Below, in pieces: positions 1-55,071 of a DNA stretch of 55,071 nt (positions within the stretch are counted from its first letter, which is position 1; the number at the start of each line of letters is the position of its first letter). This DNA comes from a virus (Duplodnaviria > Caudoviricetes). Under the pieces are notes generated by a model. That model had not been told where the DNA came from and searched no databases. It was given only the letters and a program-made list of their open reading frames with translations. Location: positions 1 through 55,071 of IMG/VR virus record IMGVR_UViG_3300005613_003983. One strand, given 5' to 3'. The position numbers and the translations under genes are program-made.

Positions 1-1
1 T

Positions 2-415
2 GATGATTATATTCTTCTTGCTACTGTAGAAGAAGGTGGTGCAGGAACAAAATGTGTAATCACAGTCTCTCAACTACCAAGTGGAACAATTTCTGCCGAA
101 CAAATAGTTACAGGACTTCTTAATGCTGATAGAATTGATGCTTTAAGTATTACAACAGCTAAATTAGCTGTTGGAGCTGTTACAGAGGCAAAATTAGATA
201 CTGATGCGGTTACAGAAAATAAAATAAAAGACGGGGAAGTTGTGGATGCTAAGATAGGTTCTATGGCAGCGGGTAAGCTTACCGCTGGAACTGTTACTGT
301 CGCGGTAGATGTTGGTGTAGGAAATGTAAAAATAGATGGGGCTAATAAAAGAATTCTTATTAATGATGGAACGGATGATAGAATTTTAATTGGTTATCAG
401 AGTGGAGGATTTTAA
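2..415 (+). CDS. C-terminal part of a tail/tail-fibre protein (5' end outside window)
   Basis: Open frame from base 2 to TAA 413-415 (...ITTAKLAVGAVTEAKLDTDAVTENKI...RILIGYQSGGF). Short ITxAKL-type repeats typical of tail proteins; TAATG overlap with the next gene. Confidence 0.6.
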   Translation, partial: DDYILLATVEEGGAGTKCVITVSQLPSGTISAEQIVTGLLNADRIDALSITTAKLAVGAVTEAKLDTDAVTENKIKDGEVVDAKIGSMAAGKLTAGTVTVAVDVGVGNVKIDGANKRILINDGTDDRILIGYQSGGF

Positions 416-738
416 TGGCTGATTATGGTTTAAAAATTTCAAAATCTGGCTATGATGTAAAAACAGCAGCAGTTAAAGACTTAATAATAACTTCAAAGGC
501 AAATCAATGGAAAATTCATATGACAGGAACAGTTAGTGGAACAGGACCTATTAATGTTGCTCATAGTTTAGGCTATACTCCTGGCTATTTAGGAGCTGAT
601 TATCATACAAGCGGAGCTCTTTCTGGTAAGGCTGAAAAAATGCACGTAAATACTAGGGTTGATTCTACAAATTTGGTTCTTTATCCACCATCTACTGGTT
701 ATACAAGATATTTTATTCTTAAAGATTTAGGAGCTTAA
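415..738 (+). CDS. Putative tail-associated protein, paralog 1 of the MADYGLKISK family
   Basis: N-terminus MADYGLKISKSGYDVKTA and HSLGYTP motif shared with 741 and 1154; tail context. Confidence 0.55.
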   Translation: MADYGLKISKSGYDVKTAAVKDLIITSKANQWKIHMTGTVSGTGPINVAHSLGYTPGYLGADYHTSGALSGKAEKMHVNTRVDSTNLVLYPPSTGYTRYFILKDLGA

Positions 739-740
739 AT

Positions 741-1151
741 ATGGCTAATTATGGAATTAAAATCTCTGAAGCAGGATATGATATAGCAACAGCCAATGCA
801 AGACAATTAGTTTTGAGCAGTCAATATCCTTTTCTAAAAGCCTATAATCAGGGTTCTTTTAGTTTGACCATTACTGGAGCAGGAACTTATACTCAGGAAA
901 TAACCCATAATTTTGGCTATCCAATTAAATTTGTTCATTATTTTCAAATTGATCCTACAACTTCAGGAGGTCGCCATTTAGGAATTTTTGCTGCTGATTC
1001 TCCAAGCGGTACGATTTGTTGTGAGTCTTGGGAAGATTCAAATAAAGTTTATATTGCCTGGGAGGATACCTCTTCCTCACCAGGTGCGTTTGAAACATAT
1101 CCTTATACAGTTTATGGTTATTATTATCTTTTTTATGACTCAATTACTTAA
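741..1151 (+). CDS. Putative tail-associated protein, paralog 2
   Basis: MANYGIKISEAGYDI...THNFGYP; paralog of its neighbours. Confidence 0.55.
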   Translation: MANYGIKISEAGYDIATANARQLVLSSQYPFLKAYNQGSFSLTITGAGTYTQEITHNFGYPIKFVHYFQIDPTTSGGRHLGIFAADSPSGTICCESWEDSNKVYIAWEDTSSSPGAFETYPYTVYGYYYLFYDSIT

Positions 1152-1153
1152 CT

Positions 1154-1546
1154 ATGGCTGATTATGGTTTAAAAATTTCAAAATCTGGCTATGATGTAAA
1201 AACAGCAACTCCAGTTCAGTTGATTTTTTCATCTGCTTTTAATACTTTTAAAATTGTTCTTTCTGGTTCTACATCTGTGAGTGGTGATGCTTATGATAGT
1301 TTTTCAACAGAAGTCACGCATGATCTCAACTATGTTCCTCTTTGGTTAGTTTTTTATAAATCTAGTGCTGGTACTTATTATAAATGGGCACACGGGTATG
1401 GAGACTTTTTACCAGGTGATAATGGTTGTTCTTATCCAACTATTAGGGTAGATACAAGTGAATTATACATTTCTGGGATGTTTTATGAAGATGATGAAAC
1501 TGTTTATTTTTACTATAACATTTTTGCTAATCAAATAGAGACATAG
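1154..1546 (+). CDS. Putative tail-associated protein, paralog 3
   Basis: First 54 nt identical to 415-468; THDLNYVP motif. Confidence 0.55.
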   Translation: MADYGLKISKSGYDVKTATPVQLIFSSAFNTFKIVLSGSTSVSGDAYDSFSTEVTHDLNYVPLWLVFYKSSAGTYYKWAHGYGDFLPGDNGCSYPTIRVDTSELYISGMFYEDDETVYFYYNIFANQIET

Positions 1547-1558
1547 TAAGATAATAAT

Positions 1559-1945
1559 ATGATAATTTTTTATAATAAAAAAACAGGTAACATTTTCGGA
1601 AAAATAGACGGAAGAGTTCACACTGAAGAACGTTTGAAAATGTGGATTCAGCCTAGTAATGTAGCAAAAAAAGATATTGTAAAATATGTTGTTCCTTTTA
1701 AGCCTAATTTAGTTGAAGAAGAAGTACCTATTACTGAGTGGAGAATGGTTGATGAAAAAACAAAGAAAGTAAAAAAAGTAGTAGTTAGAAAGGAAAAACA
1801 GATGGTCACTAGAGGAGTAAAGCCAGCAGTTCCTTTTGCTGATTTTATTTATGATTTTGAAAGTGGCAAAAGATTCATTCATGATTATAAGGTAAAACTT
1901 AAAAATGGCAAAGTAGTAGGATTTGAAAGAAAGAAGGAAAAATGA
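1559..1945 (+). CDS. Hypothetical protein, MIIFY family copy 1
   Basis: MIIFYNKKTG...GRVH.EE.LKMWI; paralog of 2714..3067. Confidence 0.6.
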   Translation: MIIFYNKKTGNIFGKIDGRVHTEERLKMWIQPSNVAKKDIVKYVVPFKPNLVEEEVPITEWRMVDEKTKKVKKVVVRKEKQMVTRGVKPAVPFADFIYDFESGKRFIHDYKVKLKNGKVVGFERKKEK

Positions 1946-1986
1946 AACACTTTTTAGTAAGAATATAATTATTTTAATATAAAAAT

Positions 1987-2700
1987 ATGGCGATACAAAA
2001 AACAGACATAAATCCAGCGACAGGCAAGCAATATGCGGTCAACCCCGCTACTGGTCATTGGGACGATTCTTATTGGGCCGAAGTGGTTGAACCAAAGTTA
2101 AAATCTCAATATGGCGGCGGTTCTTCTGGTGGCGGTGGAACTTCTGAAGAATATATTAAACAACTAATCGAAACCTTAACAAAAGAGGTCGTTCCTAAAG
2201 CAATTGAGTTTGATTCTGAAGCAGCAAGAAAAGCAGCCGAAGAAGAATGGGGGCCGTATTATGAAGAAATTTTAGAAGATTATTTAGCTCAAGTTAGTGT
2301 TGGCAAGGAAAGAGAAAAAGAAGACTTAACTACTTATTTAGAGTCTTTGGGTATAAGAGAAACAAGAGAAAAAGAAAACTTTGATGAAATCGTTAAAGCT
2401 CTTGATTTAAAAGAAGTAAGAAGCGCAGAAGACTTGGCTGTTGCACTTGAAGGGTATGGCATAACAGGAGCAAGAACAGAAGAAGATTTAGTAACTCATA
2501 ATTTAGGATATATTCCAAAAGTATGGGTTTATACTGCTTATAACGCATCTTCTACTTATAGAAGAAGAATTCCAATTATTACTGCGGATGGACAAGGATA
2601 TGATTATTATATTACAAGTTCTGTCGTTCATGTTAAAAGACCAGCTTATGGAAATAATCTTTTTAAAATAATTATATTTACAAGAAGTCCTCTACCATGA
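1987..2700 (+). CDS. Hypothetical virion protein, apparently chimeric
   Basis: Acidic helical N-terminal region joined to a THNLGYIP... C-terminus resembling the tail paralogs. Confidence 0.5.
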   Translation: MAIQKTDINPATGKQYAVNPATGHWDDSYWAEVVEPKLKSQYGGGSSGGGGTSEEYIKQLIETLTKEVVPKAIEFDSEAARKAAEEEWGPYYEEILEDYLAQVSVGKEREKEDLTTYLESLGIRETREKENFDEIVKALDLKEVRSAEDLAVALEGYGITGARTEEDLVTHNLGYIPKVWVYTAYNASSTYRRRIPIITADGQGYDYYITSSVVHVKRPAYGNNLFKIIIFTRSPLP

Positions 2701-2713
2701 TACAATAAAAAAT

Positions 2714-3067
2714 ATGATAATTTTTTACGAAAAAAAAACAGGAGTAATTATAGGTACGGTTGTAGGCAGGATTCATCCTAAGGAACATTTAAAGATGTGG
2801 ATTGGAGATAAGAAAAAAACAGAAAGAATAATCGTTAATTGGAAACCTTATCGGTTTTTTGATCAAAAAGGAAAAAGGATAAATAAGACAAAGTTAAAAA
2901 AAGATAAGACTTATAATGCAGATTTTGAACCTGATACAAAACAAAAAGAAATTTTCAAAGAATTTGATAAAAAGCCAATGAGAGTATATGATTTTATTGT
3001 AGATATTAAATCTAAAAAATTAATAAAAAAAGAAGGTAGTAAAAAAAAGGAAAATTTATTGGCTTAA
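2714..3067 (+). CDS. Hypothetical protein, MIIFY family copy 2
   Basis: MIIFYEKKTG...GRIH.KE.LKMWI. Confidence 0.6.
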   Translation: MIIFYEKKTGVIIGTVVGRIHPKEHLKMWIGDKKKTERIIVNWKPYRFFDQKGKRINKTKLKKDKTYNADFEPDTKQKEIFKEFDKKPMRVYDFIVDIKSKKLIKKEGSKKKENLLA

Positions 3068-3085
3068 CTAAGATAAAGAACGGAG

Positions 3086-3361
3086 GTGATAAAAATGCCT
3101 GACAAATCAGCTTATCAAAGAATTGCAGATTCAACAGAACTTACATCTAAAACTTTACAAAAAATGGAGAATAATTTAAAAACATTAAACGATTCTAATA
3201 TTTTACATCAGACACAAAGTGCATTAGAACATAAAACTATAATTAATAAATTACAAGAATTAACAACAAAATATTGGTATTTAGTCCTAATTGCTTTTAT
3301 TTTACTTGCTCTAGTAGCAGGAGTAAAAGAAGCTGCAAGATTATTACCAACAGGAGGCTAA
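3086..3361 (+). CDS. Membrane protein (coiled coil plus C-terminal TM), possible lysis accessory; likely ATG start 3095
   Basis: YWYLVLIAFILLALVAGV hydrophobic helix; GGAGGTGA RBS. Confidence 0.5.
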   Translation: MIKMPDKSAYQRIADSTELTSKTLQKMENNLKTLNDSNILHQTQSALEHKTIINKLQELTTKYWYLVLIAFILLALVAGVKEAARLLPTGG

Positions 3362-3364
3362 AAA

Positions 3365-3700
3365 ATGGAAAATATTTTTAAAACAGCGGCTATTACATCA
3401 ATGATTGCAAGTAGTGTTTTGGCTATAGGAGCTTGTCTTTATTGGAAAGCATATAATGAAATGAAAAAATCGCCAATTATAGGTTGGGTTGCATCCTTAT
3501 TAACAATGGGTTCTATAACAACAGGAATTACTTCTCTAGCATATTTATTTTTTCAACCAATTTGTTTTTATTTTGCGATTGGTGCTAAAATAATACTTGC
3601 TTATACAGGATTTATGTTTATTAAAGTATCTTTAACTCCGACAAATGGAAAAATAAAAAAATTTGAAAAAGATATAAAAAAACATATAAAAAAGGAGTAA
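3365..3700 (+). CDS. Three-TM membrane protein, holin-like
   Basis: Three hydrophobic segments and a basic C-terminal tail; lies next to the putative endolysin. Confidence 0.45.
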   Translation: MENIFKTAAITSMIASSVLAIGACLYWKAYNEMKKSPIIGWVASLLTMGSITTGITSLAYLFFQPICFYFAIGAKIILAYTGFMFIKVSLTPTNGKIKKFEKDIKKHIKKE

Positions 3701-3702
3701 AT

Positions 3703-3726
3703 ATGAAGAATTTAAATGTTCCTTAT
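3703..3726 (+). pseudogene. Displaced original 5' end (MKNLNVPY) of the C39 peptidase gene
   Basis: AAGGAG RBS then ATG AAG AAT TTA AAT GTT CCT TAT; parallels MSSKNLDVKF at 4237; similarity ends where the HNH ORF stops. Confidence 0.65.
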
Positions 3727-4205
3727 TTATTGAATTGTGGAAGTCTTTCTTTACATTTATGAAGAATTTGATGACAACGATGACAAAGTATTTGCCAATT
3801 ACTTCCATTAAGTGGATTGTTTTTTCTATTTCTATCTTTGTGATGAATACAAAGATTTTTCTTAGAACCACATATAGAACATTTTCTTGGATAAATTTTA
3901 AAAGCCTCTCTTCGCCAGACACTTTGAGTGTTTTTTCCTTGATAATTAGGATTTTTCCAAAGGAACTTATCTTTCGATTTGGAACGAAGTTCTATATTAT
4001 ATTTTTTAAGCAATCTGCTAATAACATGATGAGAGACATTATAAAATTTACCAATTGTTCTACAACTCAATTCAATTTTATAAAGAGCAATAATTTTTTT
4101 TTCAGGCAATTTAATATAGTTATGTCCTTTTTTAAAAGCGGTTTTTGGAATAATGCCTGTTTTTTTTCCTTTATTCCAAGGAACTTGTCCCTTCTTAAAT
4201 TTCAT
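3723..4205 (-). CDS. Free-standing HNH homing endonuclease with NUMOD3-like N-terminus
   Basis: MKFKKGQVPWNKG; CSICG...CIHHKDRNRKNN...NWQILCHRCHQILH. The only convincing minus-strand gene; ATG at 4205 preferred over 4331. Confidence 0.85.
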   Translation of the reverse strand: MKFKKGQVPWNKGKKTGIIPKTAFKKGHNYIKLPEKKIIALYKIELSCRTIGKFYNVSHHVISRLLKKYNIELRSKSKDKFLWKNPNYQGKNTQSVWRREAFKIYPRKCSICGSKKNLCIHHKDRNRKNNPLNGSNWQILCHRCHQILHKCKERLPQFNK

Positions 4206-4236
4206 GATGGGACAATGATACAGGAGAATTAAAGAA

Positions 4237-5196
4237 ATGTCAAGTAAAAACTTAGATGTAAAATTTAAATCACAGTGGGATTCTGATGGAGGAATTTCAA
4301 AAGATGATTGTGGTCCAACTTGTTTAGCCATGATTCTTAATTATTATGGAGAAAAAGTTACCACTGATGAAGTTTTTAAAGCGACTGGAGCAGGAATTGA
4401 TAAATATGTGACCATTTCTCAATTAATAAAAGCGGGCAATAAGTGGGGATATAAAGGGCATTGGGAAATAAACTGCACAGAAAATAGATTAAAACAGTTA
4501 TTAAATAGAAGGTTGCCACCGATTGCTTTAATTCATTACGAACCCTTATCTTCAAGACAAGATAAGAATTTTGAGGGTGGACATTTTATTGTTATGGTTG
4601 GAGAAGATTGGGATGTGTGGATTGCTAATGATCCTGATTTTTGGGCACAATATAGAGAACATGGTAATCATCATAGATATTTGAAACCTGAATTTATTAA
4701 AGCGTGGGAAGAAGCTGTAAAAGATGGCAATTCTCCTAGAGGATTGCTTTGGTTTGAAAGAAAAACCCCAGCAGGTTCAAATTGTGAGGAAAAATTAAAA
4801 GAGGTAGAAAAAGAATTAAAAGAAAAAAATGAAGCATTAAAAAGGGTTAATAAAAGCCTTGCAACAACCAATAATGATAACACTGCATTAGGTTCAGAGA
4901 TAACAAAATTAGAAAATGATATAATAAAGGAGAAGCAAACATGTCAAAAAGAAAAGAACGATTTATCAAAAGAATTCAACCTAAAAGTCTCCACAGCGGA
5001 AAAGGCACTGAAAGAGGCGGAGAAAATTTGTGTAGAGGAAAAAAAGAAATTAGTAGAAACAAGTAAGTTAGAGCTACAGAAACAGGTTACTGATTTAGGA
5101 ACAGCGTTAGCAATAGCTACTGAAAATCTTGAAAAAATAGAAAGTTCACTTGCTTACAAGATTTTAAAATTAATTACTAATTTCAAAGGGAGGTGA
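4237..5196 (+). CDS. Peptidase C39-like protein with C-terminal coiled coil (putative endolysin)
   Basis: SQWD...DCGPTCLAM (catalytic Cys), GHFIVMVG (His), NDP (Asp). Confidence 0.75.
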   Translation: MSSKNLDVKFKSQWDSDGGISKDDCGPTCLAMILNYYGEKVTTDEVFKATGAGIDKYVTISQLIKAGNKWGYKGHWEINCTENRLKQLLNRRLPPIALIHYEPLSSRQDKNFEGGHFIVMVGEDWDVWIANDPDFWAQYREHGNHHRYLKPEFIKAWEEAVKDGNSPRGLLWFERKTPAGSNCEEKLKEVEKELKEKNEALKRVNKSLATTNNDNTALGSEITKLENDIIKEKQTCQKEKNDLSKEFNLKVSTAEKALKEAEKICVEEKKKLVETSKLELQKQVTDLGTALAIATENLEKIESSLAYKILKLITNFKGR

Positions 5197-5199
5197 AAA

Positions 5200-5466
5200 A
5201 TGGCAGCACCAGGAACACTAACAACACCTAGAGGTCAAGTTGCTAAATATGTCTATTATAGAACAGATTTAACTATTGCCGATCCCAACTATACACATAA
5301 TTCAGAAGCAACAGGAGAAGAAGGTAGTAATTCACTTCAAGGAATTCCACAAGCCGACTTAAATGCTTTTATAGCAGCTTATGGATGGACTTCGGGTGGA
5401 GAAGTATTAACATATAATCCTATTACTGACCGCTATGGTGTCAAAAATGGTAGTTATGTATTATAA
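5200..5466 (+). CDS. Hypothetical protein
   Basis: 88-aa ORF with GGAGGTGA RBS. Confidence 0.6.
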   Translation: MAAPGTLTTPRGQVAKYVYYRTDLTIADPNYTHNSEATGEEGSNSLQGIPQADLNAFIAAYGWTSGGEVLTYNPITDRYGVKNGSYVL

Positions 5467-5509
5467 AGAGAGATATTAATAAGGAGAGATATAAAGGAGG
5501 TGAAAAATT

Positions 5510-5632
5510 ATGGGTGCAACACATACACCAAATTATCCAACTAAAGCCCCTAGTGTTCCAACAGGACCAAAGGCTAAGGCTAAAAAATCACCTAGTAAAG
5601 TAATGACCCCTATGGGTAAAGCTAAAAAATAA
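5510..5632 (+). CDS. Small basic Pro/Lys-rich peptide (40 aa)
   Basis: AAAGGAGGTGA RBS; MGATHTPNYPTKAPSVPTGPKAKAKKSPSKVMTPMGKAKK; below the ORF-track cutoff. Confidence 0.55.
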   Translation: MGATHTPNYPTKAPSVPTGPKAKAKKSPSKVMTPMGKAKK

Positions 5633-5662
5633 TATAGGTTTTTTTAAAGGGGGTGAATTAAT

Positions 5663-5854
5663 ATTAAAGATTTTTTAAAAAGACTTTCAAGTCGTAAATT
5701 TTTATTGGCAATTGTCGCTATGATTGTTGCTTTTGGCAATGGTTATTGGGATTGGGGCTTAGAAGTAAAAGATATTATTGCTTTAGTTACTCCAGCTTTG
5801 GCGTTTATTGGTGCAGAAGGTTTAGCTGATATTAAAAGGATAAAAGCAAAATGA
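5663..5854 (+). CDS. Holin-like two-TM protein, apparent ATT start
   Basis: KRLSSRKFLLAIVAM...FIGAEGLAD resembles small phage holins; AAAGGGGGTGA RBS followed by ATT; in-frame TGA at 5654. Confidence 0.6.
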   Translation: MKDFLKRLSSRKFLLAIVAMIVAFGNGYWDWGLEVKDIIALVTPALAFIGAEGLADIKRIKAK

Positions 5855-6061
5855 GCAAAGAAATAGAACCTGCCGATTTAACACAAGAAGAAATAGAAGC
5901 CATTAAAGAACAAGTAGTTAAGGATTTGCCCTGGGCTGAACCACAAGAAGGGTCAGAGGGCGAAAAAAAAAGAACTCACTTGGGCCGAGCTTTGGGATTT
6001 AGTGGCTGAAGTTGGTGAATGGGATAAACAATTAGAAGAAATTAGAAAGGTAAATGAATAA
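5851..6061 (+). CDS. Small acidic protein, possibly frameshifted at an A9 run (5963-5971)
   Basis: MSKEIEPADLTQEEIEAIKEQ... stops at 6009 in frame 0; the +1 frame continues ELTWAELWDLVAEVGEWDKQLEEIRKVNE and overlaps the next start. Confidence 0.4.
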
Positions 6062-7028
6062 AGAAGCCGCTATTCATTATGTAGATGGCTCGTCAAGGAC
6101 AAGTGATGAAGTTAAAAGAAAGCTTCTACTAGAAGAGTCAACTGCAATTAGACACCTAACAGATTTTCCTGCTGGTCGTGATTTTGATGCTTGGACAGAG
6201 ATTGCTACTAGACAGCAACGGGAAAGGAAAGAACTTCTTGAAATACCTGAACATGTCCATGTTGAAATAGACACCAAAAAACCTATCCTTATTGGTTTGT
6301 TTGGTGATGTTCATGCTGGTGGAGAAGAGGTTGACTATGAGAGGTTTGCTAAAGATGTAAGAGCAATAAAAGAAGCTGATGGTTATACGATTACTGCTGG
6401 AGATTTAACCGATTCTTACTTCTTTATGCCGGGAGCAGGCGAACAAATTTTAACAGGACAGGAACAGCTTTTATATATGCAATCAGCTCTTGATAGATTG
6501 GCTGAAAATGGTAAGTTAATTGCAGGTTTTGGCGGTGACCATGACTTGTGGCCTAAAGACAAAGGTGGAGCACATACTTTATATCATCAGTTTAATCAAC
6601 GCTACAATGCTCATTATTTAGAAGGAGTATCTTATATCACTATTGGTTTAAATAATGGTGAAGAAGTGGTTGATTATAATATGGTAGGAGCACATAGGAG
6701 GCGAGGATTTTCGGTTTATAATGATTCTCATGCTAGTTTGAGACAAAGTAAAGATGAAGCTCCAGATTCAGATATGTCTTTTACCGCCCATAATCATGTT
6801 AAAGGTTATAATCAGCAAGTTCAAAAATTACAAGGTGGTGGAGAACATTTGGTTCATATGATGGCTTTAGGAGCTTATAAGGCTTCGGATAGATATAGTC
6901 GGAAAATGGGGTGGGCTAGAAAAGATGATGTGTCAATGGGGGGATTTGGAATAATTTTACACCCAGGAGAAAAAAATATTGAAGTGTTTTGGTCAATTTC
7001 TGAAGCATCAGAAAGGATGTTGCCATGA
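6054..7028 (+). CDS. Calcineurin-like metallophosphoesterase
   Basis: Metal-binding motifs GDVH, GDLTD, GDHD, AH, AHNH. Confidence 0.8.
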   Translation: MNKEAAIHYVDGSSRTSDEVKRKLLLEESTAIRHLTDFPAGRDFDAWTEIATRQQRERKELLEIPEHVHVEIDTKKPILIGLFGDVHAGGEEVDYERFAKDVRAIKEADGYTITAGDLTDSYFFMPGAGEQILTGQEQLLYMQSALDRLAENGKLIAGFGGDHDLWPKDKGGAHTLYHQFNQRYNAHYLEGVSYITIGLNNGEEVVDYNMVGAHRRRGFSVYNDSHASLRQSKDEAPDSDMSFTAHNHVKGYNQQVQKLQGGGEHLVHMMALGAYKASDRYSRKMGWARKDDVSMGGFGIILHPGEKNIEVFWSISEASERMLP

Positions 7029-7288
7029 ATAATTTAACGACTTTTGAAGAAGCCATAGATTCGGTTTTAAAAGAATTAAAGGATTTATTAATATTAAAAC
7101 AAAAAAGCTATGGTAAACATAATATTACAGATTTTGGCAAGTTTGGGATATTAGTAAGATTGAATGATAAAATAAGTCGTTTAAAAAATCTCCAAAATAA
7201 AAAGAACCCTTTAAAAGACGAAACAATTAAAGATACATGGAAAGATATTGCTAACTATGCAATTATTTGGCTCATGCTTGACAAATAA
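7025..7288 (+). CDS. Nucleotide-modification-associated domain 1 (DUF1599-like) protein
   Basis: KQKSYG...GILVRLNDKISRL...ETIKDTWKDIANYAII. Confidence 0.7.
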   Translation: MNNLTTFEEAIDSVLKELKDLLILKQKSYGKHNITDFGKFGILVRLNDKISRLKNLQNKKNPLKDETIKDTWKDIANYAIIWLMLDK

Positions 7289-7508
7289 ATCTTCGATTTA
7301 CCTCTTTCATAATAAAGAGAGATATTAGCAAAAGAGTAACGTATCCTGTGTGGAAACCATCAAAACATTTTTTTTATTTAATTTAAAGAATGACCACCCC
7401 CCGTGGGTTATGCCATTGTAATAGTATAATTGAGGGTTTGAGTTTTAGTTTAAAAAATAGATTTAAGATGGTTTGAGTTTGGGTTGTATATATAGGATAA
7501 AAGAGGGG

Positions 7509-7536
7509 TTGACCTTATCCCCGCTTATGATAAAAT
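7509..7536 (+). promoter_or_regulatory. Sigma70-type early promoter
   Basis: TTGACC-16 nt-TAAAAT with extended TG; immediately upstream of the small-gene array. Confidence 0.65.
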
Positions 7537-7586
7537 AATAATAACAAAGAATAATAGATTTTATTGAGAGGGGGTGACAAAACATT

Positions 7587-7754
7587 ATGACTCCAGAGCA
7601 AATTGCTGAATACAAAGATATGAAGGCTAAAAAAGAGGCTCAAAAGGCAAAGGACAAGGCGTATTATGAAAATTGGAAGGCTCAACAAAAGAAAATGAAA
7701 GCATTTTACGCAAAATGGTATGGCAAGGTGGTCAAAGGAACAAAAATTGAATAA
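7587..7754 (+). CDS. First early protein (55 aa, hypothetical)
   Basis: GAGAGGGGGTGA RBS; MTPEQIAEYKDMKAKKEAQK...; absent from the ORF track. Confidence 0.7.
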   Translation: MTPEQIAEYKDMKAKKEAQKAKDKAYYENWKAQQKKMKAFYAKWYGKVVKGTKIE

Positions 7755-9475
7755 TAGCCTGACAGAGTGGCTGAGCAATCGGCCACTCTGATGAGGTTTT
7801 TATCAAAGGGGGTGAAATTACCATATCTAAATACAAAAAATTTACAGAAGATGAGATTAAAGAGGTTTTAACAGATAGATGTCGGCACGGTTTACCAAGA
7901 ACATTCTGTTACCGATGGTTTAAAACTGTCGGACAATGGCAAAAAGCAATCTATCCTAGCAAATTACGCAAAGAATTATAGGATAAATCAAAAAGACGAT
8001 TTACCCCTATACAAAGTAACGATATTAGGTATAAAAGCATAAAATTACTAAAATAATTATGAGATATTTTATGAGTGATGATATTAAAAAAATAAACATA
8101 GAAAGTATTTTTAACCCCTCTTTTACCTCTTCTTTTAATCACTCCTCAAGTAAGTCTTATTGTCTTTATAATAAAAAAAGGCATATCAGAAAAATAAAAC
8201 AAAATATTCGGGACATTGGTTTATCTCTGCTTATGATTACATTATTTACACTATTCTTCGGGTATAACCTATTGCGGGGTATTGATAGATATTACGAAAA
8301 TCAAGACAAAATGTTCTGCAAATCGGCTTTAGTTAGCAAAAACAAGGAATATCTTAACAAATGTCAATGCTTTTACAAGGGGGGTGATATAAATTGCATA
8401 CATTAACAAAAAATGACTCATTAACAGAGTATAGACTGTCTAAAGAACCTAAATCATTACGACGACTGGCTTGGATTTTAGAAATGAAACGAAGCGTTCC
8501 CTATTGGAACTCACGAAATGTCAACAGAACAAGACGGTGGCTAAATATCAAAAGAGATAAACAAATTATATTACTAAAAAATGAAGGATTATCTCTGGAA
8601 AATATATTTGCTTTTGTCAAAAAATATAAGTTAGTCATCGAAATGTGCAAAAACTAGGAGCTTAACTTAATTCCCTAATCAATTAGGGAATTAGGACTAA
8701 TCTCTTACGAGAGGGGGTGACACATTATGAAAACAATCAATCTCTATATTAAACACAATTACGGTGCTGAATATGCCTATGTCAAAGACGAAAAAATGGC
8801 AAAACCGATCCGACAACTAACTGGACAAAAAACTGTTAGTCGAGGGCATATTAAAGCTCTAAAAGATTTAGGGTTTAATTTTAGAATAGTTACAAATACC
8901 GACATTATTGGATAAACAAGTCTTTTTACGAATGGGGGTGACAAAATTATGAGAAAAATAACTCAAAAAGAACTAATTCAAAACGAAGGATGTAGCAAAT
9001 ACTTATTAAAAAAAATCAAAAATCATGCTTTAAACAGTTTTTTTAGATTGAATGCTAAAACTGCTGATTGTTATGCTTTTGACATATCAAAAAATGATTG
9101 GTGCGGTGGTTGGGATTGGTCAACAATGTTAGTTGATTCTGAAGCAAAGTATCTTTTTATGTTAAAAGATAAAACTTTCTATCTTGCTTAAAGGAAGGAG
9201 GTAATTCTTATGATGGGAGCATTATACCCAACTAAAAAAGCATTAAAAGCTTGCGTCGGTCAGAGTTTGCGGTATCAAGAAACATCGATGTTTGGTGCTG
9301 AATACAAAAGAAATGGCAGTTTTTGTGTAGTCGGACCAAATCCGATAGAACGAAAATGGTTTGCTGAGGTAACAATGAAAAATGGCTTAATCGCAAAAGT
9401 CAGTTAGAGCTTAACAGAGTGAACAATCACTTGTTCACTCTAATGAATTTCTAACGAAAGGGGGTGACAACTATA

Positions 9476-10045
9476 ATGAATGATTACCAAAAAGAACAAA
9501 ACAAAAAAAGGCAAGAGTTATTAAAAACAGTTAAGAGCTTTACTAACGAAGCGGTCAAGTTAGAGGGCGGAGACAGTATGGCTGTTAAAATAACTAAAGA
9601 TTTTCCTATTTATATCAGAGGCAAGAACTTTAATAATCAATATACTTTTAGTTTATGGCATAAATTAAAATATATTACCCATTCTGATAGGAACAGAGTG
9701 GAGGAAAAATACCAAAAGCCTAATAATATAGGAGTAATGAACGCCAAAAAACTTGAAGCCTGGGTTAAGTATTTAAAATTGATATATCTTGACTTGTGTC
9801 AATTAAGTAAAGACAAACAAAACAAGGTCGATACCTTTATGACTAAGGTTAAAAAGATAAAAGACCTAAAATTAGGCGGTTACAACCTTAGTGAGGGCGA
9901 GTTTAGAGGAACTCTTGTCAAGGGCGGTTTAGACTATAGCTTTGAAATTAACAGGAGTGGCTATATTAACGAAAAAATAGAAGTCCACTATGCAACTGAT
10001 GAAACTCTTGAGAACTTTTTAAAGTTGGCAGACAACAAGCTTTAA
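9476..10045 (+). CDS. Hypothetical early protein
   Basis: GAAAGGGGGTGAC RBS then ATG 9476; long open frame. Confidence 0.7.
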   Translation: MNDYQKEQNKKRQELLKTVKSFTNEAVKLEGGDSMAVKITKDFPIYIRGKNFNNQYTFSLWHKLKYITHSDRNRVEEKYQKPNNIGVMNAKKLEAWVKYLKLIYLDLCQLSKDKQNKVDTFMTKVKKIKDLKLGGYNLSEGEFRGTLVKGGLDYSFEINRSGYINEKIEVHYATDETLENFLKLADNKL

Positions 10046-11104
10046 AAAGATTTAGAGCTTCACAGAGTGAACAAATAATTGTTCACTCTAATGAATCTTT
10101 AAAGAATGAACTAATTCAAGAAATTAAAAAGAAAGGAGGTAATGAACTATGACATCATTAAGTCTTAACAAAAAAGCACAGGTCAAATTGGGTATGGGTG
10201 GTGAGTATCTAGAATTGAATATCTTTGGATTAACCAAAGAAGAAATGAAAAAACTCTCCAGTCTTTCAAAAGGACATTTAAAACTAGACAAAGGAAATAA
10301 AGATACAAGCATTAAATGGTTGGCGGGATTAGCAAGAGTAGTATTTTTCAAAGATTAGAATTTAACAAAGCTTCTAACTAGTTTGGGGGCTTTGATTAGA
10401 TTTTAAGAAAGGAGGCTAACAATGAATGAAGGCATAGTCATAGGAATGGACGTTTTAACAATGACTGCTAGAGTAAGACTTAATGCAGAAACAATAAAAA
10501 GTATTAAAGCAGAAAGAATTTACAAAATGGGTGAAATTATTAAAATCTCACAGGAAATCCCTTGGTATCTAAAGAAGCAAATAATCAAAAAAGACATCTG
10601 GGGTAATCCTATACCTATTCACGGAGAGAGGATTGCTTAGAAAGGAGGCGGTAGTATGTATAAAAAAACAGAAGAACAACTAGAAGCAGAAATTATTGAC
10701 GAACTAATAAGAATGAAACGCTTTTGGCAAAAGCCAACGAGCTATAAAAATCATACCAAAAAATCCCTTGTTGATATGATTGGCTATGACCTAACAAGGA
10801 TTATGCTTGCTGTTAATGATTTAAAAGAAAGGAGGAAAAAATGAAAGTCAATAAAAAAGAAATGAGATATATTGACGAAATCTTAGAACTTATTGATAAC
10901 AGAGACGAATTCACACGAAGCGACCTTCAAGGTATAGTTGGAGCGTTAGTAAAAAAAATTATTGAGGAACAACGGAAAGTTTAATAATAAAGAAAACAGC
11001 TAATCATTTTACAAGTTTTTTAACTCTGGCTAGAGGTTAAGAGGCTGACTAAGCTGATTATACATTATTAGCACATTAAAAACTCGATCAGAAAAGGAAC
11101 AAAA

Positions 11105-11521
11105 ATGACAAGTGCAGCTATGGCAGCTAAAGCTATTCGAGAAGAATTGAAAATTAAATTTCCTAATATAAAATTCAAAGTTAGGAGTCAAAATTACTCA
11201 AATGGCAATTCAGTCAATATCAGTTATAAAAACGCCATTCCTGAGGACAAAATAGAAGCTATTGTTAATAAGTATCAATACGGCAATTTCAATGGCATGA
11301 TTGATCTATACGAAATGACCAATGATCGAAAAGATATTCCACAAGCGAAATATATTTTTGTCAATAGAGAAATCGATCAAGATATTCTTGACACTAAAAA
11401 ACTAGAAATTGCCAAAAAGTATGGCATAGAAAATCCCGATGATAATATGGAATGGCTAAAAAAATTCAATCAATACTCTGAGCAAATAGTCTGGAAAGAA
11501 GTATCAAAAATGACTATTTAA
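11105..11521 (+). CDS. LPD29-like (large polyvalent protein-associated) domain protein
   Basis: AAKAIREELK..FP..KFKVRS..YS.G.SV.I...KYQYG.FNGM.D.YE pattern. Confidence 0.6.
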   Translation: MTSAAMAAKAIREELKIKFPNIKFKVRSQNYSNGNSVNISYKNAIPEDKIEAIVNKYQYGNFNGMIDLYEMTNDRKDIPQAKYIFVNREIDQDILDTKKLEIAKKYGIENPDDNMEWLKKFNQYSEQIVWKEVSKMTI

Positions 11522-13460
11522 TCCTTCATAATCTCTTCAAGTTTGATCGAGGCTTGAAGAGATGATTAAGAGATTAAAGGAAGGAGGTGAAAAATATGAG
11601 AAAACTAAAAAAGTTTATTGATAGATTGAAAAGAGCTTGGGATTTAGCTAAGAAAATAAAGATAATTAGAAATAATGCTACTGGTATTGATGAGATATGG
11701 TTTGACAGAACAAAAAAAGCCAATAGAGGAATTTGTAGCTCTTATTGTAGAATTGCTTAGAAAGGTGGTGATATTTTATGAATGACGAAACCTATGAAGC
11801 ATTAAAAAGAGTAGTTAAAAAAACTAGAAATCTACTTAATACAAAATACGGACATAGAAAACGACTAAAATCAAATGAGGTATGGGAAAAAGCTGTCTTG
11901 ATTAAAGATATTAGGCAAGTAGAAAACTGGATTGACGAAACAGCTAAAGAACATAACTAATTAAATTATAACAGAGAGGTGGTGATAATATGAAAACCTA
12001 TATTCTCAAAAGTAACTATGAATATGAAATTCAAGCCAATAGTAAAGACGAAGCTCTTGAAAAGTGGAACGAAATAATTGAAGAGGAATTAGGATCTACT
12101 AATCAGGGTCTTTTGAATGTGCTTTGCGAAAGTTTGTATGCTAAAGAAATATAAAGAAAAGAAAGGAGTTAGAAACTAATATCTAGAATGAATAAAAACT
12201 ATTCTTCTAAAAGGGAGGTGATAAATTATGAGCAATAAATTAAATGCTGAAGATGAACTAGAAATTGCTACAGAGATGATGACTGAAGCACAATATGACG
12301 AATTTCTGAAAAGAGTGGAAAAGGCAGAAGGAAAAGAAGAATAAACATAAAAACTCACAAAAAGGAGGTGAAAAAAATGATTGACAGAGGCAGAGATGAA
12401 TATGGACAATTTGTTTCCTATCTTCCTCGATATTACGATCATCATAAATCTTATCTTGAGCTACACGATAATCATACTATCTGGGATTTAGAAAATGAAA
12501 ATAAAACAGACGAGGAGTATCTTGTGCTAGTAGAAGAAGCTGTTCAGTTTTTTGAATTAAGAACAGAAACACCCTTGTTTCTCTTAGGTAGGTCAGGAAG
12601 ACACGTTTGTGTAGAGGATAATTATAAAAACAGCAAAAGGTATCAATGGTTAAAAAGGGTAGCTTTAGAATTAGAACAAAATATGATTGATACTTTTAAT
12701 ACGAAATAAGAACTTCATTGGCAAGATAAGTATACCTTGTCTTGCTAAATGAATCCCTTATGAAAGGAGGTTATTATGAAAAAATATATTAACGGTTTGT
12801 CAGGAGAAGAAGAACATTTAGCATTAAAGATGTTAAATAAAAAAGAGATGACAGAAGAACAAAAAGACTTCTTGAAAAGATTAGAAGAATTTTTCAAGTG
12901 GAACTGCAGTAAAAGTGAAATGGATGATAGAGCAATGATTTTGAATCAATTATTAGAAGAATTAACAAATTATTAAAAAACATTAATAGAGAGGGGGTGA
13001 AAAACATGACAAGAGGAAAATTTGTCTTAATAACTAAAAAGCAGGTTTATATTAGCACAGAATTCAATGGCGATATGTATCCTGAATATCATGGCAAAGA
13101 TGTTTATAGACGATTATTAAAGGTAAAAAATTTAGCAGATTTAACCAGAGAAGTTAAAGACTTTAATAAACAAAACTTTAATTACAAAGAAAAGCTCATA
13201 AATGAGAGAAGTCTTAAATGGTTAAAGAAAACTAAGGATTTTAATTGGAGATACTTTGATAATTGGTTCAGTGACTGGCTCTATATTAAAAATCTTTCGG
13301 GTGAAGATATTACCTTCATATTGGATAAAAGCAAAAAAGATAGACTTGTGCTTAATGGAGAAACAGTTGCTTTTTATTTTGGTCGAAATCCTAATAAAAA
13401 GGAAAAAGAGCATCTTATGCATATAGTCTAAAAAAGTCTAAAAAAGAGGAGGTGATATTT

Positions 13461-13625
13461 ATGGAAATTACCAAAGAAGATTTTGAGAGCTATAAAAGGG
13501 TAAGAGACTCTGGGGTAACTAATATGTTTAATGTTAAAAAAGTTGGCGAGCTTTCAGGATTGGAGAAAAAGACGATACTTGAGATAATGAAAAACTATGC
13601 AACTTTAGAGAAAAACTATGCATAA
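13461..13625 (+). CDS. DUF5049-like small protein
   Basis: VRDSGVTNMF motif; GAGGAGGTGA RBS. Confidence 0.55.
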   Translation: MEITKEDFESYKRVRDSGVTNMFNVKKVGELSGLEKKTILEIMKNYATLEKNYA

Positions 13626-13699
13626 GTAGTCTGACAGTAGAGGTTTGTCTAAGGCGGATAAACCTCTACTGATGAGATTATTTAGAGAGGAGGTGAATT

Positions 13700-14197
13700 A
13701 TGCTAGATTTCATAGCTGGAAATATACAGGCTAAAAGAGCTTTATCAATCGCTCTCGACGGTAAACATTCTATTAAGTTTATAGGAAATGAAGAGGCTAA
13801 ACAATTTGCAGATTTTGCTAAAAAACAAAGCATAGAGGCTTATGCTTTTAAGCCTTGTCTTTGTGGTAATTTTGGAAGTTCAACAAAATCTTGTAGTTGT
13901 AAGCCTGAAGAAATAGCCGAGGTTCAAAGGAAAATTGCTTTAACTCCTACAGACTTAACTGTGGAAACGACTAGACCACAAGTAAAAAAAGCAATGATAG
14001 TTCTTGCTAAAGAGTTTAAAAACTTAAATCCAGAAGTATTAGCTCTTTTAAATAATGCTTATAGTCAAATGAATCTTGAAATGTATGAAGCAAGGCAGAT
14101 ATTAAGGGTTGCTAAAACTATAAGTAAGTTGAATCAAAATTCAAGAATTGAGACTTGTGATTTAGCTGAGGCTTTACAGTATAGACCAAAGTCTTAA
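13700..14197 (+). CDS. Internally deleted ComM/YifB (Mg-chelatase-like) homolog without ATPase core
   Basis: G..QAKRAL.IA..G.H, PCLCG..G...CSC and ILRVAKTI...LAEALQYR match the YifB/ComM start, Cys cluster and C-terminus; no Walker A. Confidence 0.75.
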   Translation: MLDFIAGNIQAKRALSIALDGKHSIKFIGNEEAKQFADFAKKQSIEAYAFKPCLCGNFGSSTKSCSCKPEEIAEVQRKIALTPTDLTVETTRPQVKKAMIVLAKEFKNLNPEVLALLNNAYSQMNLEMYEARQILRVAKTISKLNQNSRIETCDLAEALQYRPKS

Positions 14198-14300
14198 TTC
14201 TTTTCTCTCTCTTTAAGAAATTAAAGAGAGGATAAAGAGTTAAAATAAAAGAGGTTTGAATAAATTTTAATAAAAGATAAGCCTAGTTAGAATTGAATGG

Positions 14301-14329
14301 TTGACTTTTGGAGTAGAATGATGTATAAT
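14301..14329 (+). promoter_or_regulatory. Sigma70-type promoter (conserved-spacer class)
   Basis: TTGACT-17-TATAAT. Confidence 0.8.
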
Positions 14330-15224
14330 ATATAGAGTTAAAAAAGGATTTTAAGAAAGGAGTAAGAAAATGAGAACAATAGGAAAAAGGAATGTCAATT
14401 TAGTTAAGAGGTTAACAAGAAAAGCTCTTGAAAAGAGAAAAATGCCGTGGGGTATAGTAGAAAGCTATCAAGGAATTGACAAGGAAATAATAGACGAGTT
14501 GCCTGTTAAATTGTGGGACACTTGGGAAATGGCTGACCAAGAAATTCGGAGAATTATAAATGACACGATTGGAGCTTATTGAAAGGAGGTAAAACTATGA
14601 AAGTTACAATAACTCATAAATGTAAAAAAAGAGCATACGAATATAAAACTATCAATCTTAATAAAACTGGATTGAAGGGTTGGGAAATATCTACAAGGTG
14701 GGGACAATATGGTCCTATAAATAATGTAAGAATTGATAAAGAAGGTAATATCTCCATTGTAGTAAGAAAAGAAATTAGTTAGAATTTAATGAGGAGAGGC
14801 TTGGGAAAACTCACAAACCTTTCCTGATAAGGTTCTAAATTAAAACTATGTGGCAAATTATAATTGAAATTATTTTGACATTAAAATCTTTTGATAGTTC
14901 TTTTTTTACAGGAATAGTTACTTTAGCCTATATCTACTACATGAGAAATGAGTATAAGGAACTAAAGCAAGAATTAAAACATCATGTGTCTGAGGCAAAA
15001 GAAAAAGAAGAGATAGAACAACCAGAGATTAAAGGGACACCAATTAGGTTTTATGCCCAAAAAGCTGGATATTTAATAGAAGAACATCGAGGCTCTTTCT
15101 TTGTGATGATAAGACCTAATGGAGAGAAAATGGATAAAGTATTTTACAATCTTAAAAAGGCTGAAGAAGAAATAAACACGATGATTCCTTTTTTTGAAGA
15201 AACTATAAAGAGAAAAAGATAAAA

Positions 15225-15425
15225 ATGGTTAAAAAGTATAGAGTTAAATCAGAAAGCGACCCTAATAAAGCATATATTGTTCATCATTATGTAGAAAAGA
15301 ATAAATTTATTTGTATGATAGAAGGAGAAAACAAACTTTGTCCAAGTTATGCTTTTGGTGGTAAAGGATTTCATTGTAAACACATTAAAAAGGTTATAAA
15401 GTATTTAAAGGAGGTTAAAAAATGA
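15225..15425 (+). CDS. SWIM-like zinc-finger protein
   Basis: Y.V.SES...Y.V...C...CP.Y.F...CKHI. Confidence 0.55.
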   Translation: MVKKYRVKSESDPNKAYIVHHYVEKNKFICMIEGENKLCPSYAFGGKGFHCKHIKKVIKYLKEVKK

Positions 15426-15571
15426 AAAAAGCAATTTTGATAGGATTTTTAACAGGTATGTTTGTAGGTTTATTCTTAGCGGGTATGTTTTGGAGTAGTA
15501 GGTATAGTTTGTTATATGGAGGATATTACAAGAGAGGAGAATTGATTAAATTGTTATTAAAGAGGTAAAGT

Positions 15572-15766
15572 ATGAAAAGTTTAAGAAAAATTACATATAG
15601 AAGTTATCAAAAAAGCTACGGAGATTATATTTATCCAGAATTGAGGATTACTGGTGATTTCTTAACTAAAAAGTATGGTTTGAAAATTGGAGATTATGTC
15701 AAAGTTCAATATTTAAAAGATAAAATTGTAATTAGAAAGGAGAAAAATGAAAAAACAACTCATTAA
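15572..15766 (+). CDS. SymE/AbrB-fold small protein
   Basis: YPELRITGDFL...GLKIGDYVKV resembles the SymE-family pattern. Confidence 0.55.
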   Translation: MKSLRKITYRSYQKSYGDYIYPELRITGDFLTKKYGLKIGDYVKVQYLKDKIVIRKEKNEKTTH

Positions 15767-16815
15767 AGAAATTGATAAAGAGATTAAAAATGATTTGAGT
15801 CAATGGAAAGAGTGGTATCCTTTAGTTTTTGAAGACCTTAATGTTAAAAGTGCAGTAGAAGTTTTAGATGGTCTTGAGGGTAGTGATGCGTATGATAACT
15901 GTTTCTTTTCTCAAGGATATATTTATGGGTTAAAGGAAGCTAAAAGAATAATAATGGAGTATAAGAAAAAATAATGATAAAAAACATGTCTAATGCAATT
16001 ATAAATATACCTGATAGACAAGACTTTTATAACCAACATCCTACTTTTGAAGTCTTAATAAAACAAGATGGTAAAACGATTTATCATAATAAGACTTATG
16101 CTGTAGTTATGAATTTAGTTCAATCAGTTACTAAATTAGACATAGAGACGGGAGAGATGGAGGGAGATTCACAAATTTTAGGAGTAGGTCATCCAATTAT
16201 ACAATTTTTTGCCTTAGACCAATTAAAAATAAAAATGAGAAAAGCAGGAATGATAGATAAAGCTATTACTATGTTGGCTCAACTTATTAAAAATCCTAAA
16301 TTAAAAAAGCAGTTATTAGAAATTATGAGAAAAGCGAGTATAAAAAAATGAAAATAAAAATAAGGCTAGGTAAATACATTTTTCAATTATATCCTATTGG
16401 AGAAAAAGACATACCAAAAAAATGGAGAGTTTTTACAAGACATAAAATCCTTGGATATGACCTTGCTGTTTGGGAAATTTAGAATAAGGAAAAGTAGTAT
16501 GAAAAAGCAAAGATTTTTTGTCATAAAGTCAAAAGATTACAGTACTCCTAAATTTTACTTTCAAGATTTAGATGGGGCAATGGAATTGTTTAAGTATTTA
16601 ATGACAGCAAAAGCTATAAATATTAAAAGTAAAGATGTTAAGAAAGTAAAAATAAAAGAAAGCTGGGATGATACTGATAGTTTCCATTATTTAACAGAAG
16701 AACCTGAATTTCATTTATCTTCTGAGATTAAAGAGATTTATACCTTAGAAGAAATTAAACAGATTGATAAGGATAGAAATAAACAGAGGAAAACATTAAA
16801 GAAAAGAGGTAAATA

Positions 16816-17028
16816 ATGAATAAACCTGTTGATAGACAAAATATTGATAATTTACCAAGTGAAGATAATTTTTGTTTTAAATGTGGAGGTTCATTAATGG
16901 TAATAGAAGATTATGATTTTGATGAAATGGGTTATGTGGATACAAGTTTCCTTGTTTGTGAGAAGTGTGGACAAGTTAATAATTGGAAAGAAAAAGAAAG
17001 ATGGTTGAAAAATGAAAATAGGAGATAG
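16816..17028 (+). CDS. Zinc-ribbon protein
   Basis: CFKCG...CEKCG. Confidence 0.55.
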   Translation: MNKPVDRQNIDNLPSEDNFCFKCGGSLMVIEDYDFDEMGYVDTSFLVCEKCGQVNNWKEKERWLKNENRR

Positions 17029-17452
17029 AGTAAAAATTAGAAATCATAGACAGGGGCAATGTGGAGAAGTTGGATGTGCATATTTTGAGCCCGACATGAT
17101 GAAATATATTGGGAAAATAGGAAAAATAACAAAGATTATAAAGTATGATAGAGTTAATATAGATTTAGATGATAAAAAATGGACTTGGAGTCGTTGTATG
17201 TTTGAAGAGGTTAAATCTATGAATACTAATAAACATATATATTGGGAATATGTTAATGGAAAGCATAAAAAGTTTTGGGCAGCCAAAATTTTTCAAGAAG
17301 AATCAAAGTATATTATTATAAGAAAATGGGGTAGGATAGGTAATGTCTCTCAAACAATAAGAAATGAATTTGACAATTTACATGAAGCTGAACAAGCACT
17401 AGAAAAACTTATTAGAAATAAAGAATATAAAGGTTATAAATCTGTATTTTAA
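17012..17452 (+). CDS. WGR-domain protein with an extra N-terminal domain
   Basis: KKFW...RKWGRIG...KLI..KE.KGY. Confidence 0.7.
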   Translation: MKIGDRVKIRNHRQGQCGEVGCAYFEPDMMKYIGKIGKITKIIKYDRVNIDLDDKKWTWSRCMFEEVKSMNTNKHIYWEYVNGKHKKFWAAKIFQEESKYIIIRKWGRIGNVSQTIRNEFDNLHEAEQALEKLIRNKEYKGYKSVF

Positions 17453-17845
17453 TGAAAAACAAGCAAGTTTCGTTGTTAGACGAGATAGATAGAAAAAAAA
17501 TTTTAGAAAATGAGGTTGATGATTTTGAGAAAGAAATGGATAGGATTAAAAATTTACCACATAAAGAATGGTGTAAACTATTTAAGTGTGAAGAATTTGA
17601 AACAGAATAAGTGAACTTAATAAAAAACAAAATGGAAATAGAAACATTTTTTAATTATAAGGGAAAAGACATTCTTGTTAAGAAAGAAGGGGAGATGTTT
17701 AAAATGGGAATGAGAAGTGAAAGAGGAATCATTATTTGGTTTAATGATGCGATGTATAATAATATTAAATTAGCCAAGACCAGCGGGAGAGAGTTTGTGC
17801 GTAATATTATCGACAAAGCAATCCATGCTGGCAGAAAGGATTAAA

Positions 17846-18544
17846 ATGAAAAAGCAAGATGACCCTTTAATAAAAATTAATTGGGGTAGATTAAAAAGGT
17901 ATTTGAACAATATTTTGAAGGGAATAATAAAATTGGGAGAGGTGATATTAAAAACAATACTTAAAATCTTAACCCTTCTTTTGAGAATGTTAATAGCTAT
18001 TTATAAAAGATTAAGTAAATTTGCTAAAAGCAAACAAAAAGGGTTTTGGATACTGTTTCTATTATTTGTCTTATTATTAAGTGTCTTTATTACTTTAGAA
18101 AGAGAAATAAAATATCGCAATTTTCTAATAGATGTAGAGAAGAATGAGCAAAAGTATAAAGAACTTTTAAATGATTATGTTAAATTAGATAATCAAGTCA
18201 AAGAAATAGAAGAAAAGTTAAAATCTCAATCTAACAATATAAGCAAACCTGTCGTTTTTGGTGTAGAGCCTTATAGATATTTGGTGGCTAAATATTTTCC
18301 ACCTAAACAGGTTGATAACGCTTTGGCTATTATGGCTTGTGAAAGTGGAGGTAATTATCAAGCAGTTAATTATAGTGATACAAAAAGAACGGGTTATCCT
18401 TCATGGGGTCTTTTCCAAATCAACGGACCCGATAATTGGAATTGGGATAACCCTGAAGAGAATGTTAGTAGGGCAGTAACTATATTTTATACTCGTGGTT
18501 GGCAAGCTTGGAAAAATTGTGCTAGGAATTTAGGATTGATTTAA
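17846..18544 (+). CDS. Membrane-anchored lytic transglycosylase (SLT-like)
   Basis: TM helix and coiled coil, then AIMACESGG, GLFQIN, GWQAW; AAAGGA RBS before ATG 17846. Confidence 0.8.
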   Translation: MKKQDDPLIKINWGRLKRYLNNILKGIIKLGEVILKTILKILTLLLRMLIAIYKRLSKFAKSKQKGFWILFLLFVLLLSVFITLEREIKYRNFLIDVEKNEQKYKELLNDYVKLDNQVKEIEEKLKSQSNNISKPVVFGVEPYRYLVAKYFPPKQVDNALAIMACESGGNYQAVNYSDTKRTGYPSWGLFQINGPDNWNWDNPEENVSRAVTIFYTRGWQAWKNCARNLGLI

Positions 18545-18552
18545 AATAAAGA

Positions 18553-18581
18553 TTGACTTTTGAGGTAAAATGGTGTATAAT
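18553..18581 (+). promoter_or_regulatory. Sigma70-type promoter (conserved-spacer class)
   Basis: TTGACT-17-TATAAT. Confidence 0.8.
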
Positions 18582-18612
18582 TAATATATTAGAGAATTAT
18601 GAAAGGAGAATT

Positions 18613-19785
18613 ATGAAAAAATCTGTTGTATCCCCTGATTATAAAAACCTTTTCAAAAGCAAAACTTTTGGTTTAGTTGACAGAGATAGAGAACTAAGAC
18701 AATTAATGTATGCTTTGCTTACTAAAGAGCATATGTTATTAATGGGAAAGCCTGGAACTGCTAAATCTCTTTTTGCCATTAATGCTTTTTCCTCAATAAA
18801 AGGGTCAGATATTTTTCAAATCCATTTAACTAAACAGACTACAGAAGAATATGTTTTTGGACCATTAAATATTGTAGAACTCAAAAAGGGAAATATTGTT
18901 CATAATATAAAAGGAAGTATCTTGACTGCAAACTTTGCTTTTTTAGATGAGTTTTTTGATGCTTCGGATGTCTTATTAAGGTCATTACTTGGAGTTTTGA
19001 ATGAAAGAATTTGGATGAAGGGTTCTCAAAGGGTAAAGGCTAAATTACATACTGCTATTTTGACTTCTAATTATCAAAGAGAAAGTAAAATTACTCAGGC
19101 TGTTCTAGATAGGATTATTTTTAAATGTGATGTTAATCCTTCTAGTCAGGCTAGAAGGAGATTACAAATATATAATAATTTTATTGACAGACCCGATTTT
19201 AAAGTTTCAGAGATAATGGATTTAGTAGAACTTGAAAAAATAAGTAAGGAAATAGAAAATCCTAATTCTATTAAATTTACAAAAGATGTTTTAGAAGCCT
19301 ATGATGAGTTCTTAATGGAATTTACTAAAGAAACAAATAAGTATATCTCGCCAAGAACAGCTAATAAAGCTTTAAGAGTTTTAAAGGTGTCTGCTTTTCT
19401 GGATAAAAGAGATAAAGTTAAGTATGCTGATATTGAGGAATTAAAATATGTTTTTTGTATATTGAACAAAAGAATAGAAGAAGAGGCGTTTGATGCTGTT
19501 TATGAAAGGTGTGTGGGAAAGAAAGAAGAAGAAAAGCTTGTGTTGGCTGATTTAGTAGATATTGATATAAAGGTAAAAAGAATCCCAACGAACTTTGATA
19601 ATTTAAGCGATGTGGAATTCATTGAAAAAATGAGAGAATTAGACGAGTATATACATTTACTTGAGAGCATGAATTCTGTTACTAAAAGTGTTGAGAATAG
19701 AAAAGAAACTCTTCTTCAGGATATAAGAAAAATAGTTGCCAATAATAGAGATAAATTATTTAAAAGAAAGGCAAATGGTCAGTAA
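18613..19785 (+). CDS. MoxR/RavA-like AAA+ ATPase
   Basis: Walker A GKPGTAKS, Walker B FAFLDE, EYVFGP, AVLDR; GAAAGGAG RBS before ATG 18613. Confidence 0.85.
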   Translation: MKKSVVSPDYKNLFKSKTFGLVDRDRELRQLMYALLTKEHMLLMGKPGTAKSLFAINAFSSIKGSDIFQIHLTKQTTEEYVFGPLNIVELKKGNIVHNIKGSILTANFAFLDEFFDASDVLLRSLLGVLNERIWMKGSQRVKAKLHTAILTSNYQRESKITQAVLDRIIFKCDVNPSSQARRRLQIYNNFIDRPDFKVSEIMDLVELEKISKEIENPNSIKFTKDVLEAYDEFLMEFTKETNKYISPRTANKALRVLKVSAFLDKRDKVKYADIEELKYVFCILNKRIEEEAFDAVYERCVGKKEEEKLVLADLVDIDIKVKRIPTNFDNLSDVEFIEKMRELDEYIHLLESMNSVTKSVENRKETLLQDIRKIVANNRDKLFKRKANGQ

Positions 19786-20174
19786 TGATAAATACTCATA
19801 ATTTGATTGTTGAATTTGGAAAACATAAAGGACAACGTTGGACCAGATTACCTATTAGCTATCTTAAATGGCTTATCAATGAGGGAACACAATACTCTAA
19901 TATTGCTAAGGCTGAATTAAAAAGGCGAGGCACTACATTAAATCAGGAAATAGAAATTAGTAACCATGCGATTGATAGAGCTTCGATTGCTTGTATAAAG
20001 CATTGGGAAAAAACAAGAAAGAAAAATGAAGGAATATATTCTTGGTTAATAAGAATGTCAAAAGCGGCTATTAAACAAGATGGTAAAAAAGAAAAGATTA
20101 CTTACAAAGGAATTATATTTATTTTTTGTTATGGAGAATTGTATCCAACTTTAAAAACAATTATGGTGAAATGA
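19785..20174 (+). CDS. DUF3820-like protein
   Basis: FGKHKG.....LP.SYLKWL motif. Confidence 0.55.
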   Translation: MINTHNLIVEFGKHKGQRWTRLPISYLKWLINEGTQYSNIAKAELKRRGTTLNQEIEISNHAIDRASIACIKHWEKTRKKNEGIYSWLIRMSKAAIKQDGKKEKITYKGIIFIFCYGELYPTLKTIMVK

Positions 20175-21601
20175 GAGTTACTAAAACAAAATTAACAATA
20201 GAAGAACAAAAAGCTATTACAAAGTTGGTTGATAATCTAGTTTCTGTTAATGATTTTACTATTGCTATTGATTTTGCTGAAGATGCTTATGCTTTGTTTG
20301 ATGAAGAATTTAGTAAAAGAAAGATATTTAAGGGGTTTTGGGAGTTGTTTAATGATGTAAGAGGGCTTTATGTTAAATATAGGGTTGGTAATTTATTAAA
20401 AAATGTAGAATTTTATAATGGGATAAAAAGGTTTTTATATTATTTCATGTATTCAAAACTCTTTGTTGAACTTGATAAATTAGACCCAATAGAAGCATTA
20501 GAGAAGTTTTTAAAGATGTTTAAACCCCAACCAAAGCCTATACCTGTCCAGCCACAAAAAACTAGGCAGACAAGGGCTAAGCAGGAGAAACAAGAGAAAA
20601 AGAAGGGTGATGGCAAAAAAGATAAAAAGAGTTTAAGTAAGAAAAAACAGCAAAAAAAGAAGAATGGTAGTAAAAAAAGTAAAGATAAAAAAGGTTTAAG
20701 TGCGGATAAAGGAAGTCTGCCTATAGATATGACAAAGTTTAAGCAAAAAATACCACAAATAGATAAAATGATTAGTGGTGGCATTTTTGACAAAGAGGAT
20801 TTTCAAAAGTATGTAGGTGATAATGCGGGCATAGCGGTTAATCAAATTCAGCTTAAAAATATTGTTGATGTAATTGATAGAATCTCCACTAATCTTTCTA
20901 AAAAAGACCTTGATATATTCTTTGTTGCCCGTAGGAAAGAAGAAACGGAAAGATATAGGAGAGATGAAATTTTAAAAAGCAATCTTATTCCTAATAATGA
21001 AATGACTATTAAGAATATTAGTAATTATCAGGAAATGCTAAAAGTATTACCTACCCAATATATTTATAATGACGAGCTTTTTACTCAAAAGTTGGTAAGA
21101 AAAGAATTATTAGTAAAAGATTATCAATCAAGAAGATTAAAAAAACAAGCCCTTTATCTTTTAATTGATGTGTCTGGAAGTATGGATAAGAATAATAGAA
21201 ATGTTTATGCTTCTGGAGTAGGTATTTCTCTGGTTAGACAAGCAATTTTAGAAGGTTCTGTTTATTTTTTAAGATTTTTTGATGGAATGCCTAAAGATTT
21301 ACATAGAATTACCACTCAAGAAGAAGCTAATAAAATGGTGAGTATGTTATTAAAACAGCCTTACACAGGAGGAGGAACGAATATTTCAAGAGCTATAGAG
21401 CGGGCTGTTAAAGATATAAAGGAAGACCCAAAACAATTTGAAAAAGCTGAAATAATGGTTATAACAGATGGTTGTGATGGTGTAAGATTAAGTAAAAAAG
21501 ACCTAGAAAATATTAAATTACATTCGACAATAATTGAAGGAAAAAACAGCGGTTTAAAAGCCATTTCTGATACTTATAGAGAATTAAAAGTAAAGATTTA
21601 G
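20171..21601 (+). CDS. VWA-domain protein (ViaA-like partner of MoxR)
   Basis: MIDAS DVSGSM, GGTNI, ITDG. Confidence 0.85.
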   Translation: MRVTKTKLTIEEQKAITKLVDNLVSVNDFTIAIDFAEDAYALFDEEFSKRKIFKGFWELFNDVRGLYVKYRVGNLLKNVEFYNGIKRFLYYFMYSKLFVELDKLDPIEALEKFLKMFKPQPKPIPVQPQKTRQTRAKQEKQEKKKGDGKKDKKSLSKKKQQKKKNGSKKSKDKKGLSADKGSLPIDMTKFKQKIPQIDKMISGGIFDKEDFQKYVGDNAGIAVNQIQLKNIVDVIDRISTNLSKKDLDIFFVARRKEETERYRRDEILKSNLIPNNEMTIKNISNYQEMLKVLPTQYIYNDELFTQKLVRKELLVKDYQSRRLKKQALYLLIDVSGSMDKNNRNVYASGVGISLVRQAILEGSVYFLRFFDGMPKDLHRITTQEEANKMVSMLLKQPYTGGGTNISRAIERAVKDIKEDPKQFEKAEIMVITDGCDGVRLSKKDLENIKLHSTIIEGKNSGLKAISDTYRELKVKI

Positions 21602-21602
21602 C

Positions 21603-21631
21603 TTGATTTTTGAGTAAGAATAGTTTATAAT
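21603..21631 (+). promoter_or_regulatory. Sigma70-type promoter (conserved-spacer class)
   Basis: TTGATT-17-TATAAT. Confidence 0.7.
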
Positions 21632-21633
21632 TA

Positions 21634-22477
21634 ATGTATAGAAAAATTATGAAATATATAAAAGAAGATTTAGATTTTATCTTCATTAGAACAAAAAATT
21701 CCTCTGGTAAATGGGATAATTTATCCCTTAATCAAGTCACTGATAAACAATTCGTTGATTGGGCTAAAAATAGGTTTAACATAGAAATTAAAGACGATGT
21801 TTCTGTTAGAGAAAATCCTTGGACTCCTGAACAAAAAATTCACTTTTTAAATTCCATGAGTAAGCGTATGGGTGGTAAAGATTGCGTTGTTATGGTTAAA
21901 AGAAGTGTAAGAAAAAAATGGAAATAAATAAATTTGTATTAATAAGAATAAAAGGTGGAGCTGTAGTAAAAATACCAAGAAACTTTACTTATGCTGAATG
22001 TAAATGTGGAGCTAAAGATATTGTCTGGGTAAAAACTCTGAATGATAAAGATATGCCGATTAGATGGTCAGACAAAGATAAAAATTGGATATCGCACTTT
22101 TCTGACTGTCCACTTGCTTCACAATTTAGAAAGAAGAAAAAAGAAATATAGATTAAAAACTAAATAATGTGAAATCATTTATAGATTTATCTGAATTAAA
22201 AGTCTATAGAGACAATATAGACGGTGAAGATGATGGAATTGGAAGATTATTCGCAGCGATTTATAGGTTGGCTGTAACAGATGAGATTAATGCCAACTTA
22301 TATGGAACAAATAACAAGAATGTTGTTAGGTGGGTTGAGAGTAGATATTTTGCTGTTTATTTAAAAATGCTTGGAATAGAATTTTCTAATAGATTTAGAG
22401 AGGCTTTCTGGAAAACTTGTGAAAATAGATTTAAGAAAACAGTTAATAGATTAACAGGAAAAAAATTATATAAATAG
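21634..22477 (+). other. Three hypothetical genes (21634, 21918 zinc-binding, 22169)
   Basis: Packed ORFs; 21918 has CKCG...HFSDC. Confidence 0.6.
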
Positions 22478-22616
22478 TTTTTTAAACAGGTAGAATGGTA
22501 AAAACGATTCTATTCTTGGGTAGAGCGAATGGTCGTTCTACCTGCTTAGAAAATTATTTATTTCATGTTGGAATGGTAGCCCTAATACAAAACCTGTATT
22601 GTGACCGTTTCAGCAT
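22471..22616 (+). ncRNA. Candidate structured RNA: two adjacent long hairpins
   Basis: 22471-22498 pairs with 22533-22560 (27/28, including 4 G-U); 22565-22577 pairs with 22604-22616 (13/13 with G-U), enclosing an inner hairpin. Confidence 0.6.
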
Positions 22617-22642
22617 TAAGTAAAGAATTAAAAAAGGAAAAT

Positions 22643-22861
22643 ATGTCAGCAGATAACTATATATACATAGATAAAAAAACATTTGAGGTTTGGTCTTGTG
22701 TGGCTTCTGAATTAGAAGGAACAGAAGAAATAGGACTAGAGAACCAAAAAAGTAGTTTAATTGGTAAAGGAAAGAATTTAGAGGAAGCTATTAAAATTGC
22801 TGAACAAGTTAATAATTATCTAGTAGAGTATGGAATTCACTTTAAATTATGGTGTAAGTAG
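22643..22861 (+). CDS. Hypothetical protein
   Basis: AAGGA RBS then ATG 22643 (MSADNYIYI...). Confidence 0.6.
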   Translation: MSADNYIYIDKKTFEVWSCVASELEGTEEIGLENQKSSLIGKGKNLEEAIKIAEQVNNYLVEYGIHFKLWCK

Positions 22862-22879
22862 AAAGGGGGTGAAATAAAT

Positions 22880-23386
22880 ATGGATGAAATGTCAGAATTT
22901 ATAAAAGAATTGATGGAAAAAAATGAAGTAGAGCCTATTAAAATAAAACAGGGAATAATTGCTTATCGTAAATATCTTTGGGCTTTGAAACACATAGAAG
23001 ATAAAGTAATTAAGTTAAAACAGTACAGACAACAAGTTATTGATGATATTAATGTAGGAATTGAGAAACAAGAGGCTAATATTAATAGGATTAAAAAAGA
23101 GATTCAAGACGCCATGATTCAAGACCCAATAGTAGATAGTACTAAAACTGGAGGAAGAACTTTATCTTTGCCTGATATTGCCACTGTGTCTTTAAGCAAA
23201 ATTAGAGAGAATGTTGTAATAAATGATGAAGAAGCCTTGTTAAAGAAGTTAGGACAAGAGTTTGCTAAGATAAAGGTATCTTTGGATAGAACAAAAGCGA
23301 AAAGGCATATTTTAGAAACTGGTAAAATACCAGAGAATGTTGAAATAAAGAAAGGTCGTACTTTGTCAATTAGATTTAAAAAATAA
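22880..23386 (+). CDS. Gam-like / Gp157-like coiled-coil protein
   Basis: Long coiled coil, then RTLSLP..ATVS..K and K.SLD...AK; GAAAGGGGGTGA RBS. Confidence 0.6.
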   Translation: MDEMSEFIKELMEKNEVEPIKIKQGIIAYRKYLWALKHIEDKVIKLKQYRQQVIDDINVGIEKQEANINRIKKEIQDAMIQDPIVDSTKTGGRTLSLPDIATVSLSKIRENVVINDEEALLKKLGQEFAKIKVSLDRTKAKRHILETGKIPENVEIKKGRTLSIRFKK

Positions 23387-23387
23387 T

Positions 23388-23449
23388 CTAATTGTGTTCC
23401 GAACCTTCTTTTAAGGTCACCCCCTTTCCAGAATTCGGAACACAATTAG
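23388..23449 (+). ncRNA. Perfect 16-bp hairpin presenting an anti-Shine-Dalgarno loop
   Basis: CTAATTGTGTTCCGAA / TTCGGAACACAATTAG; loop contains GTCACCCCCTTTC. Confidence 0.6.
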
Positions 23450-23534
23450 TATGAGTAATTAGGGTTGAGAGGTAGATTACTCATATGAGGAAAGATTGTC
23501 TTGGCAGAGATTTTTCATTCATCCCTCTCAACCC
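23450..23534 (+). ncRNA. Candidate pseudoknot or switch in the operon leader
   Basis: 23450-23459 pairs with 23476-23485; loop 23462-23472 pairs with 23524-23534. Confidence 0.55.
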
Positions 23535-23541
23535 AAATAAT

Positions 23542-23766
23542 ATGAAAGTAAAAGTAGAAGAAAAATTATTAAAGATAATAAGCTCATTTGTTGGACAAGA
23601 GCTTAAATATGGAGAACTGAAAGATATTAAGGTTAATAATAGAAGTGTTTTAGTTTTAGAACTAACCTTTTCAGATGAGGGGTTTTTTAGAACTATGGTT
23701 TTAGCATTAGATAAGAATTTAACAGTTTCTTTATATTCTCCGATAGCAGAAGAATTAATAAAATGA
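23542..23766 (+). CDS. Hypothetical protein upstream of rtcB
   Basis: MKVKVEEKLL...; ATG 23542 preferred because 23485 lies inside the RNA structure; ATGA overlap with rtcB. Confidence 0.55.
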   Translation: MKVKVEEKLLKIISSFVGQELKYGELKDIKVNNRSVLVLELTFSDEGFFRTMVLALDKNLTVSLYSPIAEELIK

Positions 23767-25010
23767 AAGTAACTAGTTCAGAAAAACTACCAGTCAAATT
23801 GTGGATGGAAAACTTTACTGATATGGAATCAGGGGCTTGGAATCAAGTTAAAAACCTTGCTAATTTTCCATTTGCTTTCAGACATATAGCTATAATGCCT
23901 GATGCTCATCAAGGTTATGGTATGCCTATTGGTGGAGTTATGGCTACTAAAAATGTAATTGTTCCAAATGCTGTTGGTGTTGATATTGGTTGTGGAATGT
24001 GTGTGGTTAAAACTTCTTTAAAAAAGATTGATGTTGATATTCTTAAAAAGATTATGGGAGAAATTAGAAAAGTAATTCCGCTTGGATTTAATAAACACAA
24101 AGAAAAACAAGATGAAAAGTTAATGCCTCAGGGTGTGGGGCAGTTGGCTAGCTCGCCCGAGTTGGATTCGGGAGGTCGTAGGTTCGAGTCCTACCACCCT
24201 GACCAACAATTTTCGATTATTAAACAAGAATATGAAAATGCTTTAATGTCCCTTGGTACTCTTGGTGGTGGCAATCACTTCATTGAAATTCAAAAAGGTT
24301 CAGATGGTTATATTTGGATTATGATTCATTCAGGAAGCAGAAATTTAGGTTTTAAAGTGGCTAATCATTATAATAAACTAGCGGTTGAACTAAATGAAAA
24401 GTGGGGTTCAGCTGTTCCTAAATCTTGGGAGTTAGCTTTTTTACCAGTAGATAGTAAAGAAGGTCAAGCATATATCAAAGAAATGCGATATTGTATTGAT
24501 TTTGCTTTAGCCAATAGAAAGCTCATGATGGATAGGATTTGTAAAATTGTTGAATCTGCATGTATACCAGATTATCCAGAATCAGCAAACATTGTTTTCG
24601 ACAAAATGATTAATATTGCCCACAACTATGCAGCACTGGAAAACCACTTTGGTCAAAATGTATGGGTTCATAGAAAAGGAGCAACTAAAGCTACAAAAGG
24701 ATTAACAGGTATTATTCCAGGCTCTCAAGGAACTAATAGTTATATTGTAGAAGGATTGGGAAATAGAGAATCTTTTATGTCTTGTTCTCATGGTGCGGGT
24801 AGAAAAATGGGAAGAAAACAAGCTAGAGAAAATTTAGATTTAAAAGAGGAGTTAAAAAAGATGGAAGGTATTGTTCATGGAATTAGAAGTGTTAAAGATT
24901 TAGATGAAGCTCCTGGAAGTTATAAAGAAATAGACAAAGTAATGAGTAATCAATCTGACCTTGTAAAAATATTAGTAGAGCTTACTCCTCTAGCAAATAT
25001 GAAAGGATAA
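23763..25010 (+). CDS. rtcB: RtcB 3'-phosphate/5'-OH RNA ligase
   Basis: [65 protein letters not shown] motifs. Confidence 0.97.
24129..24205 (+). tRNA. tRNA-Pro(TGG) with encoded CCA, nested in frame within rtcB
   Basis: Acceptor CAGGGTG/CACCCTG, D stem GGGC/GCTC, anticodon stem CCCGA/TCGGG with loop GTTGGAT, variable AGGTC, T arm GTAGG-TTCGAGT-CCTAC, then A-CCA; 77 nt, 48/77 G+C. Confidence 0.93.
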
Positions 25011-25014
25011 TATT

Positions 25015-25383
25015 ATGGAACTTAAAGAACTTATTGGAAAAACATTGACAAAAATTGAAAATAAGGACAATGAAGAACTTATTTTTGAATGTAATGATGG
25101 AACTAAATATAAAATGTTTCACTATCAAGATTGTTGTGAATCAGTAACAATAGAAGATATTTGTGGCAATTTAGATGATTTGATTGGAAATCCGATTCTT
25201 AGAGCAACTGAAGACACTAATTCAAAATCCAATTCAGAAGGAATAAAAAAAGAATATCAAGACTCTTTTACTTGGACTTTTTATAATATTTCAACAGTCA
25301 AAGGAACTGTAACTATTAGATGGTATGGTGAATCTAATGGTTATTACTCTGAATCAGTTGATTTTGAAAAAATAAAAGAATGA
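25015..25383 (+). CDS. Conserved phage hypothetical protein
   Basis: H.QDCCESV...WTFY...[14 protein letters not shown]. Confidence 0.7.
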
Positions 25384-25892
25384 AAATAACATTACAATAT
25401 ATTGCTGGATTTTTTGATGGCGAAGGATGTATAGGAATTTATTCTAAAGCATATAGAAAAGGAACATTTCATCTAAGTACACAATTAACTCAAAATAAAA
25501 CTAAAGAGAGTAAATTATTAATGAATTTTTTAGCAAAAAAGTTTGGTGGTAATATATCAGAACAAATTACACTATCTAAAGATATTAAATATAATTGGCA
25601 ACTTGGATCTGATAATGCAGTTAACTTTCTTGAGGCGATATTGCCATATTTAATTCTTAAAAAAAGTCAAGCTATAATCGCTATAAATTGGCAAAAAGAT
25701 AGGCCAAAAAGAATAAGAGATAAAAAAGGAAGATTTTATGTTAAAAGAAAAAGAAACATAGAATTTGATAAAAAAGTTTCTAAATTAGTTAAGTTGTTAA
25801 AAAAGAAAGATATTGATTGGGTAATGGAACAACAAAAAGATTTAGTTAAAATTTTGGTTGAATTAACACCATTGGCAGTTATAAAAGCATAA
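25380..25892 (+). CDS. LAGLIDADG homing endonuclease ending in a duplicate RtcB C-terminus
   Basis: [21 protein letters not shown]; last 28 aa [28 protein letters not shown]. Confidence 0.9.
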
Positions 25893-25997
25893 TGGCAGGA
25901 AAAACAAAAAAGAAAAAAAACCTAGCTAAAAGAAGAAGAAAAAGATTAAAGAAAAAGTTAAAAAGATTAGAACAAGGCAAAGAGTTTTAGGGAGGAG

Positions 25998-27481
25998 GTG
26001 AAAAAAGTGGCAGTTATTGATTTAAAAGGTAATGCAAACATTAATTCAGAGAGTAAGGTTGTTTTTAAAAGAGATTTAAAAGATAATGCTTGGTTTCTTT
26101 TAAAAAATAAAAAAGTTCTTCTTTTTGATAAAAAAAACAAAACAACTCGTGAACTTGACACTGTTAGAGGAATATCTTTTATCAAATTCTATATTAGCTC
26201 TTTAAATAAAATGAGAATAGAGGATGGTAAAAAATATAGAAAGAGAATTACAATATTAAAAGAAAAAATAAGAGAGTTAAAGAATAAAAATAGAGAATTA
26301 AGAAAAAGAAAAAGAATTAAAGCGCAGGCGAAGTTAATAAAATGAATTATTATCTAAGAAGGTTTGTCCATATAATAGTTAAATTTATTAATTTATTGAG
26401 TGGACGTAGATTGTGGAAGCAAAAAAATGTTCCAGAAGTATATAAATGAAATTTATTTTATTTTTATCAATTCTTCTAATAGTAATGATAGCGATTGATA
26501 GACAAAATCCTACATGAAAGAAAAAGTGTCTGTTTTTAAAATTAGAATAGATAGCGTGAAAGAACATGCTATTGGATTTGAGCTTTTTGCTGGAGAAAAA
26601 GTAAAAGATACTTATATTAATGTTCTTGCTATGGGTGGTTATGGGGTAAAAAATAGGTTGATATTAACTCCTAAACAATTTACTGATATTGCTCACCGAT
26701 TAATTGCTTATGTTTGGACAAAAATTCCTATTAATGATGAGGTATTAAAAATGCTTTGGGATTTAAGATTAAATATTTTTGATCATGAAAGTCCTAAACT
26801 TTCTAAGTCTATTTTTCAAACGAGAAGAAATGATTTAATTAAATTAGATTTGATTGGAAGAAAAAAATGAATGACCAGATAAAAGATAATCGAGAGGCTA
26901 TTATGTTTAACCCAACCTCTGTAAAAAATGCTAAAAGTTGGGAAGATTTTATTAGTCTTTGGACAATCTCTAAAGAGCTTGAAATTAAAAATCAATGGTT
27001 TAGGGGTGATATTGCTTGTAGATTAGAAATCACTTATGGAAATAGTGGTTTAAAGAAATTTGCTAGAGAAGTAGGAGAATCCATTGGTTCAATAGAACAT
27101 TATCGAAGGGTGGCAAGAGCTTTCCCTATAGGAAAAAGGAATTGGAATCTTACTTGGACTCATTATTTACATGCTTCTTTAACAGATTCTTATAAGAAAA
27201 AGGGTAATAAGTTTTTTGGAACTGAAAGGTTTAAGTGGATTGAAAAGGCACATGATAAAGGTTGGTCAACTGTAAGATTACAAGAAGAAATTAAAAAGAA
27301 AAAGGCTTTTAAACAGGATGGAAAAGATGTATTTAGTTATTATGAAGAATATTTAGGGAGGGTTAAGGGAGTTTTAATGCACATAGAAAAAGATAGACTA
27401 CAAGAGGTTGAGAAAAATAAGTTAATTCATAAGTTATTAGATATTTATAATGGATTTATGGTTTATTTAAAAAGTGCTTGA
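25998..27481 (+). other. Hypothetical genes (25998, 26514, 26867)
   Basis: Packed ORFs; 26867 has an HTH-like segment and LTWTHY...W.EKA...WS..RL. Confidence 0.6.
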
Positions 27482-27506
27482 TTTTAGCTTTAAAATAGTG
27501 TATAAT
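27478..27506 (+). promoter_or_regulatory. Sigma70-type promoter (conserved-spacer class)
   Basis: TTGATT-17-TATAAT. Confidence 0.75.
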
Positions 27507-27531
27507 TGATTATAGAAAATAAAGGAAAATT

Positions 27532-28542
27532 ATGAAAGAAAAAGAAATGAAAAAGCTTCTTAAAGACCTCGATAAAGGAAAACATAAATGTCTAAAACCC
27601 GATGATAAATTTCAATTCAAATGCACTGCCTGTGGAAAATGTTGTTTTAATCAGAATATAGTTTTATCTATTTATGATGTTATAAGATTAAGAACTTCAT
27701 TACAAATATCTACTAAAGAAATTTTTAAAAAGAATTTTGTTAATCTCCAAATTGGTTATTCTTCGGGATTGCCAATATTAACTATTAATTTTAAACAATT
27801 TTCAGAGAATTTTACTGCTTGTCCTTTTCTTGTTCCTGCCGTCCGTGTTAAAGATGCTTTTAAAAGACTTGTTGGTGAAGCAAAAACTAGAGAGGAAAGA
27901 GAAAAGCTTCTTGATGAATATAAAGAAAATCCTAAGAAGTTACAAAAAGATTTAAAAGGAGCAAAAATTGATAGATGGCTATGTTCTGTTCATAAAAATA
28001 GACCAATGATTTGTAGATTATATCCTTTAGGAAGAATTAAAGTAATGGATAAAAAGGGAAAATTTGTTGAAGAAAAAATGATTCTTCAAGAAAAAGAAGA
28101 TTGGTGTCCTGGTTGGAAACAAAAACATGAATATACTTTAAAATCTTTTTTAGATGAATGTGAATTTTGGCACTATAAAGAAGGAAGTGATAAGAGTCAT
28201 GCTGTCTTAGAAAACCTTATAACAAAGGGGTTTGTGGCACTTACGAAAGATAATAAAAAGGCAAAAATTAAGCCTCTTTTTAAGGAAAATTCTAAAGTTT
28301 TAATGTTTATTGCCAATCTTCTTTATAATTTTGATTCTTTTAATTATTTCTCAAGAGATAAAAAAGTAGTAGAAACTATTTATAATGCAAATTCTACACA
28401 TAAAGATTTTATGTATGTTTTGAACAAGGTTGATAGACTTGTTAATTTCTTTATAAATTCTTTTACGAAAGAATTTGTTAATGAAGATTTAACTGACCAG
28501 ATTTTAAACAATTTTATAAAGGGAGGGGGTGAGATTAATTAA
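27532..28542 (+). CDS. YkgJ-family (CxxCxxCC) cysteine-cluster protein
   Basis: FKCTACGKCC, CPFL, CSVHKNRPMICRLYP, CPG. Confidence 0.8.
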   Translation: MKEKEMKKLLKDLDKGKHKCLKPDDKFQFKCTACGKCCFNQNIVLSIYDVIRLRTSLQISTKEIFKKNFVNLQIGYSSGLPILTINFKQFSENFTACPFLVPAVRVKDAFKRLVGEAKTREEREKLLDEYKENPKKLQKDLKGAKIDRWLCSVHKNRPMICRLYPLGRIKVMDKKGKFVEEKMILQEKEDWCPGWKQKHEYTLKSFLDECEFWHYKEGSDKSHAVLENLITKGFVALTKDNKKAKIKPLFKENSKVLMFIANLLYNFDSFNYFSRDKKVVETIYNANSTHKDFMYVLNKVDRLVNFFINSFTKEFVNEDLTDQILNNFIKGGGEIN

Positions 28543-29288
28543 TGGCTACAAAAAAGATTGACATTGAAAAAGAATTAAATAAACCACTGCCTAAAGAGGT
28601 GATTAAGCAAAGAGAGGGTGGCAGAGGAATGATGCTTGATTATCTTGAGGGTTGGTGGGTTAAACAAAATGCTAACAGGATTTTTGGTATTAATAAATGG
28701 AGTTTTAAACCTGTTTGGGAACAAATGAAACATATTCCTTTACCCAAAACTCTTAAAGGTAAAACGACTGGTCTTTATACTGTTCCTATTATTCTTACTG
28801 TAAATATAGATGGAGTAGAAACAGAAAGAAGTGATATAGGTTCAACTCAATATTATGGTGATGAAGGCAAAGAGATGGCTATAAAAGGCTGTGTTACTGA
28901 TGCTCTAAAAAGATGTTTTTCTTCTTTTGGAGAGCAATTTGGTTTATCGCTTTATGATAAAAAAGGGGGGGGTTCATCAGTTACTAAAGGTCAAACAGGA
29001 AAAAAGACGTATTTATCACAAGAAGAATTAATGAAAAAGTTTGGGATGAATCCTAAACAAGTAGCTCCAAAGTGTCCTGCTTGTGATGTTACTATGAAGT
29101 TAATTGCAAGAAAAGATGGTTCAGGAATATTCTGGAGTTGTCCTAATTGGAGAACAAAGGGTTGTAAGGGAATGAATGTTGAAGATGTAGATTTAGACGG
29201 AAATCCTTTAAACAAAACCGTTGCCAAACAAGAGCCTCTTGAGGAAAAAGAGCAAGAAAAAGTTGATGTCGAGGATATTCCTTTTTAG
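28542..29288 (+). CDS. Rad52/22-family single-strand annealing protein with zinc ribbon and DIPF tail
   Basis: LDYLEG..V...ANRIFG...W, KGCVTDALKRC...FG..FGL.LY; CPAC...FWSC...C; ends EDIPF. Confidence 0.85.
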   Translation: MATKKIDIEKELNKPLPKEVIKQREGGRGMMLDYLEGWWVKQNANRIFGINKWSFKPVWEQMKHIPLPKTLKGKTTGLYTVPIILTVNIDGVETERSDIGSTQYYGDEGKEMAIKGCVTDALKRCFSSFGEQFGLSLYDKKGGGSSVTKGQTGKKTYLSQEELMKKFGMNPKQVAPKCPACDVTMKLIARKDGSGIFWSCPNWRTKGCKGMNVEDVDLDGNPLNKTVAKQEPLEEKEQEKVDVEDIPF

Positions 29289-29351
29289 AATTTAGGAGGG
29301 GGGAATTTAATTGTTCCCCCCGAATTCCATAATCAATTAGGGAAAGTAGTT

Positions 29352-30071
29352 ATGAAAGATAAAAAGCTAGAAAATAAACCAAGCTATTATTCGGTTGTTC
29401 CAGCAGAAGTAAGATATTCTAAAAAAATTAGTTCTACTGCTAAATTACTTTATGCAGAAATATCATCTTTAGCTAATAAAGAAGGATATTGCTGGGCTAA
29501 TAATCAATATTTTTCTAAATTATTTAATAAGACTAAAGCCCATATAAGTTCAATTATATCTGATTTGAAAGAAGAGAAGTTTATATTAGTAGAACTTGAT
29601 AAAAAAGAAGGAAACAAGCGTAAAATTTATCTTAATAAGTATCTTGGGGGGTATAGGGAAAAATCATTAGAGGTATCTGGAAAAATCCATATAGGTATAA
29701 AGAAAAATCCATATGATAATATTAAAAAGAATAATAAAAGTAATATTAATAATATTATTGATAAACAAGAAGATTGTTTATCTAATGGAGAATTACAAAA
29801 ACTTTTAAAAAAGAAATGGGGATTAAAAATACAAAACGAAGCTAGAAGACTTGTTCGTTTCTTAGAAGAGAAATTAAATACTAAAATAGTTAATTGGGGG
29901 AAACAAATGAAAGCGGTGGGTTTAATGGACAAAGCAGGATATACAGAAATACAGATTAAAAAAACAATTATTTATATGGCGGAAAAAGATGATTTTTTTG
30001 CTGATAGGGGATTTGATTTAATGACGGTTGCTAATCAAATTAGTCGTTATAAAGCAAAAGCGGGAAGGTAA
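29352..30071 (+). CDS. Replication initiator with N-terminal winged HTH
   Basis: PSYYSVVPAEVRY...AKLLYAEISSL...GYCWANNQYF. Confidence 0.8.
   Translation: MKDKKLENKPSYYSVVPAEVRYSKKISSTAKLLYAEISSLANKEGYCWANNQYFSKLFNKTKAHISSIISDLKEEKFILVELDKKEGNKRKIYLNKYLGGYREKSLEVSGKIHIGIKKNPYDNIKKNNKSNINNIIDKQEDCLSNGELQKLLKKKWGLKIQNEARRLVRFLEEKLNTKIVNWGKQMKAVGLMDKAGYTEIQIKKTIIYMAEKDDFFADRGFDLMTVANQISRYKAKAGR
29650..29715. repeat. Three tandem 22-bp iterons, probable replication origin
   Basis: GGTATAGGGAAAAATCATTAGA / GGTATCTGGAAAAATCCATATA / GGTATAAAGAAAAATCCATATG, followed by an AT-rich tract. Confidence 0.75.
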
Positions 30072-30073
30072 AT

Positions 30074-30704
30074 ATGAAAAAGGTTTTAATCAATGTTATT
30101 AGGGGGTTTATTAAAATACCACTTATTCTTCTTTTTTATCTTTTTATGATTCCTTTAATAATACTTTCGGAAATGGAAGATTGTGGTAGTGGTAAGGGTT
30201 GGAGCAATAATGGATTTTTCTGGAATTTAATAAAAAAATTAGAAATAAAAAAATTAGAAAGGAGAGTTATAAATGCAATATAAAGTTACTGATAGACAAT
30301 TGAAAAAAGAGAAAGAAAGATTAACAAATCAAAAGGTTCAAATGGGACAAACAAAAGCAATGAGGGATTATTTTAGTTTTAACTCTTTGCCTTATAAGAC
30401 ACAAGAGGAAATTAGGAAAAAATGGGATGATTATTATTTAAAAGTTAAAGAATCAGATGGTTGTAAAGAGTATAGAAAAATACTAGAAGTCTTTAAAAAA
30501 GGAGATATGGAAAAAGTAAGAAAATTAAGTCAAAAAGCAAGAAAAAGATTAGAAGAGGGAAGTTTTATGCCTACTCCTAAAGAAAGAGACCCTTGGGAAT
30601 ATAATCATGGAATTTATGCGAGATATAGACAAATTTGTAGTAGAATTAAAAATATAAGTTTTAAATTAACTGGGAGCAAAGATACATCAGAGATTTTTGC
30701 ATAA
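30074..30704 (+). other. Two hypothetical genes (30074 membrane, 30273)
   Basis: ORF track; overlapping start/stop codons. Confidence 0.55.
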
Positions 30705-30726
30705 GTTTTTAAAAGGAGAATAAAAA

Positions 30727-31107
30727 ATGTATGGCAAAGTTGAATATGATGGATTGCAAGACGCTTTTCTTTGTGAGTTTCCTGTAAGGGGAAAAGATGG
30801 AAAGTTAAGAACTTGTGGTAAATGGTGTAAAGACTTAATTAGACACATTACTAGACATCATGGAGTTACTGGAAAACAATATAAAAAACTATTAGGATTA
30901 AATCTTAACGAGCCTTTAATGAGTGAAGACACAAGAAATAAGTTGAGAAAGGCTAATAGAAAATATAAAACCTATGAAAATTTAAAAATAGGTGAAAAAT
31001 ATAGATTTAAAAAGGGAGAAAATAAAACACAAAGTTATCAAAGAAGTGAACAAACTAAGAGGAGGTTAAGAAATTTAAAAAATGTTGTAAAAGGAGGTGT
31101 AAAATAG
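30727..31107 (+). CDS. Ros/MucR-like zinc-finger protein
   Basis: C...CGKW.K.L.RHI...HG.T..QYK...GL. Confidence 0.6.
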   Translation: MYGKVEYDGLQDAFLCEFPVRGKDGKLRTCGKWCKDLIRHITRHHGVTGKQYKKLLGLNLNEPLMSEDTRNKLRKANRKYKTYENLKIGEKYRFKKGENKTQSYQRSEQTKRRLRNLKNVVKGGVK

Positions 31108-31113
31108 TATAAT

Positions 31114-31389
31114 ATGATAAAGAAAGAAGAAGATATGAATAAAAAGGAAAATTTTGAAACTTCTCAAATTCATGTTGTTGTTTGGCTTCAAATGAATGGT
31201 TTTCCTATAAAAGAAATAATTTGGTCTAGTGATGATAGAGCTGTTTTTGTTTTTAAAAATTTCAAAGGTAGAGAAAAATTAATTCAAGATTTTTTTAAGG
31301 AAGAAAAATTACAAAAATATATTTCTGTTTCACAAGAAACAAGAGCTAGGATGTATGCTTGTAAACCATCTAATAGACGTAGAATATGA
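31114..31389 (+). CDS. DUF5659-like protein
   Basis: FETS......WL...GF.I......RAVFVF pattern. Confidence 0.45.
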   Translation: MIKKEEDMNKKENFETSQIHVVVWLQMNGFPIKEIIWSSDDRAVFVFKNFKGREKLIQDFFKEEKLQKYISVSQETRARMYACKPSNRRRI

Positions 31390-33416
31390 GAGACAGCTTA
31401 GGAAAAGCAATTTTGAAAATAAATAAAAAGTTTGGAGAGAATACAATCGGAAGATTAGACAAAATGCCATCTATTCAAGCTGAACGAATTTCTTCTGGTT
31501 CTCCTTATCTCGATTGGTGTACTGGTGGTGGTTTTCCTTTAGGTAAAACTATTGAACTTTATGGTCCTTATTCCTCTGGTAAATCTTTAATTGCTCTTAA
31601 AACAATTGCCGAAGCTCAAAAGAAGGGTTTAAAATGTGTTTATCTTGATTCTGAAAATGCTTTTGATCCTAACTTTGCTAGTAAAATAGGAGTTAATATT
31701 AATGAGTTAATAATTTCACAGGTTTCGGCAGGAGAAGAAGTTTTTGATATTGTTGATATGCTTCTTGATTCTAGTGTTTCTATTATTGTTATTGATAGTG
31801 TTGCCTCTCTTGTTCCTAAATATGAAATGGAAGAATCTGTAGAAAAACAAACAATGGCTTTACAAGCTAGATTAATGAGTAAAGCACTTAGAAAGATAAC
31901 GGGAAAGGCATCTAAAAATAATACTTTAATATTTTTTATTAATCAAATAAGAGAAAAGATAGGTTGCTTTCAATACAATACAAGAGTTGTTTTAGAAAGT
32001 GGGGAAACAGAAAAAATAGGATATTTGGTTAATAATAAAACTAAATGTAATGTGCTTTCTTATAATACTGAAAAAAACATTATCGAACCTACATCAATTA
32101 CTAATTGGTTCATAAACGGTAATGCTTATTATTTTCTCCACTTTAGATTTAAAAAACCACAAGGTAGAGGTAGGGGTGAGTTTGGTTGTACTCCCGACCA
32201 TAAGATAATGATTAAACCAGGTATCTATAAAAAAGCAAAAGATATAAAGGTTGGCGATAAAATATTAACTATAATAAATGATTGGATACCAAGTAATCTT
32301 CAAAAAGAAATCATAATTGGTGGATTATTGGGTGATGGTTGCTTAAGAAATGTTGGTGATGCTAAATATCAATATAGAGAAACTCATTGTAAAGAACAAG
32401 ATGATTATATTCGTTGGAAATCTGGTTATTTTGATACTAAAACAATGGGAAGACATAAATATGGTGGATTATATTTTGAGACTTTTTTAAGCACGACATT
32501 TGAAGAACAATATATTAAATTCTATTCAGGTGGTAAAAAAATTAAAATACCAAAAGATATTAAATTAACTCCTTTAATTTTAGCTATTTGGTATCAAGAT
32601 GATGGATATTTGGCAAACAAAGATAAAAAAGCTATTGTTTTAGCTACTAATTGTTTTAGAAAACAATCAATAGAAAATTTACGAGAAGCATTAAGAAAAC
32701 AGTTCAATATAGAAACGGGCATTAAAAGTAGAAAACATGGTTCAGAAATAGAATTGACTTTGGGGAACAAAGATACTTTAAAATTCTTTGAAATATGCGG
32801 GAATTTTATTCATCCTTCAATGTATTATAAATTACCAAATTATGGGAAAGAAAAAAATCTAACTTTATTTATTCCTTCGTTACCAGAAAAAGAATTTGAA
32901 GTTAAAAAACAAATTCTTAAATATAGTTATGTTACTCATAAATATAGTAAGCCAAAAACAAGAAGCATGGTTAAGTTCGACATAGAAACAAAAAATCATA
33001 ATTATTTAGCTGATGGAGCTATTGTTCATAATTCATATGGAAATCCTGAAATAACAAGTGGTGGTAGGGCTTTAGGATTTTATGCTTCTTTAAGGATTGT
33101 TGTCCGTAAAGGTGAATTACTTAAAGAGGATAAAATAGTAACAGGACAAGTAGTTAAATTTAAAGTAACCAAATCAAAAATATGTCAACCTTTTAGAGAT
33201 GGTTATTTTATTTTTTATCATCCAAATCCTGCTCATCCTGATTTAGAATTGTTTGATACGTCTGATGAATTAGTATCAATGTTGCTTATCCAAGAAAAGA
33301 TTAAGAGGAGAGGAGCTTATTATGATGTGTTAGAACAAACATTTCAAGGCAGAGAAGAATTAGAAAGAGAAATTAGAAGTAATAAAAAGTTTAGAAAGAA
33401 ATTAGAGAAATTATGA
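31386..33416 (+). CDS. recA: RecA recombinase containing an intein
   Basis: GPYSSGKS Walker A, IVIDSVA, QARLMSKALRK, INQIREKIG, GGRALGFYAS. Confidence 0.95.
   Translation: MRDSLGKAILKINKKFGENTIGRLDKMPSIQAERISSGSPYLDWCTGGGFPLGKTIELYGPYSSGKSLIALKTIAEAQKKGLKCVYLDSENAFDPNFASKIGVNINELIISQVSAGEEVFDIVDMLLDSSVSIIVIDSVASLVPKYEMEESVEKQTMALQARLMSKALRKITGKASKNNTLIFFINQIREKIGCFQYNTRVVLESGETEKIGYLVNNKTKCNVLSYNTEKNIIEPTSITNWFINGNAYYFLHFRFKKPQGRGRGEFGCTPDHKIMIKPGIYKKAKDIKVGDKILTIINDWIPSNLQKEIIIGGLLGDGCLRNVGDAKYQYRETHCKEQDDYIRWKSGYFDTKTMGRHKYGGLYFETFLSTTFEEQYIKFYSGGKKIKIPKDIKLTPLILAIWYQDDGYLANKDKKAIVLATNCFRKQSIENLREALRKQFNIETGIKSRKHGSEIELTLGNKDTLKFFEICGNFIHPSMYYKLPNYGKEKNLTLFIPSLPEKEFEVKKQILKYSYVTHKYSKPKTRSMVKFDIETKNHNYLADGAIVHNSYGNPEITSGGRALGFYASLRIVVRKGELLKEDKIVTGQVVKFKVTKSKICQPFRDGYFIFYHPNPAHPDLELFDTSDELVSMLLIQEKIKRRGAYYDVLEQTFQGREELEREIRSNKKFRKKLEKL
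31965..33032 (+). mobile_element. Intein (356 aa) with LAGLIDADG endonuclease in RecA
   Basis: G|CFQYNT...TPDH...GGLLGDG...WYQDDG...IVHN|S. Confidence 0.92.
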
Positions 33417-33509
33417 AAATTCATAAAGTAGATTATAAAAAAATACCAAATAATTTTATTTATAAATCTTTTAATATATAAAATAAAGAGTTTTAGGAAA
33501 GGAGTAAAT

Positions 33510-33917
33510 ATGGCAACACGAAGTCTAAATAAAGTAATGTTGATTGGTAATTTAACAAAAGACCCAGAATTAAAATATACATCGCAAGGAACAGCGGTTG
33601 TTAATATGACAATTGCTACTAATAGGTCATGGAAAAATGCTAAAGGAGAAGCTCAAGATGAGGCGACTTTTCATAGAATTGTTGCTTGGCAAAAGTTAGC
33701 AGAAATTTGTAGTAAGCTTTTATTTAAAGGAAGGAAAGTTTATATTGAGGGCAGGCTTGTTACTAGAAGTTGGGACGATGAGCATGGAAATAAAAAATAT
33801 GTAACAGAAATAGTAGCAAATGAACTGCTTTTATTAGATAGTAAAAGGAAAGAAGGAGTTAAACTAACAGAACAGGTTGCTGACACTCCACCAGAACCAG
33901 AAAAGGAGGTGATATAA
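33510..33917 (+). CDS. ssb: Single-stranded DNA-binding protein
   Basis: SLNKVMLIGNLTKDPELKYT...FHRIVAW...KGRKVYIEGRL. Confidence 0.95.
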   Translation: MATRSLNKVMLIGNLTKDPELKYTSQGTAVVNMTIATNRSWKNAKGEAQDEATFHRIVAWQKLAEICSKLLFKGRKVYIEGRLVTRSWDDEHGNKKYVTEIVANELLLLDSKRKEGVKLTEQVADTPPEPEKEVI

Positions 33918-34006
33918 ATGCCACTATTAATGTTAGTACCAGAATTAAAATTCGTTTTATTTTTAGTCGGAATTATTAGTTTGATTTATGTTTTTAGGAG
34001 GAAAAT

Positions 34007-34765
34007 ATGGAAGACATCACAATGATAATTATCTGGATTACTTTTGCAATTCTTTGTTATGCAGTAGCAGAAAAAAAGGGAAGAAATAAGTTAATTGCTT
34101 TTGGCTTGGGAATATTTTTTGGAATATTTGCTTTGATTTATTATGTAGTCGCCAAAGGCTCAGATGAATATGAGCTTAAAGAAGCAGAAAAGAAAATAGC
34201 AAAACTTAAAAAATAAAGTGGGTAAAATAGTATGGGAATAAAAAGAGATAGAGTTCTTTTATTAGGATTTTTTATAATATTACTATTAGCAATATTTGGT
34301 TTTTATAATTATATTTTCTTACCCATGAATGTAAAAGCACAAAATTCTAATCGTAGTGATATTTTTCGTTATGAAACGGGTGGTTATTCTGGAAAGGTTT
34401 GGAGGTTTATGGATACAGAATTAGGCATTGGTTGTTATTGGATAACGGGAATAGGAAATTTTTCTTGTGTAAAATATGTAAGATAAGGAGGTGAAATAAA
34501 TATGAAATTAGCAGATGGAGGAGGAGGAGCTAAACATCCTTTTTTACCAAATCCTACAGCGACAGCAATTCCAATTTTAAGACCAACTATTACGAGTATT
34601 GTTTATCCCAAACCAACAACAACTCCAATAAATGGAAAAAGTAATTTATTTCCTTTTATTTTAATTTTAATAGCATTAATTCTAATTATTGGTTGGTTTT
34701 TAGGCAAGTTTTTACATCATAGTAGATTGACAGGATTTTTTAAGAAAAGGGGTAAGTTATTGTGA
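34007..34765 (+). other. Three small membrane-protein genes (34007, 34232, 34502)
   Basis: Each has hydrophobic TM segments; 34502 has a Pro/Thr-rich stalk. Confidence 0.6.
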
Positions 34766-35070
34766 AAAAGTGGAGAAAAAAAGAAATTAAGGATGCGGTA
34801 GATTTTAAAGGAAAACTAACTCCTAGAAGTGGTGGGTATTTTTCTTTTCCTGGTGATGTTACAACGGATACATTTTTAATAGATAGTAAGGTTACAGAAA
34901 AAAGAAGTTTTAGCATTACAGAAAACATGTGGAAAAAAGTTTTTACCGAAGCATTAAAATCAAGAAGGTTACCATGTTTGTCTATTTCCCTAATTAATTA
35001 TGGAATTGATTTAGTAGTTTTAGATAAAAATGATTTTGTAAGTTTTTTAAAAAAGGGTGATAAAATATAA
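34762..35070 (+). CDS. PD-(D/E)XK nuclease, Holliday-junction-resolvase-like
   Basis: TPRSG....GDV.....IDSK.T...SF.I....WKK...EA. Confidence 0.65.
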   Translation: MKKWRKKEIKDAVDFKGKLTPRSGGYFSFPGDVTTDTFLIDSKVTEKRSFSITENMWKKVFTEALKSRRLPCLSISLINYGIDLVVLDKNDFVSFLKKGDKI

Positions 35071-35175
35071 AAACTAAGTTTAATCTTGAAACAATGATAG
35101 ATAAAGCTAAATGCAAGTTTTGTCGTTGTAAAAAGATTTATAAAGATGGTAAATGTGTGAGTTGTGGGAAGAAAA

Positions 35176-36111
35176 ATGAATAAAGTTCCAAGCTATCCAA
35201 AAATATTAGCTGTTGGCGCTGAACCAATACAGCAATTATTTGATGATGAGGTTGAAGTTACAGAGAAAATAGATGGTTCTATGTTTGCTTTTGGTGTTAC
35301 TGAAACAGATGGACATAAAGAATTAACAATAAGAAGTAAGGGGGTTCAGATATTCGTTGATAATATCCCCAAAATGTTTAAAAAGGCAGTTGATTATATT
35401 CTTACAATAGAAGATAAAATTTTAGAATTACCTCCAGAAACATATTTTTATACAGAATACCTTGCTAAACCAAAACATAATGTTTTAGCTTATGATCGAG
35501 TTCCTAAGAATAATTTAATCCTTTTTGGTGTCTGTGTAGAGAATGGGTGGGTTAAAGACTGGAAAAAGCTAAAAGGATTGGCAGATAAGCTGGAAATAGA
35601 AGTTGTTCCTTTGTTGGTTCAAAAGAAAATCAAGACAATAGAAGACTTAAAAGAGATTTTGGAAATGAAAAGCGTGTTGGGAAATGAAATAGTTGAAGGA
35701 ATAGTTGTTAAAAATTATAAACAATTATGGATGCTTGGTAATAGAGTTTATCCTCAATTTGGTAAGTATGTTAGAGAGGTTTTTAAAGAAAGGCATTTGA
35801 ATGAATGGAGCAAAGGTCATAAACCAAAAGATATTTTAAGAGAATATATTGAAGGATTTAGAACAGAAGCAAGATGGTTAAAAGGAATACAGCATTTAAA
35901 GGAAAAAGGTGAATTAGAATTTCAACCAAGAGATATTGGTAAATTAATGAAAGAAATACATTTAGACATAGTTGCTGAAGAAAAAGAAAATATTAAAAAA
36001 GAACTTTATAAAATGTTTATTAAACGGATTAAAAGAAAAGCTACTGCAGGTTTTGCTGAATTTTATAAAACTTGGTTAGCAGAAAGAGTTTTAGAGAAAG
36101 GAGGTAAATGA
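35176..36111 (+). CDS. ATP-dependent RNA ligase (Rnl2-like)
   Basis: Motif I TEKIDGS, RSK, YTEY, ILFGV, EGIVVK. Confidence 0.8.
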   Translation: MNKVPSYPKILAVGAEPIQQLFDDEVEVTEKIDGSMFAFGVTETDGHKELTIRSKGVQIFVDNIPKMFKKAVDYILTIEDKILELPPETYFYTEYLAKPKHNVLAYDRVPKNNLILFGVCVENGWVKDWKKLKGLADKLEIEVVPLLVQKKIKTIEDLKEILEMKSVLGNEIVEGIVVKNYKQLWMLGNRVYPQFGKYVREVFKERHLNEWSKGHKPKDILREYIEGFRTEARWLKGIQHLKEKGELEFQPRDIGKLMKEIHLDIVAEEKENIKKELYKMFIKRIKRKATAGFAEFYKTWLAERVLEKGGK

Positions 36112-36344
36112 TGAAAAATAGACTTAGATATCTTGATATATCTACACAAGTAATTGCCGATATTCTTAAATTAGCTTCTAAAGATGCATTGCCTAAAGAT
36201 GCTCAAATTATAAGAACTCGTTATAACGAACTTACTAATTGTTGGAGACTTGTAATTCACAGCAAAGAATTTGATATTGTACCAGAAGGTGGAGCGATTG
36301 AAAAGCATGGAGAACCAATAATTTCCTCTAATGTGTTAAAATAG
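36108..36344 (+). CDS. Hypothetical protein
   Basis: ORF with AAAGGAGG RBS. Confidence 0.6.
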   Translation: MMKNRLRYLDISTQVIADILKLASKDALPKDAQIIRTRYNELTNCWRLVIHSKEFDIVPEGGAIEKHGEPIISSNVLK

Positions 36345-36848
36345 GGGTTGAGGATTTTTCCTCAATTATGTTAGAATTAATATTGGCAGCAGGAATTGCT
36401 ATCTTGCTTTATGCTACTTATGTTTTTTTAGGAAAAGGAGAAAAAAGCATAGAAGAACGCCATAAAAGATTCTTTTGTAGAAACGGAAAACCGTTAAAGT
36501 AAAAAGGGTTAAATTATTAACTGTTGGTCAAAAAACTCATTATTTTATTCTTACAGATGCAGAATTTAAACCAAAGAAATTAAAAAAGGTTCAATTTCTT
36601 GATAAGAATGAAAAGTTTAAAAAGGTCATTAAAAAGCCAACAAGTAAATAAATTAATAGATTTACTAAAAAGTTCATATAAGCTAAATAAAAGCTATAGA
36701 ATGAATATTTTTTGGTATTATAAAAATAGACTTGAGAGATTTTATAAGGAAAAGACAATAATAGGATTAAAAAGTAGAGTAATTAATAAAGTAGGATTTA
36801 ATTTTTAGAGAAGATGGGTTCGATTTTCGCCCGATATCCAAGCAAAAT

Positions 36849-36921
36849 CAGAGATTAGCTTAGCTGGTAGAGCATATCGTTTGGGACGATAAGGTCATAG
36901 GTTCGATCCCTATATCTTTGA
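36849..36921 (+). tRNA. tRNA-Pro(TGG), free-standing, CCA not encoded
   Basis: CAGAGAT/ATCTTTG, D stem GCTT/GAGC, TATCG-TTTGGGA-CGATA, ATAGG-TTCGATC-CCTAT, discriminator A. Confidence 0.9.
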
Positions 36922-36939
36922 TTAGTTAAAGGAAAAGTT

Positions 36940-37269
36940 ATGAGTAAAGCATGGAAAGATTTAGAAAAAACTACAGCTAAAATCCTCGGAGGTAAGCGAG
37001 TTATTCGCACATCTTATGGTGAAAAAAATGTAGATGTAAAAATTAAGGATTTTCCTCGTTTTAAAATTGATACCAAGCGTTATAAAAAATTCCGTGTTTT
37101 TTCCTTATATGAAGAAGTGAGAAAGAGATATTGTAAAAAACCTCATGATGAACCAATTCTTATTTTAAGACAACATAATAAAAAAACTAAATTAGCAGTT
37201 ATAGACTTATTATTACTTGGTGAGTTTTTAGATTTTATTAGACGGAAAGAAGGACAAGATGCATTTTGA
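36940..37269 (+). CDS. PD-(D/E)XK nuclease-like protein
   Basis: WKDLEK..AK.LGG.R...DV......IDTKR. Confidence 0.6.
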   Translation: MSKAWKDLEKTTAKILGGKRVIRTSYGEKNVDVKIKDFPRFKIDTKRYKKFRVFSLYEEVRKRYCKKPHDEPILILRQHNKKTKLAVIDLLLLGEFLDFIRRKEGQDAF

Positions 37270-37750
37270 AAAAGGTATTCTTACTCAATTTAAACAAGAT
37301 AAAAGAACAGAGACTTCAAAATACTTACTTGAGGTAGAAACTGGATTTGAAGCGGCTCATAGATTAAATGATTACCACGGTAATTGTAAAAGAATTCATG
37401 GACATTCTTATAAAGTTATAGTGGCTATACAATCAAAAGAATTAAATCATTGGGGAGCAGTAATAGATTTTAAAGATTTAAAAGAATTGATAAAAAAACA
37501 TATTGCAGGAAAATACGACCATAAATTAATTTTAAGAAATAAAGATAAATTAAACGACAAAATAGGTAAGGCGCTTCCTAAATCTTGGATTGTATGGATG
37601 AATAATAATCCTACTGCGGAAAATTTAGCCAAAGACATTTATAAAAACCTTTTACCAGTATTCAAAATTATTACAAAGGGAATTGAACTTGTTAGTGTTA
37701 ATGTTTTAGAAACATCGACAAGTTCAGCTACTTATTATGCTAAAAGTTAA
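37259..37750 (+). CDS. queD: 6-carboxytetrahydropterin synthase
   Basis: FEAAHRL...C.RIHGHSY, DFKDLK, DH, NPTAENLA, ET. Confidence 0.92.
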   Translation: MHFEKGILTQFKQDKRTETSKYLLEVETGFEAAHRLNDYHGNCKRIHGHSYKVIVAIQSKELNHWGAVIDFKDLKELIKKHIAGKYDHKLILRNKDKLNDKIGKALPKSWIVWMNNNPTAENLAKDIYKNLLPVFKIITKGIELVSVNVLETSTSSATYYAKS

Positions 37751-38393
37751 CGAAATATTTTATTCAATTCAGGGAGAAGGACAAAAAACAGGTTATCCTT
37801 GTGTTTTTCTTCGTCTTTTTGGTTGTAACATGAGGTGTAAATGGTGCGATACTAAATATGCCTTAGAACCTTCTAAAGATTTTAAGAAAATGAAGATTGA
37901 CCAAGTTATTAAAGAGATTAAAAAATATGGAGTTAAATATGTTTGTATTACAGGAGGAGAACCACTTTTACAAGAGAAAGAGGTCGAGACATTAATTATA
38001 TCAATGCCTGGTTTTACGTTTGAAATTAACACAAATGGCAGTTTACCGATTAATGTACCATTTTGGATTAAAAAGGATAGAGTTCGTTATGTTGTTGATT
38101 ATAAATTACCATCATCGGGAATGTGGGGAAGGTTTTTATGGAAGAATGTAGAATTTCTAGACGAAAAAGATGATATTGTGATGGTAATTAAAAATAGGGA
38201 AGATTATAAAATAGCGAGAGAAACGTCTAAAGCAATAAAAGAAATAAGTAGTGCAAATATAATTTTTTCTCCTTGTTGGGGAGATATGTCTAAACAAAAA
38301 TTAGTAAAATGGATTTTAGAGGATAAATTAAATGCAAGACTGGGTTTACAAATTCATAAAGTTATATATGGTCCTATTAGGAGGGGAGTATGA
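37737..38393 (+). CDS. queE: 7-carboxy-7-deazaguanine synthase (radical SAM)
   Basis: EIFYSIQGEG, GCNMRCKWCDT, TGGEP, TNG, QIHK. Confidence 0.93.
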   Translation: MLKVNEIFYSIQGEGQKTGYPCVFLRLFGCNMRCKWCDTKYALEPSKDFKKMKIDQVIKEIKKYGVKYVCITGGEPLLQEKEVETLIISMPGFTFEINTNGSLPINVPFWIKKDRVRYVVDYKLPSSGMWGRFLWKNVEFLDEKDDIVMVIKNREDYKIARETSKAIKEISSANIIFSPCWGDMSKQKLVKWILEDKLNARLGLQIHKVIYGPIRRGV

Positions 38394-38437
38394 AAAAAAT
38401 AGGAGTAATTGGTCATCAATTATTATTACATTTTTAA
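38390..38437 (+). pseudogene. Displaced 5' stub (MKKIGVIGH) of a Rossmann-fold dehydrogenase
   Basis: ATGA overlap with the queE stop; parallels MKKSTIAVIGW at 38839. Confidence 0.6.
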
Positions 38438-38451
38438 TATATAATAAGGCT

Positions 38452-38793
38452 ATGAAATTTAATCCTTTATTTCCAAATAGAAAATATGGTGATGGAATAA
38501 TAATGTTAAAAGGATATGTTGCGGTGACAGCACCAAAAGGATATAAAGGAAAAACATATTTTGGAAAGAATTACAACAAAAATGCAAAAAGGCAGAGGGC
38601 ATATGTTTATCAACATAGATTGGTAATGGAGAAAAAGATAGGCAGATATTTAGAATCAGATGAACTTGTTCATCATAAAAATAAGATTAGACACGATAAT
38701 AGGGAAGAAAATCTTGAAATAGTGGTTGGTAAAGGGAGACATTCAGGAAAAATACGTTGCCCTTATTGTTTGAAGGAATTTAGAACATTATAA
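38452..38793 (+). CDS. Free-standing HNH endonuclease
   Basis: YVYQHRLVME..IGRYL...E.VHHKN..RHDNR.ENLE. Confidence 0.85.
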   Translation: MKFNPLFPNRKYGDGIIMLKGYVAVTAPKGYKGKTYFGKNYNKNAKRQRAYVYQHRLVMEKKIGRYLESDELVHHKNKIRHDNREENLEIVVGKGRHSGKIRCPYCLKEFRTL

Positions 38794-38838
38794 TTTTTAT
38801 TATTAAATTTCAAGAAACTTTAAAAAATATCTTTTAAA

Positions 38839-39678
38839 ATGAAAAAGTCAACAATTGCAGTTATTGGCTGGACAGGAATAGTGGGTGCCACTACCTACCA
38901 ATGGTTTAAAAAACAAGGACATTCAGTAATGGGTTTAGCAAAGGATAGAAAAACTCACACTTGGGATCAGATAAACAAAGAAGCAGATTATATTTTTATA
39001 ACTGTTCCTACGCCTTATGATTGGGAAGAAAAAAGGGCTGATTTAACCGTGTTGCAGCAAGTTTTTAGAAGGATAGGTTATGCCAAAATAATAATTATTA
39101 AATCTACAATATTGCCTGGAACAACAGAAACATTACAAGAAAAATATCCTTCTTTATATTTATTACATAATCCTGAATTCTTGAGTGCTAAAACAGCTTG
39201 GGAGGATTTTATTAATCCAGACAGACAATTAGTAGGTTATACAAAAAGAAGTTATAAATATGCCGAAGAAGTATTGCATTTATTACCACAAAGTCCGTAC
39301 GATGTCATAATGAAAGCAACTGAAGCGGAAATTTGTAAATATATTAATAATTTTCATGGTGCTTTAATGGTTATGTTTTCTAACTTTTTTTATGATATTG
39401 CTTTAAAGTTTGGGAAAGGGACATTAGATTTTGAAAGAATTAAAAAAGCAGCTCAAGCCTCAAAGTGGGTGGGTTCTCCTATGGGTAGAATGTATTGGGA
39501 AGTCTTTCATAAAGGTAAAAGAGGTTATGGTGGTGGTTGTTTTCCTAAAGACATTAATAGTTTAATAGAATGGTGTAAAGAGAATAAAGTAGATAGTGAA
39601 ATAATTGAGGCTACAAGAAAAGCAAATCAAAGAATATTAAAAAAACAAGGATTAACAGAAAAGGAGGTAGAAAAATGA
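38839..39678 (+). CDS. UDP-glucose/GDP-mannose dehydrogenase family, short form
   Basis: IGWTGIVG, VPTP, KSTILPGT, NPEFL, AEICKY..N, GYGGGCFPKD; lacks the C-terminal domain. Confidence 0.88.
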   Translation: MKKSTIAVIGWTGIVGATTYQWFKKQGHSVMGLAKDRKTHTWDQINKEADYIFITVPTPYDWEEKRADLTVLQQVFRRIGYAKIIIIKSTILPGTTETLQEKYPSLYLLHNPEFLSAKTAWEDFINPDRQLVGYTKRSYKYAEEVLHLLPQSPYDVIMKATEAEICKYINNFHGALMVMFSNFFYDIALKFGKGTLDFERIKKAAQASKWVGSPMGRMYWEVFHKGKRGYGGGCFPKDINSLIEWCKENKVDSEIIEATRKANQRILKKQGLTEKEVEK

Positions 39679-40340
39679 ATAAAAAAACAGTAATCATGTT
39701 GTCTGGTGGTATTGACTCTACGACTTTAGCTTATTATTTAAAAGATAAAAAACATGATTTACATGCTTTGTCTTTTTATTATGGACAAAAACATCACAAA
39801 GAAATCTTAGTAGCAGAAGAGATGGCTAAGATATTACAAATTCCGTTTAAGTTAGTAGATATAAGAAATGTAGGAAAATTGCTTAAATCGTCTCTAACAA
39901 GTAAAAAAGAGAAAGTTCCAGAAGGACATTATGCAGAAAAAGTAATGAAATCTACAGTTGTTCCTAATAGAAATATGATTATGCTTTCTATTGCTGCTGG
40001 CTATGCCAAATCAATTAAAGCAACAACTGTTGCCTTTGCAGCACATGCAGGCGACCATTTTATTTATCCAGATTGTCGGCCTGATTTTGTAACAAATATG
40101 AGGCTTGCATTAGCTTCTTCTTTTGGATATGAAAAACCCTTTCCTGAGTTAATTGCTCCATTTATTGCTCTTGATAAAGTTGATATTGTTAGATTGGGAA
40201 CAATGTTAAAAGTTCCTTTTGGACTTACTTGGTCGTGTTATAAAGGATTAGAAAAGCATTGTGGTAAATGCGGTACTTGCGTTGAAAGAAAAGAAGCCTT
40301 TAAGTTAGCAGGGATTAAAGACTTAACAGAATATGAGTAA
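39675..40340 (+). CDS. queC: 7-cyano-7-deazaguanine (preQ0) synthase
   Basis: SGGIDST, YGQKH, VPNRN, YPDCR, TWSCY, CGKCGTC. Confidence 0.95.
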   Translation: MNKKTVIMLSGGIDSTTLAYYLKDKKHDLHALSFYYGQKHHKEILVAEEMAKILQIPFKLVDIRNVGKLLKSSLTSKKEKVPEGHYAEKVMKSTVVPNRNMIMLSIAAGYAKSIKATTVAFAAHAGDHFIYPDCRPDFVTNMRLALASSFGYEKPFPELIAPFIALDKVDIVRLGTMLKVPFGLTWSCYKGLEKHCGKCGTCVERKEAFKLAGIKDLTEYE

Positions 40341-40884
40341 ATTAGAAAAATTATTTAAAAGTGTTTTAGAAGAGTTGGGAGAAAATCCTAATAGACCTGG
40401 ATTGAAAGAAACCCCTAAAAGAATAGATAAGGCATTAAGATTTCTCTGTGGTGGATACAATAGAAATCCAAAGGATGTTATAAAAACCTTTCCTGCTAAG
40501 AATATTGACCAATTAGTTGTAATAAAGGCAATAGATTTTTATTCTAAATGCGAACATCACATGGAAACCTTTTATGGACAAGTTCATATTGGTTATTTGC
40601 CCAAAGATAGAGTAATGGGTGTTTCTAAGTTTGCTAGATTAGTAGAAATTTATTCTCGAAGATTACAGATTCAAGAAAGAATGACCCAGCAAATAGCTGA
40701 CGCCATTATGAAATATTTAAAACCTTTGGGGGTGGCGGTCGTCGTTAAAGGAATTCATCTGTGTATGAGAGCTAGAGGAATCCAAAAACAAAACACAGAG
40801 GTAATTACTTCTGCTATGTTGGGAAAGTTTAGAGAAGAAGATGAATCAGCATTAAGAAATGAATTTTTAAATTTGATTAAATAA
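40333..40884 (+). CDS. folE: GTP cyclohydrolase I
   Basis: ETPKR, CEHH, GVSK.AR, RRLQIQER, HLCM..RG. Confidence 0.95.
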   Translation: MSKLEKLFKSVLEELGENPNRPGLKETPKRIDKALRFLCGGYNRNPKDVIKTFPAKNIDQLVVIKAIDFYSKCEHHMETFYGQVHIGYLPKDRVMGVSKFARLVEIYSRRLQIQERMTQQIADAIMKYLKPLGVAVVVKGIHLCMRARGIQKQNTEVITSAMLGKFREEDESALRNEFLNLIK

Positions 40885-40885
40885 G

Positions 40886-41548
40886 ATGGCTCAAGTTAAT
40901 TCATTAAAAAAGGTTGTTGGCTACTTTCAAGTGATAAGTAAAAAACCTTTTACTTATGAAGGCAAGCTTTATGAGCCGCCAGCGCACCTTTACATAAGCA
41001 ATCTGTTTTTTAGAGGGTTTAAGTGTCCAGAGAAATGCGGTTGGTGTTGTCCTAGATTTTCTCTTGATTATTTTAAGTACAACTTAGAGGATTTTTTTAA
41101 GTTATATCCTAAGAAAGCAAAACTCTTAGAGAAGCAAGAAACTAAGTTTAATGGTAAAATTTATAAATACTGGTCAATCACGCAGAAAGGTCGGAAAGAA
41201 AATTTTTGCCAGTTTTTAACAGAACCAGAAAGGCGATGTTCGATTCATAAAGCTAATCCGTTTTATTGTAGGGTAGAACCAATTAAAATCTTTTGTGTTA
41301 ATAATACGGGCTGGATAATGAAGAAAAAGTTTTCAAGAGGTTGGTTAGAAAGAAGGGGTACAAAAGCACTTTGTCAATTCTTTCCTTTTGATATGAAAGA
41401 ATTAAAAAAAGATATAGATTTATTTATAGAATTAAAACATATTGCTTTGGAATTCGGGATTGAAACTTACTGTGATAATATAATTTCTTTATTAAAAGAT
41501 TGTTTGGAAATTGAAAAAGCTCCAGACAGAAGGGTAAGAATAAAATGA
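40886..41548 (+). CDS. YkgJ/FliB-like cysteine-cluster protein
   Basis: CPEKCGWCC, CQFL, CSIH..NP..CR..P. Confidence 0.65.
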   Translation: MAQVNSLKKVVGYFQVISKKPFTYEGKLYEPPAHLYISNLFFRGFKCPEKCGWCCPRFSLDYFKYNLEDFFKLYPKKAKLLEKQETKFNGKIYKYWSITQKGRKENFCQFLTEPERRCSIHKANPFYCRVEPIKIFCVNNTGWIMKKKFSRGWLERRGTKALCQFFPFDMKELKKDIDLFIELKHIALEFGIETYCDNIISLLKDCLEIEKAPDRRVRIK

Positions 41549-41985
41549 AATCGAAATATGGAACTAAGAAAGTTAAAGACATGAGCAATCCTAAAAATTG
41601 GGAACTTTGGAATGCTCCTAAAAATCAAGAAGTTTTATATCAAACTTTTCCTGAATTTACTTGTCTTTGTCCAAGAAGCGGGTATCCAGATTTTGCTAGA
41701 GTTCATATCATTTCAATTCCAAATAAAAAAGTTATAGAATTAAAATGCTTAAAGCTTTGGCTTAATTCTTTTAGAGATATAGGAATTAGCCATGAAAACA
41801 GTACTTGCTTAGTAGCTAAAACCCTGTTTGACAAACTTAAACTAAAATATATCTTTGTTTTAATGGAATATACACCTAGAGGCAATTTGACAACTTTTCC
41901 AATGACTGAATTGAGTAGATTAGATAAACCTGTTTTGGAGGTGGATGAAATAAAAAAGAATATTTTAAAAAAAGTTATTAAATGA
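41545..41985 (+). CDS. queF: preQ0 reductase (unimodular QueF)
   Basis: PEFTCLCP.SGYPDFA, QueF motif ELKCLKLW, SHE, PRG. Confidence 0.88.
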   Translation: MKSKYGTKKVKDMSNPKNWELWNAPKNQEVLYQTFPEFTCLCPRSGYPDFARVHIISIPNKKVIELKCLKLWLNSFRDIGISHENSTCLVAKTLFDKLKLKYIFVLMEYTPRGNLTTFPMTELSRLDKPVLEVDEIKKNILKKVIK

Positions 41986-42800
41986 AAATCTATCTAGGTT
42001 TTAGTAATGGCGGAAGCAGAGATATATTAATTAAGGCTAAAGCTCCTCATGGTTTAATTAGCTATTTCTATATTAAAGAACATAAACTAAAAATAGATTT
42101 TACTAAAAATTTTAAAGCAGTAATGCTTGATTCTGGAGCTTTCTCTGCCGATAGTTTAAATAAACCTATTTCTATTGAAGAATATGCAAAGTTTTGTAAG
42201 AAATACAAAGATAAGTTTAAAACAATAATCAGCCTTGATGTGATTGGTGATGTTAAATTTAATATAAAAAGTGCAGATATGTCTTACAAAAACTTTAAAT
42301 ATTTAAAATCACAAAAAATAAATGCATTGCCTGTATTTCATCAAACAGAAGATTTTAAATGGCTTGACCTTTATTGTAAAAATTATGACTATGTTGGTTT
42401 GGGTGGAGTCGGGAATTTAGGAAACACAAGATGGATAGGAAGGTGGTTGACAAGAGTTTTTGCTCGTTATCCTAAACATAAATTTCATGGATTCGCTATT
42501 ACTTCACCTTCTTTATTATTAAAGTTTCCTTTTTATTCAGTAGATAGCACTTCATGGACAATAGGTGGAAGATATGGTCAGATTTTGAAATTAAAAGATT
42601 TTGGGTTAAAATTAAACTACTTAAGAGTCAGTGAGAAAAAAGAAGAAATAAAAAGAACCTTTTTACACTCTAGTAATTTATTAGATAAAAAAGGGAAGAA
42701 AGCAGGTTTGCTTAGAAATCTACACAACGCAGAGGTTTTTGTTGAATTAGAAAAATTAATTACTCGTGTTTGGGAGAAAAGAGGAATTAAATATGACTGA
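41982..42800 (+). CDS. dpdA: DpdA-like DNA-guanine transglycosylase (TGT fold)
   Basis: LDSGAFS, LDVIGD, PVFH, GLGG, HGFA, SVDSTSW; sits within the que cluster. Confidence 0.75.
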   Translation: MKIYLGFSNGGSRDILIKAKAPHGLISYFYIKEHKLKIDFTKNFKAVMLDSGAFSADSLNKPISIEEYAKFCKKYKDKFKTIISLDVIGDVKFNIKSADMSYKNFKYLKSQKINALPVFHQTEDFKWLDLYCKNYDYVGLGGVGNLGNTRWIGRWLTRVFARYPKHKFHGFAITSPSLLLKFPFYSVDSTSWTIGGRYGQILKLKDFGLKLNYLRVSEKKEEIKRTFLHSSNLLDKKGKKAGLLRNLHNAEVFVELEKLITRVWEKRGIKYD

Positions 42801-43431
42801 ACTTAAATACAACCATCAAGTAGCAATAATTGATATTAATAAAATAAAACCCAATCCCTATAATCCTAATATAATGGATGAGAAGCTATTTGAAGAAACA
42901 AAAAACAACATTAAAAAAGAGGGGTTGGTGGGAGCAATAATAGTTAGAAAAGAAAAAGATGAGTATATTATTATTGACGGAGAACACAGATGGAAAGCTG
43001 CTAAAAAACTTGAATATAAAGAAATACCCACTATCATTTTAGACAAAAATCTTCCAGAAGCAATGATTTCTACAATTAACTTCAACAAATTGAGAGGAGA
43101 ATTTGATACACTAAAACTAGCAGAAGTAGTACACGAACTTAATAAGACTTATACAATAGAGGAATTAGAAAAAGAACTAGGGTATACTCAAGATGAATTA
43201 CAGGGACTGGAAAATCTTTTAAAATTTGATTTCAGCCAATTTGAAAAAGAATCATTAGAATTAGATAAAGAAGATATTGCAGAATATAGATTTGAAGTTG
43301 TTTTAACAGATGAACAATATGAAACATTAAAAGCTACTTTAAAAATGGTAAACAAAAAAAATAATGCAGAAAAAATAAATGATATTTGTTTAAAATATAT
43401 AAAAGATAACTATGAAAAAAATAATACATAA
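42793..43431 (+). CDS. ParB/Srx N-terminal domain protein, copy 1
   Basis: PNPYNPN, IIDGEHRWKA; GAGGA RBS before ATG 42793. Confidence 0.85.
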   Translation: MTELKYNHQVAIIDINKIKPNPYNPNIMDEKLFEETKNNIKKEGLVGAIIVRKEKDEYIIIDGEHRWKAAKKLEYKEIPTIILDKNLPEAMISTINFNKLRGEFDTLKLAEVVHELNKTYTIEELEKELGYTQDELQGLENLLKFDFSQFEKESLELDKEDIAEYRFEVVLTDEQYETLKATLKMVNKKNNAEKINDICLKYIKDNYEKNNT

Positions 43432-44047
43432 GATAATAACTGTTGATATAGAAAAAATAATTCCTAATAAATACAATCCTAATGTAATGGATAAAAAAAC
43501 ATTCGAGCAAACAAAGAAAAATATATTGAGAGAGGGATTAATTGGAGGAATTGTTTGTAGGAAAAATCCAGACAAAGAGGGTGAGTATATTGTTATTGAT
43601 GGAGAACATAGGTGGAAAGCTATTAAAAGCCTTGGTTATAAAAAAGTACCTATTATTGTTTTAAATAAAAATGTTCCTGAAGCAATGATTTCTACGATTA
43701 ATTTTAATAAATTAAGAGGAGTTTTCGACAACTTAAGATTAGCAAATGTTATTTACGAGCTAAATAAAACATATTCTTTAGAGGAAATAGAAAATAAATT
43801 GGGTTATACCCAAGATGAATTACAGGGATTAAAAAACCTTTCAGAAGTTGATTTTGAACAACTTGAAAAGGAATCAACTAATTTAAAAGAATATAAAGTT
43901 CCAGAAAATAGATTTGAAGTTCTTTTAAATAAAGAACAATATAAAACTGTCAAAAAGGCAATTGATATTACTGGTAAAGAAAATATGGCTGATGCTTTAA
44001 TTATAATTTGTTTAGAATATTTAAAACATGGCAAAAGAACCTCTTGA
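43412..44047 (+). CDS. ParB/Srx N-terminal domain protein, copy 2
   Basis: PNKYNPN, VIDGEHRWKA; shares PEAMISTINFNKLRG and LGYTQDELQGL with copy 1. Confidence 0.85.
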   Translation: MKKIIHKIITVDIEKIIPNKYNPNVMDKKTFEQTKKNILREGLIGGIVCRKNPDKEGEYIVIDGEHRWKAIKSLGYKKVPIIVLNKNVPEAMISTINFNKLRGVFDNLRLANVIYELNKTYSLEEIENKLGYTQDELQGLKNLSEVDFEQLEKESTNLKEYKVPENRFEVLLNKEQYKTVKKAIDITGKENMADALIIICLEYLKHGKRTS

Positions 44048-44696
44048 TACAGAAAAAATATTACCATCTCCTCAAAGTGTAACTGCTGTTGCCCAGAATA
44101 TAAATCCAGACAATGTTAATAAAATAGCCCTACGCAGGGGAAAAGTAAGAGAATTAGTAAGAATGGGTTATGAGCCTTACCAAATACCATTAATTCTTGA
44201 AAAAGGAATTAAGGTAGGAAAAAATAAAATTATTACTGTTCCGATTTCTGAAACAATTGTAAAAAATGATGTTGAATATATAAGACAAGAAGATGCTTCG
44301 ATAGATATTGATTTTAGTGAGAAGAGAGCAGAAATTTTAGACAAATTAAGATTCTTATATAATAGAGCAATAACTGAATATATGAATGCTAAGGGACAAG
44401 CAAGAAATAGTTTTATGAATACGGCCTTATCGGTTTTAAGTAAAATAACAGAAATAGAAGGAGTTAAAGCTCCTGAAAGTTTAGATATTAATTTAGGAGA
44501 AGAAGCAAAAATATCAAAATATGCTATCGAGCTTCATAAATTAAGCGAAAATGACAAATCTAATATTCTCACCGCAATTCGAGAAGTTCATAAAAAACGC
44601 CAACTGGAAAGAGATGGAAATTCTGGAGTTTCTAGCGGAAAACCCAGAATACCAGTACAAACCAGTGGGGATGAGAGAGTTCCTAGAAAGTCCTAA
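44028..44696 (+). CDS. Putative terminase small subunit
   Basis: Position before terL; HTH-like RR..V.EL...GY; helical C-terminus. Confidence 0.5.
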   Translation: MAKEPLDTEKILPSPQSVTAVAQNINPDNVNKIALRRGKVRELVRMGYEPYQIPLILEKGIKVGKNKIITVPISETIVKNDVEYIRQEDASIDIDFSEKRAEILDKLRFLYNRAITEYMNAKGQARNSFMNTALSVLSKITEIEGVKAPESLDINLGEEAKISKYAIELHKLSENDKSNILTAIREVHKKRQLERDGNSGVSSGKPRIPVQTSGDERVPRKS

Positions 44697-47600
44697 TTTT
44701 GTTACCAAGCAAGACTCGGCACGACCTTATAATAAAGAACTTCTAATAGAAATATTTGATAGTGGTAAAAATCTTGAGTTTTTTGAAAACTTAGGAAAAT
44801 ATGAGGAAGTTCTTTATATAGCTGGCATTGGTTCTGGTAAATCCTATGTTTCTTCAATGGCAATAACCTATATTATTTATAGGTTGCTTTGTTTAAGAAA
44901 TCCTCAAAAATACTTTCATTTTGCTAAAGGAACTAAAATTGCCTTTGTCAATATTTCTAAGTCTTTTACTCAAGCCAAAGATGTTGTTTTTGGTGAGATT
45001 AAAAATAGAATAGATAATAATCAATGGTTTCAAAACTTTTATCCTCCTGACCCAAGAATTAAGTCTAAAATAAGATTACCTAAAAATATTTTTATTCTTC
45101 CGTTGGGCTCAAATGAAGAATCTCCTTTGGGTTATAACATTTTTGGAGCAGTTATTGATGAAGCTTCATTTCATACTTCAACTAAAGATAAAGATTATGC
45201 TGAAGAAAGCTATAATCAAATTAAAAAGCGTATTCGTTCTCGATTTTTTTCTAAAGGAAAAACATTTATTATAACTTCACCAAGATATGTTTATGATTTT
45301 GCTGAGAAAAAATGGGAAGAAGAAGCAGATAATCCTAAAGTTTTTAAAAGAAGAACTCCTTTATGGGAAGCAATACCAGAGGAAATGTTTTGTGGACAGA
45401 AATTTGATTTAGGAAAATATGTTTCAAAATATAAGGGAAAAGGAGTAATGATACCAATAGAATACGAAGATGAATTTATAAAAAATCCTGAAAAGGCAAT
45501 GAGGGATTATGGTGCTCAACCATCAATGTCAATTCAGGGATTTTTTAATGACCCTGACATTATTACTTCATATGCTAATTATAAAAGAAAACATCCAATT
45601 AGTCCTAAAACAGGAGATTTTTATGAATGGTTTTATAATCTGAAAAGCAGTGAAAGTTTTGATACTGATAAACGCTTTATACATATTGATTTAGGATTAA
45701 ATAAAGAGGGAAAAGGAGATTGTGCTGGTTTTGCTATGGGAAAGTTTAATGGTTGGATAGAGCAAAGAAGTAGTTTGGGCAAAATGGAAAAGAAGCCAAA
45801 AATATTCATTGACTTTATGTTACAGATAAAGGCAAGACCAAAAGACGAGATTCAATTTGAGGAAGTTAGAAAACTTGTTTATAAACTTAGAGATATTGGT
45901 TATAATATTCATAAGATAACCTTTGATGGTTGGCAATCGACATTAGGTTCAACAAAGATAAAATTGCTTGATGGAACAAATAAAAGAATAGACGAAATAG
46001 ATAAAAAAACATGGATTTATTCCTATGACTTAAAAAGAAAAGAGATAGTTCCTGCATTATGTCATCCCGCTATTAAAACAGGTGTTAATAAAAAGGTTTA
46101 TGAGATTATTCTTGACAATGGCGAGAAACTGTATTTTACCCCTGAACATTTATTTTTAATGAGGGATGGTTCATATAAAGAAGTACAAGAGTTAAAGCCA
46201 TGCAATAGCATAATGCCTTTATATACAGATTATTTAATAAGAAAAAATAAAACAGATACAAAACCAAGACGTTATGAAAAAATATTACAACCAGAAACAA
46301 ATAATTGGGAGATGACTCATGATATGGTTGCTAGAAATATTTATGGGAAGAAATCTAAGAATAACGTAGTCCATCACAGAAATTTTAATTCAGAGGATAA
46401 TAGACCATTAAATCTTGAATATCAGCACTATAAAAATCATCTTAAAATGCATAAGATGCTAACTCAAAAAGCGAATGAAATTAGATGGTCAAAAAAAGGC
46501 ATGAGGGAAAAACAAGCCCAGTTAATGCGAGAAAGAAATAAGAAATTCAATCTACCCTCTTTACTAAAATCACCTACTAAAGAAATTGCTAAAAAAATAG
46601 CTTTGATAATTCAAGATAAGTGGGATAATGATAAAGAATATAAGATTAAAATGTTAAAAAGGCCTGTTTATTATGGTAAAAATTCGCCTCATTATAATCG
46701 ACAAGTAGAAAATGAATTGTTATTAAAAATATGTTCAAGTAGTAATACTTTAAAAGAAGTTAGACAAAGATTAGAGTTAAAAAACAATCTTTTTATTATT
46801 AGAAGGTTAAAATCATTGGGTTATAAAGGATTCAGAGATTATAAATCACAAAAAAATCATAAAGTAGTTTCGGTTAAATTTTATAAATATGAAGATGTTT
46901 ATGATATAGAAGTTCCTAAATATCATAATTTTGCTTTATCGGCAGGTATTTTTGTTCATAATTCAGTTGATTCTGTTCAAACATTAAAATCAGCAGGATT
47001 TAATGCGGACTTTCTTTCGGTAGATAGAAAAGCAGAAGCATATTATACATTGAAGGGGGCTTTACTTGATAAGAGATTAGATTTTTATTTTTATAAACCG
47101 TTTATTATAGAACTTCAACAATTAGAAGAAATAAAAGGAATGAAGATTGACCATCCAAGAGGAGGAAGTAAAGATGTTTGTTTAGCAGGTAATACAAAAA
47201 TATCTTTATTAAATGGTAAGGAAGTCCCAATTAAAAAACTTGTTGGAAAATCAAAGTTTGAAGTTTATTCAGTTTTACCAAATGGACAAATTAAGATTGG
47301 AAAAATTGAGAATGTAGTTTGTACTGGGTTAAGAAAAGATATTTATCGTATTTGGTTAGATAATAATAAGCATATAGATTGTACTTCTAATCATCCTTTT
47401 TTATTAAGAAATGGAAGATATAAAAGAGCTGATAAATTAAAAATAAACGATAAACTAATGCCTCTATATAGAAAATTATCAATTACTAATAGCAAAACTG
47501 CTCTTAATGGCTATGAAATGATAAGACAAAATAATTCTGGTAAGTGGGTTTTTACGCATCAATTAGTAGCAAAGGATATTTTTGAGTTTACTTATAAGAA

Positions 47601-48342
47601 TATGAAAAAGACAAGAAAGGTAATTCATCATAAGGATTTTGATAAAAGAAATAATGCCTCTGGGAATTTAGAAATAATGAGTTGGGATAATCATAGAGAA
47701 TTACATAATAAAGTTGGGAAAACAAATTTTAAAATGTTATGGAAAAAGCCAGAATTTAGAGAAATTTGTAAGAAAAATTCAAGTAGAATAGGTAAAATAA
47801 CTGGTCCAAGAAATATAACTAAATATAATAAATCTAAAGAGCGTATAGAAAAATTAAAAAGAATGAATTTATTTTCTCGGAATGGGACTAAAGTAATGAA
47901 TAAACTTTGGCAAGACTTAGAATTTAGAAAGAGACATAAAGAAAGGTTAATAGGAAGTAATAATCCATTTGCTAGAAAAGACATAACGTTGGCTAAAATA
48001 ATTTTTGTTGCTAAGAATGGTTTCTCGCAAAAGGAAATACTTGAAAAATTGCATTGTACACAAAAAGTATTACACAGAATATTAAGAGAAAATGAAATAT
48101 CAAAACATGAATTTGGGCAAAAATATTATAAAAGCAAGTATTATAACCAGAAATATTTTAACCATAAAATCATTAAGATTGAAAAAATAAAACCAACAAA
48201 AGTTTTTGATATGAAAGTTAAAAAATATCATAATTTTGCCTTATCAGCTGGAGTTTTTGTTCATAATAGTGATGCGGTCGCTGGAGTTTGTTTTCATGCG
48301 GCGCAAGGTACGCCGGGCAGAGGATTTAAGATAATTGGATAA
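44551..48342 (+). CDS. terL: Terminase large subunit with two inteins
   Basis: Walker A GIGSGKS, Walker B AVIDEA, ITSP, HIDLG, TFDGWQ, IDHP.GGSKD..DA. Confidence 0.9.
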   Translation: MTNLIFSPQFEKFIKNANWKEMEILEFLAENPEYQYKPVGMREFLESPNFVTKQDSARPYNKELLIEIFDSGKNLEFFENLGKYEEVLYIAGIGSGKSYVSSMAITYIIYRLLCLRNPQKYFHFAKGTKIAFVNISKSFTQAKDVVFGEIKNRIDNNQWFQNFYPPDPRIKSKIRLPKNIFILPLGSNEESPLGYNIFGAVIDEASFHTSTKDKDYAEESYNQIKKRIRSRFFSKGKTFIITSPRYVYDFAEKKWEEEADNPKVFKRRTPLWEAIPEEMFCGQKFDLGKYVSKYKGKGVMIPIEYEDEFIKNPEKAMRDYGAQPSMSIQGFFNDPDIITSYANYKRKHPISPKTGDFYEWFYNLKSSESFDTDKRFIHIDLGLNKEGKGDCAGFAMGKFNGWIEQRSSLGKMEKKPKIFIDFMLQIKARPKDEIQFEEVRKLVYKLRDIGYNIHKITFDGWQSTLGSTKIKLLDGTNKRIDEIDKKTWIYSYDLKRKEIVPALCHPAIKTGVNKKVYEIILDNGEKLYFTPEHLFLMRDGSYKEVQELKPCNSIMPLYTDYLIRKNKTDTKPRRYEKILQPETNNWEMTHDMVARNIYGKKSKNNVVHHRNFNSEDNRPLNLEYQHYKNHLKMHKMLTQKANEIRWSKKGMREKQAQLMRERNKKFNLPSLLKSPTKEIAKKIALIIQDKWDNDKEYKIKMLKRPVYYGKNSPHYNRQVENELLLKICSSSNTLKEVRQRLELKNNLFIIRRLKSLGYKGFRDYKSQKNHKVVSVKFYKYEDVYDIEVPKYHNFALSAGIFVHNSVDSVQTLKSAGFNADFLSVDRKAEAYYTLKGALLDKRLDFYFYKPFIIELQQLEEIKGMKIDHPRGGSKDVCLAGNTKISLLNGKEVPIKKLVGKSKFEVYSVLPNGQIKIGKIENVVCTGLRKDIYRIWLDNNKHIDCTSNHPFLLRNGRYKRADKLKINDKLMPLYRKLSITNSKTALNGYEMIRQNNSGKWVFTHQLVAKDIFEFTYKNMKKTRKVIHHKDFDKRNNASGNLEIMSWDNHRELHNKVGKTNFKMLWKKPEFREICKKNSSRIGKITGPRNITKYNKSKERIEKLKRMNLFSRNGTKVMNKLWQDLEFRKRHKERLIGSNNPFARKDITLAKIIFVAKNGFSQKEILEKLHCTQKVLHRILRENEISKHEFGQKYYKSKYYNQKYFNHKIIKIEKIKPTKVFDMKVKKYHNFALSAGVFVHNSDAVAGVCFHAAQGTPGRGFKIIG
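45937..46962 (+). mobile_element. Intein 1 in TerL (342 aa, Ser1, HNH endonuclease)
   Basis: WQ|STLGSTKI...TPEHLF...VHHRNFNSEDNRPLNL...FVHN|S. Confidence 0.9.
47179..48267 (+). mobile_element. Intein 2 in TerL (363 aa, HNH endonuclease)
   Basis: DV|CLAGNT...TSNHPF...IHHKDFDKRNN..GNL...FVHN|S. Confidence 0.92.
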
Positions 48343-48345
48343 AAC

Positions 48346-48374
48346 TTGCTTTTTTTAAAAAAAGGTTGTATATT
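48346..48374 (+). promoter_or_regulatory. Possible promoter for the portal gene
   Basis: TTGCTT-17-TATATT. Confidence 0.4.
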
Positions 48375-48387
48375 TTTATTATAAACC

Positions 48388-50994
48388 ATGAAATTCCCAA
48401 AATTCTTAGAAAAAACCGTTTTAAATAGTGAAAATGTTAAAGAAAAGGTAGTTCAAACTAAGAATGATATTAAAAAAGAATTGGAAAGGGATTTAAAGAC
48501 ACAATATAATAAGGAAGTTGTCAAAGCGGTTAATAAAGCATTAGAGGTAGCAAAAAAAGATTGGTCTTTAGATACTGCTAAAGCATTAGATAATAGGTTT
48601 AAAAGGTCAAGAAAATATATTTCTACTTCTGGTTATGGTGTAGGAAAATTCTTGGCTAATGCTTATCAATCTGGTAAAAATTATAACACCTTATCTACTT
48701 TATTCTCTGATTCTCCTGGTTCAATACAAGCCGCTCAAAGAATTCGTGATGGTGTTTTAGGTAGTGGTTATGTAATTAAACCATCAATTGAAGGTAAGAA
48801 GGGAAGTAAAAAAGATTTAAAGAAATTAATCAGGTTTTTTGATGCTCCTAATCCCGATGATACCATTGAAACATTATTGGGTGTTTGTGTTGAAAATTAT
48901 TTAGCTTATGGGAATTTTTATTTAGAAAAAGTCCCCACAAAAAAAAGTGCAAAAAGAAAAATAAAACCAATGGAGGTTGCTGCTCTTTATAATCTTGACC
49001 CAGTAAAAATGACGATTTTGGTAGATGCTGCCAAAAAGAAAAAAGGTGTTTTAGAAAAAGTGGGGTATAAAAGAACAACAGAACAAAATAAAGCAGTAAT
49101 TTATAATTTAGATGAGATTTTTCAAACAAGAAGGCCGAATAGAAGAGCGGATTTATATGGTAGAGCGGTTTTAGAAGATAACACAGCGACTTTACAATTA
49201 CTTTTAAGAGCATTAACTTATAATATTAATATTTTGAGAAATGGTGGTCGTCCACCTATGCAATTAATACTTCCTGAAGATTCTACAGAAGCAGATGCGG
49301 ATTCTGTCTCTGCTTATTATGAAAAGAATTATATGGGTCCCCACAATGCAGGAAAAACATTAGTTACATTTAAGGGGGCAAAAGCAGAGGCTTTGGGTAT
49401 CACTCCTCAAGATATGGCTTATTTAGAGCTTCTTAGATATGGTTTAAGATTGGTTGTTGGACAATATGGTGTTCCTCTATTGCTTGTTGGTTTTCCAGAA
49501 GGAACAAATAGAGCTTGTTATTCAGCAGACACAGAAGTATTAACAGAGGATGGTTGGAAATATCATTGGGAAGTAGAAAAAGATGAAAAAATAGCAATTT
49601 TCAATCCTGATAATCAATCAGTTTTCTTTGAAAAACCAAAAAGTTTAGTTAAATATGAAGTATCTGAGCATCTAATCCATTTCCAAAATAAAAAAGGTGG
49701 AGATATTTTAGTTACTGAAGACCATACAATGTTTTGTAAGCAATCAAAAAGGGAATATAAAATTAAAAAAGCTAAGGAAATAGAACATCTAAAAAAAGTT
49801 ATAATGCCATCAGCTCCTCATATGTTTAAATCTCACTATGAACCTAAAGAGATGTTTAAAGTTGAGGCTGTTTATCACCAAAATCATAAAGCAAATGAAA
49901 AAGATATAAATATTCCAATGACTAACTGGTTGGCCTTTATTGGATTATATCTTTCTGAAGGTGGTTTATTTGTTAAAGGTGAACAAAGTTATAATTATGT
50001 GATTACTTTTGCTCAATCAGATATCGTTAATAAAACGAAAGGGGAAGCAATAGATGGATTGATTTCATCTTTGCCATTTAGTTTTGTAAGAAATGCTAAA
50101 AGTAAAGATGGATGCAGAAGATGGTCAATACATGATAAAAATCTATGGACATATTTAAAAAACAATTGTGGTGGATATTCTCATCAAAAGAGAATTCCTA
50201 GAGAATTAATGAATTTACCAAAAGAAGCTTCAAGAATTTTATTTGACTGGTTAATGCTTGGAGATGGAACAATTGATAAAAGAAATGGTAGAAATTCAGT
50301 AAGTTATGCTACTAACTCAAAACAATTAGCAGATGATGTTCAAGAAATAGCTTTTAAACTAGGATTAAATACAAAAATAGTTTCTAACATAGATAAAAGA
50401 GGCAATAGGAAAGAACTATTTAGGGTTTTAATGTCTAAAAAAGTAGAAAAACATTATTCTTCTGAAGATAATACAATTTCAAGGGAAATGTATGAAGGAG
50501 ATGTTTATTGTTTTTCAGTTTCAACTGGATTTTATGTAACTAGAAGAAATGGTTGTATTGCTTTACAAGGAAATACTGCTTCAGAGGCAAGGCGTTCTTT
50601 TTATCTAACCAATATTTACCCTTTAAGAAAACTTATTTCTCAAAAGATTACTAAAGAGATTATTCAACAAGGAATGGGTGTTGAGGGTTGGCGTTTAGAT
50701 TTTAAAACTGCAGGAATTGAAGAATCAGAATCATCTCGAAGAGACTTTATGATGGCTTGGACTAAAGGATTATATACATTTAATGAGGCAAGAATTGCAA
50801 TGGGATTATTACCGATTGACGAGGCTTGGGCTAATAAACATTATTTAGTCGGTAGTAAAAATGACTTTTTGTTATCAATTAAAGATGCTATTGGTAGAAA
50901 ACCAGAAGGAAATAATTCTGAAACGAAAAATCCAAAACCTGAAAGGGGTAAGGGAGAAGAAAATCCAGAAGAAGATGAATCTTCACATGATTAA
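48388..50994 (+). CDS. Portal protein containing an intein
   Basis: Follows terL; F..PNP, GNFYLE, YG...LE, RNGG.P, DM.YLEL, YGVP...G, T.NEAR..MGL.P. Confidence 0.88.
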   Translation: MKFPKFLEKTVLNSENVKEKVVQTKNDIKKELERDLKTQYNKEVVKAVNKALEVAKKDWSLDTAKALDNRFKRSRKYISTSGYGVGKFLANAYQSGKNYNTLSTLFSDSPGSIQAAQRIRDGVLGSGYVIKPSIEGKKGSKKDLKKLIRFFDAPNPDDTIETLLGVCVENYLAYGNFYLEKVPTKKSAKRKIKPMEVAALYNLDPVKMTILVDAAKKKKGVLEKVGYKRTTEQNKAVIYNLDEIFQTRRPNRRADLYGRAVLEDNTATLQLLLRALTYNINILRNGGRPPMQLILPEDSTEADADSVSAYYEKNYMGPHNAGKTLVTFKGAKAEALGITPQDMAYLELLRYGLRLVVGQYGVPLLLVGFPEGTNRACYSADTEVLTEDGWKYHWEVEKDEKIAIFNPDNQSVFFEKPKSLVKYEVSEHLIHFQNKKGGDILVTEDHTMFCKQSKREYKIKKAKEIEHLKKVIMPSAPHMFKSHYEPKEMFKVEAVYHQNHKANEKDINIPMTNWLAFIGLYLSEGGLFVKGEQSYNYVITFAQSDIVNKTKGEAIDGLISSLPFSFVRNAKSKDGCRRWSIHDKNLWTYLKNNCGGYSHQKRIPRELMNLPKEASRILFDWLMLGDGTIDKRNGRNSVSYATNSKQLADDVQEIAFKLGLNTKIVSNIDKRGNRKELFRVLMSKKVEKHYSSEDNTISREMYEGDVYCFSVSTGFYVTRRNGCIALQGNTASEARRSFYLTNIYPLRKLISQKITKEIIQQGMGVEGWRLDFKTAGIEESESSRRDFMMAWTKGLYTFNEARIAMGLLPIDEAWANKHYLVGSKNDFLLSIKDAIGRKPEGNNSETKNPKPERGKGEENPEEDESSHD
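49516..50574 (+). mobile_element. Intein (353 aa, LAGLIDADG, ends GN) in portal
   Basis: RA|CYSADTEVLT..GW...VTEDH...GLYLSEG...MLGDG...VYC.SV...QGN|T. Confidence 0.9.
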
Positions 50995-51003
50995 AAATAA
51001 AAT

Positions 51004-51032
51004 TTGACTTTTGAAGTAAAATAATGTATAAT
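51004..51032 (+). promoter_or_regulatory. Sigma70-type promoter (conserved-spacer class)
   Basis: TTGACT-17-TATAAT. Confidence 0.8.
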
Positions 51033-51070
51033 ATATAGTTAGAGGTTTAGTTAGGAGGTGAAGTAAAAAA

Positions 51071-52010
51071 ATGCAACAACCAAATGTGCCAAATCCAAAT
51101 CAGAGAATGGTTCGTGGTTTTATGAAGGTAAAATCTTTCATTTCCTCAGAAAATCCCTCACAAAAAGACTTAGAAGAATATGATAAAGGAATTAGTAATT
51201 TCTTTAAAACAATTGATAATCAAAAAAGATTCCTGAATGGAAGAAATTCTTATGCTGTTGGTAAAAAAGCGTACACCCTTGTTTGGTTTCTTGAAAAAAT
51301 TCCTGATGAACCAGTAACTAAACCATTTGGAAATAAAGTAAAACCAGTTAAACCAATTATAAATGACAAAGATTCTAACACCAAAAAAAAGGGAAATTAA
51401 TGAAACTGAAGAAGTAGTCTTGCCTTATGTCAAATGTGATATTTGTGGAAATTTTACCACAACGGGATTACATCAAATAAGGTTAAAAATGATAAAACCA
51501 GCCTATATGAAAAAGGTTGATGGTCAATGGAAAAGAATACCACCAGTAATGAAGAAAGTAGATGTTTATATGTGTACTAAGTGTGTAAAGGAAGGAAAAA
51601 AATGGCGAGGAACAAAACCAATATAAATAGACCTATTATAAATTTGATAATATAACATGGCAATAAAAAAAGTTGAATCAAAACCTAAAATACATTTACC
51701 TGATGGTTCTACTAAAGTGGCTGGTGAAAAGCAACAAAAACCATTGTTACAAATTACTTTACCTGCTCCACCAGAAGGAAATCTAAATTCTCCAGTACCT
51801 TATGGAAAACATAATTTATGTGCTCAAAAGAATTTTGAACAGGTGGCAAATATTGTTATGGCAATAATAAGCAATCAAAAGTTAATGGGACTTACTATTA
51901 CCAAATTCAGTAAAAAATTAAAGGAATTAGAAAAGAATGATAAAAAAATAATGAAAAATATAGGAGAATTATTAAAGGAAAATAAAAATGTCAAATCAAA
52001 TAATACTTAA
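51071..52010 (+). other. Three hypothetical genes (51071, 51363 zinc finger, 51657)
   Basis: 51363 has CDICG...CTKC; RBS AGGAGGTGA before 51071. Confidence 0.6.
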
Positions 52011-52620
52011 TCAAGAACAGAAGTTAAGGATAGATGCTTTTAAAGATAGATTAAAGAAACGAGAAATTTGGATTAATGGTCTAATTAATAATTCTCTTGT
52101 AGAAATCCTCTATACAAATATAATAAATCTTCAAGAACAATCTAGTGAGCTTCCTATGGCAATTGTGATTAATTCTAATGGTGGAACTTTTCATGAGGCG
52201 GTGGTAGCAACAGATTTAATGGGAACAAGTCCTTGTCTTATCAGAACAGTAGCCTTAGCAAATGCTATTTCTGGAGGATTTATTCTTTTTATGGGGGGCA
52301 GTGTGAGAATTTGCCATGATTATACTAATTTAATGATGCACTCTGCTGGATTTGGAATTATGGATAAAGTTCCTGATATAGAAAGAAAAGTGAAGCATAT
52401 TAAATATTTTCAAGAAAAGTTAGCAAAATTTCTTTCCCAACAAACAGGAGGTAAAACAACTAAGGAATATTGGATAGAAATATTTGAAAGTGGAAAAGAT
52501 AAATGGTTTTCTATTGAAGAAGCATTAAAATTAGGAATAGTTCATAAAGTAGTTAAAAGAAAATCCATGATAGATTCAACATTTAATGTAACTGAACCTT
52601 ATATGTGGATATTAAAATGA
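51988..52620 (+). CDS. ClpP-like protease
   Basis: INSNGG, A.SGG (Ser), MMHS (His), DKWF..EEA...GIV. Confidence 0.85.
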   Translation: MSNQIILNQEQKLRIDAFKDRLKKREIWINGLINNSLVEILYTNIINLQEQSSELPMAIVINSNGGTFHEAVVATDLMGTSPCLIRTVALANAISGGFILFMGGSVRICHDYTNLMMHSAGFGIMDKVPDIERKVKHIKYFQEKLAKFLSQQTGGKTTKEYWIEIFESGKDKWFSIEEALKLGIVHKVVKRKSMIDSTFNVTEPYMWILK

Positions 52621-52886
52621 AAAAAGCTGAATTAAAAGAGAAATTAATTAAAATATTATTAACTGAGAATATTCAAGCAACTTTCTCTGTTGCTAAAGCG
52701 ATTGATGAATTTATTAATGTAGATGTTGATAAAGAAATAACTAGAGCTAAAAAGGAAATGTTGGAGAAAGTAAAACAAGCTAGGTTTGAACTAGAAGGAA
52801 CGGAAGAAATGGTTAAACTTGATTTTATTCTTTACAAGATAGATGATTTAATCAAAGAACTAAACAATTATTTAAAAAATAACTGA
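52605..52886 (+). CDS. Hypothetical protein
   Basis: ORF ending NYLKNN within a repeat. Confidence 0.55.
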   Translation: MDIKMKKAELKEKLIKILLTENIQATFSVAKAIDEFINVDVDKEITRAKKEMLEKVKQARFELEGTEEMVKLDFILYKIDDLIKELNNYLKNN

Positions 52887-52932
52887 GGGGTTTAATTATA
52901 GATTTGTTAAAAGAGGAAAATGAGGAAAAAAT

Positions 52933-53112
52933 ATGAAGAAAATTGAAGAAGAAAAACGAATAATAAGTTATGTCATTGTTACAATGATTTTAATAATGTT
53001 ATTTTTGCTTTTTATTCTTATTACTTTATGGTTTGGTGGGAAAATAGCGTTAAGTGTAGTTATTGGATTAGCCCTTGTCTTTTTGTTCAACGCTTTATTA
53101 ATGCTTTATTAA
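52933..53112 (+). CDS. Small two-TM membrane protein (59 aa)
   Basis: MKKIEEEKRIISYVIVTMILIMLFLLFIL...; GAGG RBS. Confidence 0.6.
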   Translation: MKKIEEEKRIISYVIVTMILIMLFLLFILITLWFGGKIALSVVIGLALVFLFNALLMLY

Positions 53113-53184
53113 ATGGTCTTGAAGAGAGAAGAAAATGAGGAAAATATAGATAATTATTTAAAAAATAACTGAGCGGTTAATAAA

Positions 53185-53841
53185 ATGAAAGAATGTTGTT
53201 TTTGTCATGATTTAGAAGGACATGCTGAAAATGTCAGGCAATTATTGCCAGAATTAGGAGCAAAACTAATAGTAGCAGAAACTCCTCATTTACTAGCTTT
53301 TGGTGAAGCCTATCCAGTAGTTGATGAACCTCATTATCTTATAATTCCAAGAGACCATTATCAGGCTTTTAGCCATTTACCAGAAGAATTTGGTCAGGAG
53401 ATGGACGGACTAGTTAAACACTTAGCCGATAGAGATTTTATAATGTTTGAGCATGGTGAGCTGGCTGATAAGGTTAAGGTTAGATCGGTTCTTCACGCCC
53501 ATACTCATTTAATTCCTACTAATAGAAATATGCTAGCACAAGTAGTAGAAAAAACTAGACAGGCGGGAGTAATACCGCAGTATGTTCATTTTGACGGTCT
53601 TTCTACAATTAAGCAATTAAATAGAGTAGTTGATGAAAATGGCTATTTTATGTTTAGACAAGGTGAGCATGGTTTTTTTGTGCCTGAGGCTGGTCATGAA
53701 TTACCATCACAGTTTTTCAGAAGAGTTATTGATGAGTTGACCGAACCAGAACAACCTTTTCTTGATTGGAAGGAATTGGATGATGAAAGTAAGATTATTT
53801 TTCAAAGAAGATTAACTAATTTAAAGGAGATTAAAAGATGA
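53185..53841 (+). CDS. HIT-family nucleotide hydrolase-like protein
   Basis: CCFC, HYLIIPRDH, FEHG, HAHTHLIP. Confidence 0.75.
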   Translation: MKECCFCHDLEGHAENVRQLLPELGAKLIVAETPHLLAFGEAYPVVDEPHYLIIPRDHYQAFSHLPEEFGQEMDGLVKHLADRDFIMFEHGELADKVKVRSVLHAHTHLIPTNRNMLAQVVEKTRQAGVIPQYVHFDGLSTIKQLNRVVDENGYFMFRQGEHGFFVPEAGHELPSQFFRRVIDELTEPEQPFLDWKELDDESKIIFQRRLTNLKEIKR

Positions 53842-54209
53842 AATGCCCTTTTTGTGATTTAAAAAAACTAAAAGAAGAACATACTATTATTTTCAAGACA
53901 GAAAATTATATTTTCTTTAAGGATAAATTTCCTGTAGTTGAAGGTCATTGCCTTTTAATTCCTAAAAAGCACGTTAGAAAAGAAGAAGAATTGCCCGAAG
54001 GTTTTAAAGAATGTTCTATTAGAGCGTGGAGATGGGTGGAAAAACATTATTCTCAACCAGTTACTTTTGTCCACCCGCCTAAATTACAAAAGGTTTTTCA
54101 TTATCATAGACATTTTATTCCTTCAAAAAATTTCAAAAGGGGTTTAATTATAGATTTGTTAAAAGAGGAAAATGAGGAAAAAATAGACAATTATTTAAAA
54201 AATGCCTGA
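53838..54209 (+). CDS. HIT-family protein
   Basis: CPFC, PVVEGHCLLIPKKH, Q.VFHYHRHFIP. Confidence 0.8.
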   Translation: MKCPFCDLKKLKEEHTIIFKTENYIFFKDKFPVVEGHCLLIPKKHVRKEEELPEGFKECSIRAWRWVEKHYSQPVTFVHPPKLQKVFHYHRHFIPSKNFKRGLIIDLLKEENEEKIDNYLKNA

Positions 54210-54234
54210 GAGGTTAAAGGCATAGAAAGGGAAG

Positions 54235-54873
54235 ATGAAGAAATATCATAAAATTCAATCAGTTTATTTAAGAGACCCCGAAAATAAGTTTAGGACATTT
54301 TTAGATGGTCAATGGTCAAGGCCTGAACTTGGTTATTTAAAAGATAATGTTTGGGTTTGGACTGAAAAAATTGACGGAACAAACATTAGAATCATGTGGG
54401 ATGGTAAAAATATTATCTTTGGTGGCAAAACAGACAATGCTCAAATTCCCGCTTTTCTAGTCAATAGGCTTAACAAACTCTTTGAAGGAACTGCTAATAG
54501 AAAAAAAATGAAAGATATTTTTGGCGAGGAAGGCGAAGTTTGTCTTTATGGTGAAGGCTATGGAGCTAAAATTCAAAAAGGTGGTGGCAATTATATTCCT
54601 AATGGCCAGAACTTTATTTTATTTGATGTCAATATTGGAGGTATTTGGCTTGAAAGGAATAATGTAGAAGATATTGCTAATAAGTTTGAAATTAAAACTG
54701 TTCCTATTATTGGTAAGGGGGCACTAAAAGAAGCAATAGAATTAGTCAAAAAAGGCTTTGATTCAAAAGAGGGAAAGTTGATAGCAGAGGGATTAGTAAT
54801 ACGACCAGAAGTAGAATTGAAAGATAGACGAGGATATAGAATTATTACTAAAGTTAAACATAGAGATTTTTAA
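54235..54873 (+). CDS. ATP-dependent RNA ligase (Rnl2-like nucleotidyltransferase domain)
   Basis: YHKI, TEKIDGTN, LYGEGYG, FILFDV, EGLVIRP, TKVK. Confidence 0.82.
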   Translation: MKKYHKIQSVYLRDPENKFRTFLDGQWSRPELGYLKDNVWVWTEKIDGTNIRIMWDGKNIIFGGKTDNAQIPAFLVNRLNKLFEGTANRKKMKDIFGEEGEVCLYGEGYGAKIQKGGGNYIPNGQNFILFDVNIGGIWLERNNVEDIANKFEIKTVPIIGKGALKEAIELVKKGFDSKEGKLIAEGLVIRPEVELKDRRGYRIITKVKHRDF

Positions 54874-54917
54874 ATGACTAACCTAATCCATTTATATTTT
54901 AAAGAAAGGAGTAATTC

Positions 54918-55071
54918 ATGAAAAAATCAATCGTGATTGATGGTACAAAATATGTGCCAGCTAGTTCTAAAAAGCTCGCTAGTAAAAATAAAGGGCTTGA
55001 TTATGTAATTCTAAGGACTTATTCAGCAGGGGTATTCGCTGGATATCTTAAAAGCAGGAAGGGTAAAGAAG
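54918..55071 (+). CDS. Hypothetical protein, truncated by window end
   Basis: GAAAGGAG RBS; MKKSIVIDGTKY...YVILRTYSAGVFAGYL. Confidence 0.6.
   Translation, partial: MKKSIVIDGTKYVPASSKKLASKNKGLDYVILRTYSAGVFAGYLKSRKGKE

What the first reader, a model, noticed from the sequence alone, without database searches (positions are those of the whole stretch)
23388..23449. Hairpin displaying an anti-Shine-Dalgarno loop complementary to the phage's own RBSs
Seen: a perfect 16-bp stem with a 30-nt loop containing GTCACCCCCTTTC (23416-23428). This is the exact reverse complement of GAAAGGGGGTGAC (RBS at 9456-9468) and matches 12/12 the RBS of the adjacent Gam-like gene (22861-22872). It is also near-complementary to the GGGGGTGA RBSs near 5646, 7567, 7805, 8709, 8929 and 12989. 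It resembles the 16S rRNA 3' tail (GATCACCTCCTTTC) with one T>C change, and no minus-strand start follows it. Inference: a trans-acting RNA that silences GGGGGTGA-class early mRNAs (an early-to-middle switch) or SD-led host mRNAs, or a cis long-range repressor of the upstream gene.
Basis: partly seen in the sequence, partly recalled or inferred. Interest (0 to 1): 0.72.

Follow-up and report, generated by a model that had tools for sequence, protein, structure and literature searches.

The report
Conserved phage RNA hairpin showing anti-Shine-Dalgarno
Right after a Gam-like gene this phage and several relatives carry a conserved RNA hairpin whose tip looks like the ribosome's own mRNA-binding tail, so it most likely pairs with ribosome-binding sites to tune translation, though how it works is untested.

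Summary
A perfect 16-bp stem (23388-23403 / 23434-23449) encloses a 30-nt loop containing GTCACCCCCTTTC, one nucleotide after the stop codon of a Gam-like gene. It is not a one-off. The same element sits at the same place in 8 distinct sequences, found in 11 of 37 related loci with a readable junction, plus the window.

- **Stem:** it differs between relatives but keeps pairing. Ten of 16 pairs show changes on both sides. G.U wobbles favour the + (mRNA) strand.
- **Loop:** it has diverged except for GG-N(0-2)-UCACC-N-CC. One relative has exactly GGATCACCTCCTTTC.
- **Fold:** predictions place UCACC in a 5-7-nt apical loop closed by a small GG/CC helix.
- **Distribution:** no Rfam family matches, no second copy was found, and two complete relatives lack the element.

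My best reading (confidence about 0.4) is an intergenic or 3'-UTR RNA that pairs with GGUGA / GGNGGUGA ribosome-binding sites, like the C-rich loops of staphylococcal RNAIII and RsaE or the icaR 3'UTR. In the window its CCCCC variant fits the GGGGGTGA class, including its own gene's site. Some loop changes track the small helix rather than Shine-Dalgarno complementarity. A 16S-tail mimic that binds protein, or a processing element, therefore remain live rivals. The proposed early-to-middle switch is untested.

The parts
23388..23403 (+). 5' arm of the main stem (CTAATTGTGTTCCGAA). It starts 1 nt after the TAA stop of the Gam-like gene.
   Evidence: covariation
23404..23433 (+). 30-nt loop. It has a U-rich 5' part, a predicted small helix AAGG (23413-23416) with CCUU (23423-23426), and an apical loop UCACCC (23417-23422). 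The anti-SD-like GTCACCCCCTTTC lies at 23416-23428.
23434..23449 (+). 3' arm of the main stem (TTCGGAACACAATTAG).
22880..23386 (+). Gam-like gene (168 aa; phrog_253 'Mu Gam-like end protection', E = 2.2e-6). The hairpin is tied to its 3' end in every relative that has the hairpin.
22861..22872 (+). RBS of the Gam-like gene (GAAAGGGGGTGA), 12 of 12 complementary to the loop. A whole-mRNA fold pairs it with the loop in the window only.
23458..23538 (+). Second hairpin (arms 23458-23472 / 23524-23538, 15 nt, 93% complementary). A mutually exclusive alternative stem is ATGAGTAAT 23451-23459 with ATTACTCAT 23476-23484. This hairpin is shared only with the closest relative L044.
23542..23766 (+). 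Downstream gene p74 (74 aa, no family, alpha-beta3-alpha model). It has no SD before its ATG. In relatives without the hairpin it abuts or overlaps the Gam-like stop codon.
7570..13000 (+). Cluster of GGGGGTGA ribosome-binding sites at 7570, 7808, 8380, 8713, 8934, 9460 and 12993. Further sites lie at 5649, 22865 and 28525. These are candidate pairing partners of the window's CCCCC loop.

Best explanation
The hairpin is one member of a small, previously undescribed family of structured RNA elements. It is carried on the mRNA strand directly after the stop codon of a Gam-like gene in a family of roughly 100-kb phages.

**Architecture.** A long stalk supports a large loop. The stalk is 16 bp in the window and about 21-26 bp with small interruptions in six relatives. 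The 3' half of the loop holds GG-N(0-2)-UCACC-N-CC(UUUC). A 2-4-bp GG/CC helix is predicted to close a 5-7-nt apical loop that displays UCACC.

**Mechanism (inferred, not shown).** The exposed UCACC nucleates pairing with the GGUGA part of extended Shine-Dalgarno sequences (GGNGGUGA). The pairing then spreads into CC-N-CC(UUUC), which blocks 30S binding and possibly creates an RNase III substrate. In the window the centre base is C. The loop therefore outcompetes a canonical anti-SD only on the phage's GGGGGUGA class of sites. That class covers 10 sites, including the RBS of the Gam-like gene on the same transcript. The stalk also folds the insert away, so the Gam-like stop and the next start codon stay close. 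This would preserve the translational coupling seen in relatives that lack the element.
For: **Shown.**
- The element recurs at the same place in 8 distinct sequences: the window, L044, L047, L049, L060, L064, L068 and L040. Covariance-model hits of 40-77 bits lie only there, among 79 sources and 513 kb. L040 was not in the training set.
- Ten of 16 stem pairs carry changes on both sides. Of all cells, 93.8% are paired, against 84.5 +/- 1.6% in shuffles (0 of 500 reach it) and 24-45% when partners are slid (9 of 16 pairs with 7 sequences).
- Window against L044 has 5 stem substitutions: 2 compensated pairs, 1 wobble and none disruptive.
- There are 13 G.U cells but only 5 C.A/A.C cells, so the + strand pairs better.
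- UCACC is identical in 7 of 8 loops, and CC follows in 7 of 8, while the rest of the loop is diverged. L060 reads GGATCACCTCCTTTC.
- The apical UCACC stays unpaired in 7 of 8 minimum-energy folds.
- The window has 26 GGNGGTGA sites on the + strand against 2.2 expected on both strands.
- Loop-RBS duplexes reach -22 to -27 kcal/mol for GGGGGTGA sites, 3.5-7.3 kcal/mol better than the canonical 15-mer.
- The loop matches its own gene's SD over 12 nt in the window and 9 nt in L044. The centre base changes on both partners, C/G to T/A.
- The stalk starts 0-1 nt after the stop codon, or includes it, in all 8.
- Relatives without the element have the two genes 0-27 nt apart.

**Established knowledge.**
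- Unpaired C-rich UCCC loops of RsaE and RNAIII bind SD sequences and block initiation (PMC2790875, passages read).
- The icaR 3'UTR motif UCCCCUG pairs with its own SD and makes an RNase III substrate (PMC3868564, abstract read).
Against: - Half of the anti-SD core (CC) is predicted to be paired inside the small helix.
- Two loop changes follow that helix rather than SD complementarity. L047 has CCGCC, whose G pairs with a U that replaced an A. L049 lost UUUC as its outer pair flipped from A-U to U-A.
- L040 has only CACCCUU, and its complete genome has no matching RBS class: 2 forward hits against 2 in the control.
- No partner site at a conserved position was found within the 1.2-11 kb held around each copy.
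- The Gam-like RBS shares at most 7 nt with the loop in 6 of 8. Whole-mRNA folds pair the SD with the loop only in the window.
- A generic anti-SD would also hit the phage's own 12 GGAGGTGA sites, though about 4-5 kcal/mol more weakly in the window.
- Two complete relatives, G002 and G003, have no copy anywhere. The element's presence needs at least 3-5 gains or losses on the Gam tree, so it is dispensable.
- No promoter-like or terminator-like signal marks a separate small RNA.
- No expression data could be found.
Confidence: 0.4

Rival explanations
1. The hairpin is a protein-binding operator or a mimic of the 16S rRNA 3' tail. The small hairpin GG-N-UCACC-N-CC would be recognised by a host or phage factor that normally reads the ribosome's 3' tail. 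Candidates are Era, the 3'-end maturation machinery, bS21, or a nuclease that clips the anti-SD. The RNA would then act as decoy, titrator or autoregulatory operator.
For: - Conservation extends to GG and UCA, which SD pairing with the phage's sites does not need. The sites continue with ACA, AAA, ATA or AGA after GGTG, not with CC.
- L060 carries the exact 15-mer GGATCACCTCCTTTC.
- Loop changes preserve the small helix rather than SD complementarity.
- Era contacts GAUCA plus the anti-SD of the single-stranded 16S tail (PMC10582724, figure legend and reference title read).
- An RtcB ligase gene lies 0.3 kb downstream. E. coli RtcB re-joins the 16S 3' end removed by MazF (PMC5416887, only the start of the abstract seen in the listing).
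Against: - The spacing between GG and UCACC varies from 0 to 2 nt. The window lacks the A, and L068 lacks the C.
- The motif is partly base-paired, whereas Era binds a single strand.
- No S21 or RNase III gene is present in the window, which is 54% complete.
- RtcB lies near the Gam-like gene in relatives with and without the hairpin.
- p74 shows no RNA-binding fold; the best PDB match has E = 0.037.
Confidence: 0.15
2. The hairpin is an RNA processing or stability element. The long stalk would be an RNase III site or a barrier to 3' exonucleases that uncouples or stabilises the Gam-like message within the operon. It would also keep the stop and the next start codon adjacent. Under this reading the conserved loop motif serves folding only.
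For: - Stalks of 16-26 bp abut or include the stop codon in 8 of 8.
- The downstream start lies 0-32 nt after the stalk. It has no or only a weak SD in 7 of 8.
- Relatives without the element have overlapping or adjacent genes.
- Other hairpin-plus-RBS units recur in the window at 7752-7806, 9404-9458 and 10052-10106.
- Phage T7 and SP82 intergenic RNase III sites are comparable; this is recalled, and no paper was read.
Against: - This reading does not explain why UCACC-N-CC is kept in 7 of 8 loops while everything around it has changed.
- It also does not explain why the motif equals the ribosome's tail.
- There is no U-tract, and no terminator-like site was found (0 found).
Confidence: 0.2
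3. The conserved role is purely in cis. The 3' hairpin would pair with the SD of its own Gam-like mRNA, as in icaR or in the fold-back elements of type I toxin mRNAs. This would limit synthesis of a potentially harmful DNA-end-binding protein.
For: - The loop is complementary to its own gene's SD over 12 nt in the window and 9 nt in L044, with a matching change of the centre base.
- A whole-mRNA fold pairs 12 SD nucleotides with the loop in the window.
- The element is always attached to this gene, whatever gene follows it.
- The icaR precedent supports this.
Against: - Six of 8 relatives share at most 7 nt between the loop and their own RBS. Their folds give zero pairing probability.
- Loops stay close to the canonical tail even where the gene's own RBS is weak, as in L064, L068 and L047.
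Confidence: 0.1
4. The feature has no RNA function. It would be a relic of an inverted ribosome-binding site, a minus-strand RBS, or a DNA-level palindrome such as a protein-binding or replication site.
For: The loop is the exact reverse complement of a real RBS in the window. The arms form a perfect palindrome.
Against: - Zero of 8 have a usable minus-strand start after the motif.
- All genes lie on the + strand.
- G.U wobbles favour the + strand, 13 against 5.
- Compensatory changes occur across 8 lineages.
- The motif is conserved inside diverged loops.
- The reading frame through the loop differs between relatives; this is read.
Confidence: 0.03

Closest known systems
icaR mRNA 3'UTR anti-SD motif (UCCCCUG) of Staphylococcus aureus (PMC3868564)
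   Same: A C-rich motif lies in the 3' untranslated part of an mRNA and is complementary to the Shine-Dalgarno of the same mRNA. This holds for the window over 12 nt and for L044 over 9 nt. The expected outcome is blocked initiation and an RNase III substrate.
   Different: The motif here sits at the tip of a 16-26-bp stalk that abuts the stop codon, inside a polycistronic phage message. Complementarity to its own gene's SD is absent in 6 of 8 relatives. The motif extends to the full 16S-tail-like UCACC-N-CC. Nothing has been tested experimentally.
C-rich (UCCC) hairpin loops of RsaE and RNAIII in staphylococci (PMC2790875)
   Same: An unpaired C-rich loop on a stable hairpin is complementary to SD sequences. 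It sits in the most conserved part of an otherwise variable RNA.
   Different: Those are separate small RNAs with their own promoter and terminator, and none is seen here. They carry 4-nt UCCC motifs. This element carries a 7-13-nt match to the whole anti-SD region and is half closed by a small helix.
T4 RegB endoribonuclease, which cuts GGAG in the SD of early mRNAs (PMC1702504)
   Same: It is a phage device aimed at Shine-Dalgarno sequences that could silence one class of messages.
   Different: RegB is a protein nuclease helped by ribosomal protein S1. Here the agent would be an RNA, and the temporal class of the target genes is not established.
3' tail of 16S rRNA (GAUCACCUCC...) as bound by Era (PMC10582724)
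   Same: The sequences match. L060 has GGATCACCTCCTTTC, and the other loops differ from it by 1-3 changes.
   Different: The motif is embedded in an mRNA hairpin loop and partly paired. It is not a free 3' end next to helix 45, and the spacing of GG to UCACC varies.
Intergenic RNase III processing hairpins of phage T7 and Bacillus phage SP82 (recalled, no paper read)
   Same: Long intergenic stems lie between genes of a polycistronic phage message.
   Different: Those sites are not known to me to display an anti-SD sequence. Cleavage here is untested.

Membership tests
Any Rfam 15 family | Score at or above the family's gathering threshold | tested here: not met
   The whole window gave only two tRNA hits at gathering. 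With permissive E-values on 23300-23600, the best overlapping hits were 18.6 bits (threshold 60) and 18.5 bits (threshold 55).
Intrinsic (Rho-independent) terminator | G+C-rich stem with a short loop followed by a U-tract | tested here: not met
   No terminator-like site was found in 22000-24200. The loop is 30 nt, and no T-run follows the stem in any of the 8 copies.
icaR-type 3'UTR-to-SD pairing in cis | A 3'UTR motif complementary to the SD of the same mRNA, conserved among relatives | tested here: inconclusive
   Complementarity is 12 nt in the window, 9 nt in L044, 7 nt in L060 and at most 5 nt in five others. Pairing is predicted only in the window.
icaR-type 3'UTR-to-SD pairing in cis | The duplex blocks the initiation complex and is cut by RNase III | not testable with these tools
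   This needs toeprinting and RNase III assays.
C-rich-loop small RNAs (RsaE / RNAIII class) | Conserved unpaired C-rich motif in a hairpin loop | tested here: met
   UCACC is unpaired in 7 of 8 predicted folds. The CC of the core is paired in the small helix.
C-rich-loop small RNAs (RsaE / RNAIII class) | Independent transcript with its own promoter and terminator | tested here: not met
   No promoter-like site was found upstream and no terminator-like site downstream. The stalk starts at the stop codon of the upstream gene. A processed RNA species cannot be excluded.
16S rRNA 3'-tail mimic (Era-type ligand) | GAUCACCUCC sequence | tested here: inconclusive
   The sequence is exact in 1 of 8 (L060). 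UCACC-N-CC is present in 6 more, with variable spacing and centre base. It is degenerate in L040.
16S rRNA 3'-tail mimic (Era-type ligand) | Single-stranded presentation next to a helix-45-like hairpin | tested here: not met
   The motif lies inside a loop with its CC paired. No similarity to helix 45 was seen by eye upstream of it.
RNase III processing site | About two turns of double-stranded RNA | tested here: met
   The stalk is 16 bp in the window and L044, and about 21-26 bp with 1-3 small interruptions in the other six.
RNase III processing site | Cleavage by RNase III | not testable with these tools
   No RNA data are available. No sequencing run was listed.
Minus-strand ribosome-binding site | Start codon 4-13 nt after the SD opening an ORF | tested here: not met
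   Zero of 8 qualify. The only candidate is in L068, an ATG 3 nt after the motif opening 9 codons.
Multi-copy mobile hairpin (MITE- or REP-like) | Several copies per genome at different sites | tested here: not met
   There is one copy in the window and one in the complete genome G001. None is present in the complete genomes G002 and G003. The element is always right after the Gam-like gene.

The most novel reading that the evidence does not exclude
The element is a deliberate molecular mimic of the ribosome's 16S 3' tail, and it works together with the RtcB RNA-ligase module 0.3 kb downstream. It could act as a decoy for nucleases that clip the anti-Shine-Dalgarno tail during abortive infection. 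More boldly, it could be a spare or altered tail that the ligase joins to clipped 16S rRNA. In the window this would give ribosomes a CCCCC anti-SD matched to the phage's own GGGGGUGA sites.
Probability: 0.06. Interest if true: 0.92.

Novelty: new variant of a known kind. Interest (0 to 1): 0.62.

Why it matters
Phage-encoded regulatory RNAs are poorly charted. I found none in print that displays the ribosome's own anti-SD sequence at the tip of a conserved hairpin. Three full-text searches listed none, judged from their titles and abstract starts only.

If the element pairs with Shine-Dalgarno sequences, it would be an RNA counterpart of T4 RegB: a way for a phage to re-rank translation of host or early messages. 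In this phage it would have built-in class selectivity through one base, CCCCC against CCUCC. If it is instead a 16S-tail mimic, it would point to a conflict between phage and host over the ribosome's 3' end.

Either way it is a clean, small, covarying motif. It has natural presence/absence variants and natural loop variants, which makes it easy to test in reporters.

Tried and rejected
- **Close relatives among 50,697 deposited phages.** Only RtcB-gene matches to Erwinia phages at 72-78% identity were found, with no synteny.
- **Single-protein search for the Gam-like gene in IMG/VR.** No relatives were found.
- **Exact-pattern search for the stem in IMG/VR.** One hit, L003, is an unrelated perfect hairpin.
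- **RtcB relatives.** None of the 34 loci carries the Gam-like gene or p74 next to RtcB, so they were of no use for the hairpin.
- **Loop-independent stem pattern.** It gave 2 hits in IMG/VR and 32 in genome representatives. None scored as the element: at most 11.7 and 24.3 bits, against 40-77 bits for real copies.
- **Loop-plus-3'-arm pattern in IMG/VR.** Zero of the 80 loci listed matched the model at E <= 1.
- **Gam-like alignment against genome representatives.** No relatives and no host clue.
- **Sequencing runs.** None was listed for 22800-23800, and no RNA holder was listed.
- **Fold of p74.** The model is confident (pLDDT 87), but no PDB match reached E <= 0.001 and no RNA-binding fold was seen.
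- **S21 and RNase III genes in the window.** None was found, but the record is 54% complete.
- **Sigma-70-like promoter enrichment in 3-15 kb,** as a test for an 'early' region. There was none: 48 sites against 49.1 expected.
- **A partner site at a conserved position near each copy.** None was found.
- **A translated read-through or bypass of the hairpin.** I rejected this by reading. The frame through the motif differs: S-P-P in the window, L044 and L049, but I-T-S in L060. Relatives without the hairpin end the protein at the same residue.
- **Supplementary files** of the papers were not consulted.
Full report
**1. The observation**

The window is an IMG/VR virus record of 55,071 bases, estimated 54% complete. 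It has about 30% G+C, and every ORF of 90 aa or more that looks like a gene lies on the + strand.

At 23388-23403 and 23434-23449 there is a perfect 16-nt inverted repeat with 30 nt between the arms. It is the only perfect repeat of that length among the inverted repeats listed. As RNA it folds at -28.6 kcal/mol, z = -9.0 against 200 shuffles.

The loop holds GTCACCCCCTTTC at 23416-23428.
- Its exact reverse complement is the ribosome-binding site at 9456-9468.
- The site of the gene just upstream (22861-22872) matches 12 of 12.
- GGGGGTGA occurs 10 times on the + strand against 0.68 expected. Eight of these sit 5-9 nt before a start codon.

It missed the sites at 8380 and 28525. Also, relative to the canonical 16S tail string, the loop lacks an A in addition to the T>C change.

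**2. Setting**

The hairpin starts one nucleotide after the TAA of a 168-aa gene (22880-23386) that matches PHROG 253, 'Mu Gam-like end protection' (E = 2.2e-6). It lies in a 155-nt gap before a 74-aa gene (p74, 23542-23766) with no family hit. An RtcB RNA ligase gene follows at 23763-25010.

The same gap holds a second hairpin (23458-23472 / 23524-23538) and an alternative stem that excludes it. No terminator-like site and no convincing promoter-like site lie nearby. No Rfam family matches.

**3. Relatives**

A homology search gave 47 relatives of the Gam-like protein. An alignment of 43 sequences was built from these. Using it as a probe brought in 4 loci from IMG/VR and 40 from metagenomes.

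- Thirty-seven loci have a readable junction after the gene.
- The gene order Gam-like then p74 is widely kept.
- In most loci the two genes overlap or lie 6-27 nt apart, often with a GGAGG before p74.
- In 11 of the 37 loci, plus the window, a hairpin sits directly after the stop codon.
- These give 8 distinct versions: the window (identical in L042 and L043), L044, L047, L049 (the same hairpin is in L052), L060, L064, L068, and L040 (identical in L067).
- Their Gam-like proteins are 55-90% identical to the window's.
- The gene after the hairpin is p74 in five versions and a different, cysteine-rich gene in three. The element therefore goes with the 3' end of the Gam-like gene.

**4. It is a conserved RNA structure on the + strand**

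A consensus fold of 7 sequences gave 16 pairs, 9 of them with changes on both sides. A covariance model built from them found the eighth version, L040, at 39.9 bits. That version was not in the training set. The model found nothing else in 513 kb of window and loci.

On the 8-sequence alignment:
- 10 of 16 pairs have changes on both sides;
- 93.8% of cells pair, against 84.5 +/- 1.6% in 500 shuffles (none reach the observed value);
- only 24-45% pair when partners are slid by 1-3 columns.

Between the window and its closest relative L044, the stem has five substitutions. Two compensated pairs change (T-A to C-G and G-C to T-A), one T-A becomes T.G, and none is disruptive.

There are 13 G.U cells, which would be C.A mismatches on the other strand, against 5 C.A/A.C cells. 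This favours the mRNA strand. None of the 8 versions has a usable minus-strand start after the motif.

With flanks included, the stalk is 16 bp in the window and L044 and about 21-26 bp with small interruptions in the other six. It begins 0-1 nt after the stop codon or includes it in all 8.

**5. The loop**

The loops are otherwise diverged, but anchoring them on one pentamer shows the conserved parts.
- UCACC is identical in 7 of 8. L068 has U-ACC.
- It is followed by N-CC in 7 of 8.
- It is preceded by GG at a distance of 0-2 nt in 7 of 8.
- L060 reads GGATCACCTCCTTTC. The other loops differ from it by 1-3 changes, and L040 is degenerate (CACCCTT).

Minimum-energy folds put a 2-4-bp helix, (A)GG(N) with (N)CC(U), under a 5-7-nt apical loop showing UCACC in 7 of 8.

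Two changes suggest that this small helix is real.
- In L047 the odd centre base G (CCGCC) faces a U where others have A opposite U.
- In L049 the outer pair is U-A instead of A-U. This is why L049 lost the UUUC that would extend the anti-SD.

These two events argue that shape matters, not only complementarity to Shine-Dalgarno sequences.

**6. What it could pair with**

The window is rich in extended sites. It has 26 GGNGGTGA on the + strand: 12 GGAGG, 10 GGGGG, 3 GGTGG and 1 GGCGG. Twenty of them lie between 3.1 and 13.7 kb. That region, which follows an endolysin-like gene (4237-5196), consists mostly of small ORFs, most of which gave no family hit.

Only two CACCNCC heptamers lie on the + strand.

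The window's loop binds GGGGGTGA sites at -22 to -27 kcal/mol. That is 3.5-7.3 kcal/mol better than the canonical 15-mer taken from L060. It binds GGAGG sites about 4-5 kcal/mol worse. One base would therefore make it selective.

The closest relative, L044, has CCTCC in the loop and GGAGG before its Gam-like gene. No GGGGG site is seen in the 3.3 kb of the nearly identical L045. That is one joint change, which is suggestive and no more.

Elsewhere the link fails.
- The gene's own site shares at most 7 nt with the loop in six versions.
- A fold of the whole message pairs the SD with the loop only in the window.
- No partner at a conserved position was found near any copy.
- The complete genome G001 has no class of sites matching its loop variant.
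- Relatives have far fewer extended sites, 3-16 per 40-115 kb.

**7. Distribution**

On a tree of 31 distinct Gam-like proteins, the 9 that carry the hairpin need 5 changes of state, and well-supported branches force at least 3. Near-sisters differ: L068 has the hairpin and L055 does not, and the same holds for L064 and L058. Comparing them shows a clean insertion or deletion that splits the overlapping ATGA stop/start.

Two complete genomes, G002 and G003, have no copy anywhere, and G001 has one. Pattern scans of IMG/VR and of one genome per prokaryotic species found no further copy. The element is single-copy, locus-bound and dispensable.

**8. Mechanism**

*Shown:* a conserved, covarying + strand hairpin; a conserved tip identical or nearly identical to the anti-SD region of 16S rRNA; and a position at the stop codon.

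*Inferred:* it acts by base pairing with GGUGA / GGNGGUGA sites. The exposed U-C-A-C-C resembles the U-turn loops of antisense RNAs; this is recalled, and no paper was read. Known systems work in this way.
- UCCC loops of RsaE and RNAIII bind SDs and block initiation (PMC2790875, passages).
- The icaR 3'UTR pairs with its own SD and is cut by RNase III (PMC3868564, abstract).
- T4 RegB is the protein analogue that silences early messages at GGAG (PMC1702504, listing).

I give this reading about 0.4, because the small-helix covariation and the degenerate variants weaken it.

Rivals are as follows.
- A protein-binding mimic of the 16S tail. Era reads GAUCA plus the anti-SD (PMC10582724). RtcB, which in E. 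coli re-joins a clipped 16S tail (PMC5416887, listing), is encoded next door, but it also lies nearby in relatives without the hairpin.
- A processing or stability stalk that also preserves translational coupling.
- A purely cis autoregulator.
- A non-functional inverted RBS, which the evidence largely excludes.

**9. Verdict**

It is a new, small RNA motif family with strong covariation and a striking tip. Its mechanism is unproven. Its kind, an anti-SD-bearing regulatory hairpin or 3'UTR element, has precedents in Gram-positive bacteria. I therefore rate it a new variant of a known kind, with interest 0.62.

Noticed in passing
window 24129-24205 (inside ORF 23763-25010): A tRNA-Pro(tgg) gene lies inside the RtcB RNA-ligase ORF and in frame with it. 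ARAGORN calls it, and Rfam tRNA scores 57.3 bits. It accounts for an insertion of about 26 aa (residues ~123-149) that the 69%-identical RtcB of L004 lacks. A second tRNA-Pro(tgg) is at 36848-36922.
   Followed up: partly
window 25015-25892: A DUF7448 ORF and a LAGLIDADG endonuclease ORF follow RtcB. The last 27 aa of the endonuclease ORF repeat the RtcB C-terminus, at 52-81% identity to the RtcB ends of 26 loci. This looks like a homing cassette inserted near the 3' end of RtcB with a duplicated gene end.
   Followed up: partly
window 31386-33416, 44551-48342, 48388-50994: The UvsX-like recombinase, the large terminase and the portal protein all carry internal matches to LAGLIDADG or HNH endonuclease families, or to intein-bearing families. 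This suggests inteins or other selfish inserts in several essential genes.
   Followed up: no
window 7752-7806, 9404-9458, 10052-10106: Three copies of a 55-nt unit (64-87% alike) each contain a hairpin (CAGAGTG...CACTCTG/A) just upstream of a strong RBS. They may be processing sites or leader structures of the small-ORF region.
   Followed up: no
window 23451-23538: A second hairpin before p74 has its stem identical in L044 but an unrelated loop. An alternative stem (23451-23459 / 23476-23484) would expose GAGAGG and is kept in L044 through a G.U wobble. p74 itself has no SD in these two phages.
   Followed up: partly
window 3082-13696: Twenty of the window's 26 extended GGNGGTGA ribosome-binding sites are packed into this 10.6-kb stretch of mostly small ORFs, most without a family hit, behind the endolysin-like gene. 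Complete relatives have only 6-16 such sites in 100-115 kb.
   Followed up: partly
window 5649 and 7808: Two GGGGGTGA motifs have no ATG, GTG or TTG within 3-15 nt downstream. They may be unused sites or may serve non-standard starts.
   Followed up: no
L060 5090-5443: In this relative the match to RtcB stops at residue 118, close to where the window's RtcB carries the tRNA insertion. It may hold an insertion at the same site.
   Followed up: no
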